Source: Candidatus Woesearchaeota archaeon (GTDB taxonomy: Archaea; Nanobdellota; Nanobdellia; SCGC-AAA011-G17; UBA489). Taken from it: a DNA stretch of 64,000 nt. The stretch lies in the NCBI GenBank assembly GCA_018655015.1, contig JABIKK010000008.1:8791-72790 (forward strand). The letters run 5' to 3'. The position numbers and the translations under genes are program-made. Below, one piece after another: positions 1 through 64,000 of this stretch (positions are counted from its first letter, which is position 1; each line of letters begins with the position of its first letter). The notes beneath the pieces are model-generated. The model was not told the DNA's origin. It worked only from the letters and a program-made list of their open reading frames with translations, and ran no database searches.

Positions 1-141
1 CATTGCATGATCTTTGTCTGTCCAGACCATTTTCATTCCAACTATTTTGAAACCTCTTTGTTCAAATCTTTTGATGCATTCTCCGATTAGTCCACGTTCT
101 ACACCATCCGGTTTAACTAAAACTAATGTTCTTTCAATCAT
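1..141 (-). CDS. ndk: nucleoside diphosphate kinase (partial, N-terminal part only; continues beyond window start)
   Basis: Minus-strand translation [40 protein letters not shown] matches the NDK N-terminus (KPDGV..RGL.GE). Start ATG overlaps the L24e stop as ATGA. Confidence 0.8.
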
Positions 142-308
142 TTTTTGAATCTTAATGTCCATCTGGTGTGGACAGGATTTCTTTTTAGATTTAAGTGGTT
201 TTTTTTACACTTTAAGGTGCAGAAGTTGAACATTTTAGCATCGTCCTTGATGTATAATGTTCCTGTTCCCTGTTCAATATCTTTTCCACAGAAAGTGCAC
301 TTTGCCAT
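138..308 (-). CDS. rpl24e: 50S ribosomal protein L24e
   Basis: Not in ORF track because it is under 60 aa. Minus-strand translation [51 protein letters not shown] shows the C4 zinc-ribbon L24e signature. It sits between S28e and ndk as in the conserved archaeal operon. Confidence 0.8.
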
Positions 309-574
309 TATCTTTTTCCTCTCTTGGAAACACTTAATGAACGTGCCTCAATTTCTGTTTCTCTTAGCATTAAAATGTCTTTTATAGCAATTGCTCCTTT
401 GACATTTCTTCTTAGAATTTTATTTCTATCAGGACCATCTAGAACCTTTGCACGAACTTGAGTTATTCCTCCTCTTGTTCCAGTTCTTCCTACGATTTCC
501 TGAACTTCGGCTGGAAACGCAGAAGTAAAAGATACTCCTGTTGCTTTTTTCTTTTCTTGTTTTTCTTCAGCCAT
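308..574 (-). CDS. rps28e: 30S ribosomal protein S28e
   Basis: VQEIVGRTGTRGGITQVRAKVLDGPDRNKILRRNVKGAIAIKDILMLRETEIEARSL is a typical S28e sequence. Confidence 0.9.
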   Translation of the reverse strand: MAEEKQEKKKATGVSFTSAFPAEVQEIVGRTGTRGGITQVRAKVLDGPDRNKILRRNVKGAIAIKDILMLRETEIEARSLSVSKRGKR

Positions 575-578
575 TTGA

Positions 579-1127
579 TTATTCCTTCTTTTCTACAGGT
601 TTTTCTTCTTTCGGAGTTTCAGTAGGAGCTTCTTCTTTTGGCTCTTCCTTTTTCTCCTCTTTAGTCTCAACCTTAGGAGCTTCTTCTTTAGGTTCCGGCT
701 CTGCCTTTTTCTCTTCTTTCGGAGCTTCTTCCTTAGGCTTTGCCTTCGGAGCTTCCTTTATTTCTTCTTTAGGTTCCGGTTTAGGCTCAACTTTCGGAGC
801 CATTGCCTTAGCTAGCTCGTTGATTATTCCTGTAGACTCTCCTGGTTCTACAACAGCTACGCTTGAAGTGGGTATTCCTAAGCCTGCTGCAGCTCCTAGC
901 TCTTCTCTGCTTGGAACTTTTACGAAAGGAGTTCCTTTTTCATTACAAAGAGGTTCTAAGTGTAGAATAACTTCTGCAGGATTAACATCTGCAGCTGCTA
1001 GAACTAGTTTTGCAGTTCCTCTTTCAATAGTTTTGGTAACTTCGTTAGTACCTTTTTTTATCTTGCCAGTCTTTGCTGCCAATTCAATAGCCTCATAGGC
1101 CTTATTTGTTAGATTTTCGTCAGTCAT
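579..1127 (-). CDS. rpl7ae: 50S ribosomal protein L7Ae (K-turn binding) with an unusual ~65-aa Pro/Glu/Lys-rich C-terminal tail
   Basis: KGTNEVTKTIERGTAKLVLAAADVNPAEVILHLEPLCNEKGTPFVKVPSREELGAAAG matches the L7Ae core. The tail is repeats of KEEAPK and PEPKEE. Confidence 0.9.
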   Translation of the reverse strand: MTDENLTNKAYEAIELAAKTGKIKKGTNEVTKTIERGTAKLVLAAADVNPAEVILHLEPLCNEKGTPFVKVPSREELGAAAGLGIPTSSVAVVEPGESTGIINELAKAMAPKVEPKPEPKEEIKEAPKAKPKEEAPKEEKKAEPEPKEEAPKVETKEEKKEEPKEEAPTETPKEEKPVEKKE

Positions 1128-1199
1128 TGGTTTTTCCTCCTGATTAGATTGCGAGTAGTCTAAAACGTTGAATTTAGGTTTTTAAAGATTTTGGTGTGC

Positions 1200-2885
1200 T
1201 TATTTATGTGTTTCATAGAAGACATAGGTGTCTCCATCTATGGAATCGAACTTAGCGAAGAATTTTCTTTCAAATTGGACTATCTGATTTTCTTTCAAAT
1301 GTTTTAATCCTGGTTCTCCTATGGCTTGAATATCCTTTCCATGGGGCGTTTTTACTAAGATTTTTACTGTTTCCTCATTTGTGGGTAGCCAGTGAATTGC
1401 TTTTGTTTTTAGTTTTGAGTCTGGCTTTTCTGAAATAAATTTAAAGTCCTTTGCGGAGAAGTTACATAAGTGCATCAATCGGTAATTCTTGTCTTTGATG
1501 TTGTCTTGTTTTTCTACAAAGAATTTATTTGATTTTTTGAAGTTTCTAGTTCCTCTTTCTGGGAAGTTTGGATGTAGTGGAAGTTCAGCTTTTAGATGGT
1601 CTGGCAAATTCGTTAACTCTATTTCAATTGGATCTTCAATAATGAAATATCTATTTGCTTCTGGTTCAATTATAGTTCTATTGTATGCGTAAATTGCTTT
1701 CATGAATTCTTCGTACGAAACTGTTTTGTCTACTTTTGAAGGTCCAACTTCATGAGTGTATTGTATGAATGCTTCCGCTTTAATTCCCCTTCTTTTGAAT
1801 GCTGCTACAGTGGGAAGTTTTGGATCGTCACGCCCAGTGTATTTTTTATCTTCAATGTCTTTGTTAAATTGTGAGGCAGATACTTTTATTCCTTCAAAAT
1901 TAATTCTTCCTGTGTGGATGTATTCTGGAGTCCACCAGTCAAAATACTTGAAAATGTACGCTTGTCTTTCTGCATTTGTAATGTGGTCTTTTCCACGTAT
2001 TATATGTGTTAATTCTGATTCATGATCATCAATTGCTACAGAGAAGTTCATTAAAGGCCAAACCCTGTATTTTTTCCCCACCAATGGATGTGTTTCTTCT
2101 GTTATTCTAAATGCTGGCCAATCCCTTATTGCAGGATTTTTATGCTTCATATCGGTTTTTATTCTTAAGACTGTAGATCCTTCAGGGGTTGTTGTTAGCA
2201 TTCCATTCCATCTTTCTTTTTGATCTTTAAGATTTCTACAAGGGCAATCTTCTTTTTTAGAAACAAATTCTTTCCAAATTTCTGGTTTGCAATTGCAGAC
2301 ATAAGCATGTCCTTTTGAGATTAGTTCGTCTGCGTATTTATAGTAAGTATCTATATTTTCTGATTGTATGACTACTTCAGTGATATTGTTTTGAGTTATC
2401 CAATTAGCATCTTCTTGTAATGACTTGTAGGTATCAATTGAGATATTTGAGGGATTTGTATCTTCTATTCTTAAGACACATTTACCTTTATACTTCTTTG
2501 AATACTCGCTATTTAGTAATAAGGGTATGGAATGTCCTATTGTTAATGGGCCTGAAGGGGATGGGGCGAACCTGAATCCATACTTTCTATCTAGCTCTTT
2601 TAGTTCTGGTAATCCAACTCTTTTTTTAACTTTTGGATGTATTATGTGTGCCGTGTATTTAGAGTGTAATTCTTTGAACTCTTTTTTAGATAAATTGGAA
2701 TATTCTTTGATAGTTTTTTCTATTTCTTTGTTTAATTCTTCGATTTTTGTTTTTAGATCTGGATTTGATCCGAGAAGTTTTCCTAGGATTGCTTTGGAAT
2801 TAGCTTTGCCGAATTTTTCTAAGTTTTCTAGAACGAAACCTTTCATTAAGTTGAGAGTATGTTCGCTAAAGGTCGCCTTTTTCAT
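1200..2885 (-). CDS. gltX: glutamyl-tRNA synthetase, archaeal type (class I)
   Basis: FAPSPSGPLTIGHS (HIGH-like) and HIIRGKDHITNAERQ with IKVSASQ (archaeal LSTSK-type KMSKS variant). Size and architecture fit archaeal GluRS. Confidence 0.9.
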   Translation of the reverse strand: MKKATFSEHTLNLMKGFVLENLEKFGKANSKAILGKLLGSNPDLKTKIEELNKEIEKTIKEYSNLSKKEFKELHSKYTAHIIHPKVKKRVGLPELKELDRKYGFRFAPSPSGPLTIGHSIPLLLNSEYSKKYKGKCVLRIEDTNPSNISIDTYKSLQEDANWITQNNITEVVIQSENIDTYYKYADELISKGHAYVCNCKPEIWKEFVSKKEDCPCRNLKDQKERWNGMLTTTPEGSTVLRIKTDMKHKNPAIRDWPAFRITEETHPLVGKKYRVWPLMNFSVAIDDHESELTHIIRGKDHITNAERQAYIFKYFDWWTPEYIHTGRINFEGIKVSASQFNKDIEDKKYTGRDDPKLPTVAAFKRRGIKAEAFIQYTHEVGPSKVDKTVSYEEFMKAIYAYNRTIIEPEANRYFIIEDPIEIELTNLPDHLKAELPLHPNFPERGTRNFKKSNKFFVEKQDNIKDKNYRLMHLCNFSAKDFKFISEKPDSKLKTKAIHWLPTNEETVKILVKTPHGKDIQAIGEPGLKHLKENQIVQFERKFFAKFDSIDGDTYVFYETHK

Positions 2886-2926
2886 GAATAGAAATTGATT
2901 AACTGTCTATATATAGCTTTTGATGA

Positions 2927-3631
2927 TTATTTGCCGTATCTTCTCTTTCTCTTTGTGAACTCTTCTACACACTTGATTAGGTCTTCTTTTTCAAATTCGG
3001 GCCAAGTTTTTTCTAGATAAAACCACTCGGAATATGCTGATTGATAGCACATGAAATTTGAAGATCTTTGATCTCCGCCTGTACGGATTATCATATCAGG
3101 TTCATCTGGAGTGTATAAGTGTTTTTCAAATAGTTCTTTGTTGACATCCGAAGATTTTATTGTTCCTTCTTCAACACCTTTTGCAATTTCTCTTGCCGCG
3201 TTTACAATTTCGTCCCTACCGCCATATGCTAATGCGATGTTGACTAGATATTCTGAATTATTTTTTGTTTTTTCTTCAAGTATTTTTGTTGATTCTTGTA
3301 TATTTTCTGGAAGAAGGTGGAGATTTCCTATGAACTTTATTTTTATTCCATTTTCATTAATTTCTGGATCGTCTGCGAACTTGTCAAAGGTTTCTTTGAA
3401 AAGTTTCATTAAATAGTCAAATTCTTCTTTCGGCCTATTGAGATTTTCTGTTGAAAGGCCGTATACCGTTAATTCTTTGAGGTCAAAATCTTTGCACCAA
3501 GTTAAAACTTTTCTAAATTTTTTTGCACCTAATTCATGACCTTGCCAAGGTTTTAACATTAGCTTTTTTGCAAACCTTCTATTCCCATCTATAATCAATC
3601 CTAAGTGTTTTGGAAAATTTTTTTCAGACAT
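2927..3631 (-). CDS. uppS: undecaprenyl (tritrans,polycis) diphosphate synthase, cis-prenyltransferase
   Basis: HLGLIIDGNRRFAKK and YGGRDEI motifs of the UPP synthase family. Confidence 0.9.
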   Translation of the reverse strand: MSEKNFPKHLGLIIDGNRRFAKKLMLKPWQGHELGAKKFRKVLTWCKDFDLKELTVYGLSTENLNRPKEEFDYLMKLFKETFDKFADDPEINENGIKIKFIGNLHLLPENIQESTKILEEKTKNNSEYLVNIALAYGGRDEIVNAAREIAKGVEEGTIKSSDVNKELFEKHLYTPDEPDMIIRTGGDQRSSNFMCYQSAYSEWFYLEKTWPEFEKEDLIKCVEEFTKRKRRYGK

Positions 3632-3761
3632 TTTATGAAATTTTGGTTCTGAGATACCTTTTAAGTATGTTGTTTGATATTTTTATAGAAATGACTTTAT
3701 TTATAAATTAAAGTTAGAAACTTTTAAATACTTAGACATATGAATTTGATAACACTCCGTA

Positions 3762-5144
3762 GTGGTGATTTATATGGTTCAAGAAGTGTTAATTCCAGTT
3801 CAAAAGTATGTTACAGTCCTTTTGCTATTCATTGCAGCTTTTATGTGGTTGCTTCTGAGAAAGAACCGTGGTGAAGAAGGTTTAGTTGCCTTAAGGATTA
3901 ATCGAGCGTTTACAGTTATGGTTCTAGTTGTTTTGCCTTTTATTGTTGGAACTTTTTCTTTCTTTTCTGAGGATATTGCCCGACTTGGAATGAGCTTTTT
4001 ATTAGCATTGATATTTTTAATTTTACTTGTTGTATTGTTTAAGTTTGATAAGATAAATACTAAGGAGAGGAACAAAGATTTTAGGGATTTAATGAAAGAT
4101 TCCCAAAAACATCCAATTAAATTTGAATTTGCAAGGAGAATTGTTGCTCCTGAGATAAAGAAATTAAAAGAAAAAGAAAAAGCTCTTGATAAAAAAAGAA
4201 AAAAGTTTAGTTCTGATAAGTCTAAAGAGATGAAGGTTTTGAAGATTAAAGAGAAAAAGCTTGATGAGAAACTAAAGCGTTCTGAAGAGTTAAGTGATTT
4301 TATTAAGAAGAACCAAATGAAAACCGAAGAAAGATCTAGAGTTATTAGTTCAAAGCTTGAGAATGTTGATAAGGTGAAGAAAGAAATTGTTAAGAAAGAA
4401 AGTAATATTGAAAAACGTGAGAAGCATTTAGAAAGTAAAATTGATGATAATAAGAAAAGAAAAAATGAATTAGAATCTTTGTTTAGAAGACAAAAATTAA
4501 ATCTTGCTAAAAAGACTAAGGAAGTTTTACTTGAAGTAAGAGATGGTGCTATGAGGGAGATTAGAGATAGAGAAAGTGAATTAGAAATCTCTAAGGCTGA
4601 ACTAGGGGCAATAAAGAGAGATGTTTCTAGAAGAGAAAGGAATCTCAATCCAAGGATTAATAGTCTTGAAAAGAGAGAAAGTGAAATTGAAAAGAGATTT
4701 TCAAAAGTTAGAATACAAGAATCTGAGATAAGGGAAGCTCTAGATAATTTACAAATACTAAGGAAACAATTTGCAAAAGAAGAGAAGATGCTAAGAAAAG
4801 ATAAATCTGAACTTGGTTCTTACAAATCTGAACTTGGGAGAAAAGAGAAGAGAGCTGAACGTATGAAGTTAACATATTCTAAAAATAACAATGATTTGAT
4901 TAAAAGGGAAACTGAATTGGATACCTTTGAAGGATCTATCAAGAAAAGGAAAAGAGATTTGGATGCGCTTGAAAGAAGACTTGCAAGAAAGAATAAGGAA
5001 ATTAGTACCTTGGAAGTTAGATTGAATAAGCAGTTAGACAATACTTCAAAAAAAGATAAACTTGATGGGGATGTTGGAGACATAATTTCTGACGAAGTTT
5101 ATACTTCTAATAAAAAAGTAAGGAGAAAAAATGGCAATAAGTAA
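3762..5144 (+). CDS. membrane-anchored protein with 3 N-terminal TM helices and a ~350-aa K/E-rich coiled-coil region
   Basis: Hydrophobic N-terminal segments, then heptad-like KEKxL/EKRE repeats. No recognisable catalytic motif. Confidence 0.5.
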   Translation: MVIYMVQEVLIPVQKYVTVLLLFIAAFMWLLLRKNRGEEGLVALRINRAFTVMVLVVLPFIVGTFSFFSEDIARLGMSFLLALIFLILLVVLFKFDKINTKERNKDFRDLMKDSQKHPIKFEFARRIVAPEIKKLKEKEKALDKKRKKFSSDKSKEMKVLKIKEKKLDEKLKRSEELSDFIKKNQMKTEERSRVISSKLENVDKVKKEIVKKESNIEKREKHLESKIDDNKKRKNELESLFRRQKLNLAKKTKEVLLEVRDGAMREIRDRESELEISKAELGAIKRDVSRRERNLNPRINSLEKRESEIEKRFSKVRIQESEIREALDNLQILRKQFAKEEKMLRKDKSELGSYKSELGRKEKRAERMKLTYSKNNNDLIKRETELDTFEGSIKKRKRDLDALERRLARKNKEISTLEVRLNKQLDNTSKKDKLDGDVGDIISDEVYTSNKKVRRKNGNK

Positions 5145-5472
5145 TACAATCTTTATGTTGGACGTTTTAACTTTAGCATTTGTAGTCCTATCTTTGGCTT
5201 TTTTAGTTAGGAATAGAGAATATGAGAGAAGTGCTTTTGAAAATAGTTTGAATGCTTTATTGTTTGGATTGTTATTGATGGTCCTTATCAAGGCTATTGA
5301 TGTTTTGTATTGGTCTAGGGATATATTCCCTAATTTATTGATTAGTACTGGAATGGAGCCATATATTGCTAATATGTTAACTGTTTCTCAAGTGGCTTTG
5401 TTACCTTTGTTTGCTGTGTGTATATTAGTTGCAGTTATATTTGCTAAGGATGCCTTCGAGGGATTTAGTTAA
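5131..5472 (+). CDS. small multi-TM membrane protein
   Basis: 113 aa, 3-4 predicted hydrophobic helices. Start overlaps the upstream gene end. Confidence 0.4.
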   Translation: MAISNTIFMLDVLTLAFVVLSLAFLVRNREYERSAFENSLNALLFGLLLMVLIKAIDVLYWSRDIFPNLLISTGMEPYIANMLTVSQVALLPLFAVCILVAVIFAKDAFEGFS

Positions 5473-5515
5473 ACTTATATATTAGAAACTATGGTTTTGT
5501 GTAGTTATATTAAAA

Positions 5516-8275
5516 ATGAAAGCTAAATTAAATTTTGGAATTTTGTTAATATCCTTATTTTGTGTTAGTTTGGTTAGTGCGGGTGATGTTTTTGAAATTG
5601 GGAATTCCTATGATTTATTGGAGTTAAGGGAACCTATTGGCGATGTACAAAATACTATAACCTCTGTAGAAATGCCTAATTTTTTAGTGGGTGGAATAAT
5701 TAATACCAATCAAGGCTCAACAGCTTTCAATCAATACTTGAGGTTCTTTAATTCTGCGGATCCAATTAGTAATTCTCCTGCCGTTAATTTTACTGAAAAC
5801 CAAGGAATCAATGATGGGTTTGTAGGCGACTATTTGTACATTCAAGATAGTGATAATCCAACGAACCAATCTACAGCTTTCCTTGAGTATGAACTTGAAT
5901 TTGAGTCTGGTCTTGAAAGCACTGTTAGTGCAGGAAAACTCCCCGATTTGATGGATATAGAGATTACTTTCTTTAATGTTGATTATACTATAGTTGATAA
6001 CTGGGTTGACACTTCTGCTAATGAAGTTACTTTATTTATGTGGTCTAGCGAAGTAAAGGAATATTTGCAAGAAGGAGAAACTAAAAATTATTTTATTAAC
6101 GGAATTCCCTATGCAGTTGAGGTAACTGCCATTACCAATAATCCAATAACTACCATTTTGAAGATTAATGGGCAAACTACAACGCCCCTTAGTGAAGGGC
6201 AAACTTTTGTATTAAATGATGGGACTGTTATTGGTGTTCAAAATATTATATTGAATACTGGTGGCGTTGATATTGTCGAGATTTTTTTAGATGTTGGAAA
6301 ACTTGAGTTTAAGGATTCCGAATACATAGATGGGAATTTTGATCAAACAGTAATGGTTGATGGAATGCCCATTACAGAAGGGTTGGTTAAGATAGATGCT
6401 GCAGAATTATCCTCTGCAACTAAATTAGAAATTTCAACTATCAGATACAGATTGTCAGCTGATGCTTTAAATGGTGATGATGTAGGGGTAGAGCCTGGGC
6501 AAGGTGTAAGAGGGTATTTGGACACCCCAGAGGGCATGATACACCCAACATGGGATATTAGGTACGAGGGTTTAGATAATGTTCAAACAAGTATCATTAA
6601 GTTAGATCCTAGTGGGGATGATGAATATAAATTAGTTTTTGAGAATAAACAAGGACTTGTTTACAATGTTCCTTTCGCTACAAATGAGGGTGGAACATTC
6701 AAATATGGTAATGACGATAGAGACTTTGTTTTTGAAGAAGGAAGATATAACTCTTCCGCAAGAACTGCTGCAGACCAACAGCCTACAATTGGCCATTTAG
6801 ACTATTTTGTTTTGAGTGATGTTGATGAATTTAATAATTATGATAATCGTGCTATATCTCATGTTATGAGGTATGGTAACTACGATGCACAAAATAAGGA
6901 ACTTAAGTTTGAAGATATGGCAACAGGTGATACAAAGCTTGTAACTTATGTAACAACTAGTCCTGCAAACGGAACACTAGGTAGTGGAGACTTAAATGTT
7001 GGAGGGACAACATACAAAGTTTATGTTGCTAATGTGACGTCAGGTATCCCATCATTAATCTTTGATTTAGATGCTGACGGGAATGTAAACATGGAAGAAG
7101 TTAGAATTACCATTAATGGTGGTGGAATTATTGACTTAGGTAAACATGAACTTTCAACTGGAGGATCATGGAATACTACTCTTGGAAGTAATGCAGGGGT
7201 TTGGTCAAATACAGGTAATGCGATTCCAGAGGGAAAATTTGAATTGAATTTGACTACCTTGGCAAGTGATTTTGATGAAGGTGGCCCAATTACATTAAAC
7301 AGTCCTGGAAATGAATGGATATCTTTTATTGTGGATGACAGACCTTTCAATGAAATTGGAATAGCGAGTACTAATATGTCATCTAATGGCGGAATTCACG
7401 CATTGTTAGAAAGTGTAGAAAACAATGACTATTACTCCGGTATGACTGACTATGGTGCTTTGGTAACATTGTACGATGCATCTTTGTCAAACACCCCAGA
7501 GACATTAACTATCGAATACCCTTTATCTCAGAGAGGAGTAAATGTTTTAATTGTTGAAGGTGATATTGTAAATACCTCACTTCCTGATTTGCTAATTTCA
7601 GATTATTCTGTTTCCCCTTCATTTATTGAGCCTGGAGATTTAGTAACGGTTAACTTAACTTTAATGAATGCAGGTACAGAGCCTGTTATTGGTAATTTTA
7701 ATTGGGTTTATGATTTTGATTATGGTGCTAACTTGAACTCACTTGTTTTGAATTCAGGAGATTCCTTGAATTTATCATTTACTCATACCTATGGTGAAGC
7801 TGGAGATCATACTTTCTATTTTGAAGTTGATCCTACTCAAGTTATAGAAGAGTTAAATGAAAATAATAATGTTCTTTTCTTGAATATTTTTGTAGATGGG
7901 ACTCCAGATTTAGAGCCTTTCTTAATTTCAAAGAAGAAGGACCCTAATAATAGGAACAATATACTTTTCAATTATAGGATTAAAAATCATGGAGACCTTT
8001 ATGTAGACAACTTTGATTATGACATTGCTTATGGCGATGGAACCGGAGCTGGTGGTTTTATAACAGAAAGAATTAATGCTGGTAGTTATTATGACTTTAA
8101 TCTAAGCCATGAGTACAATGTTGCAGGAAAGTATGATGTTGATTTTAAAGTTGATGCTTTTAATCTAATAACTGAACTTAATGAGACTAATAATTTAGTT
8201 AGTGCTTCTGTGTGGATTCCATGTGATAAGGTAGTTCCGGGAATGAAAACTAGATGTTTACCAAAAAAGAGATAG
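5516..8275 (+). CDS. large secreted surface/adhesin-like protein with two C-terminal CARDB-type domains
   Basis: Signal peptide MKAKLNFGILLISLFCVSLVSAG, then beta-rich sequence. DLLISDYSVSPSFIEPGDLVTVNLTLMNAGTEPV and a second copy PDLEPFLISKK..NYRIKNHGDLYVDNF resemble CARDB domains. Confidence 0.7.
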   Translation: MKAKLNFGILLISLFCVSLVSAGDVFEIGNSYDLLELREPIGDVQNTITSVEMPNFLVGGIINTNQGSTAFNQYLRFFNSADPISNSPAVNFTENQGINDGFVGDYLYIQDSDNPTNQSTAFLEYELEFESGLESTVSAGKLPDLMDIEITFFNVDYTIVDNWVDTSANEVTLFMWSSEVKEYLQEGETKNYFINGIPYAVEVTAITNNPITTILKINGQTTTPLSEGQTFVLNDGTVIGVQNIILNTGGVDIVEIFLDVGKLEFKDSEYIDGNFDQTVMVDGMPITEGLVKIDAAELSSATKLEISTIRYRLSADALNGDDVGVEPGQGVRGYLDTPEGMIHPTWDIRYEGLDNVQTSIIKLDPSGDDEYKLVFENKQGLVYNVPFATNEGGTFKYGNDDRDFVFEEGRYNSSARTAADQQPTIGHLDYFVLSDVDEFNNYDNRAISHVMRYGNYDAQNKELKFEDMATGDTKLVTYVTTSPANGTLGSGDLNVGGTTYKVYVANVTSGIPSLIFDLDADGNVNMEEVRITINGGGIIDLGKHELSTGGSWNTTLGSNAGVWSNTGNAIPEGKFELNLTTLASDFDEGGPITLNSPGNEWISFIVDDRPFNEIGIASTNMSSNGGIHALLESVENNDYYSGMTDYGALVTLYDASLSNTPETLTIEYPLSQRGVNVLIVEGDIVNTSLPDLLISDYSVSPSFIEPGDLVTVNLTLMNAGTEPVIGNFNWVYDFDYGANLNSLVLNSGDSLNLSFTHTYGEAGDHTFYFEVDPTQVIEELNENNNVLFLNIFVDGTPDLEPFLISKKKDPNNRNNILFNYRIKNHGDLYVDNFDYDIAYGDGTGAGGFITERINAGSYYDFNLSHEYNVAGKYDVDFKVDAFNLITELNETNNLVSASVWIPCDKVVPGMKTRCLPKKR

Positions 8276-8313
8276 AAAGATTCTTATACTCTCTCGAAAA
8301 AATATATTTTTAG

Positions 8314-9318
8314 ATGAAAGCGGGAAAATTTAGCATTATGAAGTTGTTTGGTATTTTATTACTATTTCTTTTCATTATTATTTTATTATTAAACTTTATT
8401 CCCAATAAAGGAAATAAGGAATGTTCTTTGGATAACGAGTATTTAACTGAAGAGCTTGTTTTTCACTCTGGTTATGAAGCTGGTAGTGTTGGGACTCCTA
8501 GTAACGCACACGAAAAGATTACAGGAATAGATAATAGTTTTACAGATCACAATGATTGGCAGAAAAGCTTTAGTGATCATCCACTCTTTGGGAATTTTAG
8601 AATTTGGTATGAAGAAGGAGATGCGTCTAAAAGATATGCTAAGATTATAGATGATCCTACTTCTCAAGAAAATAAAGTACTTCATTTCTGGTTGGATGAA
8701 CCACATATCAATTATGATGTGATTAAGAAAAAAGGAAGAATACAGGCTGCTATTGTCAATAATAGAAACTTGCGTTCTTTTTACATTAAACAAAGGCTTT
8801 TCATGCCTGATGATTTCGAGCAATTAAAGTCTTATCCTAAAAAAATAAACTGGTTAACAATTCAAGAGTTTTGGAATGATGCTACAGGGAAAGAGTTTCC
8901 TTTTAGAGTAACATTGAATATGAGAAAGACTACTTCTGAAAAAGGGGATTTGTATTTTGGTACTCATGCTCAAATTAAAGAAAAAGGTAAGTGGGTGAAT
9001 ATTTGGGCTTCGATAAACGAGGAATATGAGGTTCCAATTGGAGAATGGATAACTATTGAAACATATCTTGTAGAAGGAAATGAAAATGAAGGAAGATTTG
9101 TATTTGAAGTTACAGATAGTTTGGGAGATAAAGAAACTATTTTTGATATAACTGGATATACCCATCATCCTGACGATCCTTGCCCTGACGGGTTTAATAG
9201 ATTCAACCCTATCAAATTGTATACTTCAGATGATCTGATTGATTATATGACTGAAGAAAATAAAATACTTCAAATGTACTGGGATGACTTTGAAATTTGG
9301 GCAAATAAAAGGCCATGA
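8314..9318 (+). CDS. secreted/membrane-anchored hypothetical protein, possible jelly-roll glycan-active domain
   Basis: N-terminal TM/signal anchor FGILLLFLFIIILLLNFI. Aromatic- and Asp-rich globular domain with no clear motif. Confidence 0.45.
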   Translation: MKAGKFSIMKLFGILLLFLFIIILLLNFIPNKGNKECSLDNEYLTEELVFHSGYEAGSVGTPSNAHEKITGIDNSFTDHNDWQKSFSDHPLFGNFRIWYEEGDASKRYAKIIDDPTSQENKVLHFWLDEPHINYDVIKKKGRIQAAIVNNRNLRSFYIKQRLFMPDDFEQLKSYPKKINWLTIQEFWNDATGKEFPFRVTLNMRKTTSEKGDLYFGTHAQIKEKGKWVNIWASINEEYEVPIGEWITIETYLVEGNENEGRFVFEVTDSLGDKETIFDITGYTHHPDDPCPDGFNRFNPIKLYTSDDLIDYMTEENKILQMYWDDFEIWANKRP

Positions 9319-9414
9319 TCTTTGTTAAAAATTTGATAATTTATCAATACAGAAAGTTTTATAAATAGGTTCAAGTTTACTTATTTATTCTAGATATCAA
9401 TTTGGTGAAATCTA

Positions 9415-10071
9415 ATGAGCGTGAATGACGATTTAAGAGAACACATAAAGAAAGGTACTACTACGGTTGGAATCAAATGTTCTGACGGTATTGTTCTTGC
9501 AGCTGATAAAAGAGCTACCTTAGGTGGTAGAATTGTTAGCAATAAGACTGTAGATAAAGTATTTCCTATCTCTGATAATATTGCAGTAACTATGGCTGGA
9601 GTTGTTTCAGATGCTCAATTAATTACTAAATTGATTAAAGCAGAATTAAGATTAAAGAAATATAGGACTGGAAAAGATTCCAACGTTAGAGAAACTTCAA
9701 GTTTATTGGGAAGTATTGTTTATCAAAATATCAGAAGAATGAGTCCAATTATGGGTATTACTGGCTTTTTGTTGGGTGGTGCTGATAAGGAAGGCTTCCA
9801 TTTGTATGACATTGGTGTTGATGGAAGTGTTTTAGAACATGAAGATTATGTTACTGATGGAAGTGGATTTATGATGGCTTTTGGTGTTTTGGATACACTA
9901 TACAAGAAAGATTTGAAAGTTAATGATGCTGTAAAGCTTGCAGTTAAAGCAATCAATGCTGCAATGCAGAGAGACACGGCAACTGGTGAAGGTATAGACG
10001 TTTATGCTATAACTAAGCAAGGAGTGAAGAAGGTATTTGCAGAAAAGCTGAACACAACTATTACTTGTTGA
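9415..10071 (+). CDS. psmB: proteasome beta subunit
   Basis: Propeptide then active-site Thr TTTVGIKCSDGIVLAADKRATLGGRIV. Ntn-hydrolase proteasome signature. Confidence 0.9.
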   Translation: MSVNDDLREHIKKGTTTVGIKCSDGIVLAADKRATLGGRIVSNKTVDKVFPISDNIAVTMAGVVSDAQLITKLIKAELRLKKYRTGKDSNVRETSSLLGSIVYQNIRRMSPIMGITGFLLGGADKEGFHLYDIGVDGSVLEHEDYVTDGSGFMMAFGVLDTLYKKDLKVNDAVKLAVKAINAAMQRDTATGEGIDVYAITKQGVKKVFAEKLNTTITC

Positions 10072-10100
10072 ATTTATTCTAATTTATTTTTTATATTAAT

Positions 10101-12002
10101 ATGACAGACATTATCGAAGAGATACTGAATGAGTTACCTAGCGAAGCTAAAGTTAGTGACACTTATTTTGAAGGCGCGAATATAATAGTTTATACTTCTA
10201 GTAAGGACTTTTTCTTGAATAATGGAGAGATTATAAGAAAAGTAGTCCAAAAGATTAAGAAAAGAGTTGAATTAAGACCCGATCCAAGTTTATGTATGGG
10301 GCTTGAAAAGGCAGAGAAAGAAATTAGGAAGCTTGCTCCAAAAGATGCGAAAGTTACAGAAGTTATTTTTGATCCTCAAAGATCTGTTGTAATAATTGAA
10401 GCTGAGAAACCCGGATCAATGATTGGTAAGCAAGGAGAAATATTGAGAGAAATTAAGAAAAAAACTTTATGGGTTCCAATAATTAAGAGAACGCCAATAA
10501 TTAAGAGTCAAATTATTGAGAATATTAGAAGTGTTTTATATCAGAATAATGATTATAGAAAGAAATTCCTGAATAAGGTGGGTCATAGAATCTATGACGG
10601 ATATTCTAAAGGTAAGAAAGAAGAATGGATTAAGGTAGGAATGCTTGGCGCTGGAAGACAAGTTGGAAGAAGTTGTATTTTAGTTCAAACTCCTGAAAGT
10701 AATGTTCTTTTGGATTGTGGAATTAACCCTGGAATTGATGCAGGTCCTGGATCTTATCCAATTTTAGATGCTCCAGAATTTAAACTATCTGATTTAGATG
10801 CTGTGATTTTGTCCCATGCACATATGGATCATTGTGGTTTTATTCCTTTCTTGTATAAGATGGGATTTAGGGGTCCAGTTTATGCTACTGAACCGACAAG
10901 AGACATTTCTGCTCTGTCATCATTAGATGCAATCGGAGTTTCATTTAAACAAGCAAAGAAAAATTTGTTTGATATTCAAGATGTAAAAGAAATGGTTAAG
11001 CATACAATCACTTTAGGTTGGGAAGAAGTTACAGATATTACTCCAGACATTAGAATGACTTTTTATAATTCTGGTCATATTTTGGGTAGTTCAATGACCC
11101 ACTTGAATATTGGTAACGGCGCTCATAATTTTATGTATACTGCAGATATGAAATATTTGGATACAAGAGTTTTGAATGCTGCGCATACAAGGTTCCCACG
11201 TTTAGAAACTGTAATGATTGAAAGTACATATGGTAATAAGGAAAGTGTTTTAGGTTCGAGAGAAAAAGCAGAAGAAGATTTGGTAGAAATTATTGAAAAG
11301 ACTAGGAAAAATAAAGGTAAAACTTTGATTCCGGTTTTAGGTGTTGGAAGGGCACAAGAATTATTATTGGTTTTAGAAGCTGCAATGCGTGAAGGTAGAA
11401 TAAAGAAAATGCCAATTTATGTTCAAGGAATGGTTTGGGATATTACTGCAATTCACACAGCTTACCCCGACTTTTTGAATAAAGATCTAAGAAGGTTGAT
11501 TTATCATAAGGATGAAAATCCATTTTTGAGTGATGTGTTTAAGAAAGTTGCAAGTAGGAAAGAGCAGGAACAAATAATGGAAGATTCATCTCCTTGTATA
11601 ATTCTGGCAACTGCAGGAATGCTTAATGCTGGTGCAAGTTTAGAATATTTTAAGAAAATGGCTGATAACCCTAAGAATAGTTTAGTTATGGTAACATATC
11701 AAGCACAGGGAACAATGGGTAGAAGAATCCAAGATGGGGAGAGAAAGATAATCTTCACTGATAATGGTAAGGCTACTGAGGTTGAGATTAAAATGGGCAT
11801 TCACATTATTACTGATTTTACTGGACATGCTGGAAGGAATGAATTAATGAAGTTCATAAAGGATTTGAGTCCTAGGCCCAAAAAAGTTATTGTACAACAT
11901 GGTGAAAGTTCAAGATGCTTAGATTTAGCTTCTAGTCTGCATAAGGCTTACAGGATGGAAACTACTTGCCCTAAGAATTTAGAAAGTATTAGGCTTAGAT
12001 AG
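10101..12002 (+). CDS. fttA: aCPSF1/FttA: KH-domain beta-CASP metallo-beta-lactamase ribonuclease (archaeal transcription termination factor)
   Basis: N-terminal KH domains, HAHMDHCG metallo-beta-lactamase motif, beta-CASP region. 633 aa, typical of aCPSF1. Confidence 0.9.
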   Translation: MTDIIEEILNELPSEAKVSDTYFEGANIIVYTSSKDFFLNNGEIIRKVVQKIKKRVELRPDPSLCMGLEKAEKEIRKLAPKDAKVTEVIFDPQRSVVIIEAEKPGSMIGKQGEILREIKKKTLWVPIIKRTPIIKSQIIENIRSVLYQNNDYRKKFLNKVGHRIYDGYSKGKKEEWIKVGMLGAGRQVGRSCILVQTPESNVLLDCGINPGIDAGPGSYPILDAPEFKLSDLDAVILSHAHMDHCGFIPFLYKMGFRGPVYATEPTRDISALSSLDAIGVSFKQAKKNLFDIQDVKEMVKHTITLGWEEVTDITPDIRMTFYNSGHILGSSMTHLNIGNGAHNFMYTADMKYLDTRVLNAAHTRFPRLETVMIESTYGNKESVLGSREKAEEDLVEIIEKTRKNKGKTLIPVLGVGRAQELLLVLEAAMREGRIKKMPIYVQGMVWDITAIHTAYPDFLNKDLRRLIYHKDENPFLSDVFKKVASRKEQEQIMEDSSPCIILATAGMLNAGASLEYFKKMADNPKNSLVMVTYQAQGTMGRRIQDGERKIIFTDNGKATEVEIKMGIHIITDFTGHAGRNELMKFIKDLSPRPKKVIVQHGESSRCLDLASSLHKAYRMETTCPKNLESIRLR

Positions 12003-12071
12003 TTATTACTTATTAGTTGTGACAAATAGAAAGATTTTTAAGTTGTTTTTTATTGGTATTTTTGTGAAAAA

Positions 12072-12551
12072 ATGCCGCACTTTGGAAATTTCGGAAAAAG
12101 TATTTTGTTTGTAGCTGTCTTATTTGGACTAGCTCTAGGCGTATTTGTTGGTGGTTTTGTGGAAGGTTATGCTTCTGCTGTTCCCGAGAAATTAAGTTCT
12201 TATGATCATGTTGATGAAAGTGAGATACTCTTGACTGGAAACACTGTTTTAATTAGTACTGGTCATGAATTAAGATGGTCTAAGTTTGAAGATACTAATT
12301 CTATGACTCCTCTATTTGATGAAGGTCATAATGGGTTGGAGTTTGTTCCAGAAAGTGTTTATGACATCCATTTGGGAGATGTAATCTCTTTTGATTATGA
12401 AGGAGAAACTTATATCCACAGAGTTGTTGAAATTGGGAATGATGAAGTTGGAAGATATTTTTTAACTAAAGGTGATAATAATTTTAATGTTGATGAAGGT
12501 GTTAGAAGGTTTGAAGATATTAATGGTGTTTTGTTTGGTGTAGTGTTTTAA
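12072..12551 (+). CDS. signal peptidase I, archaeal Sec11/SPC21 type
   Basis: N-terminal TM. Boxes TNSMTP (cf. SGSMEP), GDVISF, IHRVVEI and TKGDNN match the archaeal S26B signal peptidase. Confidence 0.65.
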   Translation: MPHFGNFGKSILFVAVLFGLALGVFVGGFVEGYASAVPEKLSSYDHVDESEILLTGNTVLISTGHELRWSKFEDTNSMTPLFDEGHNGLEFVPESVYDIHLGDVISFDYEGETYIHRVVEIGNDEVGRYFLTKGDNNFNVDEGVRRFEDINGVLFGVVF

Positions 12552-12608
12552 GAGCCTCAGAGATTTGTGTTAGGTAGAAGTGTCTATGAAAAAGATGTAG
12601 GTTTTTTG

Positions 12609-12905
12609 CTACTCTTCTTCGGATTGGCTAATTTCGAACTCCGTTAGGCAATGTTGTGAACAGAATTTGTAGGCCTTGCCTTTGAATTCATGCTCAATTA
12701 CTTCTGGGCCTTCTAGAATTGTTTTACAGCTTTTACAACGTGTAGATTCACTGCCAAATTCATTATACCCTTTCATGAAGCCTTCGTCAACATCTGTTAT
12801 TTCGTCTTCTTTTTCCATAAGATCTTCTCGACCTTCCTCGGAATAGATGCCAACGTTTTCATTGTCGGTGTTCCTTTCTGCTTCCTCTTTAGAATACTCA
12901 TTCAT
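12609..12905 (-). CDS. TRASH-domain metal-binding protein with an acidic N-terminal region
   Basis: C-terminal CKSC-x21-CSQHC fits the TRASH pattern C-x2-C-x19-22-C-x3-C. Confidence 0.55.
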   Translation of the reverse strand: MNEYSKEEAERNTDNENVGIYSEEGREDLMEKEDEITDVDEGFMKGYNEFGSESTRCKSCKTILEGPEVIEHEFKGKAYKFCSQHCLTEFEISQSEEE

Positions 12906-13267
12906 GCCGAAAGTGTGCTTAAACTTACTTTTAAATATTTGTCTTATGTAAAATAGAATTTGTTTTTTAGACTTGTCTTGGAGGAGGCAGAGGGAAAAAG
13001 AGGTGTTAGGGAAAGATAGGAAACCCCCTGCCTGCGTCCATGACTATGATGCGTCATTGTCTTTTGCGGATGTATATTTTTGCTAAGAAGGATCTAAAAC
13101 ATCACTTCTTTTTTGTTTTTTTCTTCGGGAAATATGGTAAGTCAAACTTGTATTTATAGTTATCTATGAAAACTGATTTTTAATTCAAAAGTGGTAATAG
13201 ATCTTTTTAACTTCAAGCGAAAATTTATATAATCTCTTTTAATTAATTAATATGGAGAGGTGATTTA

Positions 13268-14422
13268 TTGACTCATATATCTGAAAGGGAATACGATTTA
13301 CCCAATGCGGTTATTGGTAAATTGATGAAGGCTGCGGTTGAAGATAAGAGTGTAGTTTCTTTAGGACCAGGGGAACCTGATTTTGATTTACCCACACCAT
13401 TAGTAAAATATGTGAAAGAATATGCTGCTAGTAGTAACCACTATAGTCCTCCTGGAGGTATTGTGGAACTTAGAGAAGCATTAGTTAAGAAACTAAAGAA
13501 AGAAAATAAAATTGATGTCCATCCTGATAATATTATTGTAACTAATGGGAGTCAAGAAGCTTTGTTGTTGGCTACTGCCTGTACTCTGGATGTGAGTGAA
13601 CAAGTTATAATTCCCAATCCTAGCTATTTAGGTTATTTACCTATGTTTGAATTATTCAATGCCTTTCCCGTTGCATTGGAGTTGAAGCCGGAAGATGGTT
13701 GGCATGTTAATCCGGATGAGATGAAGAAATTAATTAATAAAAAGACTAAGGCGATACTATTGAACTCTCCTGGGAATCCTACTGGAAATGTTTTACCTAA
13801 AAAGATTCTTGAGGAAGTTGCGGATATTGCAGTGGATAATGATCTGTATGTTTTCAGTGATGAGGCTTATGAGAAATTAGTCTATGGAAAGAAGCACCAT
13901 AGCATTGGATCCTTTAATGGGATGAATAAATATGTTGTGACGATGCATACTTTTAGCAAGACCTATGCAATGTGTGGCTATAGGGTGGGTTATGCAGTTG
14001 GCCCAACACCTCTTATTGAAGCCATGAATAAAACTCATGTTTACACTACATCTTGTGCTCCTACCTTATCACAAAGAGTTGCTGTTAAGGCATTAAGTTT
14101 GAAAAAATCTTATATTGATAAGATGGTTAAAGAATATGATCGGAGAAGAAAGATGATTGTTAAAGGCTTGAATCAAATTGGTTTAGAAACTGTTACGCCC
14201 AATGGGGCATTCTATACTATGTCTAAGATAGATCATTTATCGGATGATAGTTTTAAGTTTGCTTTTGATTTGCTAAAAAAGGCGAAGGTCGGAGTTGTAC
14301 CTGGAAGAGAGTTTGGTAGGTTTGGGGAAGGGTATATTCGATGTAGTTATGCTACAGATTATAAATTGATTGAAGAAGCTTTGAGGCGTATGGATAAATT
14401 TATAAGTAAAATTAAGAAATGA
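13268..14422 (+). CDS. PLP-dependent class I/II aminotransferase (aspartate aminotransferase-like)
   Basis: Fold-type I aminotransferase pattern with PLP lysine in FSKTYAMCGYRVGY and NPTGNV motif. Called TTG start is preceded by the RBS-like GGAGAGGTGA. Confidence 0.85.
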   Translation: MTHISEREYDLPNAVIGKLMKAAVEDKSVVSLGPGEPDFDLPTPLVKYVKEYAASSNHYSPPGGIVELREALVKKLKKENKIDVHPDNIIVTNGSQEALLLATACTLDVSEQVIIPNPSYLGYLPMFELFNAFPVALELKPEDGWHVNPDEMKKLINKKTKAILLNSPGNPTGNVLPKKILEEVADIAVDNDLYVFSDEAYEKLVYGKKHHSIGSFNGMNKYVVTMHTFSKTYAMCGYRVGYAVGPTPLIEAMNKTHVYTTSCAPTLSQRVAVKALSLKKSYIDKMVKEYDRRRKMIVKGLNQIGLETVTPNGAFYTMSKIDHLSDDSFKFAFDLLKKAKVGVVPGREFGRFGEGYIRCSYATDYKLIEEALRRMDKFISKIKK

Positions 14423-14429
14423 GCGTTCT

Positions 14430-14666
14430 ATGTTTAAAATTATACATGATAGGCCTAGCTGTATTGGTTGTGGTGTTTGTGCTGCAATAAATCCTGATCA
14501 TTGGACTATGTCTTCTGAAGATGGTAAGAGTAATGTGGTTGGATGTGAGGAAGTAGGCACTGATGAAGTTTTGGAGATTGAAGAATTAGGTAAAGATTTA
14601 GATGCTGCTGAGGCTTGTCCAGTTAATTGTATTCATTTGTACGATAAAGATAAGAAATTGATATGA
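14430..14666 (+). CDS. single-cluster 4Fe-4S ferredoxin-like protein
   Basis: CIGCGVCAA (C-x2-C-x2-C) plus distal ACPVNCI. Small, acidic. Confidence 0.7.
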   Translation: MFKIIHDRPSCIGCGVCAAINPDHWTMSSEDGKSNVVGCEEVGTDEVLEIEELGKDLDAAEACPVNCIHLYDKDKKLI

Positions 14667-14706
14667 TAACCTTTTAATAGGTAGTTAGTTTGGTTTAATC
14701 CAGAGG

Positions 14707-15477
14707 TTGATGATGGTAAGGGGTATGGATTTCTTTAAGGTTCATCCAAAATATAAGGATGGTATTAGCTTGGCAGATCATAAGGAGTTACATGCTCCTG
14801 CTGGAAAGTTTTTGAGACATGCGATCTTTGGTATGAATGATGGTCTTGTTAGTGTCTTGGCTTTAACTGCAGGTTTAACTGGGGCATTGCTAAGTAAAAA
14901 TATTGTTATTATTGCAGGTGTTACAGAAATGATTGCAGGGGCAATTTCTATGTCTCTTGGAACATATATTAGCACTAAAAGTCAAATTGAATTTTATAAA
15001 AGGGAAGTTAAAAGAGAAAAGGAAGATATGGAGAGGTTACCTACTCTTGAAAAAAGCCATGTTAAAGAAATTTACCAGGGAAAAGGATTCAGGGGAGCTG
15101 AGTTAGAAAAGGTTGTTAATAAATTGACCTCTAATAAGAAGATTTGGTTGGATGTTTTAGTTAATGAGGAATTAGGATTAAGTAGTTCTAAGATGGAGAA
15201 TGCCTTTTCTGCTGGAGTGGTAATGTTTTTCTCTTTTATATTTGGAGCTTTGATTCCCTTATCTTCATTTTTCTTATTGCCTACTGGTTTTGCATTAAAG
15301 GCTGCAGTCATTTCTTCATTAGCAGTTTTATTTTTAGCTGGTGCTGGGAAGACACATTTTACTGGTGGAAATTGGATTAAGAGTGGGTTTGAAATGGTTG
15401 TCATAGGTGCATTAGCAACTACTGCCGCTTATTATGCAGGGCATATCATTAGTGGGATTGTAGCTTATTTGGTATAG
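14707..15477 (+). CDS. VIT1/CCC1-family iron/manganese transporter
   Basis: GMNDGLVSVLALTAG signature, 5 TM segments, central cytoplasmic loop. Confidence 0.8.
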   Translation: MMMVRGMDFFKVHPKYKDGISLADHKELHAPAGKFLRHAIFGMNDGLVSVLALTAGLTGALLSKNIVIIAGVTEMIAGAISMSLGTYISTKSQIEFYKREVKREKEDMERLPTLEKSHVKEIYQGKGFRGAELEKVVNKLTSNKKIWLDVLVNEELGLSSSKMENAFSAGVVMFFSFIFGALIPLSSFFLLPTGFALKAAVISSLAVLFLAGAGKTHFTGGNWIKSGFEMVVIGALATTAAYYAGHIISGIVAYLV

Positions 15478-15566
15478 GCATTTTATGTGGAAAATTTCAC
15501 GTGTAAATTTAATTACTATCAACTCTACTTGTTAGTTTCTTCTACGAGAAAATTTATAAAACAAAT

Positions 15567-15836
15567 TTGGGAATAAATATCGTGGCAAAATACAAAGTGG
15601 TTTATGAAAGGAATGGTTGCATTGGCGCAGCTGCTTGTGCTGCTTTGTTAGAAGAGAGATGGAAACTTTCTGATATGGATGGAAAAGCTAATCTAGTTAG
15701 TGGAGTGGAAACTAAACCTGGAGTATTTGAATATGAATTTACAGAGGAACAGCTAGGAAAGATCTTAGAGTCTGCTGAGGCCTGTCCTGTGAATGTAATA
15801 CATATTTACGATGAAGAGGGCAAAAAGCTTATCTAG
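15567..15836 (+). CDS. ferredoxin-like paralog with a degenerate cluster-binding site
   Basis: Aligns to the 14430 ferredoxin but reads CIGAAACAA and ACPVNVI, so two of the Cys ligands are replaced by Ala/Val. Confidence 0.6.
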   Translation: MGINIVAKYKVVYERNGCIGAAACAALLEERWKLSDMDGKANLVSGVETKPGVFEYEFTEEQLGKILESAEACPVNVIHIYDEEGKKLI

Positions 15837-15871
15837 TAAACCTTTAATATAACAATATATTTCTAATATAC

Positions 15872-16072
15872 ATGAAAGAGGATGATACTGACGAAGGACT
15901 ATTGAAATTGTTAAAAGAATCAATGAAAAATGAAGAAGTAATTGAAGAAGTTTTTGATACTGATAAGGCTGAAGGCGATGAGGCTTTTGATGAAGCATTT
16001 CAGATGCTTTTAGAATACTATGAAGGATACAAGGTAGATGATACTTTGAGTCCGTTCTTTCATGAGGATTAA
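15872..16072 (+). CDS. small acidic hypothetical protein
   Basis: ORF only. Highly acidic composition. Confidence 0.3.
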   Translation: MKEDDTDEGLLKLLKESMKNEEVIEEVFDTDKAEGDEAFDEAFQMLLEYYEGYKVDDTLSPFFHED

Positions 16073-16556
16073 AATGAATTTTAGAAAGGATTTTACAAAT
16101 ATTGAAGGAGATGGAGTTTTAGATACTCATGGGGTTGCTCTAAAAACTGCTATGGAAGGAAGTTCTGAATGGAAATCACATGTTTCTAATTGTAAAGATG
16201 CTAAAGTTAATTTTCTTAGCGTTGGTGGCGAGAGAATAATTACAAACGATGAAAGAAGTAAATTATTTGATGAAGAGATCTGGAGAAAAGGGCTAGAAGA
16301 GAAATCTAAGATGATGTTAAGTGGGGACCGCAAGGGCTTTGATAAAAAATCTGAGGATACCCTTAAGTCTGAGAATTTTAATCTAGGATCTACTTTTGAT
16401 TCTGAAAAGTATGAAAAACAATTACTTTCTGTGGGTTGTATGTGTGGTGTAGAAGTTAATTTAGATTCTGTTAGTGTTGATGGAAGTTATAGTGTTTCTT
16501 CTTCTGTAGGAAGTTACCTTACTTCTGATAAGAAAGGAACGATGACTTATGAGTGA
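16062..16556 (+). CDS. hypothetical protein
   Basis: ORF with coding-like composition. No motif recognised. Confidence 0.4.
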   Translation: MRIKMNFRKDFTNIEGDGVLDTHGVALKTAMEGSSEWKSHVSNCKDAKVNFLSVGGERIITNDERSKLFDEEIWRKGLEEKSKMMLSGDRKGFDKKSEDTLKSENFNLGSTFDSEKYEKQLLSVGCMCGVEVNLDSVSVDGSYSVSSSVGSYLTSDKKGTMTYE

Positions 16557-16779
16557 AGGGAAGGTTTGTTCTAAGGAAACTAAGATATGTCCTAGATGTA
16601 AGAGTGGTCATGTTGAGATTGAAGGTGATGATTTCTTTAGTTATGTTGTCTGTATGGAGTGTGGGTTTGATGAAAGCCTTGAATATGAATCAGATTCTAA
16701 TGAAAAGGGTGCCAAAGGTGGTGGAGGAAGTCCTTACAAGCGTGGAGGGGCCCTTAGAGTACAAAAACATACCAAATAG
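16549..16779 (+). CDS. small zinc-ribbon protein
   Basis: CPRC-x16-CMEC four-Cys ribbon. Gly-rich basic tail. Confidence 0.45.
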   Translation: MSEGKVCSKETKICPRCKSGHVEIEGDDFFSYVVCMECGFDESLEYESDSNEKGAKGGGGSPYKRGGALRVQKHTK

Positions 16780-16832
16780 TAATTCTTTATAAACATAAAT
16801 ATTAAAAAGAGGCGTTCTATATTTGATTCCTA

Positions 16833-17489
16833 ATGGCAGATGTTTTAATTATCATTGCACCTCAGGATTTTAAGGATGAGGAGTATTTTCATGTTAGAGA
16901 AGAACTTGAAAATGCAGGACATAAGGTTGTAGTTTCTAGTTTGCAAGATGTTGCTAGTTCTGTTGAGAATAAAGAAGTTGTTACTGATGTTTTAATCGAT
17001 GAAGCAGATGTTGCTGATTATGATGCTTTGGTGCTTGTTGGTGGTGCAGGTGCAAGTGTTTATTTTGAAAATGAGAAAGTTCTTGAAATGTGTTATCAAA
17101 CTGTTGAACAGGGAAAGTTGATCGCTGCTATTTGTATTGCTCCTGGGATATTAGCTAGGGCAGGCGTTTTAGCAGGTAAGAATGCAACTTCATTTGAATC
17201 TGAGTTAGCTACATTGGATGAAGCTGGTGCAATTACTTCCGATAGTCATGTTGTTGTTGATGGACAGATAGTTACTGCTGATGGTCCTCAAGCTGCTAGG
17301 GAGTTTGGTAAAAAGATTGCTGAACTTTTGAAAGAAGATAATGAAGAAGAGGTTGTTGAAGAGACTAAAGAATATTATCCTTCTAACGGTGATGATGAGA
17401 AAACTGATGATGGTTTTGATAAGAATGAGCCTTACTATGGTGATGATAAACATCATGAGAAAAGAGTAGTTGAAGAAGATTCAAATTAA
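16833..17489 (+). CDS. DJ-1/PfpI family protein with an acidic C-terminal extension
   Basis: Nucleophile-elbow Cys in AAICIAPGILARAG. Class I glutamine amidotransferase-like fold. Confidence 0.8.
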   Translation: MADVLIIIAPQDFKDEEYFHVREELENAGHKVVVSSLQDVASSVENKEVVTDVLIDEADVADYDALVLVGGAGASVYFENEKVLEMCYQTVEQGKLIAAICIAPGILARAGVLAGKNATSFESELATLDEAGAITSDSHVVVDGQIVTADGPQAAREFGKKIAELLKEDNEEEVVEETKEYYPSNGDDEKTDDGFDKNEPYYGDDKHHEKRVVEEDSN

Positions 17490-17567
17490 TTTTATCTTGT
17501 TCTAATGTGTTTTATTAATCTAAATCAACATAATCTTTAAATAGAGCTTTTGATTTGATGTAATTCT

Positions 17568-18470
17568 ATGAAAGACGTTATTATTCTTGGAGGCGGTGCT
17601 GCTGGATTGGGTGCTGCTTTGTATTCCGCTAGGTTTAGCTTGGATACTATTTGTATTGCTAAAGAGATGGGTGGAACAGGTAACATTGCTCATAAGGTGG
17701 ATAACTGGATTGGAGAGCCTGGAATAAGTGGTATGGATTTAATGGATAAATTTGCTAAACATGTTAAAGATTACAAAGTTCCGTTAATTACTGACATTGT
17801 TAAAGAAATAAAGAAGGTTGATGGTGGCTTCGAGGTTGTTTGTGAAAAAGAAACTTATCAAGGCAAAACTGTTATTTTTGCATTAGGTATGAAACATAGA
17901 GAACTTGGAATTCCTGGAGAAAAAGAATTTTCAGGAAAGGGAGTACATTACTGTTATACTTGTGATGGTCCGTTGTATAAGGATAGTACTATTGCTGTTG
18001 TAGGTGGAAGCGACTCTGCAGCCTTGGGTGCAATATTTATGAAAGATTATGCTAAGAAAGTTTATGTTATTTATAGAGGGGATAAATTAAGGGCCGAACC
18101 AATTAGTGCTAAACAAGTTTATGACGATGAAAAAACTGAAGTCATACATAATGCCAATGTTGTTGAAGTTGTTGGAGACAAGATGATGACTAAGGTAAAA
18201 CTAGATACTGGAAAAGAATTAGATTTAGATGGTTTGTTTATTGAAATTGGACATATTCCTTTGAATGAAATTGCAGAAAAAGTAGGAGTTAAATTGGATG
18301 GAAGGGGTTTTATTGATGTTAACAAAGAACAAGCAACTAATGTTGAAGGTTTCTTTGCTGCAGGAGATATAACTAATTCAACTAGTTTAAAACAATTTAT
18401 CACATCTGCTGCTGAAGGAAGTATTGCTGCACAAGGTGCGTATCATTATCTTACGAGGTTAAAAAAATGA
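17568..18470 (+). CDS. trxB: thioredoxin reductase-like FAD/NAD(P) pyridine-nucleotide disulfide oxidoreductase
   Basis: GGGAAGLGAALY FAD motif, redox-active CYTCDG, second Rossmann GGSDSAAL. Confidence 0.85.
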   Translation: MKDVIILGGGAAGLGAALYSARFSLDTICIAKEMGGTGNIAHKVDNWIGEPGISGMDLMDKFAKHVKDYKVPLITDIVKEIKKVDGGFEVVCEKETYQGKTVIFALGMKHRELGIPGEKEFSGKGVHYCYTCDGPLYKDSTIAVVGGSDSAALGAIFMKDYAKKVYVIYRGDKLRAEPISAKQVYDDEKTEVIHNANVVEVVGDKMMTKVKLDTGKELDLDGLFIEIGHIPLNEIAEKVGVKLDGRGFIDVNKEQATNVEGFFAAGDITNSTSLKQFITSAAEGSIAAQGAYHYLTRLKK

Positions 18471-19573
18471 TTGAATATGATAGTTATGGTCCAGAAAAAG
18501 TTCTGGAAGTTTACCATCCTAAGTCTGGGATGAGGGGTTTTGTAGTAATTGATAGTACTGCATTGGGTCCTGCTAAAGGTGGAGTTAGAATGACTCCTAC
18601 AGTTACACCACATGAAGTTTCTAGATTGGCAAGAGCCATGACTTGGAAGAATGCTTTGGCAGATTTGCCTTTTGGTGGTGGAAAAGGTGGAATTATTGGT
18701 AATGATAAGGATATGAGCCCTGAAGAAAAAGCTGAATTTGTTAAGGCTTTTGCAGAAGGTTTGAAAGTTATTTGTCCTGAACATTATGTTTCTGCTCCAG
18801 ATATGAATATGGCTGAAAGTGAAATGAAAATTATGGCTGAAACTATTGGAGATATGAAAGCATGTACTGGTAAACCTGCAAACATGGGAGGATTACCTCA
18901 TGAGTTGGGTAGCACTGGTTTTGGAGTTTTTCATTCTACTAAGGTTGCAGTTGAACATTTAGGATTGGACCTGAAAGATTTAACATTTGCAGTTGAAGGT
19001 TTTGGAAATGTTGGATGGTTTGTTTCTAAGTTTATGACTGAAGCAGGATCTAAATTAGTTGCTGCGTCTGACTCAAGAGGAGTAATTTATAATAAAGAAG
19101 GTTTGGACTTCGAAAAATTAGCTAAGGCTAAGGAAGAAGAAAAGACTGTTACCAAATATGGGGATGGTGAAGTTCTACCAAGTCACGACATTAAGAAGGT
19201 TGATGCAGATATTTTGATTACTGCAGCAGTCCCAGATTTAATTAATGCTGGTGATGTTGATGAAATGAAATTCAAATTAATCGTTGAAGGGAGTAATATC
19301 CCAATGATTCATGAGGTTGAAGAACTGCTCCATAAGAAAGGAGTATTAGTTGTTCCAGACTTTGTTGCTAACTCCGGAGGAGTTATGAGTAGTTATGTTG
19401 AGTACATTGGTGGGACAGAAGAAGAAATGTGGAAACTAATTGAAGAAAAAATTACAAAGAATACTAAATTGGTTTTAGATGGAGCTAAAGAAAAAGGTTG
19501 TTCTCCCAGAGAGAAGGGAATGGAAATAGCTGAAAAAAGAGTTTTAGCTAAATGTGACGTTTGTAAGGTCTAA
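18467..19573 (+). CDS. Glu/Leu/Phe/Val dehydrogenase family (glutamate dehydrogenase-like)
   Basis: LPFGGGKGGI motif and NAD(P) domain GFGNVGW. Start overlaps the trxB stop as ATGA. Confidence 0.85.
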   Translation: MIEYDSYGPEKVLEVYHPKSGMRGFVVIDSTALGPAKGGVRMTPTVTPHEVSRLARAMTWKNALADLPFGGGKGGIIGNDKDMSPEEKAEFVKAFAEGLKVICPEHYVSAPDMNMAESEMKIMAETIGDMKACTGKPANMGGLPHELGSTGFGVFHSTKVAVEHLGLDLKDLTFAVEGFGNVGWFVSKFMTEAGSKLVAASDSRGVIYNKEGLDFEKLAKAKEEEKTVTKYGDGEVLPSHDIKKVDADILITAAVPDLINAGDVDEMKFKLIVEGSNIPMIHEVEELLHKKGVLVVPDFVANSGGVMSSYVEYIGGTEEEMWKLIEEKITKNTKLVLDGAKEKGCSPREKGMEIAEKRVLAKCDVCKV

Positions 19574-19865
19574 AGAGATATTTCTTTAGGTCTATTTTAT
19601 TATTTTCTATAATAATTCCTTCTTTTTTTAGTAGTTTTACTTTATTTTTTGTTCCTGAGGCGAAACCACCAATTCTTCCATCTGAATTTATTACTCTATG
19701 GCATGGCACTTCTGGGGCGTAGGGGTTTTTGTTCATAGCAGTTCCTACAGCACGGTATGCCTTTGAATTAAGTGCATTAGCTATTTCTTTGTATGTTGTG
19801 ACTTTCCCCTTTGGCACTTTTTTTAGTACTTTGTAACATCTTTCATTGAAATTCATTTTTACCAT
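19548..19865 (-). CDS. ogt: methylated-DNA-protein-cysteine methyltransferase, short form (C-terminal domain only)
   Basis: VPCHRVINSDGRIGGF active-site PCHRV motif. Only 105 aa. Confidence 0.8.
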   Translation of the reverse strand: MVKMNFNERCYKVLKKVPKGKVTTYKEIANALNSKAYRAVGTAMNKNPYAPEVPCHRVINSDGRIGGFASGTKNKVKLLKKEGIIIENNKIDLKKYLFRPYKRHI

Positions 19866-20763
19866 CCCAAAACTTAATACTCTTTATCTTGTTGTTTTTT
19901 ATTTCTAAAAGGGTATTTACCTTAGGCCCAAAGCCTGCATTGATTACTGTGGTTTTTCCAAGCTTACATTTGGCAAAGTGTTCATGCATATGACCTCCAA
20001 TACAAACTAAAGGTTGATTCTTCTTACAAAATTCTGCAGCTATAGACGATCCAAAATGTTTTTTATAAAACGGATTGTCTTTTTCTAAAATTATGTCTAC
20101 TTTAGTTTTGTAAGGCACATTGTGTGAGATAAATATGTCTGTAAAGTCTCTATTCCTTCTTTTATGTAGTGCTACAAGCCTGTTAAGAATTTTATTATAT
20201 GCTTTTTTCAGTTTAGTTTGTTCTTTAAAGGTTAATCCTTGGTTTCCGTTGGGTTTTTCTGGGCCACTACATAGGCCATATCCTATTATATTAAAATTTC
20301 CAAATTTATGTAGTTTATACTGACAATCTTTTACATTTTTTAGTCCCTGTGTTAATATTTTGTTAGAATGTTTGCTGAGATACATATCTAAATTTGATTT
20401 AAGTCGGTTGTATCTACTTTTTGAAGAGTCTTTTATGTTTGTAGTACCATGGCTTTGATCCCAATTTCCCGGTGTAAAGAAAATTGGTTTGTTAAATTTG
20501 TTTAGGAATTCTAAGGTTTTTCTTCCAATAAGGAGTGACTCTTTTTCTATTTGGTTATATTTTTTCCTTCCTATTAACTTTAAGATGTATTCATCTGAAG
20601 ATATGATCTCTTTAGTTTTCTTTATGTGTTTTTTCCATAAGCCAACATATTTTCGCATCCCTTTATCTGAACATATATCTCCGGGTACAATTATTGCGTC
20701 AAATTCTTTAAAATGGATCTTTGGAATCCTACCATGCAAATCTCCTACAATTAAAAATTTCAT
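19843..20763 (-). CDS. calcineurin-like metallophosphoesterase
   Basis: LIVGDLHGR, IVPGDI and GGHMHEH metal-binding motifs. Confidence 0.75.
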   Translation of the reverse strand: MKFLIVGDLHGRIPKIHFKEFDAIIVPGDICSDKGMRKYVGLWKKHIKKTKEIISSDEYILKLIGRKKYNQIEKESLLIGRKTLEFLNKFNKPIFFTPGNWDQSHGTTNIKDSSKSRYNRLKSNLDMYLSKHSNKILTQGLKNVKDCQYKLHKFGNFNIIGYGLCSGPEKPNGNQGLTFKEQTKLKKAYNKILNRLVALHKRRNRDFTDIFISHNVPYKTKVDIILEKDNPFYKKHFGSSIAAEFCKKNQPLVCIGGHMHEHFAKCKLGKTTVINAGFGPKVNTLLEIKNNKIKSIKFWDGKNEFQ

Positions 20764-21474
20764 TCAGTTTTCTCCTAACCACTTAAGTAAGAGTTCTCTT
20801 GATGATTGGTTTTGCTTTAGAATTTCTATTCCATGTAGATTGCCCTTGTAGGGTTCGAACCTTATTTTACTTTTTGATAAGCTAAATAATTTGTTTGAGG
20901 AATTCCAAGAGTATTCATCTTCTTCGCTAGCCATGATCAAGAGTGGACGGTTATACCTTTTTATGCTGTCTAATGTGTTTATTCCTTGATACTCAATTCC
21001 TGGAGAGAGAAGTGCTACCCTATGTATTTTCGGATCTCTAACAGCGTAGTTAAGTCCAATGTTTGCCCCAATTGATGCCCCGATTATGGATACTTCTTGG
21101 ATGTCTTGCCCATTTAGATATTCTAGTGCCAACTCTACATCAGAAGACATTTTGTTGAAATCCTCTTGGCTTATTTCTTTTATTTGGTTTTCTCCATGCC
21201 CTCTTAAATCAAATGTTAATATACTATATTCCTTTGATCTAAGATCAGGAATTAAGAAATCCCAAGATGTCCTATCTTGTTGGTACATATGTATTAAGAT
21301 TATTCCTTTGTTTGAATTTTCCGGATAGAAATCTGCATTTAAGGAAGTTCCATCTGAAGTTTGAAGTGTTATTTTTTGTTTGATTACAGTTCCTACTTCT
21401 TCTTGAGGGTTGTAGAATATGAATGCTATTGCTAAAATAATGACAATTGTTAGAGCTATAGTTTTAATTCCCAT
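20764..21474 (-). CDS. alpha/beta hydrolase with an N-terminal membrane anchor
   Basis: GASIGANIG (GxSxG) nucleophile elbow. Abuts neighbouring genes in the operon. Confidence 0.7.
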   Translation of the reverse strand: MGIKTIALTIVIILAIAFIFYNPQEEVGTVIKQKITLQTSDGTSLNADFYPENSNKGIILIHMYQQDRTSWDFLIPDLRSKEYSILTFDLRGHGENQIKEISQEDFNKMSSDVELALEYLNGQDIQEVSIIGASIGANIGLNYAVRDPKIHRVALLSPGIEYQGINTLDSIKRYNRPLLIMASEEDEYSWNSSNKLFSLSKSKIRFEPYKGNLHGIEILKQNQSSRELLLKWLGEN

Positions 21475-21475
21475 T

Positions 21476-22834
21476 TTATATGTAGTTTAATGTTGAATAT
21501 GCATACACAGCATTTAGATTGCTGTGGTAAATTACTACACTATTGTATGATTGAATATTTGAGATATAATTGAGTATTTCATATTCCTGTGTTCCTGAAA
21601 CTTCTTGAAGTGGATCTAATAATAAATTTCCTGCATCCAAGTCTTCTTTTGTTGTAACTACTTGTTTAGTTGCAAGATATACGTTTAGGTTTGGATCTAA
21701 GTTTGTGTTAGCTATGGAGAACAACTGGTCAAATATTATTTTATGTGTTCCACTTTCATAAGAATACAGTTCTATGTCTCCCGATGTTATTCTCTGTACT
21801 GCTGTGAAGCTTCCGGTTGAAAGTAATGTTGAACTTGGAGGACAGTCATTATCTGTTGAATAAGCACAGCTGGATGGGCAGCACCCATCGTTTGAATTAC
21901 ACATAGTTATTTCGCTATAAACACATTCTGCAGTACATAGGGACGCTGAACCAAGAAGGGTGTTAGTAGTACAAGTGTTGTTATCATTGCAGGACTGAAC
22001 ATTTATAGGACAATCTCCATCACATTCTTCTGGAGCTTCCTTTACACTGTTTCCACAAACTGGATCACAATCGCTATCTGTTAGAGTTGTGCAATTTGTA
22101 GGGCAATACCCATCTAAGTCTACACATAAAGGGTAATTATGAACGCATTCTTTTGGTGCTCCTTCTGAAGGTGAAACACAAGAATCGATTGTTTCTGGAT
22201 CGTCATCACCACATTCTAAATCAGATGTACAAGCTAGTTGTATTAAACAATCTAGGTCTGTTGTTTCATTACAACCTTCAGGACAGAAATTATCTTCTCC
22301 TATACAAGTAGTTATTTCATTGTTGAAACAAGTTCCTTCTGAACAATAGTCTAATGTGCTAGTTACATTGTCATCACAAATTATAGGGGTACATTCATGG
22401 TTAGACATATCTTCACATGAAGTACAATATAATGGGGAGCATTCATTGTTTAAACAAATTTCATTAAATAAACATTCTTCATTTGTCGAGCAACCATACC
22501 CTTTATTTTCGGTTAGAGGTGTTTTTTTAATATTGTCTTGTGTTTGTTGAGAATATGTTGTTTCTTCATTTGTTGTGTCAGCCGCTGAATCATTTCCAGA
22601 CAATATAAACATAATTGGAATTAAAATTATTATAAAAATTAAGGCAATTCCTAGCAATGTTGTAGTGCTTATGTGTTTTTGTGGTTTGGCTGCAACTGCT
22701 ATTGCCTCGTCTGCTTCAGTTATATTAAACCCTCTAGATAACATAATTTCTCTAGTGGCATCTACCGTAAACCCTCTATTTGAGAGCTCTTTTGCATATT
22801 CAACGGCTTTTTTATTTACCACTTTATTTTCCAA
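21476..22834 (-). CDS. single-pass membrane protein with a large extracellular Cys-rich domain (Myxococcus-type cysteine-rich repeats)
   Basis: Cytoplasmic N-terminus, one TM, then over 60 Cys including CGNSVKEAPEECDGDC, which matches the CGNG..E.GEECD repeat. Confidence 0.6.
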   Translation of the reverse strand: MENKVVNKKAVEYAKELSNRGFTVDATREIMLSRGFNITEADEAIAVAAKPQKHISTTTLLGIALIFIIILIPIMFILSGNDSAADTTNEETTYSQQTQDNIKKTPLTENKGYGCSTNEECLFNEICLNNECSPLYCTSCEDMSNHECTPIICDDNVTSTLDYCSEGTCFNNEITTCIGEDNFCPEGCNETTDLDCLIQLACTSDLECGDDDPETIDSCVSPSEGAPKECVHNYPLCVDLDGYCPTNCTTLTDSDCDPVCGNSVKEAPEECDGDCPINVQSCNDNNTCTTNTLLGSASLCTAECVYSEITMCNSNDGCCPSSCAYSTDNDCPPSSTLLSTGSFTAVQRITSGDIELYSYESGTHKIIFDQLFSIANTNLDPNLNVYLATKQVVTTKEDLDAGNLLLDPLQEVSGTQEYEILNYISNIQSYNSVVIYHSNLNAVYAYSTLNYI

Positions 22835-23756
22835 GTAATCTCAAAAGAATTGCTTTTTGAATGTGAAGCCTATTTTGTGCTTGTGGAAAAACAACAGATC
22901 TCTTTCCATCTATTATTTCTGTTGTAACTTCGTGCCCCCTCATTGCTGGGAGACAATGCATAAATATTGCTGACTTTTTTGTTTTTGAAAATACTTTTCT
23001 ATTAACTTGAAAAGGTTTTAGGTCCTTTAGCCTTCTATCTTTTTCTTCTTGTGGTATTCTGTAAGACATCCATGAGTCTGTGTAAATTACATCGGCGTTC
23101 TTAGCAGCTAATAAGGGATTCGTTGTTATTGTTGCAGGTTTGTTTTTATGTTTTTTCGCCAATTTTTTTATTTCCTTCATTACCTTATCTTTGGGATAGT
23201 ACTCTTTTTGTTTTGGACATGCTATTGTTAGTGTGTTTCCTGTTAGGGCGCAAGCTCTCATTAAAGAATAAGTTACGTTATTTTCTGCATCTCCTAGATA
23301 TGCAATCTTCAATCCTTTTATTTTGCCTAGTTTTTCTTTGATTGTTAAAAAGTCGCCAAGAATTTGACAAGGGTGACCCTCATTTGTCATCATATTTATT
23401 ACAGGTATTGATGCGTTTTTTGCCAATTTCTTTATTTCTGAATGTGAATAGATTCTTGCAGCAATTACATCGCAGTACTGGCTTAGTGTTTTTGCTACAT
23501 CCTCCATAGATTCCTTTCCTAGCCCCCAAGGCGAGTTTTCGGCATAATAGTTTATTGCATCCCCATGCAATTGTGTCATTGCAACTTCGAACGAAACTCT
23601 GGTTCTTAATGATGGGGCTTGAAATATCATAATTAATGACTTTTCGAAAAGACTTCTTGCATACATTGATTTTCTATTTTTTATCTCAATTGCATTTTTT
23701 ATTAATGCTTGAAAGTCTTTTGGACTTAAGTCTGATATGCTTATTAAATTCTTCAT
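22824..23756 (-). CDS. argF: ornithine carbamoyltransferase family
   Basis: SLRTRVSFEVA (STRTR), HCLPA, carbamoyl-P binding. Ornithine-binding loop is atypical (DSWMSY instead of DVWxSMG). Confidence 0.85.
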   Translation of the reverse strand: MKNLISISDLSPKDFQALIKNAIEIKNRKSMYARSLFEKSLIMIFQAPSLRTRVSFEVAMTQLHGDAINYYAENSPWGLGKESMEDVAKTLSQYCDVIAARIYSHSEIKKLAKNASIPVINMMTNEGHPCQILGDFLTIKEKLGKIKGLKIAYLGDAENNVTYSLMRACALTGNTLTIACPKQKEYYPKDKVMKEIKKLAKKHKNKPATITTNPLLAAKNADVIYTDSWMSYRIPQEEKDRRLKDLKPFQVNRKVFSKTKKSAIFMHCLPAMRGHEVTTEIIDGKRSVVFPQAQNRLHIQKAILLRLLGK

Positions 23757-25084
23757 TTTTTCCTCTTTATCTTGACCTTTTTTAGGACATCTTTTATGTC
23801 GGGTTTTCCAATTTCTTTTAGAACATAATTAACCTCTATGAACGGCTTTTTTATCTTTATTTGTCTTTTTAGACTAACTGGTGTTCCGTCAATTACCATA
23901 TCAACTTTTGATTTATTTATTGTATCTTGCAAATCTTTATTTTGTTTGGGAGTGTATCCCATTGCTGGAAGTTCTTTTCCATGGACTAAGTGGGGATATT
24001 TTTTGTAAGTTTCTTTTAATGTGCCTACAATGAATTTGTGAGGTTCAACAATTTTAGCACCATACTTTTTAGCGGCTATTGTTCCTGCACCAAAACTCAT
24101 ACCACCATGTGTTAACGTTGGACCATCACCTACAATTAGAACTTTTTCCCCCTTTAGAGATTTTGGATTTTCAATAACTAGTTTAGATGCGGCTTTTATG
24201 ACGGTCGCTTTTGGATTATGTTTTTTTATATTTTCCATTAATTTTTTGATACCTTCTTTTGGAGCTGAGTCCATTTTATTGATTACTAGAACGTCTGCAG
24301 CTTTGAAATTGACTTCTCCAGGATAATATAACATTTCATGCCCTGCTCTGTGAGGGTCCAGAACTACAATATTAAGATCTGGTTTGTAGAAAGACATGTC
24401 ATTGTTTCCACCATCCCAAATAATTACATCTGCCTCTTTTTCTGCTTTTTTTAGTATCTTACCATAATCTACACCTGCATAGATGGGTATTTCTAATTTT
24501 ACCCAAGGATCATATTCCTCTCTTTCTTCTATAGTGCATTTGTTTTTTATCATATCTTCATAGGTTGTGAATCTTTGTACTTCTTGTTTAACTAAGTCTC
24601 CATAAGGCATTGGATGTCTAATTGCAACAACCTTGTAGCCTTGGTCTCTAAGAATTCTTGCAACTTTTCTTGAAGTCTGAGATTTGCCTGCGCCAGTTCG
24701 GACTGCGGTTATCGAGACTAAAGGTACTTTTGATTTTATTTGAGTTTCTTCAGTTCCTAGTAGGTAGAAGTTTGCTCCTGCTGCGAGAACTGTCGAAGCT
24801 TTATTCATAACCTCTAAATGGGGTAAGTCTGAATATGACAAGTAGACATTACTTACTTTTTTTTGTTTGATTAGATTTGGTAATTGTGATTCAGGATAAA
24901 TTGTAATCCCTTTTTTGTAATACTTTCCTGCAAGTTTTGCTGGGAATTTCCTATCTACTATTCCTGGAATTTGTTCTGCAGTAAAACCAATTACATTGTA
25001 ATAAGGATTGTTTTTGAAGTATACTAAGAAATTATGGAAGTCTCTTCCAGCCGCACCCATTATAATAACGTTCTTTTTCACCAT
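23753..25084 (-). CDS. P-loop protein, possibly cyclic 2,3-diphosphoglycerate synthetase-like (COG2403/DUF1611-like). Function uncertain
   Basis: N-terminal Rossmann-like VIIMGAAGRDFHNF. Walker-A-like AVRTGAGKSQT. Lies between carbamate kinase and OTC with overlapping ends. Confidence 0.45.
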   Translation of the reverse strand: MVKKNVIIMGAAGRDFHNFLVYFKNNPYYNVIGFTAEQIPGIVDRKFPAKLAGKYYKKGITIYPESQLPNLIKQKKVSNVYLSYSDLPHLEVMNKASTVLAAGANFYLLGTEETQIKSKVPLVSITAVRTGAGKSQTSRKVARILRDQGYKVVAIRHPMPYGDLVKQEVQRFTTYEDMIKNKCTIEEREEYDPWVKLEIPIYAGVDYGKILKKAEKEADVIIWDGGNNDMSFYKPDLNIVVLDPHRAGHEMLYYPGEVNFKAADVLVINKMDSAPKEGIKKLMENIKKHNPKATVIKAASKLVIENPKSLKGEKVLIVGDGPTLTHGGMSFGAGTIAAKKYGAKIVEPHKFIVGTLKETYKKYPHLVHGKELPAMGYTPKQNKDLQDTINKSKVDMVIDGTPVSLKRQIKIKKPFIEVNYVLKEIGKPDIKDVLKKVKIKRKK

Positions 25085-25091
25085 CTTTTAA

Positions 25092-26039
25092 TTACCTCTT
25101 TATGATTGTTCCACTTTGTCCTATTAATGCTTTTTGTATTTTGTTTGGAGATGTAATTATTGTGTGTTTACCACCTTTTTTTATGAATTTAATCGCGGCC
25201 TCTATTTTTGGACCCATAGAACCTTTTGGGAATTGTCCTTCTTTTAATAGTTTAGAAGCTTCTTTTATGGTTAAGCTTTTTATTGGTTTTTGATTCTTCT
25301 TTTTATAATTGAGATATGCGTTGGGTTCGTTCATAAGAATTATTAATGTTTTTGCTTTTATCGAGTTAGCTAGGCATGCAGATGCTAAATCTTTATCTAT
25401 TACTGCTGGCGCACCATGTAAAATCTTTCCCTTATCTTTAACTATTGGAACTCCGCCGCCGCCTGCCGCAATAACAATTGATTTATTCTTTAGTAATACA
25501 TCAATTATCTTTACATCATCAATGGACTTAGGTTTTGGTGAGGCTACGACTTTTCTCCAACCCCTTCCAACTTGTTCAACAATTTTATAACCTTTTTTCT
25601 TTATTTTTTGCGCTTGCGCTTTGCTGTAAAATGGACCAATGGGTTTTGTAGGGTTTTTGAATGCCGGATCTTTTTTATCTACAATTACTTGTGTTAGTAC
25701 GCTCACTACTGGAATTTTTATTTTATTTTTTGTTAAAACATTTTGTAAACTTTGTTCAATCATGTAACCTAATTCACCCTGTGATTCTGCAACACATACT
25801 TCTAATGGAATTGAGTATGCTTTTCCTAAAGATTCTTCAACACGGATTAGAATATTTCCAACTTGAGGCCCATTTCCATGAGTTATAACTAATTTATTTT
25901 CGTTTTTTATTAATGGAATTAAATATTCCATAGTCTTCTTTGCGTTCTTGAATTGATTAGAAATTGTAGGTTTCTCACCTGTTTTAATGAGGGCATTTCC
26001 TCCTAGTGCTACTACTACCTTTTCACCTCTTCTAAGCAT
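25092..26039 (-). CDS. arcC: carbamate kinase
   Basis: VVALGGNAL and HGNGPQVG signatures, amino-acid kinase fold. Confidence 0.9.
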   Translation of the reverse strand: MLRRGEKVVVALGGNALIKTGEKPTISNQFKNAKKTMEYLIPLIKNENKLVITHGNGPQVGNILIRVEESLGKAYSIPLEVCVAESQGELGYMIEQSLQNVLTKNKIKIPVVSVLTQVIVDKKDPAFKNPTKPIGPFYSKAQAQKIKKKGYKIVEQVGRGWRKVVASPKPKSIDDVKIIDVLLKNKSIVIAAGGGGVPIVKDKGKILHGAPAVIDKDLASACLANSIKAKTLIILMNEPNAYLNYKKKNQKPIKSLTIKEASKLLKEGQFPKGSMGPKIEAAIKFIKKGGKHTIITSPNKIQKALIGQSGTIIKR

Positions 26040-26070
26040 ACCTTTGTTAAGAATTTTCTATTTATATGTT

Positions 26071-26508
26071 TTAGTAATAGCTGTATCTGTAATTGCTTCC
26101 ATAACTGTTTGTATAAGAGAACCCATGTTTATAGTATGGGTGATATCCATTGTAGTATCTTGTTCTGTATGGGCTGTAGTATCTATTGTATGTAGGGTAA
26201 TAATTACTATTGTAGTACCCTCTGCCATAGTATCCAGAATTGTGAATGTTAATTTCTATGTTGTTGTTTGTTGATTCTACATTCTGTCTTTTTTGTTCAG
26301 TTAGAGATTGTCCTAACTTAGATGTTGTCTCTTGAACAGGTTGCTGTGCTTGGTTAACAGTTCTAAGACTGTTTACAACTAATACTTGATTTGTGTTTGC
26401 TGATTCTTCTGAACCTCCAAATACCCATCCAAAAGTAAATACTCCTAAGAGTAAAATTAATGCAACTACTATTCCAAATGCAACATGTAATTTTCTTTCT
26501 TGGTCCAT
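26071..26508 (-). CDS. membrane-anchored low-complexity protein with a Tyr/Asn/Arg/Gly-rich C-terminus
   Basis: N-terminal TM, then a C-terminal stretch with about 25 Tyr in 55 aa (YYGRGYYNSNYYPTYNRYY...). Confidence 0.5.
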   Translation of the reverse strand: MDQERKLHVAFGIVVALILLLGVFTFGWVFGGSEESANTNQVLVVNSLRTVNQAQQPVQETTSKLGQSLTEQKRQNVESTNNNIEINIHNSGYYGRGYYNSNYYPTYNRYYSPYRTRYYNGYHPYYKHGFSYTNSYGSNYRYSYY

Positions 26509-26542
26509 CTTCTATTCCTCCGTTAGATGCACCTCTCTTTTT

Positions 26543-27085
26543 CTAAAATGAGCAAACTTCTTGTAATTCTTGAAGTTTTTCTTGAGCTTCATAAAGATTA
26601 CCTTGATCTGAATCTGAAGCTAGTTTTGCCTCTTCTATTTTAGGCTCGTATTCGTTTTTTAAGCTTTCTAATTTTTCTTCGTATTCATTTTTCAATATAT
26701 TGTATGTATCATCGTTCTCACCTAGATACGAAAGGATGTCATTAACATCATCTTCTGCCTGTTTTATTTTAAATGAACATTCTCCGCCATATTCATAGTA
26801 CTCATAGACTTCATACTCTTCTTCAATTATCTCTTCGTTAGTATCCTCTATTTGGTCTTGTGAGTCTTTATTACTTAAGCTAGGATTATTTGCTAAATCA
26901 TCTTGAAATGTGTCTTCTACTACTCTTCCAGTGATTTTTGTGGAATCTTCTCCACTAAACAGCGTTCCAAGTGAGAAGAACAATGCAACTAGAATTATCC
27001 CAATTACTAATTGGTGGCTTTTTTTAGGCATTAAACTACCGTAGCCGAACATTTTGGCATTTCGAATCTTATTTCTTATGCTCAT
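26543..27085 (-). CDS. membrane-anchored acidic coiled-coil protein
   Basis: N-terminal TM. E/D-rich region with heptad character. Confidence 0.5.
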   Translation of the reverse strand: MSIRNKIRNAKMFGYGSLMPKKSHQLVIGIILVALFFSLGTLFSGEDSTKITGRVVEDTFQDDLANNPSLSNKDSQDQIEDTNEEIIEEEYEVYEYYEYGGECSFKIKQAEDDVNDILSYLGENDDTYNILKNEYEEKLESLKNEYEPKIEEAKLASDSDQGNLYEAQEKLQELQEVCSF

Positions 27086-27193
27086 TTTATGATTTAATTG
27101 TTCTCTGGGTGGTTTATAAACTTTTTCTGTCTTGGAAAGATTTATAAAAATCTTAGGAGAATTAAGTCTTATAATTAAGATGGGGGTTAAAAA

Positions 27194-27469
27194 ATGGCTG
27201 AAAGATCTGAAGCTTTAATGCGAATCGTTGTAGGAATTGTATCTGGCATCATATTGGGTGTTTGGAAAATGATTATACAGGTTTTTACAATAGTTAATTT
27301 TATTATTACACTCTTTACAGGAAAGAGAAATAAGGATTTAGCTTTGTTTTGTGAAATCTGGAATACACAAGTTTATATCTTTTTTAGATATATGACATTT
27401 GTGAATAACAAAAGACCATTTCCTTTTGTTAGTTTAAAAAAATCAATGAGTAAGTTTGAGAGGAATTAA
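27194..27469 (+). CDS. small membrane protein
   Basis: ORF with 2 hydrophobic helices. Confidence 0.35.
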   Translation: MAERSEALMRIVVGIVSGIILGVWKMIIQVFTIVNFIITLFTGKRNKDLALFCEIWNTQVYIFFRYMTFVNNKRPFPFVSLKKSMSKFERN

Positions 27470-27487
27470 TTCCTCTTATTTTTTATT

Positions 27488-28090
27488 ATGAAAGAGGATA
27501 GGCCGAATTGGATTTATATTGTATCTTTGATAGTATTTATTGGGCTAATCTTTATTGCTTATTTTTCTGGAGTTAGAGACTATGTTAATGATGGGATTAT
27601 TATGATCTTCTTATTATCTTTAGCATTTTTTGCATGGGATTCTTTAAAACTCAAACCTTGGGTATTTTTACTAATCGCTTTTGGATTTTTGTTACACAAC
27701 TTTGGAGTTTTTGGATTCTATAATGATTCTCCATTGTTTATTCAATGGGACCATATAACTCACTTTTTTGGTGAGTTGGCAATGGGGGCCTTTGTGTTTA
27801 ATTACATGTACCGGAGCGGTATTTTTGTTGGTGGGAAACTACAAACATTCTATTTATGTTCTATTGCAGTTTTAGCGGCTATGGGCTTTGGCGTTTTTGT
27901 GGAGTTTATGGAGTTTGGAGGTTATTTTCTTGTTGGTGAAGGTGCAGGAGTTTTAGGCCATGGTTTGGGAGATATAAATACAGAATTTATTAATAGTGAG
28001 TGGTTCAACACAATGTTTGATTTGATTTACAATTTTATTGGGGCTGTTGTTGGGGTTGTGATTGCCTATTTTGTTTCTAGAATTAAGTAA
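27488..28090 (+). CDS. polytopic membrane protein (about 6 TM), unknown function
   Basis: Hydrophobic profile, several conserved-looking His. Convergent with the CuA protein. Confidence 0.55.
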   Translation: MKEDRPNWIYIVSLIVFIGLIFIAYFSGVRDYVNDGIIMIFLLSLAFFAWDSLKLKPWVFLLIAFGFLLHNFGVFGFYNDSPLFIQWDHITHFFGELAMGAFVFNYMYRSGIFVGGKLQTFYLCSIAVLAAMGFGVFVEFMEFGGYFLVGEGAGVLGHGLGDINTEFINSEWFNTMFDLIYNFIGAVVGVVIAYFVSRIK

Positions 28091-28526
28091 CTATTATTTT
28101 TCCAGCCATATGACTATGTCCGGATCCACAGAACACGCTACAACTGAAACTGAATTCTCCAATTTTATCTGCTGTGAATTTTATATCTATACTTTGACCT
28201 GGTTGTAAATCTTCATTTATGTTAAATTCTGGGATTAGAATTCCATGTGTTACATCTAAACTAGTGATATGGAGGATTACTTCATTTCCGAGATCAACAT
28301 TAATTATTGAGGGATTAAATTCCCAATTTTTTGCAGTTATTTCGAATTCTTTTATGTTTGAAGTTGTTTTTGGAATGTTCTCATTTTCAATGACGATACT
28401 CATCCCAGGAGGTTCTTCAATTTCAGGAATTCCTTGCTGAGAGGGATTTTCTTCGGTAGCGGAAGGGTTGCATCCAATTAGCAGAACTAAGGTTGTTAGA
28501 ATTATGAGTATAAGCCCTCTTTTCAT
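28083..28526 (-). CDS. lipoprotein with a cytochrome c oxidase subunit II-type CuA cupredoxin domain
   Basis: Lipobox LLIGC. TSLDVTHGILIPEF (COX2 TSxDVxHSxxxP motif). 35 residues later, CSVFCGSGHSHM gives C-x3-C-G-x2-H-x2-M, the full CuA ligand set. Confidence 0.7.
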   Translation of the reverse strand: MKRGLILIILTTLVLLIGCNPSATEENPSQQGIPEIEEPPGMSIVIENENIPKTTSNIKEFEITAKNWEFNPSIINVDLGNEVILHITSLDVTHGILIPEFNINEDLQPGQSIDIKFTADKIGEFSFSCSVFCGSGHSHMAGKIIVT

Positions 28527-28682
28527 AGAATTTTGATATTTTTCTTTCTTTTAAATGAATTGTTTTTTTGATGAGTTAACAATTGTTTACTGGAGCATAT
28601 AAATCTTAATAAATGCTAATTGTTGCTTAAATAGACATTTACAAGCCTTTTTTGGCTTTATTACATTCTTTGGAGGAATAAA

Positions 28683-29261
28683 ATGACTGATGAAATTAAA
28701 TTAGAAATTGGAGAAATGGCTCCTAGTTTTACTGCTGAAGCTTTAGTTGGAAATGATACTAAAAAAGTAAGTCTTAGTGATTACAAGGGTAAGTGGGTAG
28801 TTCTATTTTTCTATCCTGCAGATTTTACATTTATCTGCCCAACAGAACTTGGAGATTTAGCTGATAAGTATGAGGAGTTTAAGGCAATTAACACTGAAAT
28901 TTTGAGTGTTAGTACTGATACTGCTTTTGTACACAAAGCTTGGAAGGATAATTCTGAAACAATTAAGAAAATAAATTTTCCAATGATTGCAGACCCTACT
29001 GGTAGGATGTGTAGGAATTATGGAACTTACATACGTGATGAAGGTTTATCTTTAAGAGGAACTTTTGTTATAGATCCTGAAGGAAATTTGAAAGCTTATG
29101 AATTACACGATAATTCTATTGGCAGAAGCACTAATGAGTTGTTAAGAAAAATTAAAGCTGCACAATTTGTTGAAGAGCACGGCGATCAAGTTTGTCCTGT
29201 TAATTGGGAACCTGGAAATGATACATTAAAACCTGGAATGGATTTAGTTGGTAAAATATAA
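28683..29261 (+). CDS. peroxiredoxin (2-Cys Prx/AhpC family)
   Basis: FTFICPTE peroxidatic Cys motif and resolving-Cys region VCPVNW. Confidence 0.9.
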   Translation: MTDEIKLEIGEMAPSFTAEALVGNDTKKVSLSDYKGKWVVLFFYPADFTFICPTELGDLADKYEEFKAINTEILSVSTDTAFVHKAWKDNSETIKKINFPMIADPTGRMCRNYGTYIRDEGLSLRGTFVIDPEGNLKAYELHDNSIGRSTNELLRKIKAAQFVEEHGDQVCPVNWEPGNDTLKPGMDLVGKI

Positions 29262-29844
29262 AATGGGATATAAATTACCTGAACTAAATTATGGCTATGA
29301 TGCTTTGGAACCATACTATGATGAGGGAACATTAGAATTACATCATACAAAACATCATGCGGGATATGTTGCTGGTTTGAATAATGCTGTTGCTAAGCTA
29401 AAAGAAGCTAGGGAGAATGGAGATTATTCTTTAGTTAAGCATTGGGAAAAAGAATTAGCATTTCATGGTGCGGGACATTACTTACATAGTTTGTTCTGGG
29501 AAAATCTAAGAGTTGGATCTGAGGACAATAAATCAACCGGTGCTGTTTTTGAAGCTATTGAAGATACCTTTGGTAGTTTTGATAAATTTAAGGAAGAGTT
29601 TTCCAAAGTAACTTTAGCTGTTGAAGGTTCTGGCTGGGGAGTTTTAGCTAGAGGTCCTGAAGGAGATTTGAAGATCTTTTCAGTTGAGAATCATCAAAAG
29701 GTTTTCATTCCGGGATATAAAATACTTTTAGTTTGTGATGTATGGGAACATGCTTATTACTTGAAGTATCAAAATAGAAGGGCCGAATGGATTGAGAACT
29801 TCTTTAAGATAGTTAATTGGGAAGAAGTTGAAAAGAGGTTTTAA
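29248..29844 (+). CDS. sodA: Fe/Mn superoxide dismutase
   Basis: HHTKHH and DVWEHAYY metal-ligand motifs. Start overlaps the Prx end. Confidence 0.9.
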   Translation: MVKYKMGYKLPELNYGYDALEPYYDEGTLELHHTKHHAGYVAGLNNAVAKLKEARENGDYSLVKHWEKELAFHGAGHYLHSLFWENLRVGSEDNKSTGAVFEAIEDTFGSFDKFKEEFSKVTLAVEGSGWGVLARGPEGDLKIFSVENHQKVFIPGYKILLVCDVWEHAYYLKYQNRRAEWIENFFKIVNWEEVEKRF

Positions 29845-29861
29845 TAACCTCAACTCTTATT

Positions 29862-30074
29862 TTAAGCTAATTCTTTTGTCCAATAATGTGTGATCCATAG
29901 TATGAATAATCCAATTATAATTGATACCCAAGAACTTAGTTCATAGTTATCCGGGATGAGGTAAACATCCATTATCCCCCATGCGCCTCTCCAAAAAGCA
30001 ACTACTGCGAATCCAATCATTAAGGTAAATACTGCTTGATTGAATGGTTTTAATTTTTTTACTCTGTGGAACAT
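29862..30074 (-). CDS. small 2-TM membrane protein
   Basis: ORF only. Hydrophobic. Confidence 0.35.
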   Translation of the reverse strand: MFHRVKKLKPFNQAVFTLMIGFAVVAFWRGAWGIMDVYLIPDNYELSSWVSIIIGLFILWITHYWTKELA

Positions 30075-30167
30075 GCTTTAATGAATTATTGAATATTAAT
30101 AAACCTAACTGAATTTTTCTCAAGATTGAAATAAACACAGAACATTTAAATAAGTTCTAAATAGGTT

Positions 30168-31709
30168 TTGTTTATGTCTGAAGTGCCTAAGGAAATAAAG
30201 AAGATTTCTGATTTTGAGTGGGAGTTGCCTACAAGTTACAAGAAAGGAATGAATGTTCCGGCTAGAATTATTGCTAATGAATCTCTTTTGAAAGGGATGG
30301 ATAAGGGCGTTTTTGATCAAGTAACTAATATTGCTTGTTTACCTGGAATTCAGAAAAATGCTTTTTGTATGCCCGACGGTCATTGGGGTTATGGTTTCCC
30401 AATTGGCGGTGTTGCGGCGTTTGATGTTAATGAAGGAATAATTAGTCCTGGGGGAATTGGATTTGATATTAATTGTGGGATGAGATTAATTACAACTAAT
30501 TTAAGTTACAAAGAAGTTAAACCTCAGTTAAAGAAATTAGTCGATCATTTGTTCTTAACTGTCCCTTCTGGTGTTGGTTGTAAAGGTTTTTTGAAATTAA
30601 ATAATCAACAGTTTGATGACATCATGTTGGGCGGTGTTAAATGGTGCGTTGAAAATGGTTATGGTGTTGAAAGTGATATGTGGAACACTGAAGGTTATGG
30701 TTGTATTGAACAAGCGGATGTTGAAAAAGTTTCAGATAGAGCTAGAAAAAGAGGAATTAGTCAATTAGGGACATTAGGTTCTGGAAATCATTATTTAGAA
30801 ATACAACTAGCTAAGTCTGTAAATGTTTTTGATTCGGATGTTGCAAAAAAGTTTGGAATTATTGGGGATGATCAAGTTGTTATTATGGTTCATTGTGGAT
30901 CAAGAGGATTTGGACACCAGGTGGCTACAGATTATTTGAAAGTTTTTGATAAATCAATGGATAAGTTTGGGATAAAAATTAATGATAGGGAATTAGCTTG
31001 TGCCCCTTTTAATTCGGATGAAGGGCAGGATTACTACAAGGCAATGGCTTGCGCCTCAAATATGGCCTTTGCTAATAGACAAGTGATAACTCATAGGATT
31101 AGAGAAGCTTTTTCTAAAGTATTTAGTAAGAGTCAGGAACAGATGGATATGAATTTAGTCTATGATGTTGCGCATAATATTGCTAAAGTTGAAGAACATA
31201 AGATTGAGGGTAAGATGAAGAAAGTTGTTGTGCATAGAAAGGGTGCAACAAGAGCATTTCCTCCCAAACATAAAGAATTATGTCCTAAGTATAGGCCTGT
31301 TGGTCAACCAGTAATTTTGGGCGGAAGTATGGAGACTGGATCTCATTTGTTAGTTGGAACTCAAAAGGCAATGGATGTTACTTTTGGAAGTACAGCTCAT
31401 GGTTCTGGTAGAACAATGTCGAGAACTAAGGCTAAGAAAGAGTTTCAAGGAAAAGAATTACAAGAAAGAATGATGAAGAAAGGAATTTATGTTAGATCTT
31501 CAAGCATGCAAGGTTTGGCAGAAGAAGCTGGAAAGGCGTATAAAAATATTAATTCTGTCGTAGATGTTTTGAATGAGTATGGGATTGCAAAGAAAGTTGT
31601 TGGTTTTAACCCAATAGGGAATGTTAAAGGCCATGCAAGTTTATCCTACTTAAGTTTATTGCCTTTTTTTGCATTACTGTTTGTTTTATTAATGAACTTA
31701 GTTGTTTGA
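30168..31709 (+). CDS. rtcB: RtcB RNA 3'-phosphate ligase (tRNA-splicing ligase) with a ~25-aa hydrophobic C-terminal extension
   Basis: GHWGYGFPIGGV, NHY and HCGSRGFGHQV motifs. Likely true start is the ATG at 30174. The canonical C-terminus ...PIGNVKG ends at 31631, and the ORF runs on into the 3' end of the convergent homing-endonuclease gene. Confidence 0.9.
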   Translation: MFMSEVPKEIKKISDFEWELPTSYKKGMNVPARIIANESLLKGMDKGVFDQVTNIACLPGIQKNAFCMPDGHWGYGFPIGGVAAFDVNEGIISPGGIGFDINCGMRLITTNLSYKEVKPQLKKLVDHLFLTVPSGVGCKGFLKLNNQQFDDIMLGGVKWCVENGYGVESDMWNTEGYGCIEQADVEKVSDRARKRGISQLGTLGSGNHYLEIQLAKSVNVFDSDVAKKFGIIGDDQVVIMVHCGSRGFGHQVATDYLKVFDKSMDKFGIKINDRELACAPFNSDEGQDYYKAMACASNMAFANRQVITHRIREAFSKVFSKSQEQMDMNLVYDVAHNIAKVEEHKIEGKMKKVVVHRKGATRAFPPKHKELCPKYRPVGQPVILGGSMETGSHLLVGTQKAMDVTFGSTAHGSGRTMSRTKAKKEFQGKELQERMMKKGIYVRSSSMQGLAEEAGKAYKNINSVVDVLNEYGIAKKVVGFNPIGNVKGHASLSYLSLLPFFALLFVLLMNLVV

Positions 31710-32547
31710 CCGGTTTTTCAATGTCTTTGTATTTTACTTTTTTTGATTTGTTTATTTTATAAATAAGATTTACTTTTGCTATTTTTTCTTTGTGTCTAAT
31801 TGGTAAGATATTTAGAAGTTTGAGAACTTCGTTTTTTCTACAAATTTCAATGACATAATAATCCTTGTTGTATCGGAATATTTTCCCATTATGCGTACTT
31901 GTGTCTCCTTTTGAGTGATTTTTATGCATCGAAACGAAATATCCATTATCTTGTAAAATTTCTTTTATTTTGATTAATCTTTCAAGTTTTTGACTGAAAA
32001 GTCTAACTACAAACTGAAAATATTCTCCTGTTTTTCTCACCAAAATACTTCCATCTGCATCAATGTAACCCGCTAAAAAATGGAAGAAATTTTCTTTATC
32101 TATCCAATTTGGGATTCTATTTTCCTTTGAATTTATGAGGAAATTGAAGCTCTCTAAACAAATGTGTGACTGGAATCTATATTGTTCCTCTTTTTTCGTT
32201 AACTTGTAATTTGTTATGCCATATTCTTTGAACGATTTAAGTAAAAGGTCTCCAAATAAGGGATGTGTTGTGTGAGTAATTAATTTTAAAGTGTAGTTTG
32301 ATTTTTTTACAGGCGTTAAATCGCCCATCACTAGTCCAAACAGGTAAGCCTTTTCTTTAGATTCCACATTAAATTTCTTTTTTTCTTTAATGTGTCCCAT
32401 TGAGATGAGAGAATCTCTACTATTCCTGATTTTTATATTATTTTTTCCTAATGTTTTTCTTACAGTACTTCTATTTATTTCTAGATTCCTAGATATTTCT
32501 CTTATAGGCCTATTGTGGGCATATAACTTTATGATTGTTGATTCCAC
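31624..32547 (-). mobile_element. free-standing double-motif LAGLIDADG homing endonuclease gene
   Basis: N-terminal HTH-like region, motif 1 YLFGLVMGDL, motif 2 FLAGYIDADGSILV. It is antisense to its rtcB/archease neighbours, so it is not an in-frame intein. Confidence 0.75.
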
Positions 32548-32672
32548 ATATTGGTCTAGATAATAATGTTTATAATCCTCGACTGATTAGTTGGTAGGTA
32601 CGATAAATGCCAAAAATAAAGTCTCGTCGTAATCCTAAAATAGTTAAAAAGAAGAATATTGGGTTAATAATT

Positions 32673-33095
32673 ATGAGATCACATAAGTTTTTAGAGGATG
32701 TTGCTATTGCTGATGTTGCATTTGAAGCTAAAGGGGGTAATTTGAATGAAGTTTTTGAAGCATGTGGCGATGCTACCTTTGAGACCATTGCTGATTTGAA
32801 GACTATCGGAGATATTGAAACTTACAATTACGCTGCTGAGAGCGAAAATATTGAAGACTTACTTTATGAATTTTTAGAGGAAATAGTTTACCTTAAGGAT
32901 ACTGAATCTTTGATTTTTAAGAAATGTGAGGTGAAAATCTCTGGAGATTATAATATTAAGGCTAAATTTATTGGGGAAAAAATAGATCGAGAAAAACAAA
33001 CATTGAATACTGATGTGAAGGCAGTTACAATGCATATGTTTAGTTTAAAGAAGGAAAATGATGAATATATGGCCACAGTGGTACTTGATATTTAA
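32673..33095 (+). CDS. archease (RtcB activator)
   Basis: From the internal Met: MRSHKFLEDVAIADVAFEAKGGNLNEVFEA ... ATVVLDI matches the archease family (YxEHTADxxxxxxG...LEELF...V.DI). The ORF-track start at 32607 is probably too long. Confidence 0.85.
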   Translation: MRSHKFLEDVAIADVAFEAKGGNLNEVFEACGDATFETIADLKTIGDIETYNYAAESENIEDLLYEFLEEIVYLKDTESLIFKKCEVKISGDYNIKAKFIGEKIDREKQTLNTDVKAVTMHMFSLKKENDEYMATVVLDI

Positions 33096-33180
33096 CTATG
33101 TGGGCTTTAGCAACGAAATGCTTAAAAATATCTAGCCTAGTTTTAGTATGTAATAATATGTTAAAAGGGATGGTTAATTA

Positions 33181-33954
33181 ATGGCGGCAAAAAAAGCTAG
33201 GAAAAGAGCAAAAACAACAAAAAAGAGTCGAGCTAAGCCGAGGAATTCTAAGGCGACTAAAGCTAAAAAGACTGCGAAGGTTGCTAAGAAAACTCCTAAA
33301 GTTGAAAAGAAGAAAGAGGGTTTAGTTGTTAAATTTATTAGAAATTTTGTTAGGCGAATGATTGATAGCATGTTTGCTAAAAAGAAAAATATTAAACTAG
33401 GAATTTATGGGCCTCCTAATGCTGGTAAAACAACTTTAGCAAATCAAATTTGTAAAGACTGGCTTGGGGAGAGAATGGGTTCTGTTTCTAAAATTCCACA
33501 TGAAACTAGAAATGTTCAGGTTAAGGAACAAGTTACAATAAAATACAATGATAAGGAAATGGCCTTTAACATTGTTGATACTCCTGGAATTGCAACTAAG
33601 ATTGATTATGAAGATTTTATGTCTTACAAGATGAAAAGTAAACAAGCTAAAGATAGGGCTAAAGAAGCAACGAAGGGTGTTATTGAAGCAATAAAGTGGT
33701 TGGATGAAGTGGATGTGTGTTTAGTGGTATTAGATTCAACTGAAAATCCTTATTCACAAGTTAATGTAACTATAATAGGTAATCTTGCAGCAAGAGATAT
33801 TCCTGTTCTGATTGTTGCGAATAAAATTGATTTAAGGAAGGCAAATATTAGAAGAGTTGAAAATGCATTTCCACAATATGATGTTGTGGGTGTAAGTGCA
33901 GAAAAGGGAAAGAATATGGAGGAGTTTTATGAATCATTATTCAGGCTCATTTAA
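33181..33954 (+). CDS. small GTPase with a Lys-rich N-terminal tail
   Basis: G1 GPPNAGKTT, G3 DTPG, G4 NKID, G5 SAEKG. The first 45 aa are K/A-rich basic (AKKARKRAKTTKK...). Confidence 0.75.
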   Translation: MAAKKARKRAKTTKKSRAKPRNSKATKAKKTAKVAKKTPKVEKKKEGLVVKFIRNFVRRMIDSMFAKKKNIKLGIYGPPNAGKTTLANQICKDWLGERMGSVSKIPHETRNVQVKEQVTIKYNDKEMAFNIVDTPGIATKIDYEDFMSYKMKSKQAKDRAKEATKGVIEAIKWLDEVDVCLVVLDSTENPYSQVNVTIIGNLAARDIPVLIVANKIDLRKANIRRVENAFPQYDVVGVSAEKGKNMEEFYESLFRLI

Positions 33955-33967
33955 AGAGGTGATTTAG

Positions 33968-34450
33968 GTGTTAACGTTACAGTTTGTTCCGTATGGGGAG
34001 ATTGAGAATCTTTCTTCAAAAAATAGAATAGAAAAATTATTGGATATTGTTAAGCAAGATAAGATAGTTCTACTACAAGGTAGATTGAAACCTGAAGAAG
34101 AGACTATGTTGATCATGGAGACTATGGCTCAAATAAACAAGAAGTTTAGAGGTGTAGAGATTTGTACAATCTATCCTGAAGAGAATAATTTACAATTTTT
34201 TAATAAGATAAAAAAAGAAATGGTTAAGTTCTTGATTGGAAATAGGGATGGAGTTACTATAATCGGTCCATCTACTGTTGTTAAAGAAGTTAGAAGGAAT
34301 CCTAATAAGATTGAGTTGTTTACCTTGCCAGGTATGAAGGGTTTGAAGTCAAAATCTATTGCAAGAAGGAAAACAACTAAGAAAAAAATAGCATCTAGAA
34401 AGAGAACTACTAGGACAGTGAAGAGAACTGTTAAAAGGAGACGTAGATAA
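33968..34450 (+). CDS. conserved hypothetical protein with an Arg/Lys-rich C-terminal tail, likely co-operonic with the GTPase
   Basis: 4-nt intergenic gaps to both neighbours. Globular 120-aa domain plus tail KSKSIARRKTTKKKIASRKRTTRTVKRTVKRRRR. Confidence 0.5.
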   Translation: MLTLQFVPYGEIENLSSKNRIEKLLDIVKQDKIVLLQGRLKPEEETMLIMETMAQINKKFRGVEICTIYPEENNLQFFNKIKKEMVKFLIGNRDGVTIIGPSTVVKEVRRNPNKIELFTLPGMKGLKSKSIARRKTTKKKIASRKRTTRTVKRTVKRRRR

Positions 34451-34833
34451 TGCCTCACCAATGTGTAAGATGTTCTAAGATGTATGAAGATGGTTCTAAA
34501 GAAATTCTTACTGGTTGCTCTTGTGGTGGAAAATTCTTTTTCTTCATGAAAGAAAAATCTGTTGAAGATGCCAAAAAGATTACTACTCAATTAAGTACTG
34601 TTGACAAAGTTCAAATGGAAAAAGATGCCATGGAACTTGTTGGTGAAAAGAGCGATAATGAAAGTAAAAAAGATTTACCTGTTGTTTTAGACTTAGAATC
34701 AATTCGTGTTTTGAAGCCAGGACATTTTGAGATAGATTTAGTTGATTTGTTTAAGGGCGAACCTTTGGTCTATAAGTTATCTGATGGGAAGTATATTATT
34801 GATATTGCCTCTACATTCAAGAAAGAAGAATGA
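34450..34833 (+). CDS. zinc-ribbon protein (CxxC...CxCG), third gene of the GTPase cluster
   Basis: MPHQCVRCSKMYEDGSKEILTGCSCGG at the N-terminus. Start overlaps the previous stop. Confidence 0.5.
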   Translation: MPHQCVRCSKMYEDGSKEILTGCSCGGKFFFFMKEKSVEDAKKITTQLSTVDKVQMEKDAMELVGEKSDNESKKDLPVVLDLESIRVLKPGHFEIDLVDLFKGEPLVYKLSDGKYIIDIASTFKKEE

Positions 34834-34838
34834 TTGTA

Positions 34839-34912
34839 TGGGGACACCAGGATTTGAACCTGGATACGCCGCTCTGGAGGCGGCAACACTAACCGGGTTA
34901 TGCTATGTCCCC
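34839..34912 (-). tRNA. tRNA-Trp (anticodon CCA)
   Basis: Reverse complement GGGGACATAGCAT...GCCGC-CTCCAGA-GCGGC...CCAGGTTCAAATCCTGGTGTCCCCA. 7-bp acceptor stem, T-loop TTCAAAT, anticodon loop with CCA. 74 nt. Confidence 0.85.
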
Positions 34913-34936
34913 TTGGAGATGATGTGTAACAATTTG

Positions 34937-34944
34937 ATTTAAAA
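34937..34944 (-). promoter_or_regulatory. putative TATA box (TTTTAAAT) about 27-34 nt upstream of tRNA-Trp
   Basis: AT-rich octamer at the expected archaeal TATA distance from the mature tRNA 5' end. Confidence 0.35.
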
Positions 34945-35136
34945 GCTTTCTTGATTTTAGAATTTTGAAGGTCTTTGAATATGGTAAATAGAGGCTCTGT
35001 AATATATTATTATTAGAGAGTGATGAAATATATATTTACCATCGAAAGGTTTATATAGCATTCTTAACCGACCAATAGTAACAGTACTACTCGCGTAGAT
35101 ACTGACATTACGATCCTTTAGGGGGGTTAACTAAAG

Positions 35137-36453
35137 ATGAAAATGACAAGACACATAAAGAATATAGCCTTCTTTGTTTTAGCTTTGGTGGCATTAATAG
35201 GTACTGCTGTATCTGTTAGCGCAACTCCAGATTATCAGATAATTTCAGTTGAAGTTAATGATCTAAACATTGTAGGTAGTACCCTTGACGTTGAGAGGGG
35301 CGAAAGATTGGATATTGAAGTTAGGATAGAAGCAGGAAATACTTCTACCGAAGACGTTCAAGCATCCGGTTGGATAAATGGTTATGAGTTTGGAAGAATT
35401 TTTGATTCAACTGAACTATTTGACATGGACTCAGGTAAGACTTATTTGAAGACTCTAACATTGTATGTTCCAGAAGATATAGAAGCTTCTGAAGATTATA
35501 CTTTGAGAATTGAGGTTTCTGATAGACAAGATCAAGTTGAAGAAACTTTTGATTTGTTTATTGATGAGCAGAGACATGGTTTAGCGATCTTTGACGTTCT
35601 TTTGAACCCAAGTAGCACAATTGCTGCAGGAAACACATTGTTTACTACAGTTAGATTGGAAAATCTTGGATCTAAGGAAGAGAATGACATTAAAGTGACT
35701 GTATCCATTCCAGCATTAGGTGTAAGCACTGTTAATTATCTTGACGAGCTTAATACTGAGGCGCAGGAAGAGGGTGAAGATCACCTAAGAAACGATAATA
35801 GTAAGCAGATAGATCAAATCATTAGGATTCCTATCGATGCTGTTACTGGAGTCTATGATGTACAAGTAGATATTGAGTACAACAGAGGAAACAGCTTCTT
35901 GAGTAAGACTTTGAGTCTTAATGTAGAAGGTGTTAACCAAGCTTCCGGAGCACAGACTGTTATTAATAGTGACTCTAGCTCAAAAGTAGTTAGTGTTGGT
36001 GAATCAGCTGAGTATAAGGTAATGATGGCAAACTTAGGTTTAGAGCCTGGAGTTTATTCCGTAACTGTTGATGGAGTATCAGCATGGGGAGAAGCTGTAG
36101 TGCAACCTAGTTTCTTGACTGTTATGCCTGATTCAACTGGTGAAGTTACAATTACTGTAACACCATACGATTCAGCAGAAGCTGCAAGTCACACATGGGT
36201 AGCTAAAGTTATGCTAGGAACTGACGTTCTAAGCGAGCTTGTGTTTACTACAAAAGTTGAAGCAGAGAATGTTGTTGAAAGGACTGACGATACAGTTAAG
36301 TCTATTTTGACTGCGATCTTCTTTATCTTGTTGATAGTATTGGTTATTTTGGCTATTGTTATTGCTTTTAGAAAAGTTAGAAGCGATGATGAGGACGACG
36401 AGGGTACAACCCTTGAAGGTCAAACTTATTACCAATATTACCCGAGAAACTAA
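35137..36453 (+). CDS. cell-surface protein: signal peptide, beta-sandwich (CARDB-like) domains, C-terminal TM anchor and acidic tail
   Basis: SP MKMTRHIKNIAFFVLALVALIGTAVSVSA. C-terminal ILTAIFFILLIVLVILAIVIAF plus DDEDDEG tail. Confidence 0.65.
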   Translation: MKMTRHIKNIAFFVLALVALIGTAVSVSATPDYQIISVEVNDLNIVGSTLDVERGERLDIEVRIEAGNTSTEDVQASGWINGYEFGRIFDSTELFDMDSGKTYLKTLTLYVPEDIEASEDYTLRIEVSDRQDQVEETFDLFIDEQRHGLAIFDVLLNPSSTIAAGNTLFTTVRLENLGSKEENDIKVTVSIPALGVSTVNYLDELNTEAQEEGEDHLRNDNSKQIDQIIRIPIDAVTGVYDVQVDIEYNRGNSFLSKTLSLNVEGVNQASGAQTVINSDSSSKVVSVGESAEYKVMMANLGLEPGVYSVTVDGVSAWGEAVVQPSFLTVMPDSTGEVTITVTPYDSAEAASHTWVAKVMLGTDVLSELVFTTKVEAENVVERTDDTVKSILTAIFFILLIVLVILAIVIAFRKVRSDDEDDEGTTLEGQTYYQYYPRN

Positions 36454-36565
36454 ATCTAAAGAGGTTAACCCCTCTTTTTTCTTTTTTCATTAACCATAAT
36501 ATTTATAATACTGTAGTGCAACCTTTTTCTATTAGATTTAATGATCTTCAAAAGGGGTAGATTAC

Positions 36566-39500
36566 TTGTATAAGAAGTATATTACAAAAAAAGGGAAGAA
36601 GGTAGGGCCTTATTATTATGATAGTATTAGATTGAAGAATGGTCGAGTTAAATCTGTTTATCTTGGTAGTGATGAGAAGAAAGCTAGACAGAAATTAAAA
36701 GTTTTAAAGAAAGAAAGTTCTAAGGCTGTTCATAAAAGAAGTAGTGCAACTCTTAAAAAATCTTTAAATCCTAGATCAAACGCCAAATTGATTGGCGATC
36801 ATAATGTTCATGTGAGGGATAGAGTTTTCTTATCTATTGTTTTAATTATGATGTTAGTTAGCTTTATGCATTTTGGAGGTATTATTGGTGGAGATTCTAG
36901 TGAAAGTATTAATGGTGGGTTTGTAAATGAGTTTAGGACTTTCTCTGATATGGCTCGCGAAGGTTTTTCAGAAAGTAATAAAATAACAGGAGAAGTTATT
37001 TTTTCAAATAGAAATGAAATTACTGGAGAATCTATTTTTTCTAAGTCTGTTGATCCCGAAGAACATTCTCATGATGTTTCTTTTTTGGTAAGTGAAAGCT
37101 CAGAGTATAGGTTAAATTTTGAGAATGTTGAAAAATTATTAAGTTTGAAGGTTTCAGGAAGAATTGCTTATTTTGAAGGGGGGATTGCTAAGGTTTTCTT
37201 ATCCGATGTTGACTCTGGGGATACCTATTTAGTTTATGATAGTGAATTATCTAAAGATGAAAATATTTTGGATGCTGTAGGTATAACTGGGAGTGTTGTG
37301 TTAGAGGAAAAGTTAGAGAAATCAAAGAGTTACAAAGATATTGTGTCTTCATTAACGGGGTTCAATGTTGTTGATTCTAAAGGCAAGTTTGTGAATTATG
37401 GGCTATCTAATGGGAGCAATGGTACCGCGATTATTGATTTAAGAAACAAAGATGTTTTTGAAATTGAGTATCCTAAAAAAGAGGGATGGATTGCTTATGA
37501 GGAATATTCTTCAAGAGGTTTAATTGAACCAACTAATATCTCTTTTGAAAGGGTGTTTGGGTTTGACTTTAGTGGATTGAACATTTCTAGGTTTAATGAA
37601 ACGAATACATCATTTAGTACTTCGCCAGAAGGCTCCTATCTTTATGGTTGTAGTTTTTGGGATTTTGAATTTGGAATTTGTTTATCTGATTGGGTTTTCT
37701 TTTTTGATTTAAACAAAACTAATAATTATACTGTTAGTTTGACTACTGAAGTAATGGCCTTTGCTGAAGGCATTTTAGATTTGGATGACGAGGAAGAGAA
37801 AAAACTTGAGGAAGTAGTTGAAGAAGTTGAAGAAAACAAAACAGACTTTTTGATTGATATTTTAGATGTTTTGAACATTACTAGTTATGGTATTGATTCT
37901 TTTGATTCTATTTGTGAAGGTACTTGTAAGATGAAGAATGTTTGGGGTAATAATTTTCTTTTGAAGGTTTATGTTAAGGATTCTATTTTAGATTTAGATT
38001 TAATCGAAACAGAATCTGAGGTTTTAGAGGGAGGAGTGTATTCTCTTTCCATCATTGATGGAATTGGAAGCATTTTATTGGGAGGAGGGGATGGTTCTGA
38101 ATTAGTGGGGGGTGTTGATGATCAAGTTGGAGGGATTACTGAATTCTTTGATAATGGTAATTTTACTGAAGAAGTAGTGCAATTTGGGGCTGTAATTGAT
38201 CAACCTGTTAAGTGGAAGAAAAAAATAATTTTAGATTCTGCAAAGAAAGATGTTGAATTTGAGATCCCTGATACTGCAGAAAATATCACTTTAAAGAAGA
38301 TTGTTAGTGGGAAAATATTGAATGTTATATCTGCAGGATTGGATGAGGGCAATGGTACTATTATCAACTTAACAGAGGGAAATAGTGGGTTTTCTGATAA
38401 TCTATTGAATTCTATGACAGGTAATGCGATAACTGGTATGGCTGTTGCGGAGACACCTTTGTTGGAGAATATTTCTTCAAAAGTCTTGAGTGTTAATGTG
38501 AGTAATAATACTGATACTATTTTTGTGGACGATTTAGTAAATACTGTGGAAGTTGAATATGAAACTCCAGGCCCAAGATTGGAAGTTCAAAATAAAACTA
38601 ATGGGTTTAGAGTTGTTTTAAAATCTGATATTGAGTATGTGAATATTTTTACATTCCTTGATATTCCAGAAACTCCTATGAATAAAGTAAGACTTTACCA
38701 AGTTACAGTGGATAATGTTACGGGGAGAGAATATAGGATTAAACATAATTATACTTTGTATGGGTCTAATAATACTGGATTGGCGAATTATATTGAATGG
38801 ATGATTCCTACTTCAGGAGATGATACTTTTGATATTCAAACTGAAATAAATGCAACGGCGGCAATTCATTTGGATGAGAACTATGTTTATATCAGTGATA
38901 TTTTTGATGAAGTACAATTTGAGGATGTTATATGGAGTGAGACAATCTATAGGGATGATTATGTAAGGGTTACTTTTGAAAAAAACTTAACGAATGGTAG
39001 GTTGATTGATGTGATTGCGAGAAGTAATGGTTCTTTATCTTATTTTGAAATTTATGAAGCTAATACGACTAATTTGGTGGGTAAATCTTCAGTTGTTGAT
39101 TATCCAGAAGTTCAATATATTGAAGTGAGTGGTTTGAGTAAACCTACAGATGTATTTGACTTTAAATTTATGAACTTGGTTAGTGATCCTGAAGACTATA
39201 AGGCTTGTGTCAAGTTGGGTTATTGGGTTTGTGACAGAAATCCGGAATCTTCAGAGAACTGTCATGCGGAGGTAGAAGAAGATTGTAATTCTCCAGTTTA
39301 TGATCTAAATAGAACTTCAACTATGGAGTTTGATTTTATTCACGACGATGTTATTAATTCTACACAGGCGGAAGGTATGATCGTATATATTCAATCAGAA
39401 AGTGCGACACCCAGATATAGATTTTGGAATGAATCTGATGATTTCGAGGCTGAACAAAGTGCTCTGGCTACGGGAAGTGATGGGACTGATGATATTGCAT

Positions 39501-42500
39501 GGGTTGTAATAAAAGGGAATCATGAAAGAAATGAGATGATTCTTGGTACTCAAGATATTGTTGAGGATATAAATATACAAATATATAATGGTACGGCTTG
39601 GAATAATTTAACAGAAGTTACAACTACGGCAGAAATTGAAAATCAAAGGCAATTTGATATTGCTTATGAAGATATATCTGGTGATGCTTTAATTGTTTAT
39701 GAGAATAGTAATGGGCACACTAATACAGATGTAGCCTATAGGATTTGGAATGGTACTGGAATTTCTCCCGAAACTGTTTTTACAGAAGCATCTAACAATG
39801 GAGAGATTCTTTGGGTTAAGTTATTTTCAGAACCGGGAACGGATAATATAATGTTACTAACCCAGAATGATGCCCCTTCAAGCTTTGATCTTTATGCTGT
39901 AGTGTGGAATGGTACTGGTTTTGATACTGATACTGAAGAGATTTTGAATGGGACTGTGGCTGATACAACTCAGCATATGGATTTTAGGTGGGAATCTAAA
40001 ACTAGGGGGGAAGGTTTAGTCATGTATGGAGTGGGAACTAATATCATGTGGAGGACTTATTCTTCTGCTACTGGTTGGGGGAAAGAGAATCCGACTGATT
40101 TGGGTCAATCTGATCGTTCAACTAGATTGTGTTCTGATCCGACGTCCGACCATATAGGTCTTATTCTTTTTGATGGTGGGAATGATATTAATGTTAATGT
40201 CTTTGATGGAACTTCGATGCTTGGGGGGGCACCTAGTCAAGAGGGTTTTGCGGAGTCTCACGGCGTGTATAACTCCAATGTAGGCTGTGCATGGGTTAAT
40301 AGTTCTACAGCAGTTTTTGGATTCGTAGATAATGGATTATTAGCTATTGACTGGATTACTTTTTCAAAAACCGCCCTTTGGAGTACTGGTAATTTAGGAA
40401 CATCTACTTCGACTACAACTAATTTTGCAACTGACGATATTGAAGCTTTAAGGTTTGTAAAACATCCTACCACTGATGAGATAATGGTTGCAGCAATAGA
40501 TAATTTGGAAGATTTAACTACAATTAGATGGGAGGGAACTACACCTATTGTTCCAGGTCACTCTTTATTAGAATCAGCAACTCAAGTAGATCAAGGGCAT
40601 ACTGAAGACGCAAGATTCGATTGGTTTAGATATGATCCTACCCCGAACGTTACTAGTTTAAATCCGACTGGAGAAACCTTTACTGTTTCAACTGCAATCT
40701 CATTAAATGCTACTATTGCTGATAACTTAGTAGTGGATGATGTATTAGCAAATGTTACACATCCAAATGCTACTGTTGAACAGGTTGTACTTGCTGATGC
40801 TGATGCTGATGGGGTATATAATGTTTCATTTACTGGGGCTAGTAATACTGGAACTTATACTGTAAGAATAATTGCTAATGATACAAGTACACATAAAAAT
40901 ATTAATAGTACTGAGACTACAACATTTATAGCTGCGGATGCTCCTGGTGGTGGAGATATTCCTCCAACTGTAACATTAAATGGGCCTGCTAATGGTACGG
41001 TTTATACTGAAGTAGGAAAAATTGTTTTGAATGCGACGGTTGAAGATGCAGAGGATAGTACATTGTTTGTTAGAATTTATGGTAGTAATGGAACCACTTC
41101 TGCTGAATTAGATTCAAAGGATTTGCTTTACTACAATGAATCCGATGCTAATGCTTCTTTTGTAGATTATAATTGGACTGCGCCAGTTTTGGATGCTTCT
41201 GATGATTATCTGTTGTTAGTTCATTTAGATAATAATTCACTTGATTTTGGGGAAAGTTATGATAGCGTCTTTGATTTTGCACCTGCTGATGGGGTACAAA
41301 ATGGAACAATTCAATCTCTTGGTGCAATAAATATTTCTCGGGGAAAGTTTGGAGGGTCTTATTTTTCTACAGCAAGTGGGGCAGATGACACTAATCGTGT
41401 GGATTTTGGAGATCAAGATACATGGATTGATGAAGGGAATATATCCTATTTAATGTGGGTTAAACCCAGAAGTATAACTGCTACAAAGGGTATTTTGGAT
41501 AAAAGGTTAGTTGAGACATTTAATGCAGATGGATTTAGTATTAGACAAGTTGACAGAACTCTGAGAATACGGTTTGATCAGGAAACTTGGGATACAACTG
41601 ATGTTTTTAATGTAAAAACTTGGACACATATTGCCGTTGTTTTTAATGCTAGTAATGGGGCCTTTTTATATCTTGACGGGAGACTAAACGGTTCCTATGG
41701 ATTCGATAATATTACAGCAAATAATATTAATTTTGCGATAGGCAATGCAAGGTCTAATCTGGAGTATACTCATCCTTTTGCAGGATGGATTGATGAAGTT
41801 GCAATAATTAATAGGACTCTTGGGGCAGATGAGGTTCTTGATGCATACAGATTGAAATCTGGAAATCATACTTGGTACTATCAGGTTAATGATTCTGGCG
41901 GGAATAAAACGCTAAGTAATTCGCAATGGTTCTTGATAGATAGGAAACCTAATGTAACTTCATTGTCTTTTACTCCAACTGGACCGAATACAACTCTTGG
42001 ATTGAATTGTACTTTTACACCTTATGATGATTTGGATAGTACTTTGAATGCAACAATAAAATGGTATAATGGGAGTAATACATATTCAACTACTGTTGTT
42101 GAAGGAATGACTTCAGGCAGCGCCTATACTCATAATGTATCTGCTTATGTGCATAGGCATTACCAAGAATGGAATTGTAGTGTGTTGACTACTGATCGTC
42201 AAGGGAGTAATGCAAGTAAGATTAATTCGACTACAAGATCGGTTGTTAACTTTGAGCCCGGAGCACCTACATTGAATACACCTATAGAAACTACAACTTA
42301 CATTGATAGGGTTCCAACATTCAATTGGACGCCTCCTGATGAATTTGGTAAATTGCCAAACACTGGTGATGGTGGTTGTGGAGCTACGTTCTTCTGTGAT
42401 GGTAGGACTTCTGATCCAGATGAAGATCAGGTGACTTATTCATTAAATATAAGCTGTACTACTGGACCAAGTGTATGTGATGATAATCAGCAATTTACTG

Positions 42501-43147
42501 TAACAGAAAATATAACAAATTGTGATTCTAATGGTAATAGTTATTTAGACAATCAAGACAATTGTAATTTCACATTACCTAATGCATTAAGCTATTTCAT
42601 AGATGACGGAAAATATTATACTTGGACAGTCATAACTTCTGATCCAAATGTTACCGAGCCAGATACTCCTGTGGAATTAAACTATAATATTAGTGTTTAT
42701 GTTGCAATAGCTGTTTTGAATAAAAATGCTAACTTCGGAACAATGATTCCTGGTACTACAAATAGTACTTCTGGGTGTAGTCCCTCGGCGGAGTGTGAAC
42801 CACAACCAATTTGGTTACAGAATGCTGGTAACACAGACTTTGATGTGAATTTAACTGGGCCGAGTGATGCTTTGTTTACAGCAATATCTAATCCTCATGC
42901 GATTAGTTATTTTTCTGTGAATGTTAACAATGGTACTGAAGGACAATCATTTAATATGACTGACTCAATTGTTAGCTATACTGCTCTGCCTGCTGTGGGG
43001 ACAGATATATTATTTGTTAATGACTTTGGATGGAATGATAGTGCTGATGAAATTACGATTGATGTTAATGTTTCTGTTCCGGCAAATGAAACTGAAGGAA
43101 CAAAGGGGACTTCGTTAGCATTTACAGGGTGGTATTACATTGCTTAA
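36566..43147 (+). CDS. giant (2193 aa) membrane-anchored surface protein with LamG/concanavalin-A-like domain, many N-glycosylation sequons, and a basic N-terminal cytoplasmic segment
   Basis: N-terminal 90 aa K/R-rich, then TM FLSIVLIMMLVSFMHFGGIIG, then a large extracellular region. The LamG-like segment is WIDEGNISYLMWVKP...WTHIAVVFNASNGAFLYLDGRLNGS...FAGWIDEVAIINRTL. Confidence 0.8.
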   Translation: MYKKYITKKGKKVGPYYYDSIRLKNGRVKSVYLGSDEKKARQKLKVLKKESSKAVHKRSSATLKKSLNPRSNAKLIGDHNVHVRDRVFLSIVLIMMLVSFMHFGGIIGGDSSESINGGFVNEFRTFSDMAREGFSESNKITGEVIFSNRNEITGESIFSKSVDPEEHSHDVSFLVSESSEYRLNFENVEKLLSLKVSGRIAYFEGGIAKVFLSDVDSGDTYLVYDSELSKDENILDAVGITGSVVLEEKLEKSKSYKDIVSSLTGFNVVDSKGKFVNYGLSNGSNGTAIIDLRNKDVFEIEYPKKEGWIAYEEYSSRGLIEPTNISFERVFGFDFSGLNISRFNETNTSFSTSPEGSYLYGCSFWDFEFGICLSDWVFFFDLNKTNNYTVSLTTEVMAFAEGILDLDDEEEKKLEEVVEEVEENKTDFLIDILDVLNITSYGIDSFDSICEGTCKMKNVWGNNFLLKVYVKDSILDLDLIETESEVLEGGVYSLSIIDGIGSILLGGGDGSELVGGVDDQVGGITEFFDNGNFTEEVVQFGAVIDQPVKWKKKIILDSAKKDVEFEIPDTAENITLKKIVSGKILNVISAGLDEGNGTIINLTEGNSGFSDNLLNSMTGNAITGMAVAETPLLENISSKVLSVNVSNNTDTIFVDDLVNTVEVEYETPGPRLEVQNKTNGFRVVLKSDIEYVNIFTFLDIPETPMNKVRLYQVTVDNVTGREYRIKHNYTLYGSNNTGLANYIEWMIPTSGDDTFDIQTEINATAAIHLDENYVYISDIFDEVQFEDVIWSETIYRDDYVRVTFEKNLTNGRLIDVIARSNGSLSYFEIYEANTTNLVGKSSVVDYPEVQYIEVSGLSKPTDVFDFKFMNLVSDPEDYKACVKLGYWVCDRNPESSENCHAEVEEDCNSPVYDLNRTSTMEFDFIHDDVINSTQAEGMIVYIQSESATPRYRFWNESDDFEAEQSALATGSDGTDDIAWVVIKGNHERNEMILGTQDIVEDINIQIYNGTAWNNLTEVTTTAEIENQRQFDIAYEDISGDALIVYENSNGHTNTDVAYRIWNGTGISPETVFTEASNNGEILWVKLFSEPGTDNIMLLTQNDAPSSFDLYAVVWNGTGFDTDTEEILNGTVADTTQHMDFRWESKTRGEGLVMYGVGTNIMWRTYSSATGWGKENPTDLGQSDRSTRLCSDPTSDHIGLILFDGGNDINVNVFDGTSMLGGAPSQEGFAESHGVYNSNVGCAWVNSSTAVFGFVDNGLLAIDWITFSKTALWSTGNLGTSTSTTTNFATDDIEALRFVKHPTTDEIMVAAIDNLEDLTTIRWEGTTPIVPGHSLLESATQVDQGHTEDARFDWFRYDPTPNVTSLNPTGETFTVSTAISLNATIADNLVVDDVLANVTHPNATVEQVVLADADADGVYNVSFTGASNTGTYTVRIIANDTSTHKNINSTETTTFIAADAPGGGDIPPTVTLNGPANGTVYTEVGKIVLNATVEDAEDSTLFVRIYGSNGTTSAELDSKDLLYYNESDANASFVDYNWTAPVLDASDDYLLLVHLDNNSLDFGESYDSVFDFAPADGVQNGTIQSLGAINISRGKFGGSYFSTASGADDTNRVDFGDQDTWIDEGNISYLMWVKPRSITATKGILDKRLVETFNADGFSIRQVDRTLRIRFDQETWDTTDVFNVKTWTHIAVVFNASNGAFLYLDGRLNGSYGFDNITANNINFAIGNARSNLEYTHPFAGWIDEVAIINRTLGADEVLDAYRLKSGNHTWYYQVNDSGGNKTLSNSQWFLIDRKPNVTSLSFTPTGPNTTLGLNCTFTPYDDLDSTLNATIKWYNGSNTYSTTVVEGMTSGSAYTHNVSAYVHRHYQEWNCSVLTTDRQGSNASKINSTTRSVVNFEPGAPTLNTPIETTTYIDRVPTFNWTPPDEFGKLPNTGDGGCGATFFCDGRTSDPDEDQVTYSLNISCTTGPSVCDDNQQFTVTENITNCDSNGNSYLDNQDNCNFTLPNALSYFIDDGKYYTWTVITSDPNVTEPDTPVELNYNISVYVAIAVLNKNANFGTMIPGTTNSTSGCSPSAECEPQPIWLQNAGNTDFDVNLTGPSDALFTAISNPHAISYFSVNVNNGTEGQSFNMTDSIVSYTALPAVGTDILFVNDFGWNDSADEITIDVNVSVPANETEGTKGTSLAFTGWYYIA

Positions 43148-44342
43148 GAGGAATATAAAGCTTAAATTAGGAACATTAGGATTAATTTTGATAGTGATGC
43201 TTTCTGTGCCATTAGTTAGTGCTTTTGGTGTAACTCCTGCTAGGAATAATCTGGATTTTGAGGAAGGTTTGAGTTATTCTGGAACTTTTAGAATTATTAA
43301 TGGGGAAATGCAACCATTGATTATTTCAATTAGTAAACAGGGGAAGTTGGCAGATTATGTCTCTGTTGCTGACAATTTTATTTTTAAAGAGGGGGAGAAG
43401 GAGAAGACAGTACCCTATAAATTAAATCTCCCAAGAAATTTGCCAGTAGGAGTTTTGGAACAAGGAACAAATGCCATTAATTTCTTTATATCTTCTGAGA
43501 GTGAATTAGTGGATGTTGGGGGAGATAAAATAAGCGCGGAAATTAGAGTAGTTACTTCATTGATTATAAGGGTTCCATATGATGAGAAATATGCCGAGTC
43601 TGAATTATTTGTTTTAGAAGGTGATGCTGGTGGGAGGACGTTATTTATCATGCCTGTACAGAACTTTGGCAATGATGAATTGAAAAGTGTTAGTGCTAAA
43701 GTTAGAGTTCATGATTCTGATGGGGGTCTTGTAGAAGAAGTTACATCTGAAAGAGTTATGATTCCTATTGGGGAAGTGAAAGAACTAAGAACTGTTTGGA
43801 ATGCATTAAGTGGTCCTGGAATTTATTCTGCAGAAGTTGTTATTAATTATGATGGTGGTAAAATTGAAATTGATAGAGAATTTACTATTGAGGGTAAGAG
43901 GTTGAATCTTGAAGGAGTTAATGTTGGGGAATTTATTAAAGGGGATGCTGTAAGGTTTGATGTTCTAATTGAAAATGTTTGGGATGAGGATTTAGATAAT
44001 GTATGGGCTAGAATGGAAGTTTACGACTTAGAAGATAATGTTGTATCTACATTTACTACTCAGTTTAAGGATATTGAGTCTGGAGAGAAAAATATTTTAA
44101 CGGGATATTTAGAAACTGAGGGTTTTGAAGAAGGACAATATATTACTAAAATATTGGTTTATTATGGGGATAAGGCTATAGAAAAAAGAGTTAATACTTT
44201 TGTTAGTGCGGAAGGAATTACAACTGATTTGACTTACGAAGAAAGTTTTAGTTTAAATTATACTTTGATAATTGTCGGTGGTTTGGCCTTGCTTGTGTTG
44301 ATTAACATTATTTGGTTTATTTTCTTTAAAAAGAGGGATTAA
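43140..44342 (+). CDS. surface protein: signal peptide, three beta-sandwich domains, C-terminal TM anchor. Paralog of the 45361 gene
   Basis: SP ...VPLVSAFG, CARDB-like ELRTVWNALSGPGIYSAEVVINYDG, C-terminal LIIVGGLALLVLINIIWFIFFKKRD. Start overlaps the giant gene's stop. Confidence 0.65.
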   Translation: MLKRNIKLKLGTLGLILIVMLSVPLVSAFGVTPARNNLDFEEGLSYSGTFRIINGEMQPLIISISKQGKLADYVSVADNFIFKEGEKEKTVPYKLNLPRNLPVGVLEQGTNAINFFISSESELVDVGGDKISAEIRVVTSLIIRVPYDEKYAESELFVLEGDAGGRTLFIMPVQNFGNDELKSVSAKVRVHDSDGGLVEEVTSERVMIPIGEVKELRTVWNALSGPGIYSAEVVINYDGGKIEIDREFTIEGKRLNLEGVNVGEFIKGDAVRFDVLIENVWDEDLDNVWARMEVYDLEDNVVSTFTTQFKDIESGEKNILTGYLETEGFEEGQYITKILVYYGDKAIEKRVNTFVSAEGITTDLTYEESFSLNYTLIIVGGLALLVLINIIWFIFFKKRD

Positions 44343-44411
44343 GAAAAGTATATACCTCTTAATCTAAAAATCAAAATATTTATATACTACTGTATTGTTA
44401 TTTCCATTGTT

Positions 44412-44636
44412 ATGGGTAGGGCTAAAAAGAAAGAGGTTAATCGAGAATTCGTTTTCGCTCTTATGATCGTTGTTATTTTTGTAGCATTATTACTTACTTG
44501 GTCTTTTATTAGTTCTGTTGAAGAGAACAGTGAAGGTGGATCAATTAATCAAGATTATTATGAAGAAGGGCTAGGAAAGGTTTCTTTGGAAATAGTTTCT
44601 TCTCCCGAAGGTACTGAAGATGGTGGTGGAGAATAA
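44412..44636 (+). CDS. small membrane-anchored acidic protein
   Basis: Basic N-terminus, one TM, acidic C-terminus. Stop overlaps the next start. Confidence 0.35.
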   Translation: MGRAKKKEVNREFVFALMIVVIFVALLLTWSFISSVEENSEGGSINQDYYEEGLGKVSLEIVSSPEGTEDGGGE

Positions 44637-45322
44637 TGGAAGTTACTGATAGAACTTTAACTGTTACAGGTGTTGTTACTTTATTAGTTGTACTAGGTTG
44701 TGTTGGAGTTGTTTTGACAACTGTTGGTGGTTTAGGTGGTTTGTCAGGATTTTCTGTATTAAACACTACTTACGGCCATGTTAATATTTCTGTATCTACA
44801 ACTGTTGATGTGGGCATGGAGGTAAATAATATTGATTTTGGATCTGGTTATGTTAACGCAGCTGGAAACACATTAGTTAACTCAACTACAATTCCATCAT
44901 CAACAACTAATCCAAATGGGTTTAGTTCTCCTACAAGTTTCTGGTTGAGAAATGAAGGAAATGTTTATATTAATTTAACCATTAATGGAAGTACTGCGAA
45001 TGATTTATTCGCTGGTGCTAGTGCATCTTACCAATATAGATTAGAGAACACTAGTTTAACCGAGTCAAGAAATACTACTTGTTTCGATTATGCTGGAACA
45101 TGTACTAATATCAATTGTTATACAGCATATGCCGGAATACTTCAAGATATGGCTAACACTGATAAGAGTGTTTGTCCAAACATGTCCTACTTTAATGTTA
45201 CTGAAGTTGCTGATGGTTGGACTGATGAGTTTAATGTATCTATTAGCTTTGTACTGAATACTTTAACGAATGGTACTGTATCTGATACAATTTGGTTTAC
45301 TGCTAGATCTCTTGGAAGTTAA
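44636..45322 (+). CDS. N-terminally TM-anchored Ser/Thr/Asn-rich beta-domain protein, heavily sequon-laden
   Basis: TM VVTLLVVLGCVGVVL. More than 12 N-x-S/T sequons. Distant similarity to the 46550 protein (I[ND]FG[ST]..G...N.ST). Confidence 0.55.
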   Translation: MEVTDRTLTVTGVVTLLVVLGCVGVVLTTVGGLGGLSGFSVLNTTYGHVNISVSTTVDVGMEVNNIDFGSGYVNAAGNTLVNSTTIPSSTTNPNGFSSPTSFWLRNEGNVYINLTINGSTANDLFAGASASYQYRLENTSLTESRNTTCFDYAGTCTNINCYTAYAGILQDMANTDKSVCPNMSYFNVTEVADGWTDEFNVSISFVLNTLTNGTVSDTIWFTARSLGS

Positions 45323-45360
45323 TTAGTTAGCCTTATAAATTATAGGAGATAGTTAGATTT

Positions 45361-46548
45361 ATGTCAAGGGGTGCTTTTTTACTGGCGTTATTACTTTTAA
45401 CTCCTTTAACTGTAAGTGGTCTTGGTATATCTCCTGCAGATGTTTATATTGATTTTAAACCCTATGAGGAAGGAGAATTTGAAGTTAGGGTTATTAATAA
45501 CGACCTAGAACCGGTTAATGCATCTTTAAATGTGCAAGGAGAGTTAGAAGAATATTTTAAAATAGTTGATAATGTTAAAGAGATACCTGCTGAAGGTTCA
45601 TTACCTTTTTTGATTTCTTATGTTCTTCCTAAAAGCATTAATACACCTGGACAAAACAAACTTGATCTGATGGTTACAGATCTTAGTGAAATAACTGGTG
45701 GCGTTTCTGCTATTTTGAATGTAGCTGCAAGGATAGTAATAGATGTTCCTTATCCTGACAAATTTGCTCAGCATAGTTTTAGTGTTGTTAGTGTAAATGA
45801 GGGGGAGATGATTAATTTTGAGTTTAATATTCAAAGTGCTGGGGAGAAAAATATTTTTGGATTGAGGCCGTTTGTGAAGGTGCTAGATTCAGATAATAAA
45901 ACAGTTCTGTATGAACTTGAGGGAAAAATGAGTACATATACTACTGGTGAAAGAAAAAATGTAGTTCTTCAACTAAACAGTAGTGAGATTGGAAAGGGAA
46001 CCTTTACAGCAGAAACTTATATAGATTATGATGGTATTGAAAGTCCTCATAAAAACTTTATATTTTCAGTGGGCTATAAGGATGTAGATGTGATAGATTA
46101 TACTCCCTTTTTAACTCCCGGAGGTATAAAGAAGATTGTTTTCACTTTAGAAAATAAATGGAACTCAGATATTGATGAGTTGCATATAGAGTCATATTTG
46201 CAAAAAGATGGGGTACCTTTTACTGAAAGATCTGTGTCGAATATTGCTAACTTAAAGGCGCTAGATAGGGTAGAAATACCTGTTTTTATTGATATCTCAA
46301 ATTTAAACACTGGAAAATATGATTTGATTGCTGAGTTGCATTACAATGATGTAAATGAGATTGAAATTATGGACTTTAAAATTACGGAGGGAGGGTTCAA
46401 AATTAATAAAGGAATAATTTTTGGATTCTTACTTTTACTAATTGTTTTGGCAAATATAATCTGGTTGAGACATTATGGTAGGCCTCAAGATAAAAATGAT
46501 GGTTCAGAGGATAAGTTAAAAAATCTTCAAGGATATTTAGGTAAGTAA
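45361..46548 (+). CDS. surface protein paralog of the 43140 gene (signal peptide, beta-sandwich domains, C-terminal TM anchor)
   Basis: SP ...LTVSGLGISPA. RIVIDVPYPDKFAQ corresponds to the paralog's IRVPYDEKYAE. C-terminal GFLLLLIVLANIIWL. Confidence 0.65.
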   Translation: MSRGAFLLALLLLTPLTVSGLGISPADVYIDFKPYEEGEFEVRVINNDLEPVNASLNVQGELEEYFKIVDNVKEIPAEGSLPFLISYVLPKSINTPGQNKLDLMVTDLSEITGGVSAILNVAARIVIDVPYPDKFAQHSFSVVSVNEGEMINFEFNIQSAGEKNIFGLRPFVKVLDSDNKTVLYELEGKMSTYTTGERKNVVLQLNSSEIGKGTFTAETYIDYDGIESPHKNFIFSVGYKDVDVIDYTPFLTPGGIKKIVFTLENKWNSDIDELHIESYLQKDGVPFTERSVSNIANLKALDRVEIPVFIDISNLNTGKYDLIAELHYNDVNEIEIMDFKITEGGFKINKGIIFGFLLLLIVLANIIWLRHYGRPQDKNDGSEDKLKNLQGYLGK

Positions 46549-46549
46549 A

Positions 46550-46963
46550 ATGTTAAGTAAATTTAGTTTTAGGAAATGGTTGATTCTCTTAATTGTAGGT
46601 TTAATTATAGTTATTTTAGCTTCGTTTATTTATAATAAAAGCAATATTATTGGATATGAGGAATATCCCGTTACTTACTCTGTTGGTGGGGGCTATATTG
46701 GTATAAATCTTAGTCCTGGAGAAATTAACTTTGGCACTACACCTACAGGTTATATGTTTAGTAGATCTATAAATATTTCTACAGATTTAGATTCCGAAGT
46801 TTTGGTTTACTCGCAAGGGATAGACTATCTTACCATTACAGAGGAAGATTTTTACTTGCCTGCAGGAGAGTCTCGTGAGGTTGGTCTTTTATTACAAGTT
46901 CCGGAAGGGCATCCTGAAGGTATTTACAAAGGGAAGCTTATTGTAGTGATTAAGAAGGCATAG
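46550..46963 (+). CDS. small N-terminally anchored beta-domain protein
   Basis: TM WLILLIVGLIIVILASFIY, then EINFGTTPTGYMFSRSINISTD, similar to the 44636 protein. Confidence 0.5.
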   Translation: MLSKFSFRKWLILLIVGLIIVILASFIYNKSNIIGYEEYPVTYSVGGGYIGINLSPGEINFGTTPTGYMFSRSINISTDLDSEVLVYSQGIDYLTITEEDFYLPAGESREVGLLLQVPEGHPEGIYKGKLIVVIKKA

Positions 46964-46997
46964 TAAAGTATTTAATTGGAATATTTCTCTCAATACT

Positions 46998-48071
46998 ATG
47001 GGTGGTAGTACAAAGAGGGTGAAGGGTCTAACTAGGGTAGAATTTCTCCACCAAACTAACATGATTTCCGTTCTTTTGTTAGTGTTTATTGTTGTTGTTT
47101 TAATTACGTCTTCAAAAATTTTAGAAAGGATGGGTGAAGATGAGATAGAAAGAGCTTATATGACTGGAAGGGCATCTACTGAACAGGTGCAGGGAAATGT
47201 TTCTTTAAATATTATTGATGAGCCTACTACTAATGCAACTATCACTACAACAGCTGTAGCTGCGGCAACCACAATAGGAGATGTACTAACTTCTGGTGGG
47301 AAATTAGGATTTATCCCTGGAAGACTTGAATTGGATATGTTCTATAAGGGGATTGTTGAAAGGGATTTAATTATAAAAAATAATGCTAATTATGAATTGG
47401 ATCTGAGTTTTGGAACTAGTTTGAAGGACTACGTTGTAGTTGAATCTTCAAATATTATTATTGGAAAAGGTGAATCTGGGACCGTTACAGTTAGATTCAA
47501 TGGAAAGGACTTAGGAGTTATTACAGGTTACTTATCTGCTACTGGCAGCGGATTAAAAGGTTATATTCCCATTGTTTTAAATGTTGGATCCGCTCGCGCT
47601 ACGGGTCTTTTGAAAGTTACTATCCCCTCTGAGTTTAAGGAAGTTAATAGTGGCGATGATATCTTAGTTTCCGTGGAACTTGATGGATTTAATGGGGATG
47701 TTGTTGAGATAGTTTACATAATCAAAGATTCAGAGAATAATGAATTAATTAGGACTACACAGTCAATGACTATTGGAGACTCAGCTAGATTTGATAAGAC
47801 TTTAACTATGCCTAATGTAAGGGATGGATTATACATTGTGGGCGTGGAAGTAAGGTATGCAGGAATGACTTTGGTTGATTCTGAAATTTTAACTGTAGGG
47901 CATTATGAGCCATTCTCTGAGAAACCTTCTATTGTTGGGGGACTTGGATTAAATCCTGTTACGTTTAAGATAATACTCTTGTTAGTTATGATTATGATAA
48001 TAGTGCTATTCGCAACATACTCTCGTGAAGTGGGTAGGATTGGAGAGATTGAAAGAAGAAAGAAATTATAA
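46998..48071 (+). CDS. surface protein with an N-terminal signal anchor, beta-rich domains and a C-terminal TM anchor
   Basis: N-terminal TM VLLLVFIVVVLITSS. C-terminal FKIILLLVMIMIIVLFATY plus basic tail. Confidence 0.55.
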   Translation: MGGSTKRVKGLTRVEFLHQTNMISVLLLVFIVVVLITSSKILERMGEDEIERAYMTGRASTEQVQGNVSLNIIDEPTTNATITTTAVAAATTIGDVLTSGGKLGFIPGRLELDMFYKGIVERDLIIKNNANYELDLSFGTSLKDYVVVESSNIIIGKGESGTVTVRFNGKDLGVITGYLSATGSGLKGYIPIVLNVGSARATGLLKVTIPSEFKEVNSGDDILVSVELDGFNGDVVEIVYIIKDSENNELIRTTQSMTIGDSARFDKTLTMPNVRDGLYIVGVEVRYAGMTLVDSEILTVGHYEPFSEKPSIVGGLGLNPVTFKIILLLVMIMIIVLFATYSREVGRIGEIERRKKL

Positions 48072-51000
48072 TTTTAAACTTACTACTTTTGAGATTCCTG
48101 TTTCATGCATACTAACCCCATATACATAATCTGCTTCTGTGATAACATTGTCATTGTGTGAGATCATGATGTATTGTGCAGTTTCTGAGTATTTTGAGAC
48201 TAATTCTGAAAGTAGTTCGGAGTTTCTTTTGTCCAATGCTGCATCAACTTCATCTAGTAGGTAGAATGCCATTGGTTGGAATTCTTGGATTGCGAAAATA
48301 AATGCTAATGCAGCCATTGTTTTTTCTCCACCTGAAAGAGATTTAATATCTAAGAATCTATTTCCTGTAATTCTAACTCTTATATCGATTCCGCCACTTA
48401 AAGGGTCTTCTTTATTTTCTAGTTCCATACTGGCTTCACCTTTCTTTGAGAGTGATAAGAAAATTCTTCCGAAGTTACTGTTTAGTTGTTTGAATGTTTT
48501 CATGAATATTGATTTTTTATTTTTTTCAATTTCAACTATCATATTAAGAACATCTTCTCTTTCTGTGTCTAATGTATCTCTCTTTTCTATTAGCCTAGTG
48601 TATTCCTTTAGAATTTCTTCGTAAACTTCTAATGCTCGCATGTTCACATTCCCTATTTTGCTAAGCATGGATTCAAAATTTCTAATTTCTAACTTTAATT
48701 CTTCTACAGTCATGCCTCTTCTTAGTTGAATTCCCTTAAATTCTTCAAATTCACCATTTAGAGCCTCTACTTCAGCGGTTATCTTGGCTTGGGTTATTGA
48801 GTGTTCATTTATTCTATCATGGATTGTTTTTTCTTTTGAAGCTTCAAGGAGTATGCTTGATTCCAGTTTTTGTATACCTTCGCTTATTTTGTTTCTCTTT
48901 GAGAATAGATCTTTGTATTGTTTTTGGAATTTTGTTTTTTCTGATTCTTTTTTGTTTAATCTTGAAGTTTGTTCTTTCAAAAGTGCGTCTAAGTTGTTCA
49001 GTTCTTTCTTGAATTCATCTGTTTCCTTTTCACTATTTTTTATTAACTGCAGTATTTTTTCTTTTTCAGGAGTGTAAATATTTAATATTTGAATTTCTAT
49101 GTTTTTTACTTGTGTGTTTTTTTCAACAACTTCTTCTCTTGTTTTTAGTCTTCTATTTTCTGATGTTTCTAATTCTCCTTTTCCCTCTGATGGTCCAGAA
49201 GTTCCTCTTAGGTTAGTTCTTTCTATTTTTATTTTTTGAATTTCATTGTTTAAATTATTCATTACTTTTCCAAGTTCTGAGTACTCACTATATGCTTTAT
49301 CTGCTTTAATGGAATCTCTTTGTTTTTTTAGATCTGTTAAACTTAATCCAGAAGAAGTTCTTTCATGCTTGATTATGTCTGCTTCTAATTCAGATTTTTT
49401 GTTTCTTAGTTCTGAAATATTATTTTCGTTTTCTATTTTTCTATTTTCTAATGTTGTTTTAAGCTCATTTGCCTTATCTATTTTTATACTGAGGTTGTCT
49501 AGATCTGAAGATAAACTCTTTTCTTGGAAGCCCAATCCTATTCTCTTAGTTCTGTATCCACCAATCATTGCGCCAGACATTTCTACTAAATCTCCTTCTA
49601 ACGTGACCATTCTTACTTTTCCTATACCTATTCTTCTCGCTGTTTCAATGTTTTCTACAACTAATGTGTTTGCGAATACGTAAGCAAAGATGTCCTTGAA
49701 TTTAGAATCGAAGCTGATTAACTCAATGGCTGAACCGTAGATTCCAGGGCCTTTGATCCTTGTTGCAGGTCTTCCCCTTATTTTATTCATTGGAAGGAAT
49801 GTTGCGATTCCTACTCTGGAAGTTTTTAATGTTTTAATACATTCAGCTGCAACTTTATCATCTTGAACAACTAAAGATCTTGTTCTGGGACCTGCTGCAA
49901 CTTCTAATGCTGTTGAGAATTTCTTTTCTACTTCTCCTAATTCACTTACAGTGCCAAATATTTTTGGGTTTCTAAGGTCCTTTATCTTTTTAATTGCTAG
50001 ATCTACTGAGGCAGATGCTCTCATACTGTTTTTTTGGGTTTGTATTTTGAATAGGCGTTCATTGAGAATTGAATAGTCTTCTTTTACTTTTTTTAATTGG
50101 GTGTACAGAACTGTGTCTTCTGCAGCTCTTTTTTCTAGGTCTCTTGTGAGGTTCTCTAGTTCCTTCTTTGTTTTTTGTAAGTTTGTTGATTTTTCTATTT
50201 CTTCAACTGAAGCTATCTTTTCAGTGATTGTGCTAATGTCTGCATCCAATTTAAATTTTTTTTGTAGGAGTTCTTGATTCCTTTCTTGTAAGTTTTCATA
50301 TTCCTTTAATTTTTCATCTAAATTAGTTTCTATTTTTTCAAGTTCAGTATTGTCAGATAAACCAAGCCTTGATTTGATTTGATTTATTTTTTGCGATTGT
50401 TTTGTTTCCTTTTCCTTTAAATCTTTTATTTGATCTATGAGTTCTTTTTTGCTTTCTTCTAAACCATTGATTGTTTTTTTAGTATCTTCGAAGGAGGTTT
50501 CTAATTGCTTTTTTCTTTCAGATATTTTTGTTATTTCTGATTTACATGAAGATAATCTCTCTGTATTCTTTGCGGTTTCGGTTTTTAGCTGCTCTATGTT
50601 ATCTTGGAGGAGTATTGCTTCTTTCTCTCCTTTTTCTTCAATTTCGTTGTTTAAGTCTTGAAGGTCTTTCTTTTTTTCAGATATTTTGCTTCTAACTTCT
50701 CTTTCATTATCGCCGAATTTCTTTAATTGTGATTCTTGTTTCTTTATTTTTGATTTGACTTCTTCAAGTTTCTTTTCTTTATCCGTTATTTGAACATGAA
50801 GATATGTTGCCTTATTTGATTTGATGTTTTTTTCTAATTTTCTGTATTTTTCTGCTTGATCTTTTTCTTTTTTTAGTTCTCTTAAGTATGCTTCACGTTC
50901 TTTTAGAATTAGACTTACGTCATTAATTTGTAATTCAACTTTCGTTAATGAGTTCATTGCTTTGTTTTTTTTATCTTCAAAGATTGAGATCCCAGCTATT

Positions 51001-51491
51001 TCCTCTATAAGTTCTCTTCTTGGGTCTGGTCTCATTTCCATGAACCTTACAATGTCTCCTTGTAAAATAATATTGTGTCCATCTGGATCAATTTTTGCTG
51101 CAGATAGTAATTCTAGAATTTGTTGTCTTGTTAGAACTTGATCGTTAATTTTATAGACTGAGTTTCCAGTGTTTTTTATAACTCTTGTAAGTTTTACTTC
51201 ATCAGTTTCTATTGGAAATTCTTGGTTATCATTTGAGAAAATAATTGAGACTTCTGCTTCTTTTTGAGGGGATCCTTTTTTACCGCCATTAAAAATTAAG
51301 TTAGAACTTCTTTCTGCACGCATTGACTTTGCTGAAAGTTTTCCAAGAACAAAACAAAGTGCATCCATTACATTTGATTTACCTGAACCATTTGGTCCTA
51401 TAATGCAATTGAAACCTGATCCGAACTCTAGGTCAATTGGTTTAGCGAAGCTTTTGAATCCTTTAAGCCTCATAGATTTAATGATTGCCAT
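48066..51491 (-). CDS. smc: SMC chromosome segregation ATPase
   Basis: Walker A GPNGSGKSN, long coiled coils with a hinge, signature LSGGEKT, Walker B LDEVDAALD. Confidence 0.9.
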   Translation of the reverse strand: MAIIKSMRLKGFKSFAKPIDLEFGSGFNCIIGPNGSGKSNVMDALCFVLGKLSAKSMRAERSSNLIFNGGKKGSPQKEAEVSIIFSNDNQEFPIETDEVKLTRVIKNTGNSVYKINDQVLTRQQILELLSAAKIDPDGHNIILQGDIVRFMEMRPDPRRELIEEIAGISIFEDKKNKAMNSLTKVELQINDVSLILKEREAYLRELKKEKDQAEKYRKLEKNIKSNKATYLHVQITDKEKKLEEVKSKIKKQESQLKKFGDNEREVRSKISEKKKDLQDLNNEIEEKGEKEAILLQDNIEQLKTETAKNTERLSSCKSEITKISERKKQLETSFEDTKKTINGLEESKKELIDQIKDLKEKETKQSQKINQIKSRLGLSDNTELEKIETNLDEKLKEYENLQERNQELLQKKFKLDADISTITEKIASVEEIEKSTNLQKTKKELENLTRDLEKRAAEDTVLYTQLKKVKEDYSILNERLFKIQTQKNSMRASASVDLAIKKIKDLRNPKIFGTVSELGEVEKKFSTALEVAAGPRTRSLVVQDDKVAAECIKTLKTSRVGIATFLPMNKIRGRPATRIKGPGIYGSAIELISFDSKFKDIFAYVFANTLVVENIETARRIGIGKVRMVTLEGDLVEMSGAMIGGYRTKRIGLGFQEKSLSSDLDNLSIKIDKANELKTTLENRKIENENNISELRNKKSELEADIIKHERTSSGLSLTDLKKQRDSIKADKAYSEYSELGKVMNNLNNEIQKIKIERTNLRGTSGPSEGKGELETSENRRLKTREEVVEKNTQVKNIEIQILNIYTPEKEKILQLIKNSEKETDEFKKELNNLDALLKEQTSRLNKKESEKTKFQKQYKDLFSKRNKISEGIQKLESSILLEASKEKTIHDRINEHSITQAKITAEVEALNGEFEEFKGIQLRRGMTVEELKLEIRNFESMLSKIGNVNMRALEVYEEILKEYTRLIEKRDTLDTEREDVLNMIVEIEKNKKSIFMKTFKQLNSNFGRIFLSLSKKGEASMELENKEDPLSGGIDIRVRITGNRFLDIKSLSGGEKTMAALAFIFAIQEFQPMAFYLLDEVDAALDKRNSELLSELVSKYSETAQYIMISHNDNVITEADYVYGVSMHETGISKVVSLKL

Positions 51492-51648
51492 ATTATTGTC
51501 ACTTCTTTTCTATAGAAATAGTTTTCTTCTTTTATAAATGTTGTTCTCTTTTGGGGTTTTAGGCCCTGGGTATGCAGTATATTGGTGCATACTACTTTTT
51601 AAACGTATATGTTTGATGTTATATGTCAACTTGGGGGTTGTTTTGTAA

Positions 51649-52554
51649 ATGAATGATGTAGATCTTGTAACGGAACTTTATAATGATTTAAAGAGAGATT
51701 TGTCTAAAGTTGAAGGTGAAATGGGTGAGATGGTTAGATACGCCGTCTTAAGAAAAGGTGGATTGTTAAGGCCCCAACTTGCAATTAGATCTGGGGAAGT
51801 TTATGGCGTTCCTATGGGTCATATGAAAGGCTCCGCATTACCTCTTGAAAATGTTCATGCAGCTACATTAATTTTAGATGACTCGTCGGCAATGGACGAT
51901 TCAGATACTAGAAATGGAGAAGTTGCATTTCATAAAGTTTATAGTTTAGATAAAACGATATTAACTGCGCAACATTTAACCTCCTCTATAGCTCCTGAAC
52001 TTAATTCTAATAATCTTTATCTTAGCCCAGAAATAAGGATTAAGATTCAAGCTGAATATGCTAAGGCTGCTGAAGGATTATGCATTGGACAATTAGATGA
52101 TTTACATCATAAGCCAGAGAGTTTGGAAGATGTGGTGGAATTGCATCGTAAAAAAACAGGAGTTTTATTTGCTGCAGCAACAGTTATTGGTGGTCTTGCA
52201 GGTAGTGCACCCAAAGAAGAAATTGAAATTTTAAGGGCATTGGGTCATAATTTGGGAATTGCTTACCAAATGGGGGATGACATTTACGACGTTTTAGGTA
52301 ATCCTAAGTTGGGAGGTAAGCCAATTGGTCAAGATGGGAATAAAATTACCGTGTTAGGGTTTATGGAAGTTCATAAGGCTGTTGAGCTTTGGAAAGGTTT
52401 TTATGATAGGGCAGGAAATGATATTGATAATTTGTCCTCTAGATTATTAGCTAGGGAAGAACAAGGATTATTTACAGGTATAGCTTCAGCAGAACCTTTG
52501 CGCCATATGTTGGAAGTTATTAGGAATAAACAAGAAGGCATTATGGCTCTCTAA
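51649..52554 (+). CDS. short-chain trans-polyprenyl diphosphate synthase (GGPP/FPP synthase family)
   Basis: First Asp-rich motif LILDDSSAMDDSDTRNG and second Asp-rich motif GIAYQMGDDIYD. Confidence 0.8.
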   Translation: MNDVDLVTELYNDLKRDLSKVEGEMGEMVRYAVLRKGGLLRPQLAIRSGEVYGVPMGHMKGSALPLENVHAATLILDDSSAMDDSDTRNGEVAFHKVYSLDKTILTAQHLTSSIAPELNSNNLYLSPEIRIKIQAEYAKAAEGLCIGQLDDLHHKPESLEDVVELHRKKTGVLFAAATVIGGLAGSAPKEEIEILRALGHNLGIAYQMGDDIYDVLGNPKLGGKPIGQDGNKITVLGFMEVHKAVELWKGFYDRAGNDIDNLSSRLLAREEQGLFTGIASAEPLRHMLEVIRNKQEGIMAL

Positions 52555-53198
52555 TATTCTGATAAACTCTTTTGTTTTTTAGTATTAGCTACTTTTTCAT
52601 ATGTTGCCCAAGTTCTTCTAAATATCTCTGGACATTTTTCCCAGTTTTCTTTTAAGAATTCTTTTGTTTTAGGATCACTTGGATATCCTGAACCACAATC
52701 TCCGTGCTTATCGTGTAAGTTTTCTATTTCTCTGTCTCTTGTTACTTTTGCCAAAATTGATGCAGCTGAACAAACTTCATAGTTTTCATCTGCTTTATGT
52801 TCCAAGATCATTTCTACTTCTTTGTTTTCAATGAATTGAAATAAGAATTCCTTAAATGCTTCAATATTATTGCTTGGTGCGTCAATTATTACTTTGTCTG
52901 GATTAAGGTTGTTAATTATGTCTGCTATTTTTAGCCCTTCTAGTTTGTTTAAGTTTAGGTCTGGATTGTTTAGGGCAGCGTCTATTTCACCTGGTTCAAC
53001 AATTAGTATGAAGTAATCAGAGATTGCCTTTATTTTATCAAATAAATCTTCTCTTCTTTTTCTTGTTAGTAATTTAGAATCTTTTACTTCTAGGTCTTTT
53101 AGGAGTTTTCTGTTTTCTTCTTCAACCATTACTCCTGCCATGACTAGTGGTCCAATTAAAGGCCCTCTTCCCGCTTCGTCAATTCCACATACTTTCAT
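52551..53198 (-). CDS. rnhB: ribonuclease HII
   Basis: VCGIDEAGRGPLIGPLVMAGV active-site motif. Confidence 0.9.
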   Translation of the reverse strand: MKVCGIDEAGRGPLIGPLVMAGVMVEEENRKLLKDLEVKDSKLLTRKRREDLFDKIKAISDYFILIVEPGEIDAALNNPDLNLNKLEGLKIADIINNLNPDKVIIDAPSNNIEAFKEFLFQFIENKEVEMILEHKADENYEVCSAASILAKVTRDREIENLHDKHGDCGSGYPSDPKTKEFLKENWEKCPEIFRRTWATYEKVANTKKQKSLSEY

Positions 53199-54123
53199 TT
53201 GAATCTTCCTTGTTTAATTGGTTTAATAGTTTTTCTAGTTCTTGAATGTCTTTAGCCCTGCTTAGCTGATCTCTTAGGTGGTGGCTGTTAGATATTCCTT
53301 TTGTGAAATCTAATGATCTCATTTTTAATAATTTGAAATTATGTTCTAGTTTTTTATATTCATTGAATAGATCTAGTTTTTCTTCCGTTGTTTGTTTTAT
53401 TATTTTTCCTGTTTTTAGGTAATGTTGTATTTGTTTGAAAATCCAAGGGTTGTTCCTTGCTGCCCTTCCAACCATTATGTAATCACAGCCCGTTTCTTTT
53501 AGCATTTTTTCAGCCGAAATTGGATCTGTTATATCTCCATTACCTATTATTGGGATTGAAAGATTATCTTTTAATTGTTTGATTAGTTTCCAGTCTGCAT
53601 GTCCTGAATAACCTTGTTCTTGTGTTCTTGCGTGGATTGTTATTGCTGAACATCCTGCAGCTTCAATTACTTTTGCAATTTCTAATGCTTCTGGCTTTTT
53701 GAAACCTGATCGCATTTTGACTGTGATGGGTTTCGGAATGTTTTTAACTAATGCCTCTATTATTTCTTTTATCTTATTTTTTTCTTTAAGTAATGCTGAG
53801 CCGTAGCCTTCTTTTACTATTTTTTTTGATGGGCAACCTAAATTTAGATCTATTACATCAAATTTTTTATGTAGTTTTTTTGCTGCTGCGACTAAAATTT
53901 CTGGATTTCTTCCAAAGAGTTGTAGTCCTACTGGAGAATCTTTTTTAGAAGTTGAAGCCATTTCTATGGTTTTTTTAGAATCTCTTGTTACTGCTAGGGC
54001 AGATATTTGTTCTGTGAATGTCATTGCAACCCTGTATTTTCTACAGAGGAGTCTAAATGGAAGTGAGGTAACTTCAGCCATAGGGGCTAGGATTAATTTG
54101 TTTTTTAGTTTTGGGAACTCCAT
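53179..54123 (-). CDS. dus: tRNA-dihydrouridine synthase
   Basis: LAPMAEVTSLPFR, catalytic NLGCPS, TIM-barrel FMN motifs. The ORF-track N-terminal 21 aa (to 54186) are the translation of the adjacent tRNA gene, so the start is reset to MEFPKLK at 54123. Confidence 0.85.
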   Translation of the reverse strand: MEFPKLKNKLILAPMAEVTSLPFRLLCRKYRVAMTFTEQISALAVTRDSKKTIEMASTSKKDSPVGLQLFGRNPEILVAAAKKLHKKFDVIDLNLGCPSKKIVKEGYGSALLKEKNKIKEIIEALVKNIPKPITVKMRSGFKKPEALEIAKVIEAAGCSAITIHARTQEQGYSGHADWKLIKQLKDNLSIPIIGNGDITDPISAEKMLKETGCDYIMVGRAARNNPWIFKQIQHYLKTGKIIKQTTEEKLDLFNEYKKLEHNFKLLKMRSLDFTKGISNSHHLRDQLSRAKDIQELEKLLNQLNKEDSNESMWN

Positions 54124-54132
54124 TTTGAGAAA

Positions 54133-54207
54133 TAGCGAGGGCTGGATTTGAACCAGCGACCTCCGGGTTATGAGCCCGACGGACACTCCTAACTGTCCTA
54201 CCTCGCT
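54133..54207 (-). tRNA. initiator tRNA-Met (anticodon CAU), archaeal type
   Basis: Reverse complement AGCGAGGTAGGACAG...TCGGG-CTCATAA-CCCGG...GCTGGTTCAAATCCAGCCCTCGCTA. A1:U72 pair, three consecutive G:C pairs closing the anticodon stem, CAT anticodon. Confidence 0.8.
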
Positions 54208-54229
54208 GTGCTATAGGACTGATAGTTCT

Positions 54230-54237
54230 CTTTTAAG
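54230..54237 (-). promoter_or_regulatory. putative TATA box (TTAAAAG) about 24-30 nt upstream of tRNA-iMet
   Basis: AT-rich element at archaeal TATA distance on the minus strand. Confidence 0.3.
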
Positions 54238-54250
54238 GTTTTTGATAAGA

Positions 54251-55042
54251 TTATTCAGAAAGTTTAGCTCTAATTTGTTCAGGGAGGTAAATACTAAAAT
54301 TACTGTCTGGGTGATAAGTTGCGAATCCTGATTCGGATCTGTCTAATCCTCTTCTGGATTCATCTTTTTTTAATGCTCTTTTAGCTGCAAACATTGCTTG
54401 ATCTGCATTTTTAATTGTCTCCACCATACTGTTTTCTTTAGGTGAATATAATGCGGCTCCAATTGAAGATGGTTGGCATTTTAGGTCTTGATTCATTGCA
54501 CCTGCAACTCTAAATCCAATATTTTCTAATGCTTGGTATGTTTTAACTCTTGGGAGTAGAACTAAAAATTCATCTCCGCCAATTCTGCCCAATTCTGAAT
54601 CTTCTGTTAATTTTCTGAAAACAATATCTTCTTCTAATGAATATGTCCTTCTATCTTTACTGAGTTCATATACGGTTCTTCTAGATTTTCTTCTATCTCC
54701 TTTGTGACCTGTACGGAATATGTTGGATAAAGTCTCTGCAGTGTCAGTTAATACTTGGTCTCCTGCATCATGACCCTGAAAATCATTCACTTCTTTGAAA
54801 CCCATTAGGTCAAAAAATAGTACTCCTGTGGGTGTTTGAGTTGTCTCAATTTCTTCAACAAGGTGATCAATGCCACTTCTTGCAAGTACTTGAGTTAAGC
54901 TATCTGTGTTCATTGCTTGAAATAGAATTTTTTTTGCATCTTTGTCTGGATATGCTCTGTCATACTCAAATAGTTCCCTGATCCATTCTTGACTAGATGG
55001 TTTGCCATTTGGCATGAATCCTTCTTCGTGTTTGTTTGTCAT
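54251..55042 (-). CDS. GGDEF-domain protein (diguanylate cyclase-like), stand-alone
   Basis: VLFFDLMGFKEVNDFQGHDAGDQVL matches the GGDEF N-terminal consensus (DxDxFKxxNDxxGHxxGDxxL). Intact RIGGDEFLVLLP active-site motif, with a ~35-aa insertion before it. Confidence 0.7.
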   Translation of the reverse strand: MTNKHEEGFMPNGKPSSQEWIRELFEYDRAYPDKDAKKILFQAMNTDSLTQVLARSGIDHLVEEIETTQTPTGVLFFDLMGFKEVNDFQGHDAGDQVLTDTAETLSNIFRTGHKGDRRKSRRTVYELSKDRRTYSLEEDIVFRKLTEDSELGRIGGDEFLVLLPRVKTYQALENIGFRVAGAMNQDLKCQPSSIGAALYSPKENSMVETIKNADQAMFAAKRALKKDESRRGLDRSESGFATYHPDSNFSIYLPEQIRAKLSE

Positions 55043-55179
55043 TTTAAATTCCTCTTCAAGGAGTAATCTGTATTCTATATTCTCTAGTTTGTAGTATATA
55101 AGTGTTTCTAGATGCTATTCACTGCACTTACCGAGGATTTGGGCCAACTTTAATAATTCTTGGAGATTCTTTATTTTAA

Positions 55180-55938
55180 ATGAATAAATCTTTATCTGAA
55201 AGAAATAAGAGAAATGTTAATGTTAGGTGGAACAAGCAATATGAATTATTAAGGAAGCATATTGAGAATTTCCCTAAAGATAGATATTTATTGTTAAAAA
55301 CACGTTTGTCTTCTAATATTGCTGGTGACGGAAGTGTTAGTGTAAGGAAAGAAAATAAAAATCAAAAAAGTGTTCATTATACTATTTCTTTTTATCCCGA
55401 TGAAATGAATATGTTAAATTGTTTTCTTAGGGATTTTGAGGAACTCTATTTGAAAAAGCCTACTGTAAAAAATATGGGGAAATATTATACTGTTCGTGTT
55501 GATTCAAAATTTGCCGTTTTAGATTTATTGGAAGAAACTAACTATGGTTCTTTAGAGTGGAAACTACCGGAAAATTTATTGAAAAATAAAAAACTAAAAG
55601 TTGAATGGTTGAAAGCTTTCTTTGATTGTGAATCTCACGTTGCTAAAAGCTGTATTCAATTACAAAGTGTAAATCAAAAGGGTATAAACCAAATAAAAGG
55701 ATTACTTGAAGAAATAGGCATATCTTGTAAGATCTATAGTTATGAAAGAAAAAATAAAAATTGGAATACAAACTATATCCTTTGCATAATGTCTAAGGAA
55801 GAGAGACTGAAGTATCTTGATAGGATAGGTTTTAATAATCTAAAAAAACTGAAATCTCTAAAAGAGACGCTTTATGCCAGGATGCCCGAGTTGGTTAAGG
55901 GGCCGGTCTCGAAAACCGGTGTCCGCAAGGACATGTAG
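55180..55938 (+). mobile_element. LAGLIDADG-type homing endonuclease-like gene (divergent motifs) whose 3' end overlaps tRNA-Ser
   Basis: Motif 1 LLKTRLSSNIAGDGSVSV and motif 2 WLKAFFDCESHVAKS in the usual two-domain spacing. The last ~20 codons read through the first 63 nt of tRNA-Ser(CGA). Confidence 0.55.
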
Positions 55939-55959
55939 GTTCAAATCCTGCTCCTGGCG
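55876..55959 (+). tRNA. tRNA-Ser (anticodon CGA), class II with long variable arm
   Basis: GCCAGGATGCCCGAGTTGGTTAAGGGG-CCGGT-CTCGAAA-ACCGG-variable arm GTCCGCAAGGAC-...TTCAAAT...TCCTGGCG. Acceptor 7 bp. Confidence 0.8.
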
Positions 55960-56014
55960 CTTATTCTTAAATGAAAAGGATTAAATTTTTAAACATAAAT
56001 TCTAATTTAATGCT

Positions 56015-58000
56015 ATGAAGAAATTACTTATTTTTGGGCTTTTTATACTGATTTTGGCGTCTTTTGTTAATGCTCAAGTTGATTATCAGGGCGAGAATTT
56101 TTTTGCTTCAATGGAACATGAAGGGAATGATAGGGTCTTTACAACTATGTATTTGAATTATACTTTAAGTCAAGATTTTGGGGATGATGGACAAGTTAGA
56201 ATTTATTTAGGAAATATGTGGAAGGGAGAACCAAATTTTAAATTTAGATATGGTTATTGGAATAATTTTAATTTAAACAAACCAACCCTACAGGGTTATT
56301 CAACAGTGCAAATATCTGGTAGGGAATTTACATTATATCAACCAAATGGTTTAGATCTTAAACCTAGCGAATTTGGATTTGAAGTTCATCAATCAAATAA
56401 TTCTAATTCGTTTAAGGCAGGCGACATTATACAATTTACATTAGGGGACACTAGCCAAGGTAGCAAGGGTTATAAATTAAGTAGAGATGCTGCAGAAATT
56501 AATATATTTGTTCAAGAAAAAAAGAATTCAAGCTCTCAATGGGAGTTAGCTTATAATGATTCAATCTTTCCAAAAATTGAAGTAAGTGGAACTAATACAG
56601 AAAGGTTCAAGGTTGTTTCTCGTTCTGCAGGCAATATTGGAGAGAAAATGAAATTAAGGGTTCAGGCTTTGCAGGGCTTTCCAGATAACAAAATTGCTAA
56701 TCCCCTTGTTAGAAATTATACTGGAACTATTGGATTTTATTCCAAAGACCCTACAGTGATTTTACCAAACGATTATACATTTACTTATGACGACAGGGGC
56801 GTTGCAGAGTTGAATATTACTCCTGGCAAAAAAGGTTTATTGAAAATATTTGTTTATGAAAAAGGAAATCAATTAGTTAATGGTACTGTCAATCCTATTA
56901 TTGTTAGGGGTGATGGTAAGTATAAAGATTACTCTGTTTATTGGGGTGCAATTCATACACATTCTTCTATTGGAGGTCATGCATTACATACAACAGATTT
57001 TGCTTATGACTGGGCACATAATGTGGAAGGATTAGATTTCTTTTCTATTGCGGAACATTGTTCAAAAAAATCCTTGGAATTACCATTTGATTGGAAGAAA
57101 CTCAAGGATTATGGCGTAGATTATAGTGACCCTAATGAATTTATTGCATTTTCAGGTTATGAATGGACAAGTAATAAAGAAGGACATAGACATGTTATAT
57201 TAAAGAATGCTGAAGAATGGGACGAGGTGCCTTGTAATTTAAACTCCGTAGGAACATATACTTTATCGGATATTGATGATTTACTTAATAATTTAACTGG
57301 GACTGAGGCATTAGCAATTCCACATCATACTGGCTGGAACTTTGTTGGAGCTGTTAAATGGGGTTCATGGAAAGATCATCCTAACCAGCCTTTAGTTGAA
57401 ATGTATTCTTGGCATGGGGGTTCCGAATTTTATGATAGTGGTTTACCTATGAGATTTTCAACAAGTAATCAACATCCTAAAGGGAGTGGTTTTTTTGTAC
57501 AAGAAGCTTTAAAGGACGGATATAAATTTGGTTTTACTTCTGACTCAGATAATCATGTAGGAAAGCCCGCATCAAATACTAATGGCGGTACATGGGACAA
57601 TTATTATTCAAGGATGGGTATTACTGGAGTTTACACTAAGGAATATAGTCGTGATGCAATCTGGGATGCTTTGAACAATAGAAGAACCTATGGTACTACT
57701 GGTGCTAGGATTTTAGGTTACTTTAGAATTAATGGTCGTTTTGTTGGTAGTGAATTTAATACAAGTAGGAATCCTAGAATAGATGTTAAACTTTATGGAA
57801 CTGATGAATTTAGTGAAGTGTTTGTTTACAGAAATGGTGAAGAATTAGTTTATTATGATCAACCTCTTAAGAAAAATGTTCAGTTTAAGTGGACTGATAA
57901 TAATGTTACTTCTGGAGAATCCTATAGTTATTATGTTAAGGGGATTCAAGAGGACGGCGAGAGAGTTTGGATTTCACCCATTTGGGTTAATTACTTATAA
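56015..58000 (+). CDS. secreted protein with a PHP-like (HxH...) metal-dependent phosphoesterase/DUF3604-like domain
   Basis: Signal peptide MKKLLIFGLFILILASFVNA. WGAIHTHSSIGGH ... FSIAEHC resembles PHP-family metal ligands. Beta-rich N- and C-terminal regions. Confidence 0.45.
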   Translation: MKKLLIFGLFILILASFVNAQVDYQGENFFASMEHEGNDRVFTTMYLNYTLSQDFGDDGQVRIYLGNMWKGEPNFKFRYGYWNNFNLNKPTLQGYSTVQISGREFTLYQPNGLDLKPSEFGFEVHQSNNSNSFKAGDIIQFTLGDTSQGSKGYKLSRDAAEINIFVQEKKNSSSQWELAYNDSIFPKIEVSGTNTERFKVVSRSAGNIGEKMKLRVQALQGFPDNKIANPLVRNYTGTIGFYSKDPTVILPNDYTFTYDDRGVAELNITPGKKGLLKIFVYEKGNQLVNGTVNPIIVRGDGKYKDYSVYWGAIHTHSSIGGHALHTTDFAYDWAHNVEGLDFFSIAEHCSKKSLELPFDWKKLKDYGVDYSDPNEFIAFSGYEWTSNKEGHRHVILKNAEEWDEVPCNLNSVGTYTLSDIDDLLNNLTGTEALAIPHHTGWNFVGAVKWGSWKDHPNQPLVEMYSWHGGSEFYDSGLPMRFSTSNQHPKGSGFFVQEALKDGYKFGFTSDSDNHVGKPASNTNGGTWDNYYSRMGITGVYTKEYSRDAIWDALNNRRTYGTTGARILGYFRINGRFVGSEFNTSRNPRIDVKLYGTDEFSEVFVYRNGEELVYYDQPLKKNVQFKWTDNNVTSGESYSYYVKGIQEDGERVWISPIWVNYL

Positions 58001-58045
58001 TTTACTAAGATATTTAAAGGAAGGATGTCCTTATTTCTATGAATT

Positions 58046-58651
58046 ATGGTGTTTAGAAAGAAAGAGGAGTGGCAACCGCACCACCATCACATAAATAAAT
58101 TATTGTGGGTGGTTATGGGGTTAGTTATAATCTTAATTATTTTATCTAAGCCTGCTTTTATTGGTTATAGGATGAGCCAGGAGTTTAAGGATATAGAAAT
58201 GACTCCCAGTGAAGTTTTGGCTAGAATAACAGGCTATAAGTCTGATCTTAAGGTAACTGAAACTAAATTAGATGCTTGCACAACAGCAAGTGATAAACTG
58301 ATTGATGATTTAGCTTTGGAAAAAGATGAAAGCTTTACTTGTAATCAAGTTAAGGATGAATTAGAAAGTGATTATGGTCAACAGATTAAACAATTGAATT
58401 TAGAGTTGAAATCGGTTGATGAATCTGCAGATCAAAGGATTATTGATGAAGTTAGTTTGATTGAAGTTCAATTAAGTAATGCAAATTTAGCAACAGAAGC
58501 ACTAGAGAGAAACTATGAAGATGTAGTTAGAAATTCTGCAAATAATATTTGTTGTAAGGCAAAAGTAGATAATCAAGATATTGATTCTTACATTGTTTCC
58601 TCAAATAAGGTTGTATGTACGACTGGTGAAGATAAGAGGATTTCTTGTTAG
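58046..58651 (+). CDS. membrane-anchored coiled-coil protein with a Cys-containing C-terminus
   Basis: TM LLWVVMGLVIILIILS, then E/D/K-rich helical region. Confidence 0.4.
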   Translation: MVFRKKEEWQPHHHHINKLLWVVMGLVIILIILSKPAFIGYRMSQEFKDIEMTPSEVLARITGYKSDLKVTETKLDACTTASDKLIDDLALEKDESFTCNQVKDELESDYGQQIKQLNLELKSVDESADQRIIDEVSLIEVQLSNANLATEALERNYEDVVRNSANNICCKAKVDNQDIDSYIVSSNKVVCTTGEDKRISC

Positions 58652-58697
58652 TATATAAAGCGGAAAAGCTTAAATTAGGATATATTTTTTTCTTTGG

Positions 58698-59426
58698 ATG
58701 GTTGAAGACTGTGTAATGGTGACTGATAGTGGAATTGAGTACGGCGGCGTGCATTTAGATACTGCGAGACTGGCCAATTTCTTTGCTCATGAAGCAGAGG
58801 ATTTTTATGTGTTTGCTAGTGCGGATTTAGGAGTTTCCTACCTTAGCCCACTTGATCCAATGCATACTAAATTGTTGGGAACAGTTAATAGGTATGGTGA
58901 TCCGGTGAATGGTTTTTTAACTCTTATTCAATCAGATTTTGACAATTTACTTAATAATATTAGAAAAACTACTCATGTTCTTAGCTCAGAAGGTTTGCCT
59001 TGGAGTTCAGATGCAGGAACTATGGTTACCGATAGCATGTGTCTTAGACTTAGAAATGAGACTCCAAAATACTTTAATTTTTTGAATGGTGTTGTGAATG
59101 GGTTAGCGGAATATTCTCCTAGTGAAAAAGGTGTATTGGTTCCAAATTCTGCTTTTTTAGGAGATAAAGATGTTAGAGATAGGATATTAAAATCTGCTTT
59201 TGATGGAGATTCTTCTAATGAAGGTTTCTTGGGATGGGATATTAAGTTCATTCAGAAATATGTTCGTTACTCTCTTGATATGTTAAATGGTCGAGTGGAA
59301 ACAGCTTGCCCTGTTGATATGGAAGATGGTACTACTGTAAATCTACCTTTTTGTGCAGTTGTTGCTTTGGATCATTTGGTTGATAGTTATTTTGAAAGAA
59401 GAATTGGAGAAGCTCTTGCTTCTTGA
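58698..59426 (+). CDS. hypothetical protein
   Basis: Coding-like ORF. No motif recognised. Confidence 0.4.
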   Translation: MVEDCVMVTDSGIEYGGVHLDTARLANFFAHEAEDFYVFASADLGVSYLSPLDPMHTKLLGTVNRYGDPVNGFLTLIQSDFDNLLNNIRKTTHVLSSEGLPWSSDAGTMVTDSMCLRLRNETPKYFNFLNGVVNGLAEYSPSEKGVLVPNSAFLGDKDVRDRILKSAFDGDSSNEGFLGWDIKFIQKYVRYSLDMLNGRVETACPVDMEDGTTVNLPFCAVVALDHLVDSYFERRIGEALAS

Positions 59427-59432
59427 TAAAAG

Positions 59433-59440
59433 TTTATAAA
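59433..59440 (+). promoter_or_regulatory. putative TATA box (TTTATAAA) 25-32 nt upstream of tRNA-Ser(GCU)
   Basis: Consensus-like archaeal TATA at the expected spacing. Confidence 0.4.
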
Positions 59441-59464
59441 TCATGTAGATAGGTTGATTTTATT

Positions 59465-59547
59465 GCCGTGATCGCGTAATCTGGTATCGCACTGGATTGC
59501 TAATCCAGGCCTTTCGGGGCATCCCGGTTCAAATCCGGGTCGCGGCG
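59465..59547 (+). tRNA. tRNA-Ser (anticodon GCU), class II
   Basis: GCCGTGATCGCGTAATCTGGTATCGCA-CTGGA-TTGCTAA-TCCAG-long variable arm-CCCGGTTCAAATCCGGGTCGCGGCG. Confidence 0.8.
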
Positions 59548-59550
59548 CTT

Positions 59551-60294
59551 TTATTTACTTATCTTTAATTTGAAAAAGCAAAAGAAAGGGATTTTCATTA
59601 TCCACTCTTCTAATTCAGGATATTTTTCTTTCCACTCTTGCAGGGGTTCACTTTCAACAAATTTTTCTAAAATAAAGTTATTCTTTAGGAGAACCTCCAA
59701 ATAATCTTGTATTGTTCTAGGAAAATCAATAAATTCTTTTCCTCCACCAGCGATATTACAATAAAGGACATTTCTATCAAAATAATTATGTGTAGGTACA
59801 AACTTACCGTCCTCATTATCACGGAACATATTACTTACTGGATGAGGTGCTGAAAAAATTAGTAAACCTCCATCCTTGAGAACCCTTTTTAATTCCTTAA
59901 ATACTCCATCTAAATTCTCAACATGATCCAACATTAGAGAGGAAGTTATAATATCAAAACTATCATCTACATAATCCAATTCTGAAACGCTTCCGACTTT
60001 AAAGTTCCCTTCCGAGCAATGTTTTTGTGCCAAATCAATCATTTTTGGGCTTAAGTCAACTCCAAAACCTTCAGCACCACGTCCAATATATTGTTTTAGA
60101 TGTATACCTGGACCACAGCCAACATCTAGAAGTTTTTTTCCGGTAAGGTTTTGCGGTACTAAATCAAAAATGATAGGTTGTTCTATTTCTCTATTAAAGA
60201 ATCCAGTTATACCTTTTTCTTCCGTTCTAGTAAAAAGAAAATTGTCTGCATTTCCATCATAAAGTCTTTGTAATGTCTTCTCATCCGAATTCAT
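59551..60294 (-). CDS. class I SAM-dependent methyltransferase
   Basis: Motif I LLDVGCGPGIH, motif post-I GVDLS, Rossmann-fold MTase layout. Confidence 0.75.
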   Translation of the reverse strand: MNSDEKTLQRLYDGNADNFLFTRTEEKGITGFFNREIEQPIIFDLVPQNLTGKKLLDVGCGPGIHLKQYIGRGAEGFGVDLSPKMIDLAQKHCSEGNFKVGSVSELDYVDDSFDIITSSLMLDHVENLDGVFKELKRVLKDGGLLIFSAPHPVSNMFRDNEDGKFVPTHNYFDRNVLYCNIAGGGKEFIDFPRTIQDYLEVLLKNNFILEKFVESEPLQEWKEKYPELEEWIMKIPFFCFFKLKISK

Positions 60295-60444
60295 ATTAGC
60301 TTGTAAAATTATTGACTATTTAATTATTTCCTTCCTTACAGATTAATCTTCTACAGATCACAAGTTAGTATTTATGATCTTATTCCTAGGTAAATGGGAA
60401 AAACTTTAAAAGTAACTTTAGTTTTATATCTTTGAGGTGTTTTA

Positions 60445-60795
60445 GTGAAGACAACAAAGCATAGAAAAAAGAAACAGAAATTTAGCCTTCTTGATCAATT
60501 TCCTTGTGAGGATGCTTGGCTTGAGAAAGGACAACCTTTTTTGACTATTGTTTTAGTTCTAGCCTCAGTTTTCGTTGTAGATTCGTTGAATACTGATAAT
60601 TCTGTTGGATTTTCTTTAATTGATGAAGATTTTTGCGGGAATAATATTTGCGATAAGTATGAAGATGCATACTCTTGTTCAGAGGATTGTGAACCTAGTT
60701 GTGGTGATGACTTAATTACTCATGATGAAGAATGTGAAGTAAATTTCCATTGTGATGTAGGTTATAATTGTAATGGATGTAGTTGTGTTAGATAA
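60445..60795 (+). CDS. small membrane-anchored Cys-rich protein
   Basis: Basic N-terminus, TM, then FCGNNICDKYEDAYSCSEDCEPSCGDD, a Cys-rich repeat similar to the one in the 21476 protein. Confidence 0.45.
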   Translation: MKTTKHRKKKQKFSLLDQFPCEDAWLEKGQPFLTIVLVLASVFVVDSLNTDNSVGFSLIDEDFCGNNICDKYEDAYSCSEDCEPSCGDDLITHDEECEVNFHCDVGYNCNGCSCVR

Positions 60796-60945
60796 TATTA
60801 TCTTTAGTTATTTTGAATGATTTTTCACACCAAACACATTTCTTTCTTTTATTTGTTAAATCTAGATGATTAAAGACTGTTAGTTTAGGTTGTCTAACTT
60901 CCATCTTTTGCTTTTTATTGCATTTAGTGCATCTTACTTCGATTA

Positions 60946-62958
60946 TCATTTTTTCTTAAGAGATACTTTGTTTATTACTAATGTTGCTGAATGTTTGGAA
61001 TCTTTTTGGATTGTTTGTTTTTCTATATTTAGTTGTTTTTTGAATAATGGGGCATCTAGGACTAATGTTTCGAATTCTCCGCCTTCCCCTGCTATGTTTA
61101 TTTGAAGCTTTCTATTTAGATTGATTAGTTTGTTAATATGTTCTTTTGTGATTGTTTTGCCTAGCCATGTAGCGTCAAATCCTTCTGCTGCGATTTTAGT
61201 CATTATGAATTTGAAATTGTTTTTTAGTAAATTGTTCATTTCTGTTTCTTGATCCATATGCCATAATGGAGAGAAACATTTTAAGTTTAGTTTATCACAG
61301 ATTTCTTCAATTCTTGTTCTTTGATAGTTTGAGAATAGTGCTCCAGTTATGATCCCTTGAATTTTGTATTTTTCTTTGGCTTTTTTTATTGCTGTTTCTA
61401 ATTCTTTTAATTCTACTTCTTTTTTACCTTCTGTTTTTTGTATTATTATTGGTAGATTGAGTGCTTCTGCTTGTTTTTTGGCTAGGTTAATTGTAGGGGT
61501 ATGATACATGTATGAGTCTTTGTTTTTTGAATCGATTGTGATTAAACAAGAAATATCATAGTTTAGTCTATCTTGTATGTGTAATGCGTAGACGCTGTCC
61601 TTTCCTGTTGATAGTAGGGAACCTAATTTTAGATTCTTTCTTTTTAGTATTTTTGAGAAGTATTTTGCTTTGTAGGTGTCTTTTGTTAATTTGGATGTTA
61701 GTTTACTTATACCGCTACTGTACTGTGCTGCGTTTCTTTTTAGTTTAGTTAGTTCATCTGGGAGTTTGAGTTCTCTTGCAACTTTTCTCAAAAGTGTTTT
61801 TGTTTCTCCTGTTTTATTTTCATTTGGGATGTTTAAGCATGCTTGGACTAGTTTCTTGTCTAGGTATGGGAGTCTTAGTTCAATATTATGTGCCATTGAG
61901 AGAACGTCATCTCTGTAGGTATCCCTTTCATAGATTCTTCTTAGGTTGGATAATGAGTCTAGTGAAATGTCTTGGGCCAAGGACATTCTTTTGTAGCCTC
62001 CGAAGATATCGTCTGCTCCTATTCCTGAAAAGATTACTTTGATATTATCTTTTTGTGCTTCTTTTAAGGCGAAGTACATTGTTGCTCCGACTTCAACTTT
62101 TACAGGGTCTGCTGTTTCAATTAAGTTGATTATTTTAGGTAGGTGTTCTTTTAGTATTTCTTTGTTTATTTTTACTAGTTTTAGTTTGAAGTTTAGTTTT
62201 TTAGCTATTTTTTTTGCGTTGTCTATTTCTTTTGATTTTGTTTCTGCAACTGTCATGTATGCTATGAAGTTAGTTTTGTTTTGTTTTAGAATATGTGCTA
62301 GTAGCGTGGAGTCTATTCCTCCAGAGAATAGGAGTCCTAGGTCTTTTGAAGGAATTCTTTTCTTAATTGCCTTAGTTAGTAATGGTTTTATTTTGGTTAC
62401 TTTATGATTTATTTTAAAGAAATCTTGGTTGAGGAATGTTAGTTTTTTATTTTTGTAAATAATTATCTTTCTTGGGTTTAGTTCTTCTGGTTCGAATTCT
62501 TTGATTGCTTTTCTTTCTGAAGCGAAGATTAGATGTTTATTGTAGTGGAACCATAGTGGTTTGATTCCTAAGGGGTCTCTTGCTAGGAATGTGGCGTTGG
62601 TTTTTTTATTATGTAATACGAATGAGAATACTCCATCTAATTGAGGAAGTACTTTTTCTATTGTTTGTTTGTTTAGTAGGTCAAATAGTAATTCTGCGTC
62701 GTTTTGTGATTCTAGTTTGTGTTTGGTTTTTAGTTCTTTCCAGTTGTAGATTTCACAGTTTGTTGCGAAGATGAAATTTTTGTTTTCAAGAGGTTGTTTT
62801 TTGTTTCCAACTACTGAATGTAGGCAATGTGAGAATGTGAAGTTTTTATTAGAAATGGAATCTTTGTTATCTATGCCTCTGTAAGATATTCTTTTGAGGG
62901 CCTTGCTAGATATTTCTTTGTGATTCTTAATGTTAATAGCACCAGTTATCCCGCACAT
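60946..62958 (-). CDS. fusion protein: glutamine-hydrolysing asparagine synthetase (AsnB-like) plus C-terminal MJ0570/Dph6-type PP-loop ATP pyrophosphatase domain
   Basis: N-terminal MCGITGA (Ntn Cys2), first PP-loop LLFSGGIDSTLLAHI. A second module starts around residue 437: SLLSTGKDSVYALHI...DSYMYHTPTINLAKKQAEALNLPI, diagnostic of the diphthine-ammonia ligase/MJ0570 family. Confidence 0.8.
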   Translation of the reverse strand: MCGITGAINIKNHKEISSKALKRISYRGIDNKDSISNKNFTFSHCLHSVVGNKKQPLENKNFIFATNCEIYNWKELKTKHKLESQNDAELLFDLLNKQTIEKVLPQLDGVFSFVLHNKKTNATFLARDPLGIKPLWFHYNKHLIFASERKAIKEFEPEELNPRKIIIYKNKKLTFLNQDFFKINHKVTKIKPLLTKAIKKRIPSKDLGLLFSGGIDSTLLAHILKQNKTNFIAYMTVAETKSKEIDNAKKIAKKLNFKLKLVKINKEILKEHLPKIINLIETADPVKVEVGATMYFALKEAQKDNIKVIFSGIGADDIFGGYKRMSLAQDISLDSLSNLRRIYERDTYRDDVLSMAHNIELRLPYLDKKLVQACLNIPNENKTGETKTLLRKVARELKLPDELTKLKRNAAQYSSGISKLTSKLTKDTYKAKYFSKILKRKNLKLGSLLSTGKDSVYALHIQDRLNYDISCLITIDSKNKDSYMYHTPTINLAKKQAEALNLPIIIQKTEGKKEVELKELETAIKKAKEKYKIQGIITGALFSNYQRTRIEEICDKLNLKCFSPLWHMDQETEMNNLLKNNFKFIMTKIAAEGFDATWLGKTITKEHINKLINLNRKLQINIAGEGGEFETLVLDAPLFKKQLNIEKQTIQKDSKHSATLVINKVSLKKK

Positions 62959-62999
62959 AATTTTTGTGTGGGCCTGGACTATTTAAGGCTGTTTTACAG

Positions 63000-63749
63000 C
63001 TAAAACGTGGTAGATATACCAATTAGGTATCTTGCATCATTTCCAAAATTTAAATCAAAACCTTCAATTCTGAAAAAGAGATCGGTATTATCCCCAATTT
63101 TTAACTTCAATGGTGTGAGCTCCGTATAATGGCCTATATTTCCTGTTGAAAAGTTCAAGCTTGGTGAGTGGTAAAGTTCCATTCCAAGTTTATCACTCAG
63201 TTTCCATCCGAGGAGTGTGGATAACTCTAAATCTTTTCCATCCGTAATTGCTCTAGCCCATCCATAGTCTGCAATTTGTTTTACCAGACCGTAATCCCTT
63301 AAACCAATTCCTTCAGTACCTTCGATTATTCCTTCACTATCTGTTTTAAAATTAAGAACTAATTCTGTAAGCCCTCCTGCGGGCGCGATTCCAAAATTGT
63401 GTGTTCCAAAATAAGAATCGAAACTTCTTGTTCCTGTTTCATCTTTTCCTAGATTATCTGCTTGATTTAAGCCATGATATGTTAATTTAAAATTATCAAA
63501 GTTAAAATCAATGTTAGTATAAGTTCTATTGAAGAGTTTTCCATCGTCAGTCATTGCAGCTTCTAAGGCGTTAAAGCCGAAGGTTACTGTTGGAGTTTCT
63601 TCTATAACGGGGGCCTCTACTTTTTCAACTGCTATAGGTTCAGGAAGTTTAGTTGGTATTGGTTCCTGTGCTATTGCTCCTCCTGCGAGTATAGCTGTAC
63701 CTACTGTGCCTAGAATGGCATTTTTTAGTTTTTTACCGATTGTTTTCAT
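63000..63749 (-). CDS. secreted beta-strand-rich protein with a C-terminal aromatic residue (beta-barrel-like)
   Basis: Signal peptide, alternating hydrophobic patterns (YTNIDFNFDNFKLTYHG, DLFFRIEGFDLNF), C-terminus ...YLIGISTTF. Confidence 0.45.
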   Translation of the reverse strand: MKTIGKKLKNAILGTVGTAILAGGAIAQEPIPTKLPEPIAVEKVEAPVIEETPTVTFGFNALEAAMTDDGKLFNRTYTNIDFNFDNFKLTYHGLNQADNLGKDETGTRSFDSYFGTHNFGIAPAGGLTELVLNFKTDSEGIIEGTEGIGLRDYGLVKQIADYGWARAITDGKDLELSTLLGWKLSDKLGMELYHSPSLNFSTGNIGHYTELTPLKLKIGDNTDLFFRIEGFDLNFGNDARYLIGISTTF

Positions 63750-63925
63750 TTTAGTTTACCGCCTTTCGTTACTTCCTAGTGGTATTAAATGAAATTGAAA
63801 TATAAACTTATTTATTAAACTATATATACTAGTATAAATGTTTAAATAAAACGAAAAAGCTTAAATAATGTAATTAATTACAGATATGTATGAGAAGGAA
63901 GCTGGTTCAGCAAGGGGCATCTACA

Positions 63926-64000
63926 ATGATGATTAGTTTGCCTGCTAAATGGATACAGGAGCATGGCTTGAAGAAGGGTTTTGAGATAAGTATAGAGCCT
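63926..64000 (+). CDS. partial CDS (N-terminus only), possible AbrB/SpoVT-like swapped-hairpin DNA-binding domain
   Basis: MMISLPAKWIQEHGLKKGFEISIEP resembles the AbrB/MazE N-terminal pattern. It runs off the window end. Confidence 0.3.
   Translation, partial: MMISLPAKWIQEHGLKKGFEISIEP

What the first reader, a model, noticed from the sequence alone, without database searches (positions are those of the whole stretch)
36566..43147. 2193-aa giant protein with a cytoplasmic basic N-terminus and a LamG lectin domain
About 90 K/R-rich residues precede the single N-terminal TM, and the rest is extracellular. The LamG-like block (WIDEGNISYLMWVKP ... FAGWIDEVAIINRTL) is an adhesion/carbohydrate-binding fold typical of eukaryotic ECM and bacterial adhesins. 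Sequons (NVTS, NATI, NGTV, NTS...) occur roughly every 30-40 aa, consistent with a heavily N-glycosylated adhesin.
Basis: seen in the sequence. Interest (0 to 1): 0.55.

Follow-up and report, generated by a model that had tools for sequence, protein, structure and literature searches.

The report
Giant glycosylated lectin surface protein, DPANN archaeon
This is a real 2193-residue, membrane-anchored, sugar-coated lectin protein on the surface of a tiny symbiotic-type archaeon (Woesearchaeota); such proteins are already known as a class, but this one carries two conserved end-pieces, shared by hundreds of other large archaeal surface proteins, for which I found no curated family or paper.

Summary
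ORF 36566-43147 is intact (2193 aa; TTG start, GGGGT ribosome-binding site 7 nt upstream). One TM lies at aa 87-109, after 86 residues with 26 K/R. A full-length Laminin_G_3 domain spans aa 1609-1757 (E=2.5e-18). There are 80 N-x-S/T sequons against 31±5 expected (z=10).

Thirteen collinear homologues (1793-2627 aa) in Woesearchaeota/Nanoarchaeota MAGs rule out a frameshift fusion.

Large N-glycosylated LamG surface proteins are already described in DPANN archaea, so the core reading is a new member of a known kind.

1. The "basic N-terminus" is a discrete ~37-aa module (KKYxxKxGKxxGPYYYxSxRxxGKVKxVYLG; predicted β-β-β-α). It is the most conserved part of the protein. It sits at the extreme N-terminus of 876 protein clusters, and a TM follows in most of the best matches.
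2. The last ~150 aa form a C-terminal domain, homologous to neighbour g228, that also ends 21 of 47 other long N-motif proteins.
3. The gene heads a conserved operon of six small membrane proteins, several with weak Ig-like matches.

No family in Pfam or NCBIfam reaches its cut-off for either terminal module. Function (attachment) is inferred.

The parts
36566..43147 (+). Giant surface protein gene, 2193 aa, predicted type II topology (N-terminus in, C-terminus out)
   Evidence: 13 homologues of 1793-2627 aa.
36502..36509 (+). TTTATAAT, a candidate archaeal TATA box 57-64 nt upstream of the start codon. It follows a hairpin plus T-run (36460-36488) that ends the upstream gene g438.
   Evidence: Read directly from the sequence. 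Function is inferred, not tested.
36554..36558 (+). GGGGT Shine-Dalgarno-like site, 7 nt before the TTG start
36566..36673 (+). N-motif (aa 1-36): MYKKYITKKGKKVGPYYYDSIRLKNGRVKSVYLG. Predicted three β-strands followed by a helix (aa 37-51). Cytoplasmic by the positive-inside rule.
   Evidence: A profile finds 876 clusters at E<=1e-3, and in all 150 best matches listed the match begins within the first ~25 residues, mostly at residue 1-2. AF2 gives strands at 2-8, 11-22 and 28-34 and a helix at 37-51, with pLDDT 52-81.
36674..36823 (+). Basic helix and linker (aa 37-86), including the family-invariant RSSAT (aa 58-62)
   Evidence: Invariant columns. Residues 1-70 average 80% identity against 37-58% for the ectodomain.
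36824..36892 (+). Single transmembrane helix, aa 87-109
   Evidence: Hydropathy scan. AF2 places a helix at 83-102.
37013..37075 (+). Juxtamembrane ITG repeats (NKITGEVIF / NEITGESIF); T153, G154 and I157 are invariant
   Evidence: A hydrophobic-T-G motif just after the TM occurs in 54 of 107 N-motif proteins, against 9 of 107 in a control window.
37076..39175 (+). Conserved N-proximal ectodomain modules (aa 171-870), including the highly conserved EGWIAYEEYSSRGLIEP...FWDFEFGICLSDW block with invariant C362 and C372
   Evidence: AF2 confidence is low for aa 302-426, and there is no Pfam hit.
39317..40660 (+). Variable central cassette (aa 918-1365): four copies of a ~105-aa internal repeat with WNGT-type motifs, probably a β-propeller
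   Evidence: hhalign self-hits at shifts of ~105 and ~212 residues, Prob 96-98%. Shared only with P0002, P0003 and an Aenigmarchaeota protein, P0015. The propeller fold is inferred.
40964..41188 (+). Ig-like domain (aa 1467-1541), Big_7-like
   Evidence: Pfam gives 17.7 bits, below the cut-off. The family profile hits PDB 9kvu, a bacterial Ig domain, at E=5e-4.
41390..41836 (+). LamG / ConA-like lectin domain (aa 1609-1757)
   Evidence: Pfam Laminin_G_3, E=2.5e-18, 67.1 bits. PDB hits 4qvs, 5hon and 6ype.
42260..42637 (+). Cys-rich β-sandwich domain (aa ~1899-2024) with the invariant SDPDxDxV and C/D/N-rich motif
   Evidence: AF2 pLDDT is mostly 70-86 in this segment, with dips to about 52-63. 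Invariant columns. Foldseek finds only generic FN3-like matches, none significant.
42668..43147 (+). C-terminal domain, CTD (aa ~2035-2193), homologous to the ectodomain of g228
   Evidence: hhalign Prob 95%, E=4e-8, 146 columns. The same domain lies within 0-9 residues of the C-terminus in 21 of 47 other N-motif proteins of at least 1000 aa.
35137..36453 (+). g438: signal peptide, weak sub-threshold Ig-like/NEW3-type matches, C-terminal TM and an acidic/Tyr-rich tail. Separate transcription unit, always nearby.
   Evidence: 59-91% identity across loci.
43140..44342 (+). g400: signal peptide, weak Ig-like matches, C-terminal TM. Overlaps the end of the giant gene by 8 nt.
44412..44636 (+). g74: small N-terminally anchored membrane protein
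44636..45322 (+). g228: N-terminal TM plus a stand-alone CTD-like domain, sequon-enriched
45361..46548 (+). g395: paralogue of g400
   Evidence: BLASTP E~1e-24.
46550..46963 (+). g137: N-terminal TM plus a single small extracellular domain related to part of g357
46998..48071 (+). g357: protein with a TM at each end. Its domain recurs fused to, or encoded beside, other N-motif proteins.

Best explanation
The gene encodes a type II membrane protein of a Woesearchaeota-type DPANN archaeon. A small conserved cytoplasmic N-motif and basic linker sit inside the cell. One TM helix anchors the protein. A ~2080-residue acidic, heavily N-glycosylated ectodomain projects outward. That ectodomain is a chain of β-rich modules: conserved membrane-proximal modules, a swappable central cassette (here a propeller-like repeat, in most relatives a second Ig-LamG unit), an Ig-LamG-Ig lectin unit, a Cys-rich β-sandwich, and a terminal CTD. 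The protein most likely acts as a lectin-type attachment protein, binding glycans or glycoproteins on a partner cell or substrate. It probably works in a surface complex with the co-transcribed small membrane proteins, one of which (g228) is a stand-alone membrane-anchored copy of the CTD. Shown here: the ORF, the domains, the sequon enrichment, the synteny and the module distribution. Inferred: the topology, actual glycosylation, complex formation, and the attachment function.
For: ORF, TM and charge. LamG domain. Sequon enrichment at z=10, specific to this protein and conserved. Archaeal/DPANN host. Module map with a conserved N module (aa 1-870), a variable middle, and a conserved C module (aa 1460-2190). 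Seven-gene + strand synteny, plus g438 nearby, in every locus long enough to show it, with overlapping or tightly spaced genes. CTD-g228 homology. N-motif in 876 clusters and CTD at the C-terminus of 21 of 47 other long N-motif proteins. The g357 domain is fused to or adjacent to other N-motif proteins. The literature treats large N-glycosylated LamG proteins as DPANN attachment proteins (PMC5498576, PMC7443923, PMC10266531).
Against: There is no experimental evidence for binding, glycosylation or localisation. The locus is single-copy and syntenic next to housekeeping genes across fairly distant relatives, which fits a core envelope structure as well as a host-specific adhesin. AF2 models were poor (mean pLDDT 52.8 and 62.4) and Foldseek found nothing significant, so about 60% of the ectodomain has no assigned fold. 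No oligosaccharyltransferase gene was looked for.
Confidence: 0.7

Rival explanations
1. It is a structural cell-envelope component, such as an S-layer-like coat or spacer of Woesearchaeota, rather than a partner-specific adhesin. On this reading the operon encodes the basic surface lattice and its anchors.
For: The locus and its gene order are conserved down to ~36-40% identity of the giant protein and sit between housekeeping genes (oapBC, SMC). g438 is very conserved, at 59-91% identity. Several partners are membrane-anchored and give only weak Ig-like matches.
Against: The central cassette is swapped between relatives and length varies from 1793 to 2627 aa, which is typical of recognition proteins. 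Lectin domains point to ligand binding. A ~2000-aa single-span protein is unlike known archaeal S-layer subunits (my own knowledge).
Confidence: 0.2
2. The N-motif and CTD are the two ends of a dedicated sorting or anchoring system. The N-motif would be recognised in the cytoplasm for insertion or positioning, and the CTD would dock the distal end onto g228-, g357- or g400-type partners. The giant would then be just one cargo of a DPANN-wide surface-display pathway.
For: The N-motif is at the N-terminus in all 150 best matches listed, a TM follows in most of them, and the motif is the most conserved segment of the protein. The CTD is always at the extreme C-terminus of otherwise different cargo, and named carriers are labelled NosD domain-containing, S8 family serine peptidase and UbiA family prenyltransferase. 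g228 is a free CTD. The g357 domain is repeatedly fused to or adjacent to N-motif proteins.
Against: No ATPase, protease or sortase-like gene lies in the operon. Small, apparently soluble N-motif proteins exist (P0030, P0045, P0059), so the motif is not purely a secretion signal. The g400, g74, g228 and g395 genes were seen only with this family. All of the evidence is comparative.
Confidence: 0.35
3. The N-motif is a cytoplasmic nucleic-acid-binding β-hairpin module related to the Sulfolobus origin-binding nucleoid protein UBP. It would tether DNA or RNA to the inner face of surface proteins.
For: 39 of 72 N-motifs give sub-threshold hits to NCBIfam NF052683, 'UBP family nucleoid-associated protein' (best E=1.8e-4), and 41 of 72 to Pfam DUF1678 (best 9e-5). 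The module is Lys/Arg-rich and predicted to be β-hairpins, and UBP binds dsDNA through β-hairpins (PMC12141716).
Against: All hits are below the curated cut-offs. A 72-sequence N-motif profile finds no PDB chain of UBP at E<=10 (the PDB copy was made in 2026 and the UBP entries 9EFD/E/F date from a 2025 paper, so they should be included, but I did not verify this). Arm-type DNA-binding families hit only 1 of 72 each, at E about 0.5-1.5.
Confidence: 0.12
4. It is an artefact: two genes fused by a frameshift or assembly error, or a wrong start codon that creates the basic N-terminus.
For: None found. The only oddity is the unusual TTG start.
Against: Two full-length collinear homologues (62% and 57% identity) and eleven more keep both end modules, in independent assemblies. 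The N-motif is conserved at the protein level in 876 clusters. A ribosome-binding site sits at the right spacing.
Confidence: 0.01

Closest known systems
Large LamG/ConA-like N-glycosylated surface proteins of DPANN archaea (Mia14 'ARMAN-2'; Ca. Nanohalobium, Nanohalococcus and Nanohalovita)
   Same: DPANN host, very large size, LamG lectin domain, Ig-like and β-propeller modules, many N-glycosylation sequons, clustering with other surface-protein genes, and a presumed role in host attachment (PMC5498576, PMC7443923, PMC10266531).
   Different: Those proteins are described as strain-specific and as having Sec signal peptides. This family is syntenic across Woesearchaeota. It has an uncleaved-looking N-terminal anchor preceded by a conserved cytoplasmic N-motif and ends in a conserved CTD. 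Neither module is mentioned in those papers.
Gram-positive Csc / WxL cell-surface complex operons (small and large WxL proteins plus the DUF916/WxLIP membrane anchor)
   Same: The architecture is analogous. A small and a giant protein share one C-terminal domain (g228 and the giant). They are encoded with type I membrane proteins that have a signal peptide and a C-terminal TM (g400, g395) and with small anchored proteins.
   Different: No WxL domain was detected. WxLIP_HBD is only sub-threshold (27.2 against 28.9 bits) and competes with generic Ig families. Archaea have no peptidoglycan for WxL to bind. This is analogy only; the Csc description rests on my own knowledge.
Extended N-terminal signal regions of giant bacterial glycoprotein adhesins (the KxYKxGKxW signal of accessory-Sec substrates such as GspB; YSIRK; ESPR)
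   Same: A conserved Lys/Tyr/Gly-rich motif at the very N-terminus of huge glycosylated surface proteins, with a long (~90 aa) pre-hydrophobic region.
   Different: No NCBIfam or TIGRFAM hit. The motif here is a ~37-aa predicted β-sheet separated from the TM by 8-154 residues. Archaea lack SecA/SecA2 (my own knowledge).
UBP (ucm-binding protein) of Sulfolobales / Pfam DUF1678
   Same: A small basic β-hairpin-rich archaeal module with recurrent weak profile similarity.
   Different: UBP is a free 111-aa nucleoid protein (PMC12141716). All matches are sub-threshold, and there is no match to the PDB sequences.
SPEARE-type giant proteins of Nanohaloarchaeota
   Same: Giant membrane-anchored DPANN surface proteins with Ig-like and propeller modules.
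   Different: Those are 5000-9400 aa and include a VirB4/TraG-like ATPase region (PMC10266531). No ATPase or comparable domain is present here.

Membership tests
Laminin_G_3 / ConA-like lectin superfamily (Pfam PF13385) | HMM score above the gathering threshold over most of the model | tested here: met
   67.1 bits against a 27.6 cut-off, E=2.5e-18, model positions 4-150 of 151, aa 1609-1757. All 13 homologues carry PF13385.
Laminin_G_3 / ConA-like lectin superfamily | Carbohydrate or Ca2+ binding by the domain | not testable with these tools
   Needs a glycan array or ITC on the recombinant domain.
DPANN large LamG surface (attachment) proteins | Encoded by a DPANN archaeon | tested here: met
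   Archaeal gene set in the window. Homologues lie in MAGs titled Woesearchaeota or Nanoarchaeota.
DPANN large LamG surface (attachment) proteins | Exported or membrane-anchored, with many N-glycosylation sequons | tested here: met
   Single N-terminal TM. 80 sequons against 31±5 expected. 25 sequons are conserved. Actual glycosylation was not tested.
DPANN large LamG surface (attachment) proteins | Strain-specific, rapidly varying | tested here: inconclusive
   The central cassette is swapped and length varies, but the locus and both ends are conserved and syntenic.
KxYKxGKxW-type signal peptide (accessory Sec substrates) | Match to the curated signal-peptide model, with the motif adjoining the hydrophobic core | tested here: not met
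   No NCBIfam hit for the protein or for 72 N-motifs. The motif is separated from the TM by 50 residues here.
WxL / Csc cell-surface complex | WxL domain at the C-terminus of both the small and the large protein | tested here: not met
   No WxL hit in the giant, the g228 family or the CTD set, even at E<=10.
WxL / Csc cell-surface complex | DUF916/WxLIP membrane-anchored partner | tested here: inconclusive
   WxLIP_HBD hits 3 of 18 g400/g395 members; the best is 27.2 bits, below the 28.9 cut-off, alongside CARDB, FixG_C and Big_13 hits.
UBP family nucleoid-associated protein (NF052683) / DUF1678 | Score above the curated cut-off; similarity to the crystallised UBP | tested here: not met
   Best E is 1.8e-4 (NCBIfam) and 9e-5 (Pfam); the one bit score shown was below its cut-off, and the listing does not give scores against cut-offs for the best members. 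No PDB UBP match at E<=10.
PGF-CTERM / archaeosortase substrates | C-terminal PGF motif, TM helix and basic tail | tested here: not met
   There is no hydrophobic segment other than aa 87-109. The protein ends ...LAFTGWYYIA. No NCBIfam hit.
Archaeal type IV pilin-like proteins (class III signal peptide) | Short basic N-terminus, a [KR]-[GAS] cleavage site directly before the hydrophobic stretch, and a PilB/PilC-type machinery nearby | tested here: not met
   86 residues precede the TM. No ATPase or platform genes were found among the + strand neighbours scanned, 30168-48071.
TasA/camelysin-like fibre subunits (considered for the CTD and g228) | Peptidase_M73/TasA family match | tested here: not met
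   No such Pfam hit at E<=10 for the g228 family or the CTDs. No PDB sequence hit.

The most novel reading that the evidence does not exclude
The N-motif (cytoplasmic, ~37 aa) and the CTD (extracellular, ~150 aa) together define an apparently undescribed modular surface-display system found in Woesearchaeota- and Aenigmatarchaeota-labelled (DPANN) assemblies. Diverse giant cargo (LamG lectins, and proteins labelled NosD domain-containing or S8 family serine peptidase) would be inserted N-in by a conserved cytoplasmic handle. Their distal end would be captured by a shared C-terminal domain that pairs with small membrane-anchored partners (the g228, g357 and g400 families). This would be a functional counterpart of signal-peptide/LPXTG, T9SS-CTD or WxL systems, built from unrelated parts.
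Probability: 0.3. Interest if true: 0.75.

Novelty: new variant of a known kind. Interest (0 to 1): 0.5.

Why it matters
DPANN archaea are thought to live attached to other cells, yet almost nothing is known about how their huge surface proteins are inserted, anchored and organised.

This locus provides a syntenic Woesearchaeal lectin-protein operon. It also provides two compact sequence handles: the N-motif, found in 876 clusters, and the CTD. With these handles one could enumerate the surface-protein repertoire of such genomes, choose targets for cryo-ET labelling or glycoproteomics, and test whether a dedicated sorting or anchoring pathway exists.

If the modules turn out to be only structural decoration, the finding reduces to one more DPANN LamG adhesin.

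Tried and rejected

2. My first guess for the N-motif was an AP2 / integrase arm-type DNA-binding fold. Arm-DNA-bind families hit only 1 of 72 sequences each, at E about 0.5-1.5, so I dropped it.

3. The KxYKxGKxW signal idea found no NCBIfam support.

4. TasA-like, WxL, archaellin and pilin readings of the CTD and g228 found no recurrent Pfam hits and no PDB sequence hits.

5. A word-index homologue search with the 75-aa N-terminus returned only 4 fragments. The same search with the CTD profile returned only g228-like 216-aa hypothetical proteins.

I replaced it with a degenerate DNA pattern scan.

7. Literature searches for GPYYY, DUF1678 and DUF6788 found nothing relevant.

8. The frameshift-fusion hypothesis was rejected.

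Full report
1. THE OBSERVATION

The ORF at 36566-43147 (+) is uninterrupted and encodes 2193 aa. It starts at TTG, preceded by GGGGT at 36554-36558, 7 nt upstream. A TTTATAAT element lies at 36502-36509. A hairpin plus T-run (36460-36488) ends the upstream gene.

A hydropathy scan finds one TM segment, aa 87-109, and no other. Residues 1-86 contain 26 K/R and 6 D/E.

Pfam gives a full-length Laminin_G_3 match at aa 1609-1757 (67.1 bits against a cut-off of 27.6; E=2.5e-18). A weak Big_7 Ig-like match lies just upstream. A family profile also hits LamG/pentraxin-type PDB chains 4qvs, 5hon and 6ype.

There are 80 N-x-S/T sequons against 31.0±4.9 in 2000 shuffles, and none occurs before aa 282. 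In a control over 18 proteins of the window, only the giant (z=10.1), g228 (z=2.6) and g137 (z=3.1) are enriched. Cytoplasmic proteins such as SMC, RtcB and the FttA-type protein are not. 25 of the 80 sequons are preserved as sequons in at least 10 of 13 homologues, which carry 65-102 sequons each.

2. HOST AND FAMILY

The window (about 33% G+C) encodes RtcB, archease, a GTPase followed by OapB and OapC, an FttA-type protein (Beta-Casp, KH_TffA), SMC and a diphthamide synthase domain. It is therefore archaeal.

The protein has 13 clear homologues of 1793-2627 aa. The named ones come from Nanoarchaeota or Woesearchaeota MAGs. Two are collinear end to end, at 62% and 57% identity. This excludes a frameshift fusion.

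3. ANATOMY

BLAST and alignment show three regions:
- a conserved N module, aa 1-870;
- a variable middle, aa ~870-1460;
- a conserved C module, aa ~1460-2190.

In this protein, and in P0002 and P0003, the middle is a ~450-aa region built of four ~105-aa internal repeats. hhalign self-hits have Prob 96-98%. WNGT-type motifs recur in it, so it is probably an 8-blade β-propeller; that fold is inferred. The region is shared with an Aenigmarchaeota protein, P0015. In most other family members the middle instead holds a second Ig-LamG unit. The centre therefore behaves as an exchangeable cassette, and length polymorphism is confirmed.

Downstream of the LamG unit lie an Ig-like domain, a Cys/Asp-rich β-sandwich (aa ~1899-2024; AF2 pLDDT mostly 70-86) and a terminal ~150-aa domain.

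AF2 was poor overall, at 52.8 and 62.4 mean pLDDT. Foldseek against the PDB gave nothing significant. In particular, the strongly conserved block at aa ~300-410 (EGWIAYEEYSSRGLIEP...FWDFEFGICLSDW) has no assigned fold.

4. THE N-TERMINUS IS A MODULE, NOT JUST A BASIC TAIL

Residues 1-70 average 80% identity to the homologues (72% in the most distant six). The ectodomain averages 37-58%.

I searched a 70-column profile against 1.84 billion cluster representatives. It found 876 clusters at E<=1e-3 and 45 at E<=1e-10. In all 150 best matches listed, the match begins within the first ~25 residues, mostly at residue 1-2, and covers about 37-45 residues.

The core is M(V)YKKY(I/T)xKxGKxxGPYYYxSxRxxxGKVKxVYLG.

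The carriers range from 45 to 4246 aa. In most of the best matches a single TM follows, with a median of 22 and a range of 8-154 residues after the YLG. Named carriers are from Woesearchaeota and Aenigmatarchaeota. Their source names include 'NosD domain-containing protein', 'S8 family serine peptidase' and 'UbiA family prenyltransferase'. Several others also contain Big_7 plus LamG.

AF2 predicts β(2-8)-β(11-22)-β(28-34)-α(37-51) with pLDDT 52-81.

No family in Pfam or NCBIfam reaches its cut-off on this region. Recurrent sub-threshold hits go to:
- DUF1678, 41 of 72 sequences, best E=9e-5;
- DUF6788, 16 of 72;
- NCBIfam 'UBP family nucleoid-associated protein', 39 of 72, best E=1.8e-4.

UBP is a 111-aa Sulfolobus protein that binds dsDNA through β-hairpins (PMC12141716). 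However, the N-motif profile finds no UBP chain among the PDB sequences at E<=10. I keep this as a weak lead only.

Within the giant's own family, the helix and an invariant RSSAT (aa 58-62) are also conserved.

5. THE C-TERMINUS IS ALSO A SHARED MODULE

Profile-profile comparison shows that aa ~2039-2188 is homologous to the ectodomain of the neighbouring 228-aa protein g228 (hhalign Prob 95%, E=4e-8, 146 columns).

I built an HMM of this CTD and searched it against the N-motif proteins collected earlier. It hits 21 of the 47 proteins of at least 1000 aa outside the family. Whole-protein E-values for the hits outside the family run from 8e-11 to 1e-27. The match always ends 0-9 residues from the C-terminus, although the middles of these proteins differ.

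Many large N-motif surface proteins are therefore 'bookended': N-motif, TM, variable cargo, CTD. The CTD contains conserved sequons (NDT, LNYTD, NITVP). No curated family matches the CTD at all.

6. THE OPERON

In every related locus long enough to show it, the giant gene is followed by the same six genes. A seventh gene, g438, lies nearby upstream.
- g400 has a signal peptide, weak Ig-like matches and a C-terminal TM. Its start overlaps the end of the giant gene by 8 nt.
- g74 is a small anchored protein.
- g228 is an N-terminal TM plus a free CTD-like domain.
- g395 is a paralogue of g400.
- g137 is an N-terminal TM plus a single small extracellular domain.
- g357 has a TM at each end.
- g438, upstream, has a signal peptide, weak sub-threshold NEW3-type matches and a C-terminal TM. 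It is 59-91% identical across loci and forms its own transcription unit.

Gaps between the operon genes run from -8 to 69 nt.

The g357 domain is linked to N-motif proteins in other contexts as well.
- It is fused directly after the TM in 13 of the collected N-motif proteins.
- It is fused at the C-terminus in one (P0100).
- It is encoded next to P0016, a different N-motif β-helix giant.
- It is encoded next to eight metagenomic N-motif genes.

g400 and g395 give only sub-threshold Ig-like hits: CARDB, FixG_C and WxLIP_HBD (27.2 bits against a 28.9 cut-off). No ATPase, protease or sortase-like gene lies in the cluster.

7. HOW IT MOST LIKELY WORKS

By the positive-inside rule, the N-motif and basic linker stay in the cytoplasm. 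The TM acts as a signal anchor. The acidic ectodomain of about 2080 residues is exported and N-glycosylated.

A stalk of β-modules presents a variable cassette and a LamG lectin unit. The CTD either caps the distal end or docks back onto membrane-anchored partners, with g228 as the obvious candidate.

I put the reading 'glycosylated lectin-type attachment protein working in a multi-protein surface complex' at about 0.7. A purely structural envelope role is the main rival, at about 0.2.

The idea that the N-motif and CTD are the handles of a dedicated sorting or anchoring system is compatible with the main reading. I put it at about 0.3-0.35. The nucleic-acid-binding reading of the N-motif stands at about 0.1.

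8. COMPARISON WITH WHAT IS KNOWN

Large N-glycosylated LamG surface proteins, often alongside propeller, PKD or Ig modules, are already reported as a DPANN hallmark and as presumed attachment factors (PMC5498576, PMC7443923, PMC10266531).

I could not find three things in Pfam, NCBIfam, PDB sequences or the searchable literature:
- the N-motif;
- the CTD;
- the N-motif/CTD architecture together with its conserved accessory operon.

Functionally, the arrangement resembles bacterial two-ended sorting signals (KxYKxGKxW or YSIRK with LPXTG; the T9SS CTD) and the Csc/WxL operons, in which a small and a large protein share a C-terminal domain. Each membership test failed or was inconclusive, so these are analogies only.

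I rate the finding a new variant of a known kind, with moderate interest (0.5).

Noticed in passing
window 33181-34833: A GTPase gene followed by OapB and OapC (origin-associated protein) genes, just upstream of tRNA-Trp (34839-34912, - strand) and the surface-protein cluster. In other archaea this trio sits beside a replication origin, so an origin may be close by. No Orc1/Cdc6 gene or ORB repeats were looked for.
   Followed up: no
giant aa 150-166 (window 37013-37063); 107 N-motif proteins: A hydrophobic-T-G motif (e.g. ITG, FTG, LTG) occurs within ~22 residues after the TM in 54 of 107 N-motif proteins, against 9 of 107 in a control window. It is invariant (T153, G154) in the giant family and also appears after the TMs of g228 and g357. 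It could be a processing site or a conserved first β-strand.
   Followed up: partly
P0030, P0045, P0059; L092:5399-5995: The N-motif also occurs on small proteins. One kind is ~80-100 aa, apparently soluble, with a coiled-coil-like tail. Another is ~170-235 aa, with TM segment(s) in the C-terminal half and no large ectodomain. These could be cytoplasmic partners of the membrane-bound N-motifs.
   Followed up: partly
L092 (metagenome contig, 6437 nt): A variant of the cluster: giant C-terminus, then a g400-like gene, then two extra small genes whose sequences looked HTH-like and HEPN-like to me by eye (no family search was run), then a 154-aa gene resembling L003:16453-16932, then a small N-motif protein in place of g74/g228/g395.
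   Followed up: partly
window 35137-36453 (g438): This membrane protein, with only weak sub-threshold NEW3-type matches, is far more conserved (59-91% identity) than the giant protein (36-62%). It is sequon-depleted (1 against 3.4 expected) and has an acidic, Tyr-rich cytoplasmic tail (DDEDDEGTTLEGQTYYQYYPRN). It may be a major envelope component.
   Followed up: partly
L003:7841-9916 (- strand) and L003:16453-16932: In a more distant relative, a 691-aa FG-GAP repeat protein is inserted between g438 and the giant gene. An extra 159-aa membrane protein lies between the giant and g400. Neither is present in the window.
   Followed up: no
window 5516-8275: A second large surface-type protein (919 aa) with two CARDB domains (E=1.5e-26) and a weak PKD match. 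It has no sequon enrichment (13 against 12 expected).
   Followed up: no
window 48066-48071: The end of g357 (+ strand) and the end of the SMC gene (- strand) overlap convergently by 6 nt. The same tail-to-tail arrangement, with SMC on the opposite strand 1-4 nt beyond the g357 homologue, is kept in the related loci (L001, L003, L004).
   Followed up: no

Follow-up and report, generated by a model that had tools for sequence, protein, structure and literature searches.

The 64-kb stretch of DNA analysed here, hereafter the window, belongs to a marine Woesearchaeota (DPANN) archaeon and carries a genuine chromosomal gene for a GGDEF protein. The gene (54251..55042 on the minus strand, with an ATG start and its stop codon at 54251-54253, as delimited by the ORF list and by the PF00990 and TIGR00254 matches) specifies a stand-alone protein of 263 aa. 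We consider it probable that this is a native, vertically inherited GGDEF enzyme, most likely a homodimeric diguanylate cyclase that works without RxxD feedback. The domain call itself is not new, as the automatic annotation at NCBI already lists a GGDEF protein. What is new is the evidence for a native, conserved archaeal gene that forms a distinct subfamily with an insertion in place of the I-site.

By profile score and by its GGDEF-type palm fold, the protein belongs to the GGDEF domain family (PF00990/TIGR00254). The Pfam match to PF00990 (E = 2.4e-22, 79.9 bits against a curated cut-off of 23.8) is split into two stretches, the first of which (residues 45-113) aligns to positions 2-74 of the HMM. 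The NCBIfam model TIGR00254 is matched at 76.9 bits against a cut-off of 37.4, and no equivalog model was reached in the NCBIfam scan. A first-pass annotation, made from the sequence alone, had described an N-terminal GGDEF block and an intact GGDEF motif. Both are present in the ORF translation, the former as FFDLMGFKEVNDFQGHDAGDQVL (residues 76-98) and the latter as RIGGDEF, in which GGDEF occupies residues 155-159 (nt 54566-54580). It had also described the gene as stand-alone and without a sensor domain, which agrees with the Pfam and NCBIfam scans, where no second domain was found. That neither a dimerisation nor a sensor domain can be recognised was counted against the reading as a cyclase; isolated GGDEF domains are often poorly active. 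A palm domain of the primase/polymerase or Cas10/CRISPR polymerase type was considered as well and rejected, the sole other Pfam match being Cas10-Cmr2_palm2 at 14.5 bits, far below the threshold of 27.

The first half of the GGDEF domain (residues 45-109; 54716..54910, minus strand), delimited by the first Pfam stretch and by conservation across 67 GGDEF proteins, carries D78 (metal), K83, N86 and D95 (guanine). The second half (residues 148-231; 54350..54601, minus strand), delimited by alignments to 5m3c and PadC and by invariant columns, carries R153, G155-G-D-E-F159, K221 and K225. The active-site alignment comprised the window protein, five close relatives and 61 other GGDEF proteins of lower identity. 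Across these 67 sequences D78, N86, G90, H91, G94, R153, G156, E158, F159, G195, D214 and K221 are invariant, and K83, D87, D95, G155 and D157 are conserved in at least 90%. The D95 position is Asp in 64 of the 67 and in every family member, and the motif G155-G-D-E-F159 is invariant in all six close family members and kept in 11 of 11 full-length members. Active-site residues persist even in family members of only 27-45% identity; the exception is class C (P0122/P0271), one of three allelic classes considered below, which has Ser at the K83 position.

We take D327, K332, N335, D344, E370, K442 and R446 of PleD to correspond to D78, K83, N86, D95, E158, K221 and K225 here. These PleD residues are the ones used to predict cyclase competence (PMC6629876). 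The metal-binding Asp (D78) and the motif Glu (E158) are both present, as are the guanine-binding N86 and D95. Among the phosphate and transition-state positions, K83 (Ser in class C) and K221 are present, and the third, equivalent to PleD R446, is occupied by K225, a conservative change from Arg to Lys that is invariant in the close family. This Lys and the class C Ser were counted against the cyclase reading. At the position of PleD D344, Hypr cGAMP synthases have Ser as a rule, and Asp is the GTP-specific state. Judged by its residues, the protein appears to be a catalytically intact GGDEF enzyme, probably active as a diguanylate cyclase.

The two halves of the domain are separated by a family-specific basic insertion at the place of the RxxD I-site (residues 110-147; 54602..54715, minus strand), which is evident from the split Pfam and PDB alignments, from residue spacing, from pLDDT and from conserved motifs. 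From D95 to G156 the six close family members count 60-63 residues, whereas the 61 other GGDEF proteins have 24 (range 24-28); the 36-39 extra residues lie exactly at the I-site loop. Residues 110-147 include 12 K/R and 7 D/E. This agrees with the basic insertion of about 35 aa and the missing I-site that had been noticed at the outset: RxxD is absent from its position five residues upstream of GGDEF in the window protein, where the sequence is LTEDSELGRIGGDEF. R110 aligns with the I-site Arg and is invariant, H113 stands in place of the Asp, and the insertion then follows. A strict RxxD is absent in class A, and RVYD occurs in some members of class B only. The insertion has conserved motifs of its own (R110-T, DRR, DRRxY and D139-IVF), and the AlphaFold2 (AF2) pLDDT falls below 50 at residues 114-129, so that this conserved insertion is probably disordered. 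With its I-site-replacing insertion, the family constitutes a distinct, new, lineage-specific subfamily of GGDEF proteins.

The GGDEF domain is flanked by two further family-specific elements. The N-terminal extension (residues 1-44; 54911..55042, minus strand) has two predicted helices (18-30 and 36-44) ahead of the DxLT start of the domain in the AF2 models of classes A and B. Its residues W20, P11 and S17 are invariant in the close family, and the modelled helices may possibly serve as a stalk or dimerisation element. The C-terminal extension (residues 232-263; 54254..54349, minus strand), recognised from AF2 and from a comparison of tail sizes, consists of a predicted beta-hairpin and helix with a conserved E237-x-G239. 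Block-mean pLDDT for this extension is 87-96 in class A, with equivalent elements in the class B model. The tail after K221 measures 37-42 aa compared with a median of 15 (range 4-272) in the other GGDEF proteins compared, and the ExG motif is retained by most of the more distant family members. Overall, the AF2 model of the window protein has a pLDDT of 87.6 and a pTM of 0.83, and the model of the class B protein P0006 reproduces the insertion and both terminal extensions with a pLDDT of 88.8. The best Foldseek match is GTP-bound PadC (E = 1.7e-12).

Upstream of the gene, an alignment of the 120 nt before the start codon in eight lineages revealed a conserved region (55043..55108, minus strand) with a TATA-like TTATATA (55095-55101), an inverted repeat and a GAGG Shine-Dalgarno sequence (55051-55054). 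TTATATA sits inside a conserved AAACACTTATATAC element, and GAGG is conserved at -12 to -9. Between the two, most relatives have an 8-bp operator-like inverted repeat, CTATATAC-TAGA-GTATATAG, which is degenerate in the window. The conserved promoter and palindrome would fit control of a sensor-less enzyme at the level of transcription.

If the stand-alone protein acts as a diguanylate cyclase, two subunits would pair with one GTP each, the guanine being read by N86 and D95, Mg2+ being held by D78 and E158, and the phosphates being contacted by K83, R153, K221 and K225. The homodimer would condense two GTP to c-di-GMP and 2 PPi by the canonical metal-dependent mechanism, without classical RxxD feedback. 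As there is no sensor domain and the RxxD site is interrupted, we infer that control would come from elsewhere: from transcription, through the conserved archaeal promoter and the operator-like palindrome; from the lineage-specific insertion; and from the N- and C-terminal extensions, via dimerisation or a partner.

An alternative explanation, which we regard as unlikely, is that the family has kept the GGDEF fold without being a c-di-GMP synthase, and either makes another product (linear pppGpG, cGAMP or another dinucleotide) or senses GTP or a dinucleotide, with output via the insertion and extensions. It would agree with the gene content of the 64-kb window, which holds no genes for c-di-GMP turnover or reception, an observation that counts against the cyclase reading as well: as the first-pass annotation had stated for EAL and HD-GYP, neither of these domains was found by Pfam among the roughly 50 window ORFs of at least 120 aa, nor was PilZ, and no c-di-GMP riboswitch was found in the window, where the only Rfam matches are four tRNAs. 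It would also agree with the disruption of the I-site, with the conserved DRR...DRRxY loop found there instead, with the Lys at the PleD R446 position and with the loss of K83 in class C. Precedents exist in the Hypr GGDEF cGAMP synthases and in YybT, a GGDEF protein with ATPase activity (PMC10249747, PMC8646023). However, the positions from which cyclase competence is predicted have all kept their residues, apart from the Lys at the PleD R446 position and the Ser of class C, and are under purifying selection, and no family member has the Ser of Hypr enzymes in place of the Asp at D95. Degenerate receptor-type GGDEF domains, moreover, normally lack the GGDEF motif, whereas this family keeps it. 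A diguanylate cyclase thus remains our preferred reading.

Comparison with related lineages (designated by L numbers) indicates that the GGDEF gene is constrained yet fast-evolving. Its dN/dS is low (0.26 for the window versus L013 and 0.22 for L011 versus L016) but 3-12 times that of its neighbours over the same pairs, where Dus, RNase HII and SMC have values of 0.02-0.07 (up to 0.09 over all pairs computed). Identity to the window protein spans a wide range: 85% in L013, 64% in L009, 63% in L007, 43% in both L011 and L019, 38% in L016 and 30% in L017, with housekeeping proteins at 93, 84, 77, 87, 82, 88 and 71% identity to those of the window, respectively. The sequences fall into three divergent allelic classes (A, B and C), which are distributed in a way that the similarity of the flanking genes would not predict. 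As the cause of the discordance between classes A and B, import of a distant allele is not favoured: between the window and L016 the GGDEF gene has a pS of 0.54 (a rough estimate at 40% amino-acid identity), close to the 0.50-0.58 of the flanking genes. These values hint at episodic acceleration in situ rather than import.

Such several-fold faster, non-clock-like evolution would be compatible, too, with a function outside housekeeping signalling. One candidate is a conflict system, antiviral or directed at host interaction, for which the GGDEF protein would generate the signal, explaining rapid allele-like evolution beside a variable hotspot. The elevated dN/dS, the discordant allelic classes and the genes found nearby (toxin-antitoxin and Fic genes adjacent in L017, homing endonucleases in two lineages) all point in this direction. 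Against it, PADLOC gave no match for the GGDEF protein and five neighbours, and the methyltransferase at 59551..60294 has only a generic methyltransferase-domain match to mad2. All related lineages examined have the gene, which is not what typical defence cargo would show, and other hypothetical genes and the polyprenyl synthase nearby diverge equally fast. No effector gene is consistently adjacent, since the variable genes differ in every lineage. We therefore consider a conflict system improbable and continue with the interpretation of the gene as a native cyclase.

The family to which the gene belongs is small. When 1.84 billion cluster representatives were searched exhaustively with a profile, about seven family-level clusters appeared before generic GGDEF proteins were reached; three of these have members named Woesearchaeota and one derives from Tara Oceans. 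The family member P0272 occurs on 170 contigs, and at least two GTDB species representatives, both Woesearchaeota MAGs, carry a family gene according to a scan by two peptide patterns. Because the scans of genomes and metagenome contigs rest on these two patterns, they undercount the family.

The position of the gene is conserved as well. Directly downstream lies a tRNA-Met(CAT) gene (54133-54207, minus strand; ARAGORN, Rfam), a conserved right-hand neighbour that is not part of the enzyme, and on the left a tRNA-Ser(CGA) gene (55876..55960, plus strand; ARAGORN, Rfam) is a conserved neighbour that diverges from the GGDEF gene. A tRNA-Met occupies the equivalent position in L007, L009, L011, L013, L015 and L019, and is intron-bearing in L016 and L017. 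The tRNA-Ser(CGA) neighbour recurs in L007, L009, L011, L015 and L016 and is matched only partially in L013 and L019. The order tRNA-Ser(CGA), GGDEF, tRNA-Met, Dus, RNase HII was found in L007, L009, L011 and L015, and the order GGDEF, tRNA-Met, Dus, RNase HII, polyprenyl synthase, SMC is kept in L007, L009, L011 and L013, with insertions in L016. Even L017, where GGDEF identity is only 27-30% and housekeeping identity about 70%, retains DPH6 - PDDEXK - ... - GGDEF - ... - Dus - ... - RNase HII. The arrangement of tRNA-Ser(CGA), GGDEF, tRNA-Met, Dus and RNase HII is ancestral, and these comparisons place the gene in a small family of orthologues that has stayed at a single locus by vertical inheritance.

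This conservation bears directly on the first-pass annotation, which had placed the gene in a tRNA-bracketed island next to a homing endonuclease and suggested horizontal acquisition. Its elements are real. Both tRNA genes are present, and between tRNA-Ser(CGA) and the GGDEF gene there is a free-standing LAGLIDADG homing-endonuclease gene (55180..55938, plus strand; LAGLIDADG_3, PF14528, E = 3.2e-13). A recently acquired bacterial cyclase on a mobile island would further be consistent with the overwhelmingly bacterial distribution of GGDEF domains, with the organism-named matches outside the family, which are all bacterial and at most 37% identical, and with the lineage-specific content of the region beyond tRNA-Ser(CGA), where a variable segment starts (DUF3604, TPM/LemA, or MazE/ParE and Fic, the latter in L017). 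The island itself, however, is largely refuted by synteny. The same order of tRNA-Ser(CGA), GGDEF, tRNA-Met and Dus is found in lineages whose housekeeping proteins are 77-94% identical to those of the window, and the GGDEF gene lies outside the variable segment. The LAGLIDADG gene is confined to the window lineage and L016 (67% identity), being absent from L007, L009, L011 and L013; it is a later, lineage-specific insertion and not part of the GGDEF system. Compared with the other 50 window genes, the composition of the GGDEF gene is indistinguishable (GC 0.360, z +1.15; GC3 0.216, z -0.90; synonymous-codon likelihood z +0.32). There is no integrase beside the gene in the Pfam and PADLOC scans, no att-like repeat at the locus and no relative of the protein in the viral contigs of IMG/VR, and the gene is found at the same site in every related lineage examined. 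Of the features that characterize tRNA-associated genomic islands (patchy presence, atypical composition, an integrase and direct repeats of the tRNA end), the locus thus displays none. Nor is there a close bacterial relative, as identity falls from 43% inside the family to at most 37% outside it. Recent acquisition on an island is consequently very improbable. The family is likely of ancient bacterial origin, and no donor can be named because the organism-named matches outside the family are scattered over phyla at this low identity.

The host was assigned to the Woesearchaeota, a group in which GGDEF genes count as nearly absent or suspect, and the contig is clearly archaeal, in agreement with the initial assessment. 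Genes of archaeal type in the window encode FttA/aCPSF1 with a KH_TffA domain, a proteasome subunit, RtcB and Archease, and the archaeal origin-associated OapB and OapC. The window also encodes a fused protein of asparagine-synthase and diphthamide-synthase domains (DPH6-like), SMC, RNase HII and Dus. The identical GGDEF protein is present on 12 contigs from several independent assemblies, and NCBI gives the source of the identical protein (two accessions) as Candidatus Woesearchaeota archaeon. The host is known from metagenomes only. Galperin et al. (PMC5847659) and Galperin and Chou (bioRxiv 10.1101/2021.11.05.467447) warn that such ORFs in MAGs are possibly contamination, but bacterial contamination or a chimeric assembly inside an archaeal bin is untenable here and has a negligible probability, given the NCBI naming, the archaea-specific genes on both sides of the GGDEF gene within the 64-kb window of a 265.9-kb contig, at least six samples in which the identical protein and its neighbours were assembled independently, the eight further lineages, from different projects, that have an orthologue at this locus, the archaeal-type non-canonical introns of the neighbouring tRNA-Met in L016 and L017, and the native codon usage of the gene. 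Even in combination, the island and contamination explanations retain very little probability.

These results differ from the prevailing view of c-di-GMP signalling. Reviews describe the cyclases as almost exclusively bacterial and c-di-GMP as undescribed in archaea (PMC10249747), and the molecule has never been detected in an archaeon (PMC10249747, PMC8646023). Braun et al. noted, but did not analyse, more than 300 BLAST matches in archaeal data, most of them from Asgard and DPANN (PMC8646023). GGDEF and HD-GYP ORFs in archaeal MAGs have been treated as possible bacterial contamination and left to "future studies" (PMC10249747, PMC5847659, bioRxiv 10.1101/2021.11.05.467447). A comparative genomics paper on Woesearchaeota makes no mention of GGDEF (PMC8421398), and we found no description of this gene in the literature searched. 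The family described here is a clean counter-example to the contamination view at the genomic level, being syntenic, native in composition, under purifying selection and intact in its catalytic residues in Woesearchaeota lineages whose housekeeping proteins have drifted apart to about 70% identity.

Should the enzyme be active, the I-site-replacing insertion and the lack of a known receptor nearby would imply new mechanisms of regulation and read-out. It is conceivable, although we would stop short of calling it probable, that marine Woesearchaeota run an archaeal pathway based on c-di-GMP or a closely related dinucleotide, with a minimal, sensor-less cyclase controlled by its insertion and with receptors unrelated to PilZ, EAL or HD-GYP. 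It may even be that the archaeon, as an episymbiont, acts on a bacterial partner with this signal. If real, an archaeal pathway would extend bona fide c-di-GMP systems beyond Bacteria for the first time (Dictyostelium aside) and would overturn the working assumption of contamination for GGDEF genes in archaeal MAGs. As the protein is soluble and has only 263 aa, archaeal c-di-GMP synthesis is testable with one recombinant protein.

Among known systems, SiaD of Pseudomonas aeruginosa (PDB 7e6g) and DgcZ/YdeH of E. coli (3tvk, 4h54) likewise combine a short N-terminal helical element with one GGDEF domain. The Woesearchaeota protein is not an orthologue of SiaD, as it reaches only 70.9 bits against the SiaD equivalog cut-off of 290. 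Further differences are the lack of a CZB zinc domain, the insertion of 36-39 aa that replaces the I-site loop, the extra C-terminal hairpin and helix, and the archaeal host, and no SiaC-like partner is known. Other palm-domain nucleotide cyclases and polymerases (Cas10 palm, class III adenylyl/guanylyl cyclases, Y-family polymerases) also count among the nearest known systems. Compared with PleD and WspR, which have an RxxD I-site, it has no REC domain, and at the I-site the Arg is kept (R110), the Asp is lost and the insertion follows. It is set apart from the Hypr GGDEF cGAMP synthases (GacA of Geobacter, Bd0367 of Bdellovibrio) by an Asp (D95) instead of Ser at the specificity position. 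From complete archaeal genomes a single GGDEF protein has been reported, RCIX2274 (CAJ37382) of Methanocella arvoryzae (PMC5847659; bioRxiv 10.1101/2021.11.05.467447), which is likewise the product of an archaeal gene with a GGDEF domain. By its description, however, RCIX2274 is a long bacterial-type REC-PAS-PocR-GGDEF-HD-GYP fusion in a single genome, whereas the Woesearchaeota protein stands alone and represents a syntenic family that extends throughout its lineage.

The divergence of the GGDEF gene (window 54251–55042) is discordant with that of its flanking genes, and comparison with the loci of related Woesearchaeota lineages L011, L016, L019, L009, and L007 resolves three allelic classes. 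Genomes with housekeeping identity of ~87% encode GGDEF proteins that are only 38–43% identical, whereas those encoded in more distant genomes are 63–64% identical. The product of the polyprenyl synthase gene (window 51649–52554), which adjoins the RNase HII gene, is only 26% identical to the counterpart in the related locus L013 vs. 92–94% for the flanking genes, a disparity that suggests gene replacement at this position. In the distant relative L017, the variable segment adjoining the GGDEF gene (5868–7648) encodes a MazE/ParE toxin-antitoxin pair along with a Fic-domain protein.

The region 5' of the GGDEF gene (window 55043–55108, minus strand) was compared with the corresponding regions of L013, L011, L009, and L019. 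A promoter-like element, AAACACTTATATAC, is conserved; downstream of it come an inverted repeat of 8 bp, CTATATAC-TAGA-GTATATAG, and a GAGG ribosome-binding site. The inverted repeat is perfect in L013, carries one mismatch in L019, L011, and L009, and is degenerate in the window.

A LAGLIDADG endonuclease ORF (window 55180–55938, plus strand) lies beside tRNA-Ser(CGA) (55876–55960, plus strand) and overlaps the 5' part of the tRNA gene over 63 nt (both within 55180–55960). Its homologue in L016 (67% identical; region 3612–4395) ends exactly at the 5' end of the tRNA. The endonuclease gene is missing in four other related lineages and is therefore a recent insertion abutting the tRNA gene. A second LAGLIDADG-like ORF of 205 aa is located between tRNA-Met and Dus in L016 (5857–6474, minus strand), where the 3' end of the tRNA gene is antisense to its final codons. 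Homing-endonuclease genes seem to have landed repeatedly beside tRNA genes at the GGDEF locus. Elsewhere in the window, an ORF with LAGLIDADG_3 and HTH_28 matches (31624–32547, minus strand) lies between RtcB and Archease, where it and the oppositely oriented RtcB ORF overlap at the 3' end of the latter.

Genes for the archaeal origin-associated proteins OapB and OapC (window 33968–34912) adjoin tRNA-Trp, and a replication origin may be situated nearby. A 2193-aa ORF (window 36566–43147, plus strand) had no match in NCBIfam; downstream of it follow several conserved hypothetical proteins that are syntenic in all relatives, at least one of them with a signal-peptide-like N-terminus. Clustered oxidative-stress genes (window 28083–29844 and 16833–18470) encode cupredoxin/COX2-like, peroxiredoxin, Fe/Mn superoxide dismutase, and DJ-1/PfpI proteins and a pyridine nucleotide-disulphide (thioredoxin-reductase-like) oxidoreductase, a complement consistent with a DPANN archaeon living in oxic sea water.

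The tRNA-Met gene adjoining the GGDEF gene has no intron in the window, two insertions in L016 (5740–5875; 37 nt after nucleotide 31 and 24 nt after nucleotide 40), where ARAGORN did not detect the gene, and a single 30-nt insertion after nucleotide 15 in L017 (10566–10670). These insertions look like the non-canonical tRNA introns of archaea, gained or lost among close relatives.

Follow-up and report, generated by a model that had tools for sequence, protein, structure and literature searches.

A Dph6 fused to a glutaminase and an asparagine-synthetase-like domain in a Woesearchaeota genome: a possible diphthamide synthetase with its own amide-nitrogen supply and a second ATP site

Why would the enzyme that amidates diphthine carry, within the same polypeptide, a glutaminase and a second ATP site resembling that of asparagine synthetase? 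The question is raised by a gene of Candidatus Woesearchaeota archaeon found in a 64,000-nucleotide stretch of contig JABIKK010000008.1, called here the window. It concerns the last step of diphthamide formation, the one that, to our knowledge, has been least studied in archaea. An earlier reading of these letters, made from the sequence only, had claimed a single fusion ORF of 670 aa, and it was found exactly where it had been placed, with the following organization:

60946..62958, minus strand: the whole fusion gene, 670 aa plus a TGA stop, beginning with MCGITG
62425..62958, minus strand: class-II (Ntn) glutamine amidotransferase domain, aa 1-178
61639..62403, minus strand: AsnB-like synthetase domain (PP-loop ATP pyrophosphatase), aa 186-440, including C-terminal helices leading into Dph6
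60949..61632, minus strand: Dph6 domain (diphthine--ammonia ligase, MJ0570/PF0828 family), aa 443-670

This order, glutaminase, AsnB-like PP-loop domain and Dph6, is confirmed by three Pfam profiles: GATase_7 at aa 52-153 (5e-24, with a GATase_6 match as well), Asn_synthase from aa 190 (1.4e-42) and Diphthami_syn_2 at aa 447-657 (2.9e-60). The motifs quoted in the earlier reading are also present, namely SGGIDS at aa 212-217, STGKDSVYALHI at aa 450-461 and DSYMYHTP at aa 481-488. Across the domain junction (...KRKNLKLGSLLSTGKDS...) the frame is continuous, without stop or frameshift, and the linker is conserved. The same protein (P0001), named diphthine--ammonia ligase at NCBI, occurs in identical copy on six contigs, the sources being NCBI, MGnify, JGI and ENA. 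Moreover, full-length homologues that are 45-100% identical to it number more than 120, and there are hundreds of fused homologues overall. A 50%-identity library contains 54 fused cluster representatives, and at least about 17 fused loci occur among species-representative genomes. That an assembly join or a frameshift falsely merged two neighbouring genes, for which we found no supporting point, is thus virtually ruled out by the unbroken frame with its conserved linker, by the six contigs, by the hundreds of fused homologues, complete genomes of cultured Methanolobus species included, and by the lack of any split-but-adjacent arrangement of the two halves among the loci listed.

The fusion is, indeed, widespread in archaea. 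Its hosts include Woesearchaeota, Nanoarchaeota, Iainarchaeota, Altiarchaeota and Nanohaloarchaeota, as well as cultured Methanolobus, Methanomethylovorans and Methanohalophilus and one ANME-1-related MAG. In a rough NJ tree, which carries no support values, the fusions of Methanosarcinales, of ANME-related archaea and of DPANN fall in one Dph6 clade, and a Nanosalina pair lies elsewhere, on a long branch. All three domains are equally constrained when homologues are compared, the middle one being as conserved as the Dph6 domain. Furthermore, an AF2 model of the whole 670 aa (pLDDT 94.8, pTM 0.93) predicts that the three domains form one rigid body.

Neither the architecture nor the idea that glutamine supplies the ammonia is new: both have been known since 2012, when AsnB-DUF71 fusions (GAT-II + Asn_Synthase_B_C + DUF71) were described in Methanohalophilus mahii, Methanosalsum zhilinae and Candidatus Nanosalinarum, with the proposal that the fused glutaminase supplies ammonia and with a reviewer's question on the role of the second PP-loop (de Crecy-Lagard et al., 2012; PMC3541065). 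The window protein shares with those fusions the three-domain order in one polypeptide and the proposed role. A comparable solution has been proposed in eukaryotes, where yeast YLR143W carries, after its Dph6 core, two C-terminal RidA/YjgF domains as a putative ammonia generator (PMC3541065); the two systems thus have in common a Dph6 core joined to a module proposed to make ammonia. Our literature searches returned nothing relevant in the way of later experimental work on the fusion. What is new here is that the N-terminal two-thirds are not a canonical AsnB, that the same subfamily occurs unfused, and that fusions with a dead glutaminase keep their ATP sites.

The C-terminal domain, judged from its sequence, is a bona fide Dph6 orthologue, which upholds its earlier assignment to the MJ0570 family. 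It reaches 268.7 bits with the NCBIfam profile Dph6_archaeal (TIGR03679, cut-off 197.3) and stays far below the cut-offs of 250 with the profiles of DUF71 paralogues (PAB0415_fam, 69.5; TTX_0299, 51.1). In turn, phmmer matches it to PF0828 (3rjz) at 3.1e-49, and Foldseek superimposes it on PF0828 and PH1257 with TM-scores of 0.94-0.96 and an rmsd of 1.2-1.6 A. The residues proposed to contact EF-2 are S44, Y45, E78, Y103, Q104, E183, E186 and E188 of PF0828, the three Glu at the end of this list being highlighted in PMC3541065. The equivalents of S44, E78, Y103, Q104 and of the three Glu are kept in 119 out of 119 homologues, and that of Y45 is either Tyr or Phe in every one of them. Two motifs can be located:

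61594..61611, minus strand: second PP-loop STGKDS, a variant of SGGKDS, aa 450-455, read directly
61069..61086, minus strand: EGGEFE motif, aa 625-630, containing the three invariant Glu equivalent to PF0828 E183, E186 and E188

Compared with the standalone archaeal enzymes PF0828, PH1257 and MJ0570, to which it is about 39% identical with all signature residues kept, the window protein differs in its 440 extra N-terminal residues and in having STGKDS in place of SGGKDS. The second position of this loop is Ser in 79, Thr in 27 and Gly in 13 of the 119 homologues. The form S[S/T]GKD[S/C] is limited to the fusion clade, and the standalone Dph6 proteins in which the motif was found have SGGKD[S/G].

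At the protein's opposite end, the catalytic set of the glutaminase is intact. Cys2 (Cys1 of the mature protein), Asn67, Glu69 and Asp87 correspond to Cys1, Asn74, Glu76 and Asp98 of E. coli AsnB, and the four equivalents are retained in 118-119 of the 119 homologues. The glutamine-binding Arg of AsnB is, however, missing. The segment that should hold it (human Arg-48, E. coli Arg49) reads S-H-C-L-H-S, without Arg, in either possible alignment, and the Methanolobus sequences suggest that its equivalent is a Cys at position 45. Among the 119 close homologues only nine have Arg at position 45, but about half of the proteins in the Methanolobus group do. Since this Arg contacts glutamine in human ASNS (PMC6748925), its replacement by Cys means that the amide donor could differ, or that the activity could be reduced.

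The sequence-only reading had taken the first two domains for a complete glutamine amidotransferase plus asparagine-synthetase unit. The unit is complete as a fold: aligned jointly with the glutaminase, the middle domain matches E. coli AsnB (1ct9) in Foldseek with target-normalised TM-scores of 0.79-0.80. It is not canonical, however, as two positions illustrate:

62308..62325, minus strand: first PP-loop SGGIDS, aa 212-217, read directly
62020..62022, minus strand: Ile313, within SG-I-GADD, where asparagine synthetases have their catalytic Glu (E. coli Glu348, human Glu-364)

The PP-loop is well preserved (S, G, D and S show no variation, and 117 of the 119 homologues have the first G). The Glu is gone. 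Ile313 is placed there both when HMMER aligns the protein to human ASNS (6gq3) and when MAFFT aligns the family. The position is taken by Leu in 100 and by Val in 14 of the 119 close homologues; the fused proteins checked carry there Leu, Val, Ile, Met, Phe, Asn, Ser, Ala, Thr or Gly, never Glu. Consistently with this departure, the score with the NCBIfam profile asn_synth_AEB (TIGR01536) is 256.9 bits, just under the 267.1 cut-off, and that with the AsnB profile PRK09431 is 233.4 against a cut-off of 499. Compared with E. coli AsnB and human ASNS, with which it has in common the two-domain fold, the Cys1-type glutaminase set and the PP-loop, the corresponding part of the window protein is about 110 residues shorter and combines the Ile and Cys substitutions with a TTxR motif turned into VKVE (VKVG/E across the family). 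The equivalents of Asp351, Asp384, Arg387 and Glu398 are present, those of Asp351 and Arg387 being conserved across homologues, and the phosphate-binding Lys449 (human Lys-466) has its equivalent at position 408, an Arg in this protein and a Lys (95) or an Arg (23) in the family. Human ASNS binds the positive charge of its substrate with three acidic residues, of which two are kept here and the third is hydrophobic. To judge from these residues, the middle domain is a member of a distinct archaeal subfamily with a full ATP/PPi site and without the asparagine-synthetase Glu.

This weighs directly on the reading under which the protein would be bifunctional, its AsnB part making asparagine from aspartate and its Dph6 part diphthamide, with one glutaminase feeding both, a wording that is that of the 2012 paper (PMC3541065). 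The whole AsnB fold, the TIGR01536 score so close to the cut-off and the conservation of the PP-loop and of the Asp351, Asp384, Arg387 and Lys449 equivalents speak for it, as does the fact that papers on DPANN genomes list an orphan AsnB, reported as expressed, among the few amino-acid biosynthesis genes retained. Nevertheless, the Glu absent from every fused protein checked is one whose replacement inactivates human ASNS, both as E364A and as E364Q (PMC6748925). Furthermore, the TTxR segment is altered, and the sequences of the canonical AsnB type (R-L-G-T-E) are not part of the clade to which the fusions belong. We therefore regard bifunctionality as quite improbable: because the required Glu is absent, the middle domain would not be making asparagine in the usual way, and metabolic reconstructions of DPANN should require evidence before they credit the AsnB half with asparagine biosynthesis. 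The fold is also shared, according to the Foldseek matches, by beta-lactam synthetase (1jgt), carbapenam synthetase (1q15) and TsnB9 (7ylz). These enzymes act on non-aspartate carboxylates and have altered residues in the substrate pocket; most of them have no working glutaminase, and they are not known to be joined to another PP-loop domain.

The reading that we prefer, and to which we would give an even chance, is that the fusion serves the organism as its diphthamide synthetase and carries its own supply of amide nitrogen, its second ATP site serving something other than asparagine synthesis. By homology, the Dph6 domain would use ATP to adenylate the diphthine carboxylate on elongation factor 2, and ammonia would then displace AMP. 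The N-terminal Ntn amidohydrolase would most likely free this ammonia by hydrolysing glutamine or an amide like it, and the AsnB-like body, forming a rigid unit with the glutaminase, would pass it on. The middle domain might serve the passage of ammonia as a gate or conduit that depends on ATP, or might adenylate a second, non-aspartate carboxylate. An intramolecular supply of ammonia is made plausible by the combination of a Dph6 orthologue, the intact Cys1, Asn74, Glu76 and Asp98 equivalents and the predicted rigid body; the glutamine-fed synthetase put forward in the sequence-only reading keeps these three supports and is weakened by the Cys at the place of the glutamine-contacting Arg. A further point against the preferred reading is that yeast Dph6 works with free ammonium in vitro, as Su and colleagues reportedly found in 2012.

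Not every fusion has retained a working glutaminase. While the window protein, from a DPANN archaeon of the Woesearchaeota type, keeps the nucleophile, the Methanohalophilus-type proteins examined (M. mahii not among them) start with MSRI and have no Cys1, and have lost the equivalents of Asn74, Glu76 and Asp98 as well. Degenerate glutaminases were found in Methanohalophilus-type, ANME-1-related and Halobacteriota-MAG fusions, and one fusion (L020) is without the domain. These proteins keep the middle domain and both ATP sites, the exceptions being two fused proteins (P0246 and P0165) in which the glutaminase and the Dph6 PP-loop are both degenerate; the first PP-loop is intact throughout, in these two included. 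As the ATP sites outlast the glutaminase, there must be more to the fusion than ammonia delivery, which limits the earlier suggestion, an idea dating back to 2012, that the fusion would supply ammonia. On this pattern of retained residues, the core that the fusions conserve is not explained by ammonia supply, and a second ATP site that persists beside a dead glutaminase probably has a function of its own. The persistence also sharpens the 2012 question on the second PP-loop. Methanolobus, with the intact form, and the Methanohalophilus type, with the dead-glutaminase form, constitute a natural pair for experiments.

The same facts lend themselves to another explanation, in which the middle PP-loop would be active on a non-aspartate carboxylate, possibly on EF-2/diphthine, as the conserved partner of Dph6, the glutaminase being an optional accessory. 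The novel enzyme with two adenylation sites that the sequence-only reading offered as an option does gain support from the strict conservation of both PP-loops. In addition to the survival of the middle ATP site in proteins with a decayed or missing glutaminase, and as the only PP-loop left in P0246 and P0165, this explanation can invoke a middle domain as conserved as Dph6, the predicted rigidity of the three-domain body and the charge-binding acidic residues described above. On the other hand, the substrate is hypothetical, an ATP site can equally be conserved for regulatory or folding reasons, and the standalone members of the subfamily have no neighbourhood link to dph genes at the loci examined. 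Moreover, Dph6 alone is regarded as enough for amidation in yeast. Taken together, we consider this explanation possible, if somewhat unlikely.

The AsnB-like subfamily (L-H-C-K-L type) is not restricted to fusions. The L-H-C-K signature, together with a residue other than Glu at position 348, is common to the fusions, Nanosalina included, and L-H-C-K-L proteins are also found unfused. At the loci examined, dph6 was not found beside the standalone AsnB-like genes; a 207-aa gene directly downstream of the AsnB-like gene in two of them (L007 and L008) is not Dph6. Conversely, none of the standalone dph6 loci listed has an AsnB-like gene within 3 kb. The existence of standalone members that do not adjoin dph6 is an observation that points against the ammonia-supply reading. 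Searches of the literature on this archaeal subfamily (MJ1056, MJ1116) returned nothing relevant.

A broader proposal, speculative and in our view unlikely, is that the L-H-C-K-L proteins, whether fused or standalone, would be an unrecognised ATP-using partner in diphthamide synthesis or in some other EF-2-linked amidation, adenylating a non-aspartate substrate. If this were true, two ATP sites would take part in diphthamide formation in such lineages, and the orphan "asparagine synthase" of DPANN reconstructions would be an enzyme of translation-factor modification rather than of amino-acid biosynthesis.

As regards the preferred reading, that of a diphthamide synthetase with its own nitrogen supply, the genomic context is as follows. 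No second dph6 and no canonical asnB was found in the 10 ORFs scanned with Pfam and the 20 scanned with NCBIfam, a scan that left out about 11 window ORFs of at least 120 aa, between 9.4 and 52.5 kb; neither Dph2 nor EF-2 turned up in the scanned window ORFs. No conserved operon surrounds the fusion across the loci compared. A Dph5 gene (TIGR00522, 213.7 bits versus 114.3) lies on the same contig, about 7 kb from the fusion. Finally, a small ORF follows the fusion gene immediately:

60788..60949, minus strand: 53-aa ORF containing two CxxC pairs; its ATG and the TGA of the fusion overlap (ATGA)

It has no significant Pfam match and is absent from the more distant loci. Another contig has it as a called gene, and a 67% identical copy lies directly downstream of the fusion in one further locus (L009). 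From the overlapping start and stop codons, it is possibly co-translated with the fusion.

The sequence-only reading had described a single ORF joining a class-II glutaminase and an asparagine-synthetase domain to a second PP-loop domain of the diphthine-ammonia ligase/MJ0570 family. This ORF is indeed found at 60946..62958 of the window, on the minus strand, and encodes 670 aa from an MCGITG start, including the motifs SGGIDS (aa 212-217), STGKDSVYALHI (aa 450-461) and DSYMYHTP (aa 481-488). All three expected Pfam models match the protein, in order:

aa 52-153, GATase_7, 5e-24
from aa 190, Asn_synthase, 1.4e-42
aa 447-657, Diphthami_syn_2, 2.9e-60

Among NCBIfam models, the archaeal Dph6 model TIGR03679 scores 268.7 bits (curated cut-off 197.3) and the asparagine synthase model TIGR01536 256.9 bits, slightly below its cut-off of 267.1. 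The whole-protein AF2 model reaches a pLDDT of 94.8 and a pTM of 0.93, and for this reason the three domains are predicted to keep a fixed mutual arrangement. Furthermore, constraint is equal across them (mean pairwise identity 44-50%; 17-20% of columns conserved at 90% or more).

The fusion is genuine and not an artefact. Read directly, the frame is unbroken across the AsnB-like/Dph6 junction; an identical protein (P0001), named diphthine--ammonia ligase from Candidatus Woesearchaeota archaeon at NCBI, occurs on 6 contigs in several public sources; and full-length homologues at 45-100% identity number more than 120 among the matches listed. A frameshift or an assembly join is thereby ruled out. 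Of the best 150 matches to the AsnB-like half in a 50%-identity cluster library, 54 also contain the Dph6 domain. Among the matches listed in species-representative genomes, the fused gene appears in Woesearchaeota, Nanoarchaeota, Iainarchaeota, Altiarchaeota, Candidatus Nanosalina and Methanosarcinales, as well as in one Methanospirareceae MAG and one Halobacteriota MAG. Another search added many Methanolobus species in culture, Methanomethylovorans and Methanohalophilus.

An AsnB domain (GAT-II plus Asn_Synthase_B_C PP-loop) N-terminal to DUF71 was described by de Crecy-Lagard et al. (2012, PMC3541065) in Methanohalophilus mahii, Methanosalsum zhilinae and Candidatus Nanosalinarum, with the proposal that ammonia from glutamine hydrolysis feeds both PP-loop domains. 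As both architecture and ammonia proposal stand there, the glutamine-dependent diphthamide synthetase of the sequence-only reading is essentially a rediscovery of that hypothesis: the observation is correct and the interpretation reasonable, but both were on record beforehand, in publications as well as database annotation. In the same article the reviewer, L. Aravind, raised the question of the PP-loop to which the ammonia goes and of the reaction performed by the asparagine-synthetase-like one; our literature searches found no later experimental work on the AsnB-DUF71 fusion. The remaining interest lies in the role of this second ATP site, a question that the residue and lineage comparisons described here sharpen and make directly testable.

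The C-terminal domain belongs to the MJ0570 family as proposed and is, by homology, a full Dph6 orthologue. It aligns to PF0828 at 3.1e-49, and among the residues of PF0828 singled out in PMC3541065 (S44, Y45, E78, Y103, Q104, E183, E186 and E188), the equivalents of all but Y45 are kept in 119/119 homologues, Y45 being Tyr or Phe in the same 119. The modelled domain superposes on PF0828 and PH1257 with TM 0.94-0.96. The Dph6 PP-loop of the fusions reads S-(S/T/G)-G-K-D-S, and among 58 sampled Dph6 domains, the variant with Ser/Thr at the second position is restricted to the fusion clade. The same contig also encodes a bona fide Dph5 (TIGR00522, 213.7 bits; cut-off 114.3), about 7 kb from the fusion gene and about 6 kb past window position 64000 (931-1656 of stretch L089), so the substrate-making pathway is probably present; the intervening genes are unrelated, those for a protein kinase and a TsaC/Sua5-type protein among them. 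Neither a second dph6 nor an asnB turned up in the ORFs scanned, which take in all but some 11 of the window ORFs of at least 120 aa. That the fusion is the organism's diphthamide synthetase, with Dph6 function, is the most secure reading and very probably right.

The asparagine-synthetase region had been considered complete, which holds for its fold, for the glutaminase residues Cys1, Asn74, Glu76 and Asp98 (E. coli AsnB numbering) and for the ATP/PPi site, but not for the catalytic Glu, the TTxR segment and the glutaminase Arg. The modelled AsnB-like part matches 1ct9 with TM ~0.8. Residue roles were taken from the human ASNS structure paper (PMC6748925), in which Glu-364 is needed for catalysis (E364A and E364Q are inactive) and Lys-466 is essential. 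The HMMER alignment to 6gq3 and the family alignment agree in placing Ile313 of the window protein at Glu-364 (SG-I-GADD versus SG-E-GSDE); this position is Leu in 100 and Val in 14 of 119 close homologues, and Glu was found there in none of the fused proteins examined. TTxR is replaced by VKVE (VKVG/E in the family). The ATP/PPi site is strictly kept: SGGxDS, Ser346-Gly347, the Asp351 equivalent (Asp/Glu), Arg387 and Lys449 (Lys/Arg). The AsnB-like part is thus not a canonical asparagine synthetase, and any canonical synthesis of asparagine by the middle domain is unlikely. An orphan asparagine synthase has been reported by two DPANN genome papers among the few amino-acid biosynthesis genes retained, and according to one of them it is expressed; if these genes correspond to the present fusion, that annotation would be misleading.

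The AsnB-like part belongs to a distinct subfamily. Its signature (Leu46, His47, Cys68, Lys287 and, at position 313, a hydrophobic residue) also occurs in complete standalone proteins of ~440-500 aa, which end exactly where the fusions run on into Dph6 and whose nearest relatives are the fusions (~50% identity). In a rough NJ ordering both forms are interleaved, to the exclusion of canonical proteins (Arg, Leu, Gly, Thr, Glu) and of intermediate ones with Gln at position 348. No dph6 was found at the loci of the standalone AsnB-like genes, nor any AsnB-like gene within 3 kb of standalone dph6 loci.

In the glutaminase, the equivalents of Cys1, Asn74, Glu76 and Asp98 are kept in 118-119 of 119 homologues. 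The glutamine-contacting Arg is absent from the window protein, where the segment reads S-H-C-L-H-S. This Arg pairs with Leu46 in an alignment to what we take to be the E. coli sequence; the H-R-L-H of Methanolobus proteins suggests position 45 instead, which is Cys in the window protein and, among the 119, Cys in 75, Arg in 9 and Leu in 8. At neither position does the window protein have the Arg, the main caveat for ammonia supply by the predicted amidohydrolase. On balance, we lean slightly towards this N-terminal domain as the ammonia source, from glutamine or a related amide.

All three sites are intact in 35 of the 54 fused cluster representatives, and 7 keep both ATP sites but have a degenerate or missing glutaminase, although some of the 7 may be gene calls truncated at the N-terminus. 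Methanohalophilus-type proteins start with MSRI, without Cys1, and carry Asn74->Asp, Glu76->Asp and Asp98->Gly; the Methanospirareceae and Halobacteriota MAG fusions carry Asn74->Asp and Asp98->Ser. Moreover, in a MAG labelled Methanosarcinales, the gene at L020:3034-4536 encodes 500 aa made up of the AsnB-like synthetase domain and Dph6 only (TIGR03679, 289 bits for the Dph6 half), with neither a glutaminase domain nor an upstream glutaminase gene found. All of these Methanohalophilus-type and MAG proteins retain an intact middle PP-loop along with Arg387 and Lys449. In two further representatives, P0246 and P0165, the glutaminase and the Dph6 PP-loop are degenerate and the middle PP-loop intact. 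(Both start with MTRI, have a degenerate Dph6 EGGE motif as well, and keep Lys449.) Some lineages can thus do without the glutaminase, but not without the middle ATP site. That the site outlasts glutaminase decay argues against a mere relic and lends some weight to the other option of the sequence-only reading, an enzyme with two adenylation sites; the site may serve as an ATP-dependent gate or conduit, or may adenylate a second substrate.

The window is archaeal in content, with an archaeal GluRS, aCPSF1, RtcB, an aminotransferase, a glutamate dehydrogenase-like gene, ornithine carbamoyltransferase and carbamate kinase. A 53-aa ORF (60788-60949, minus strand) with two CxxC pairs, zinc-ribbon-like, overlaps the TGA of the fusion with its ATG (ATGA); it gave no significant Pfam match, and the closest relative has a 67% identical copy directly 3' of its fusion gene (L009:5052-5207), none being found at more distant fusion loci. 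In the minus-strand region 21476-26039, two large ORFs without NCBIfam match (21476-22834 and 23753-25084) alternate with the genes for ornithine carbamoyltransferase (22824-23756) and carbamate kinase (25092-26039); the region looks like an arginine-deiminase-type cluster yielding ATP and ammonia, with some components unassigned. A GGDEF (diguanylate cyclase) domain protein, unusual for an archaeon, is encoded at 54251-55042, next to an ORF for a LAGLIDADG-domain protein (55180-55938) that runs at its end into tRNA-Ser (55876-55960). For a dihydrouridine synthase ORF (53179-54207 region, minus strand), the GTG start that is mechanically listed (54186) falls within tRNA-Met (54133-54207), encoded on the same strand, and translation probably begins further downstream. 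Two very large ORFs occupy 36566-43147 (plus strand, 2193 aa) and 48066-51491 (minus strand, 1141 aa), and the neighbour of the former (35137-36453) shows a weak S-layer-type match (PACE-CTERM, below its cut-off).
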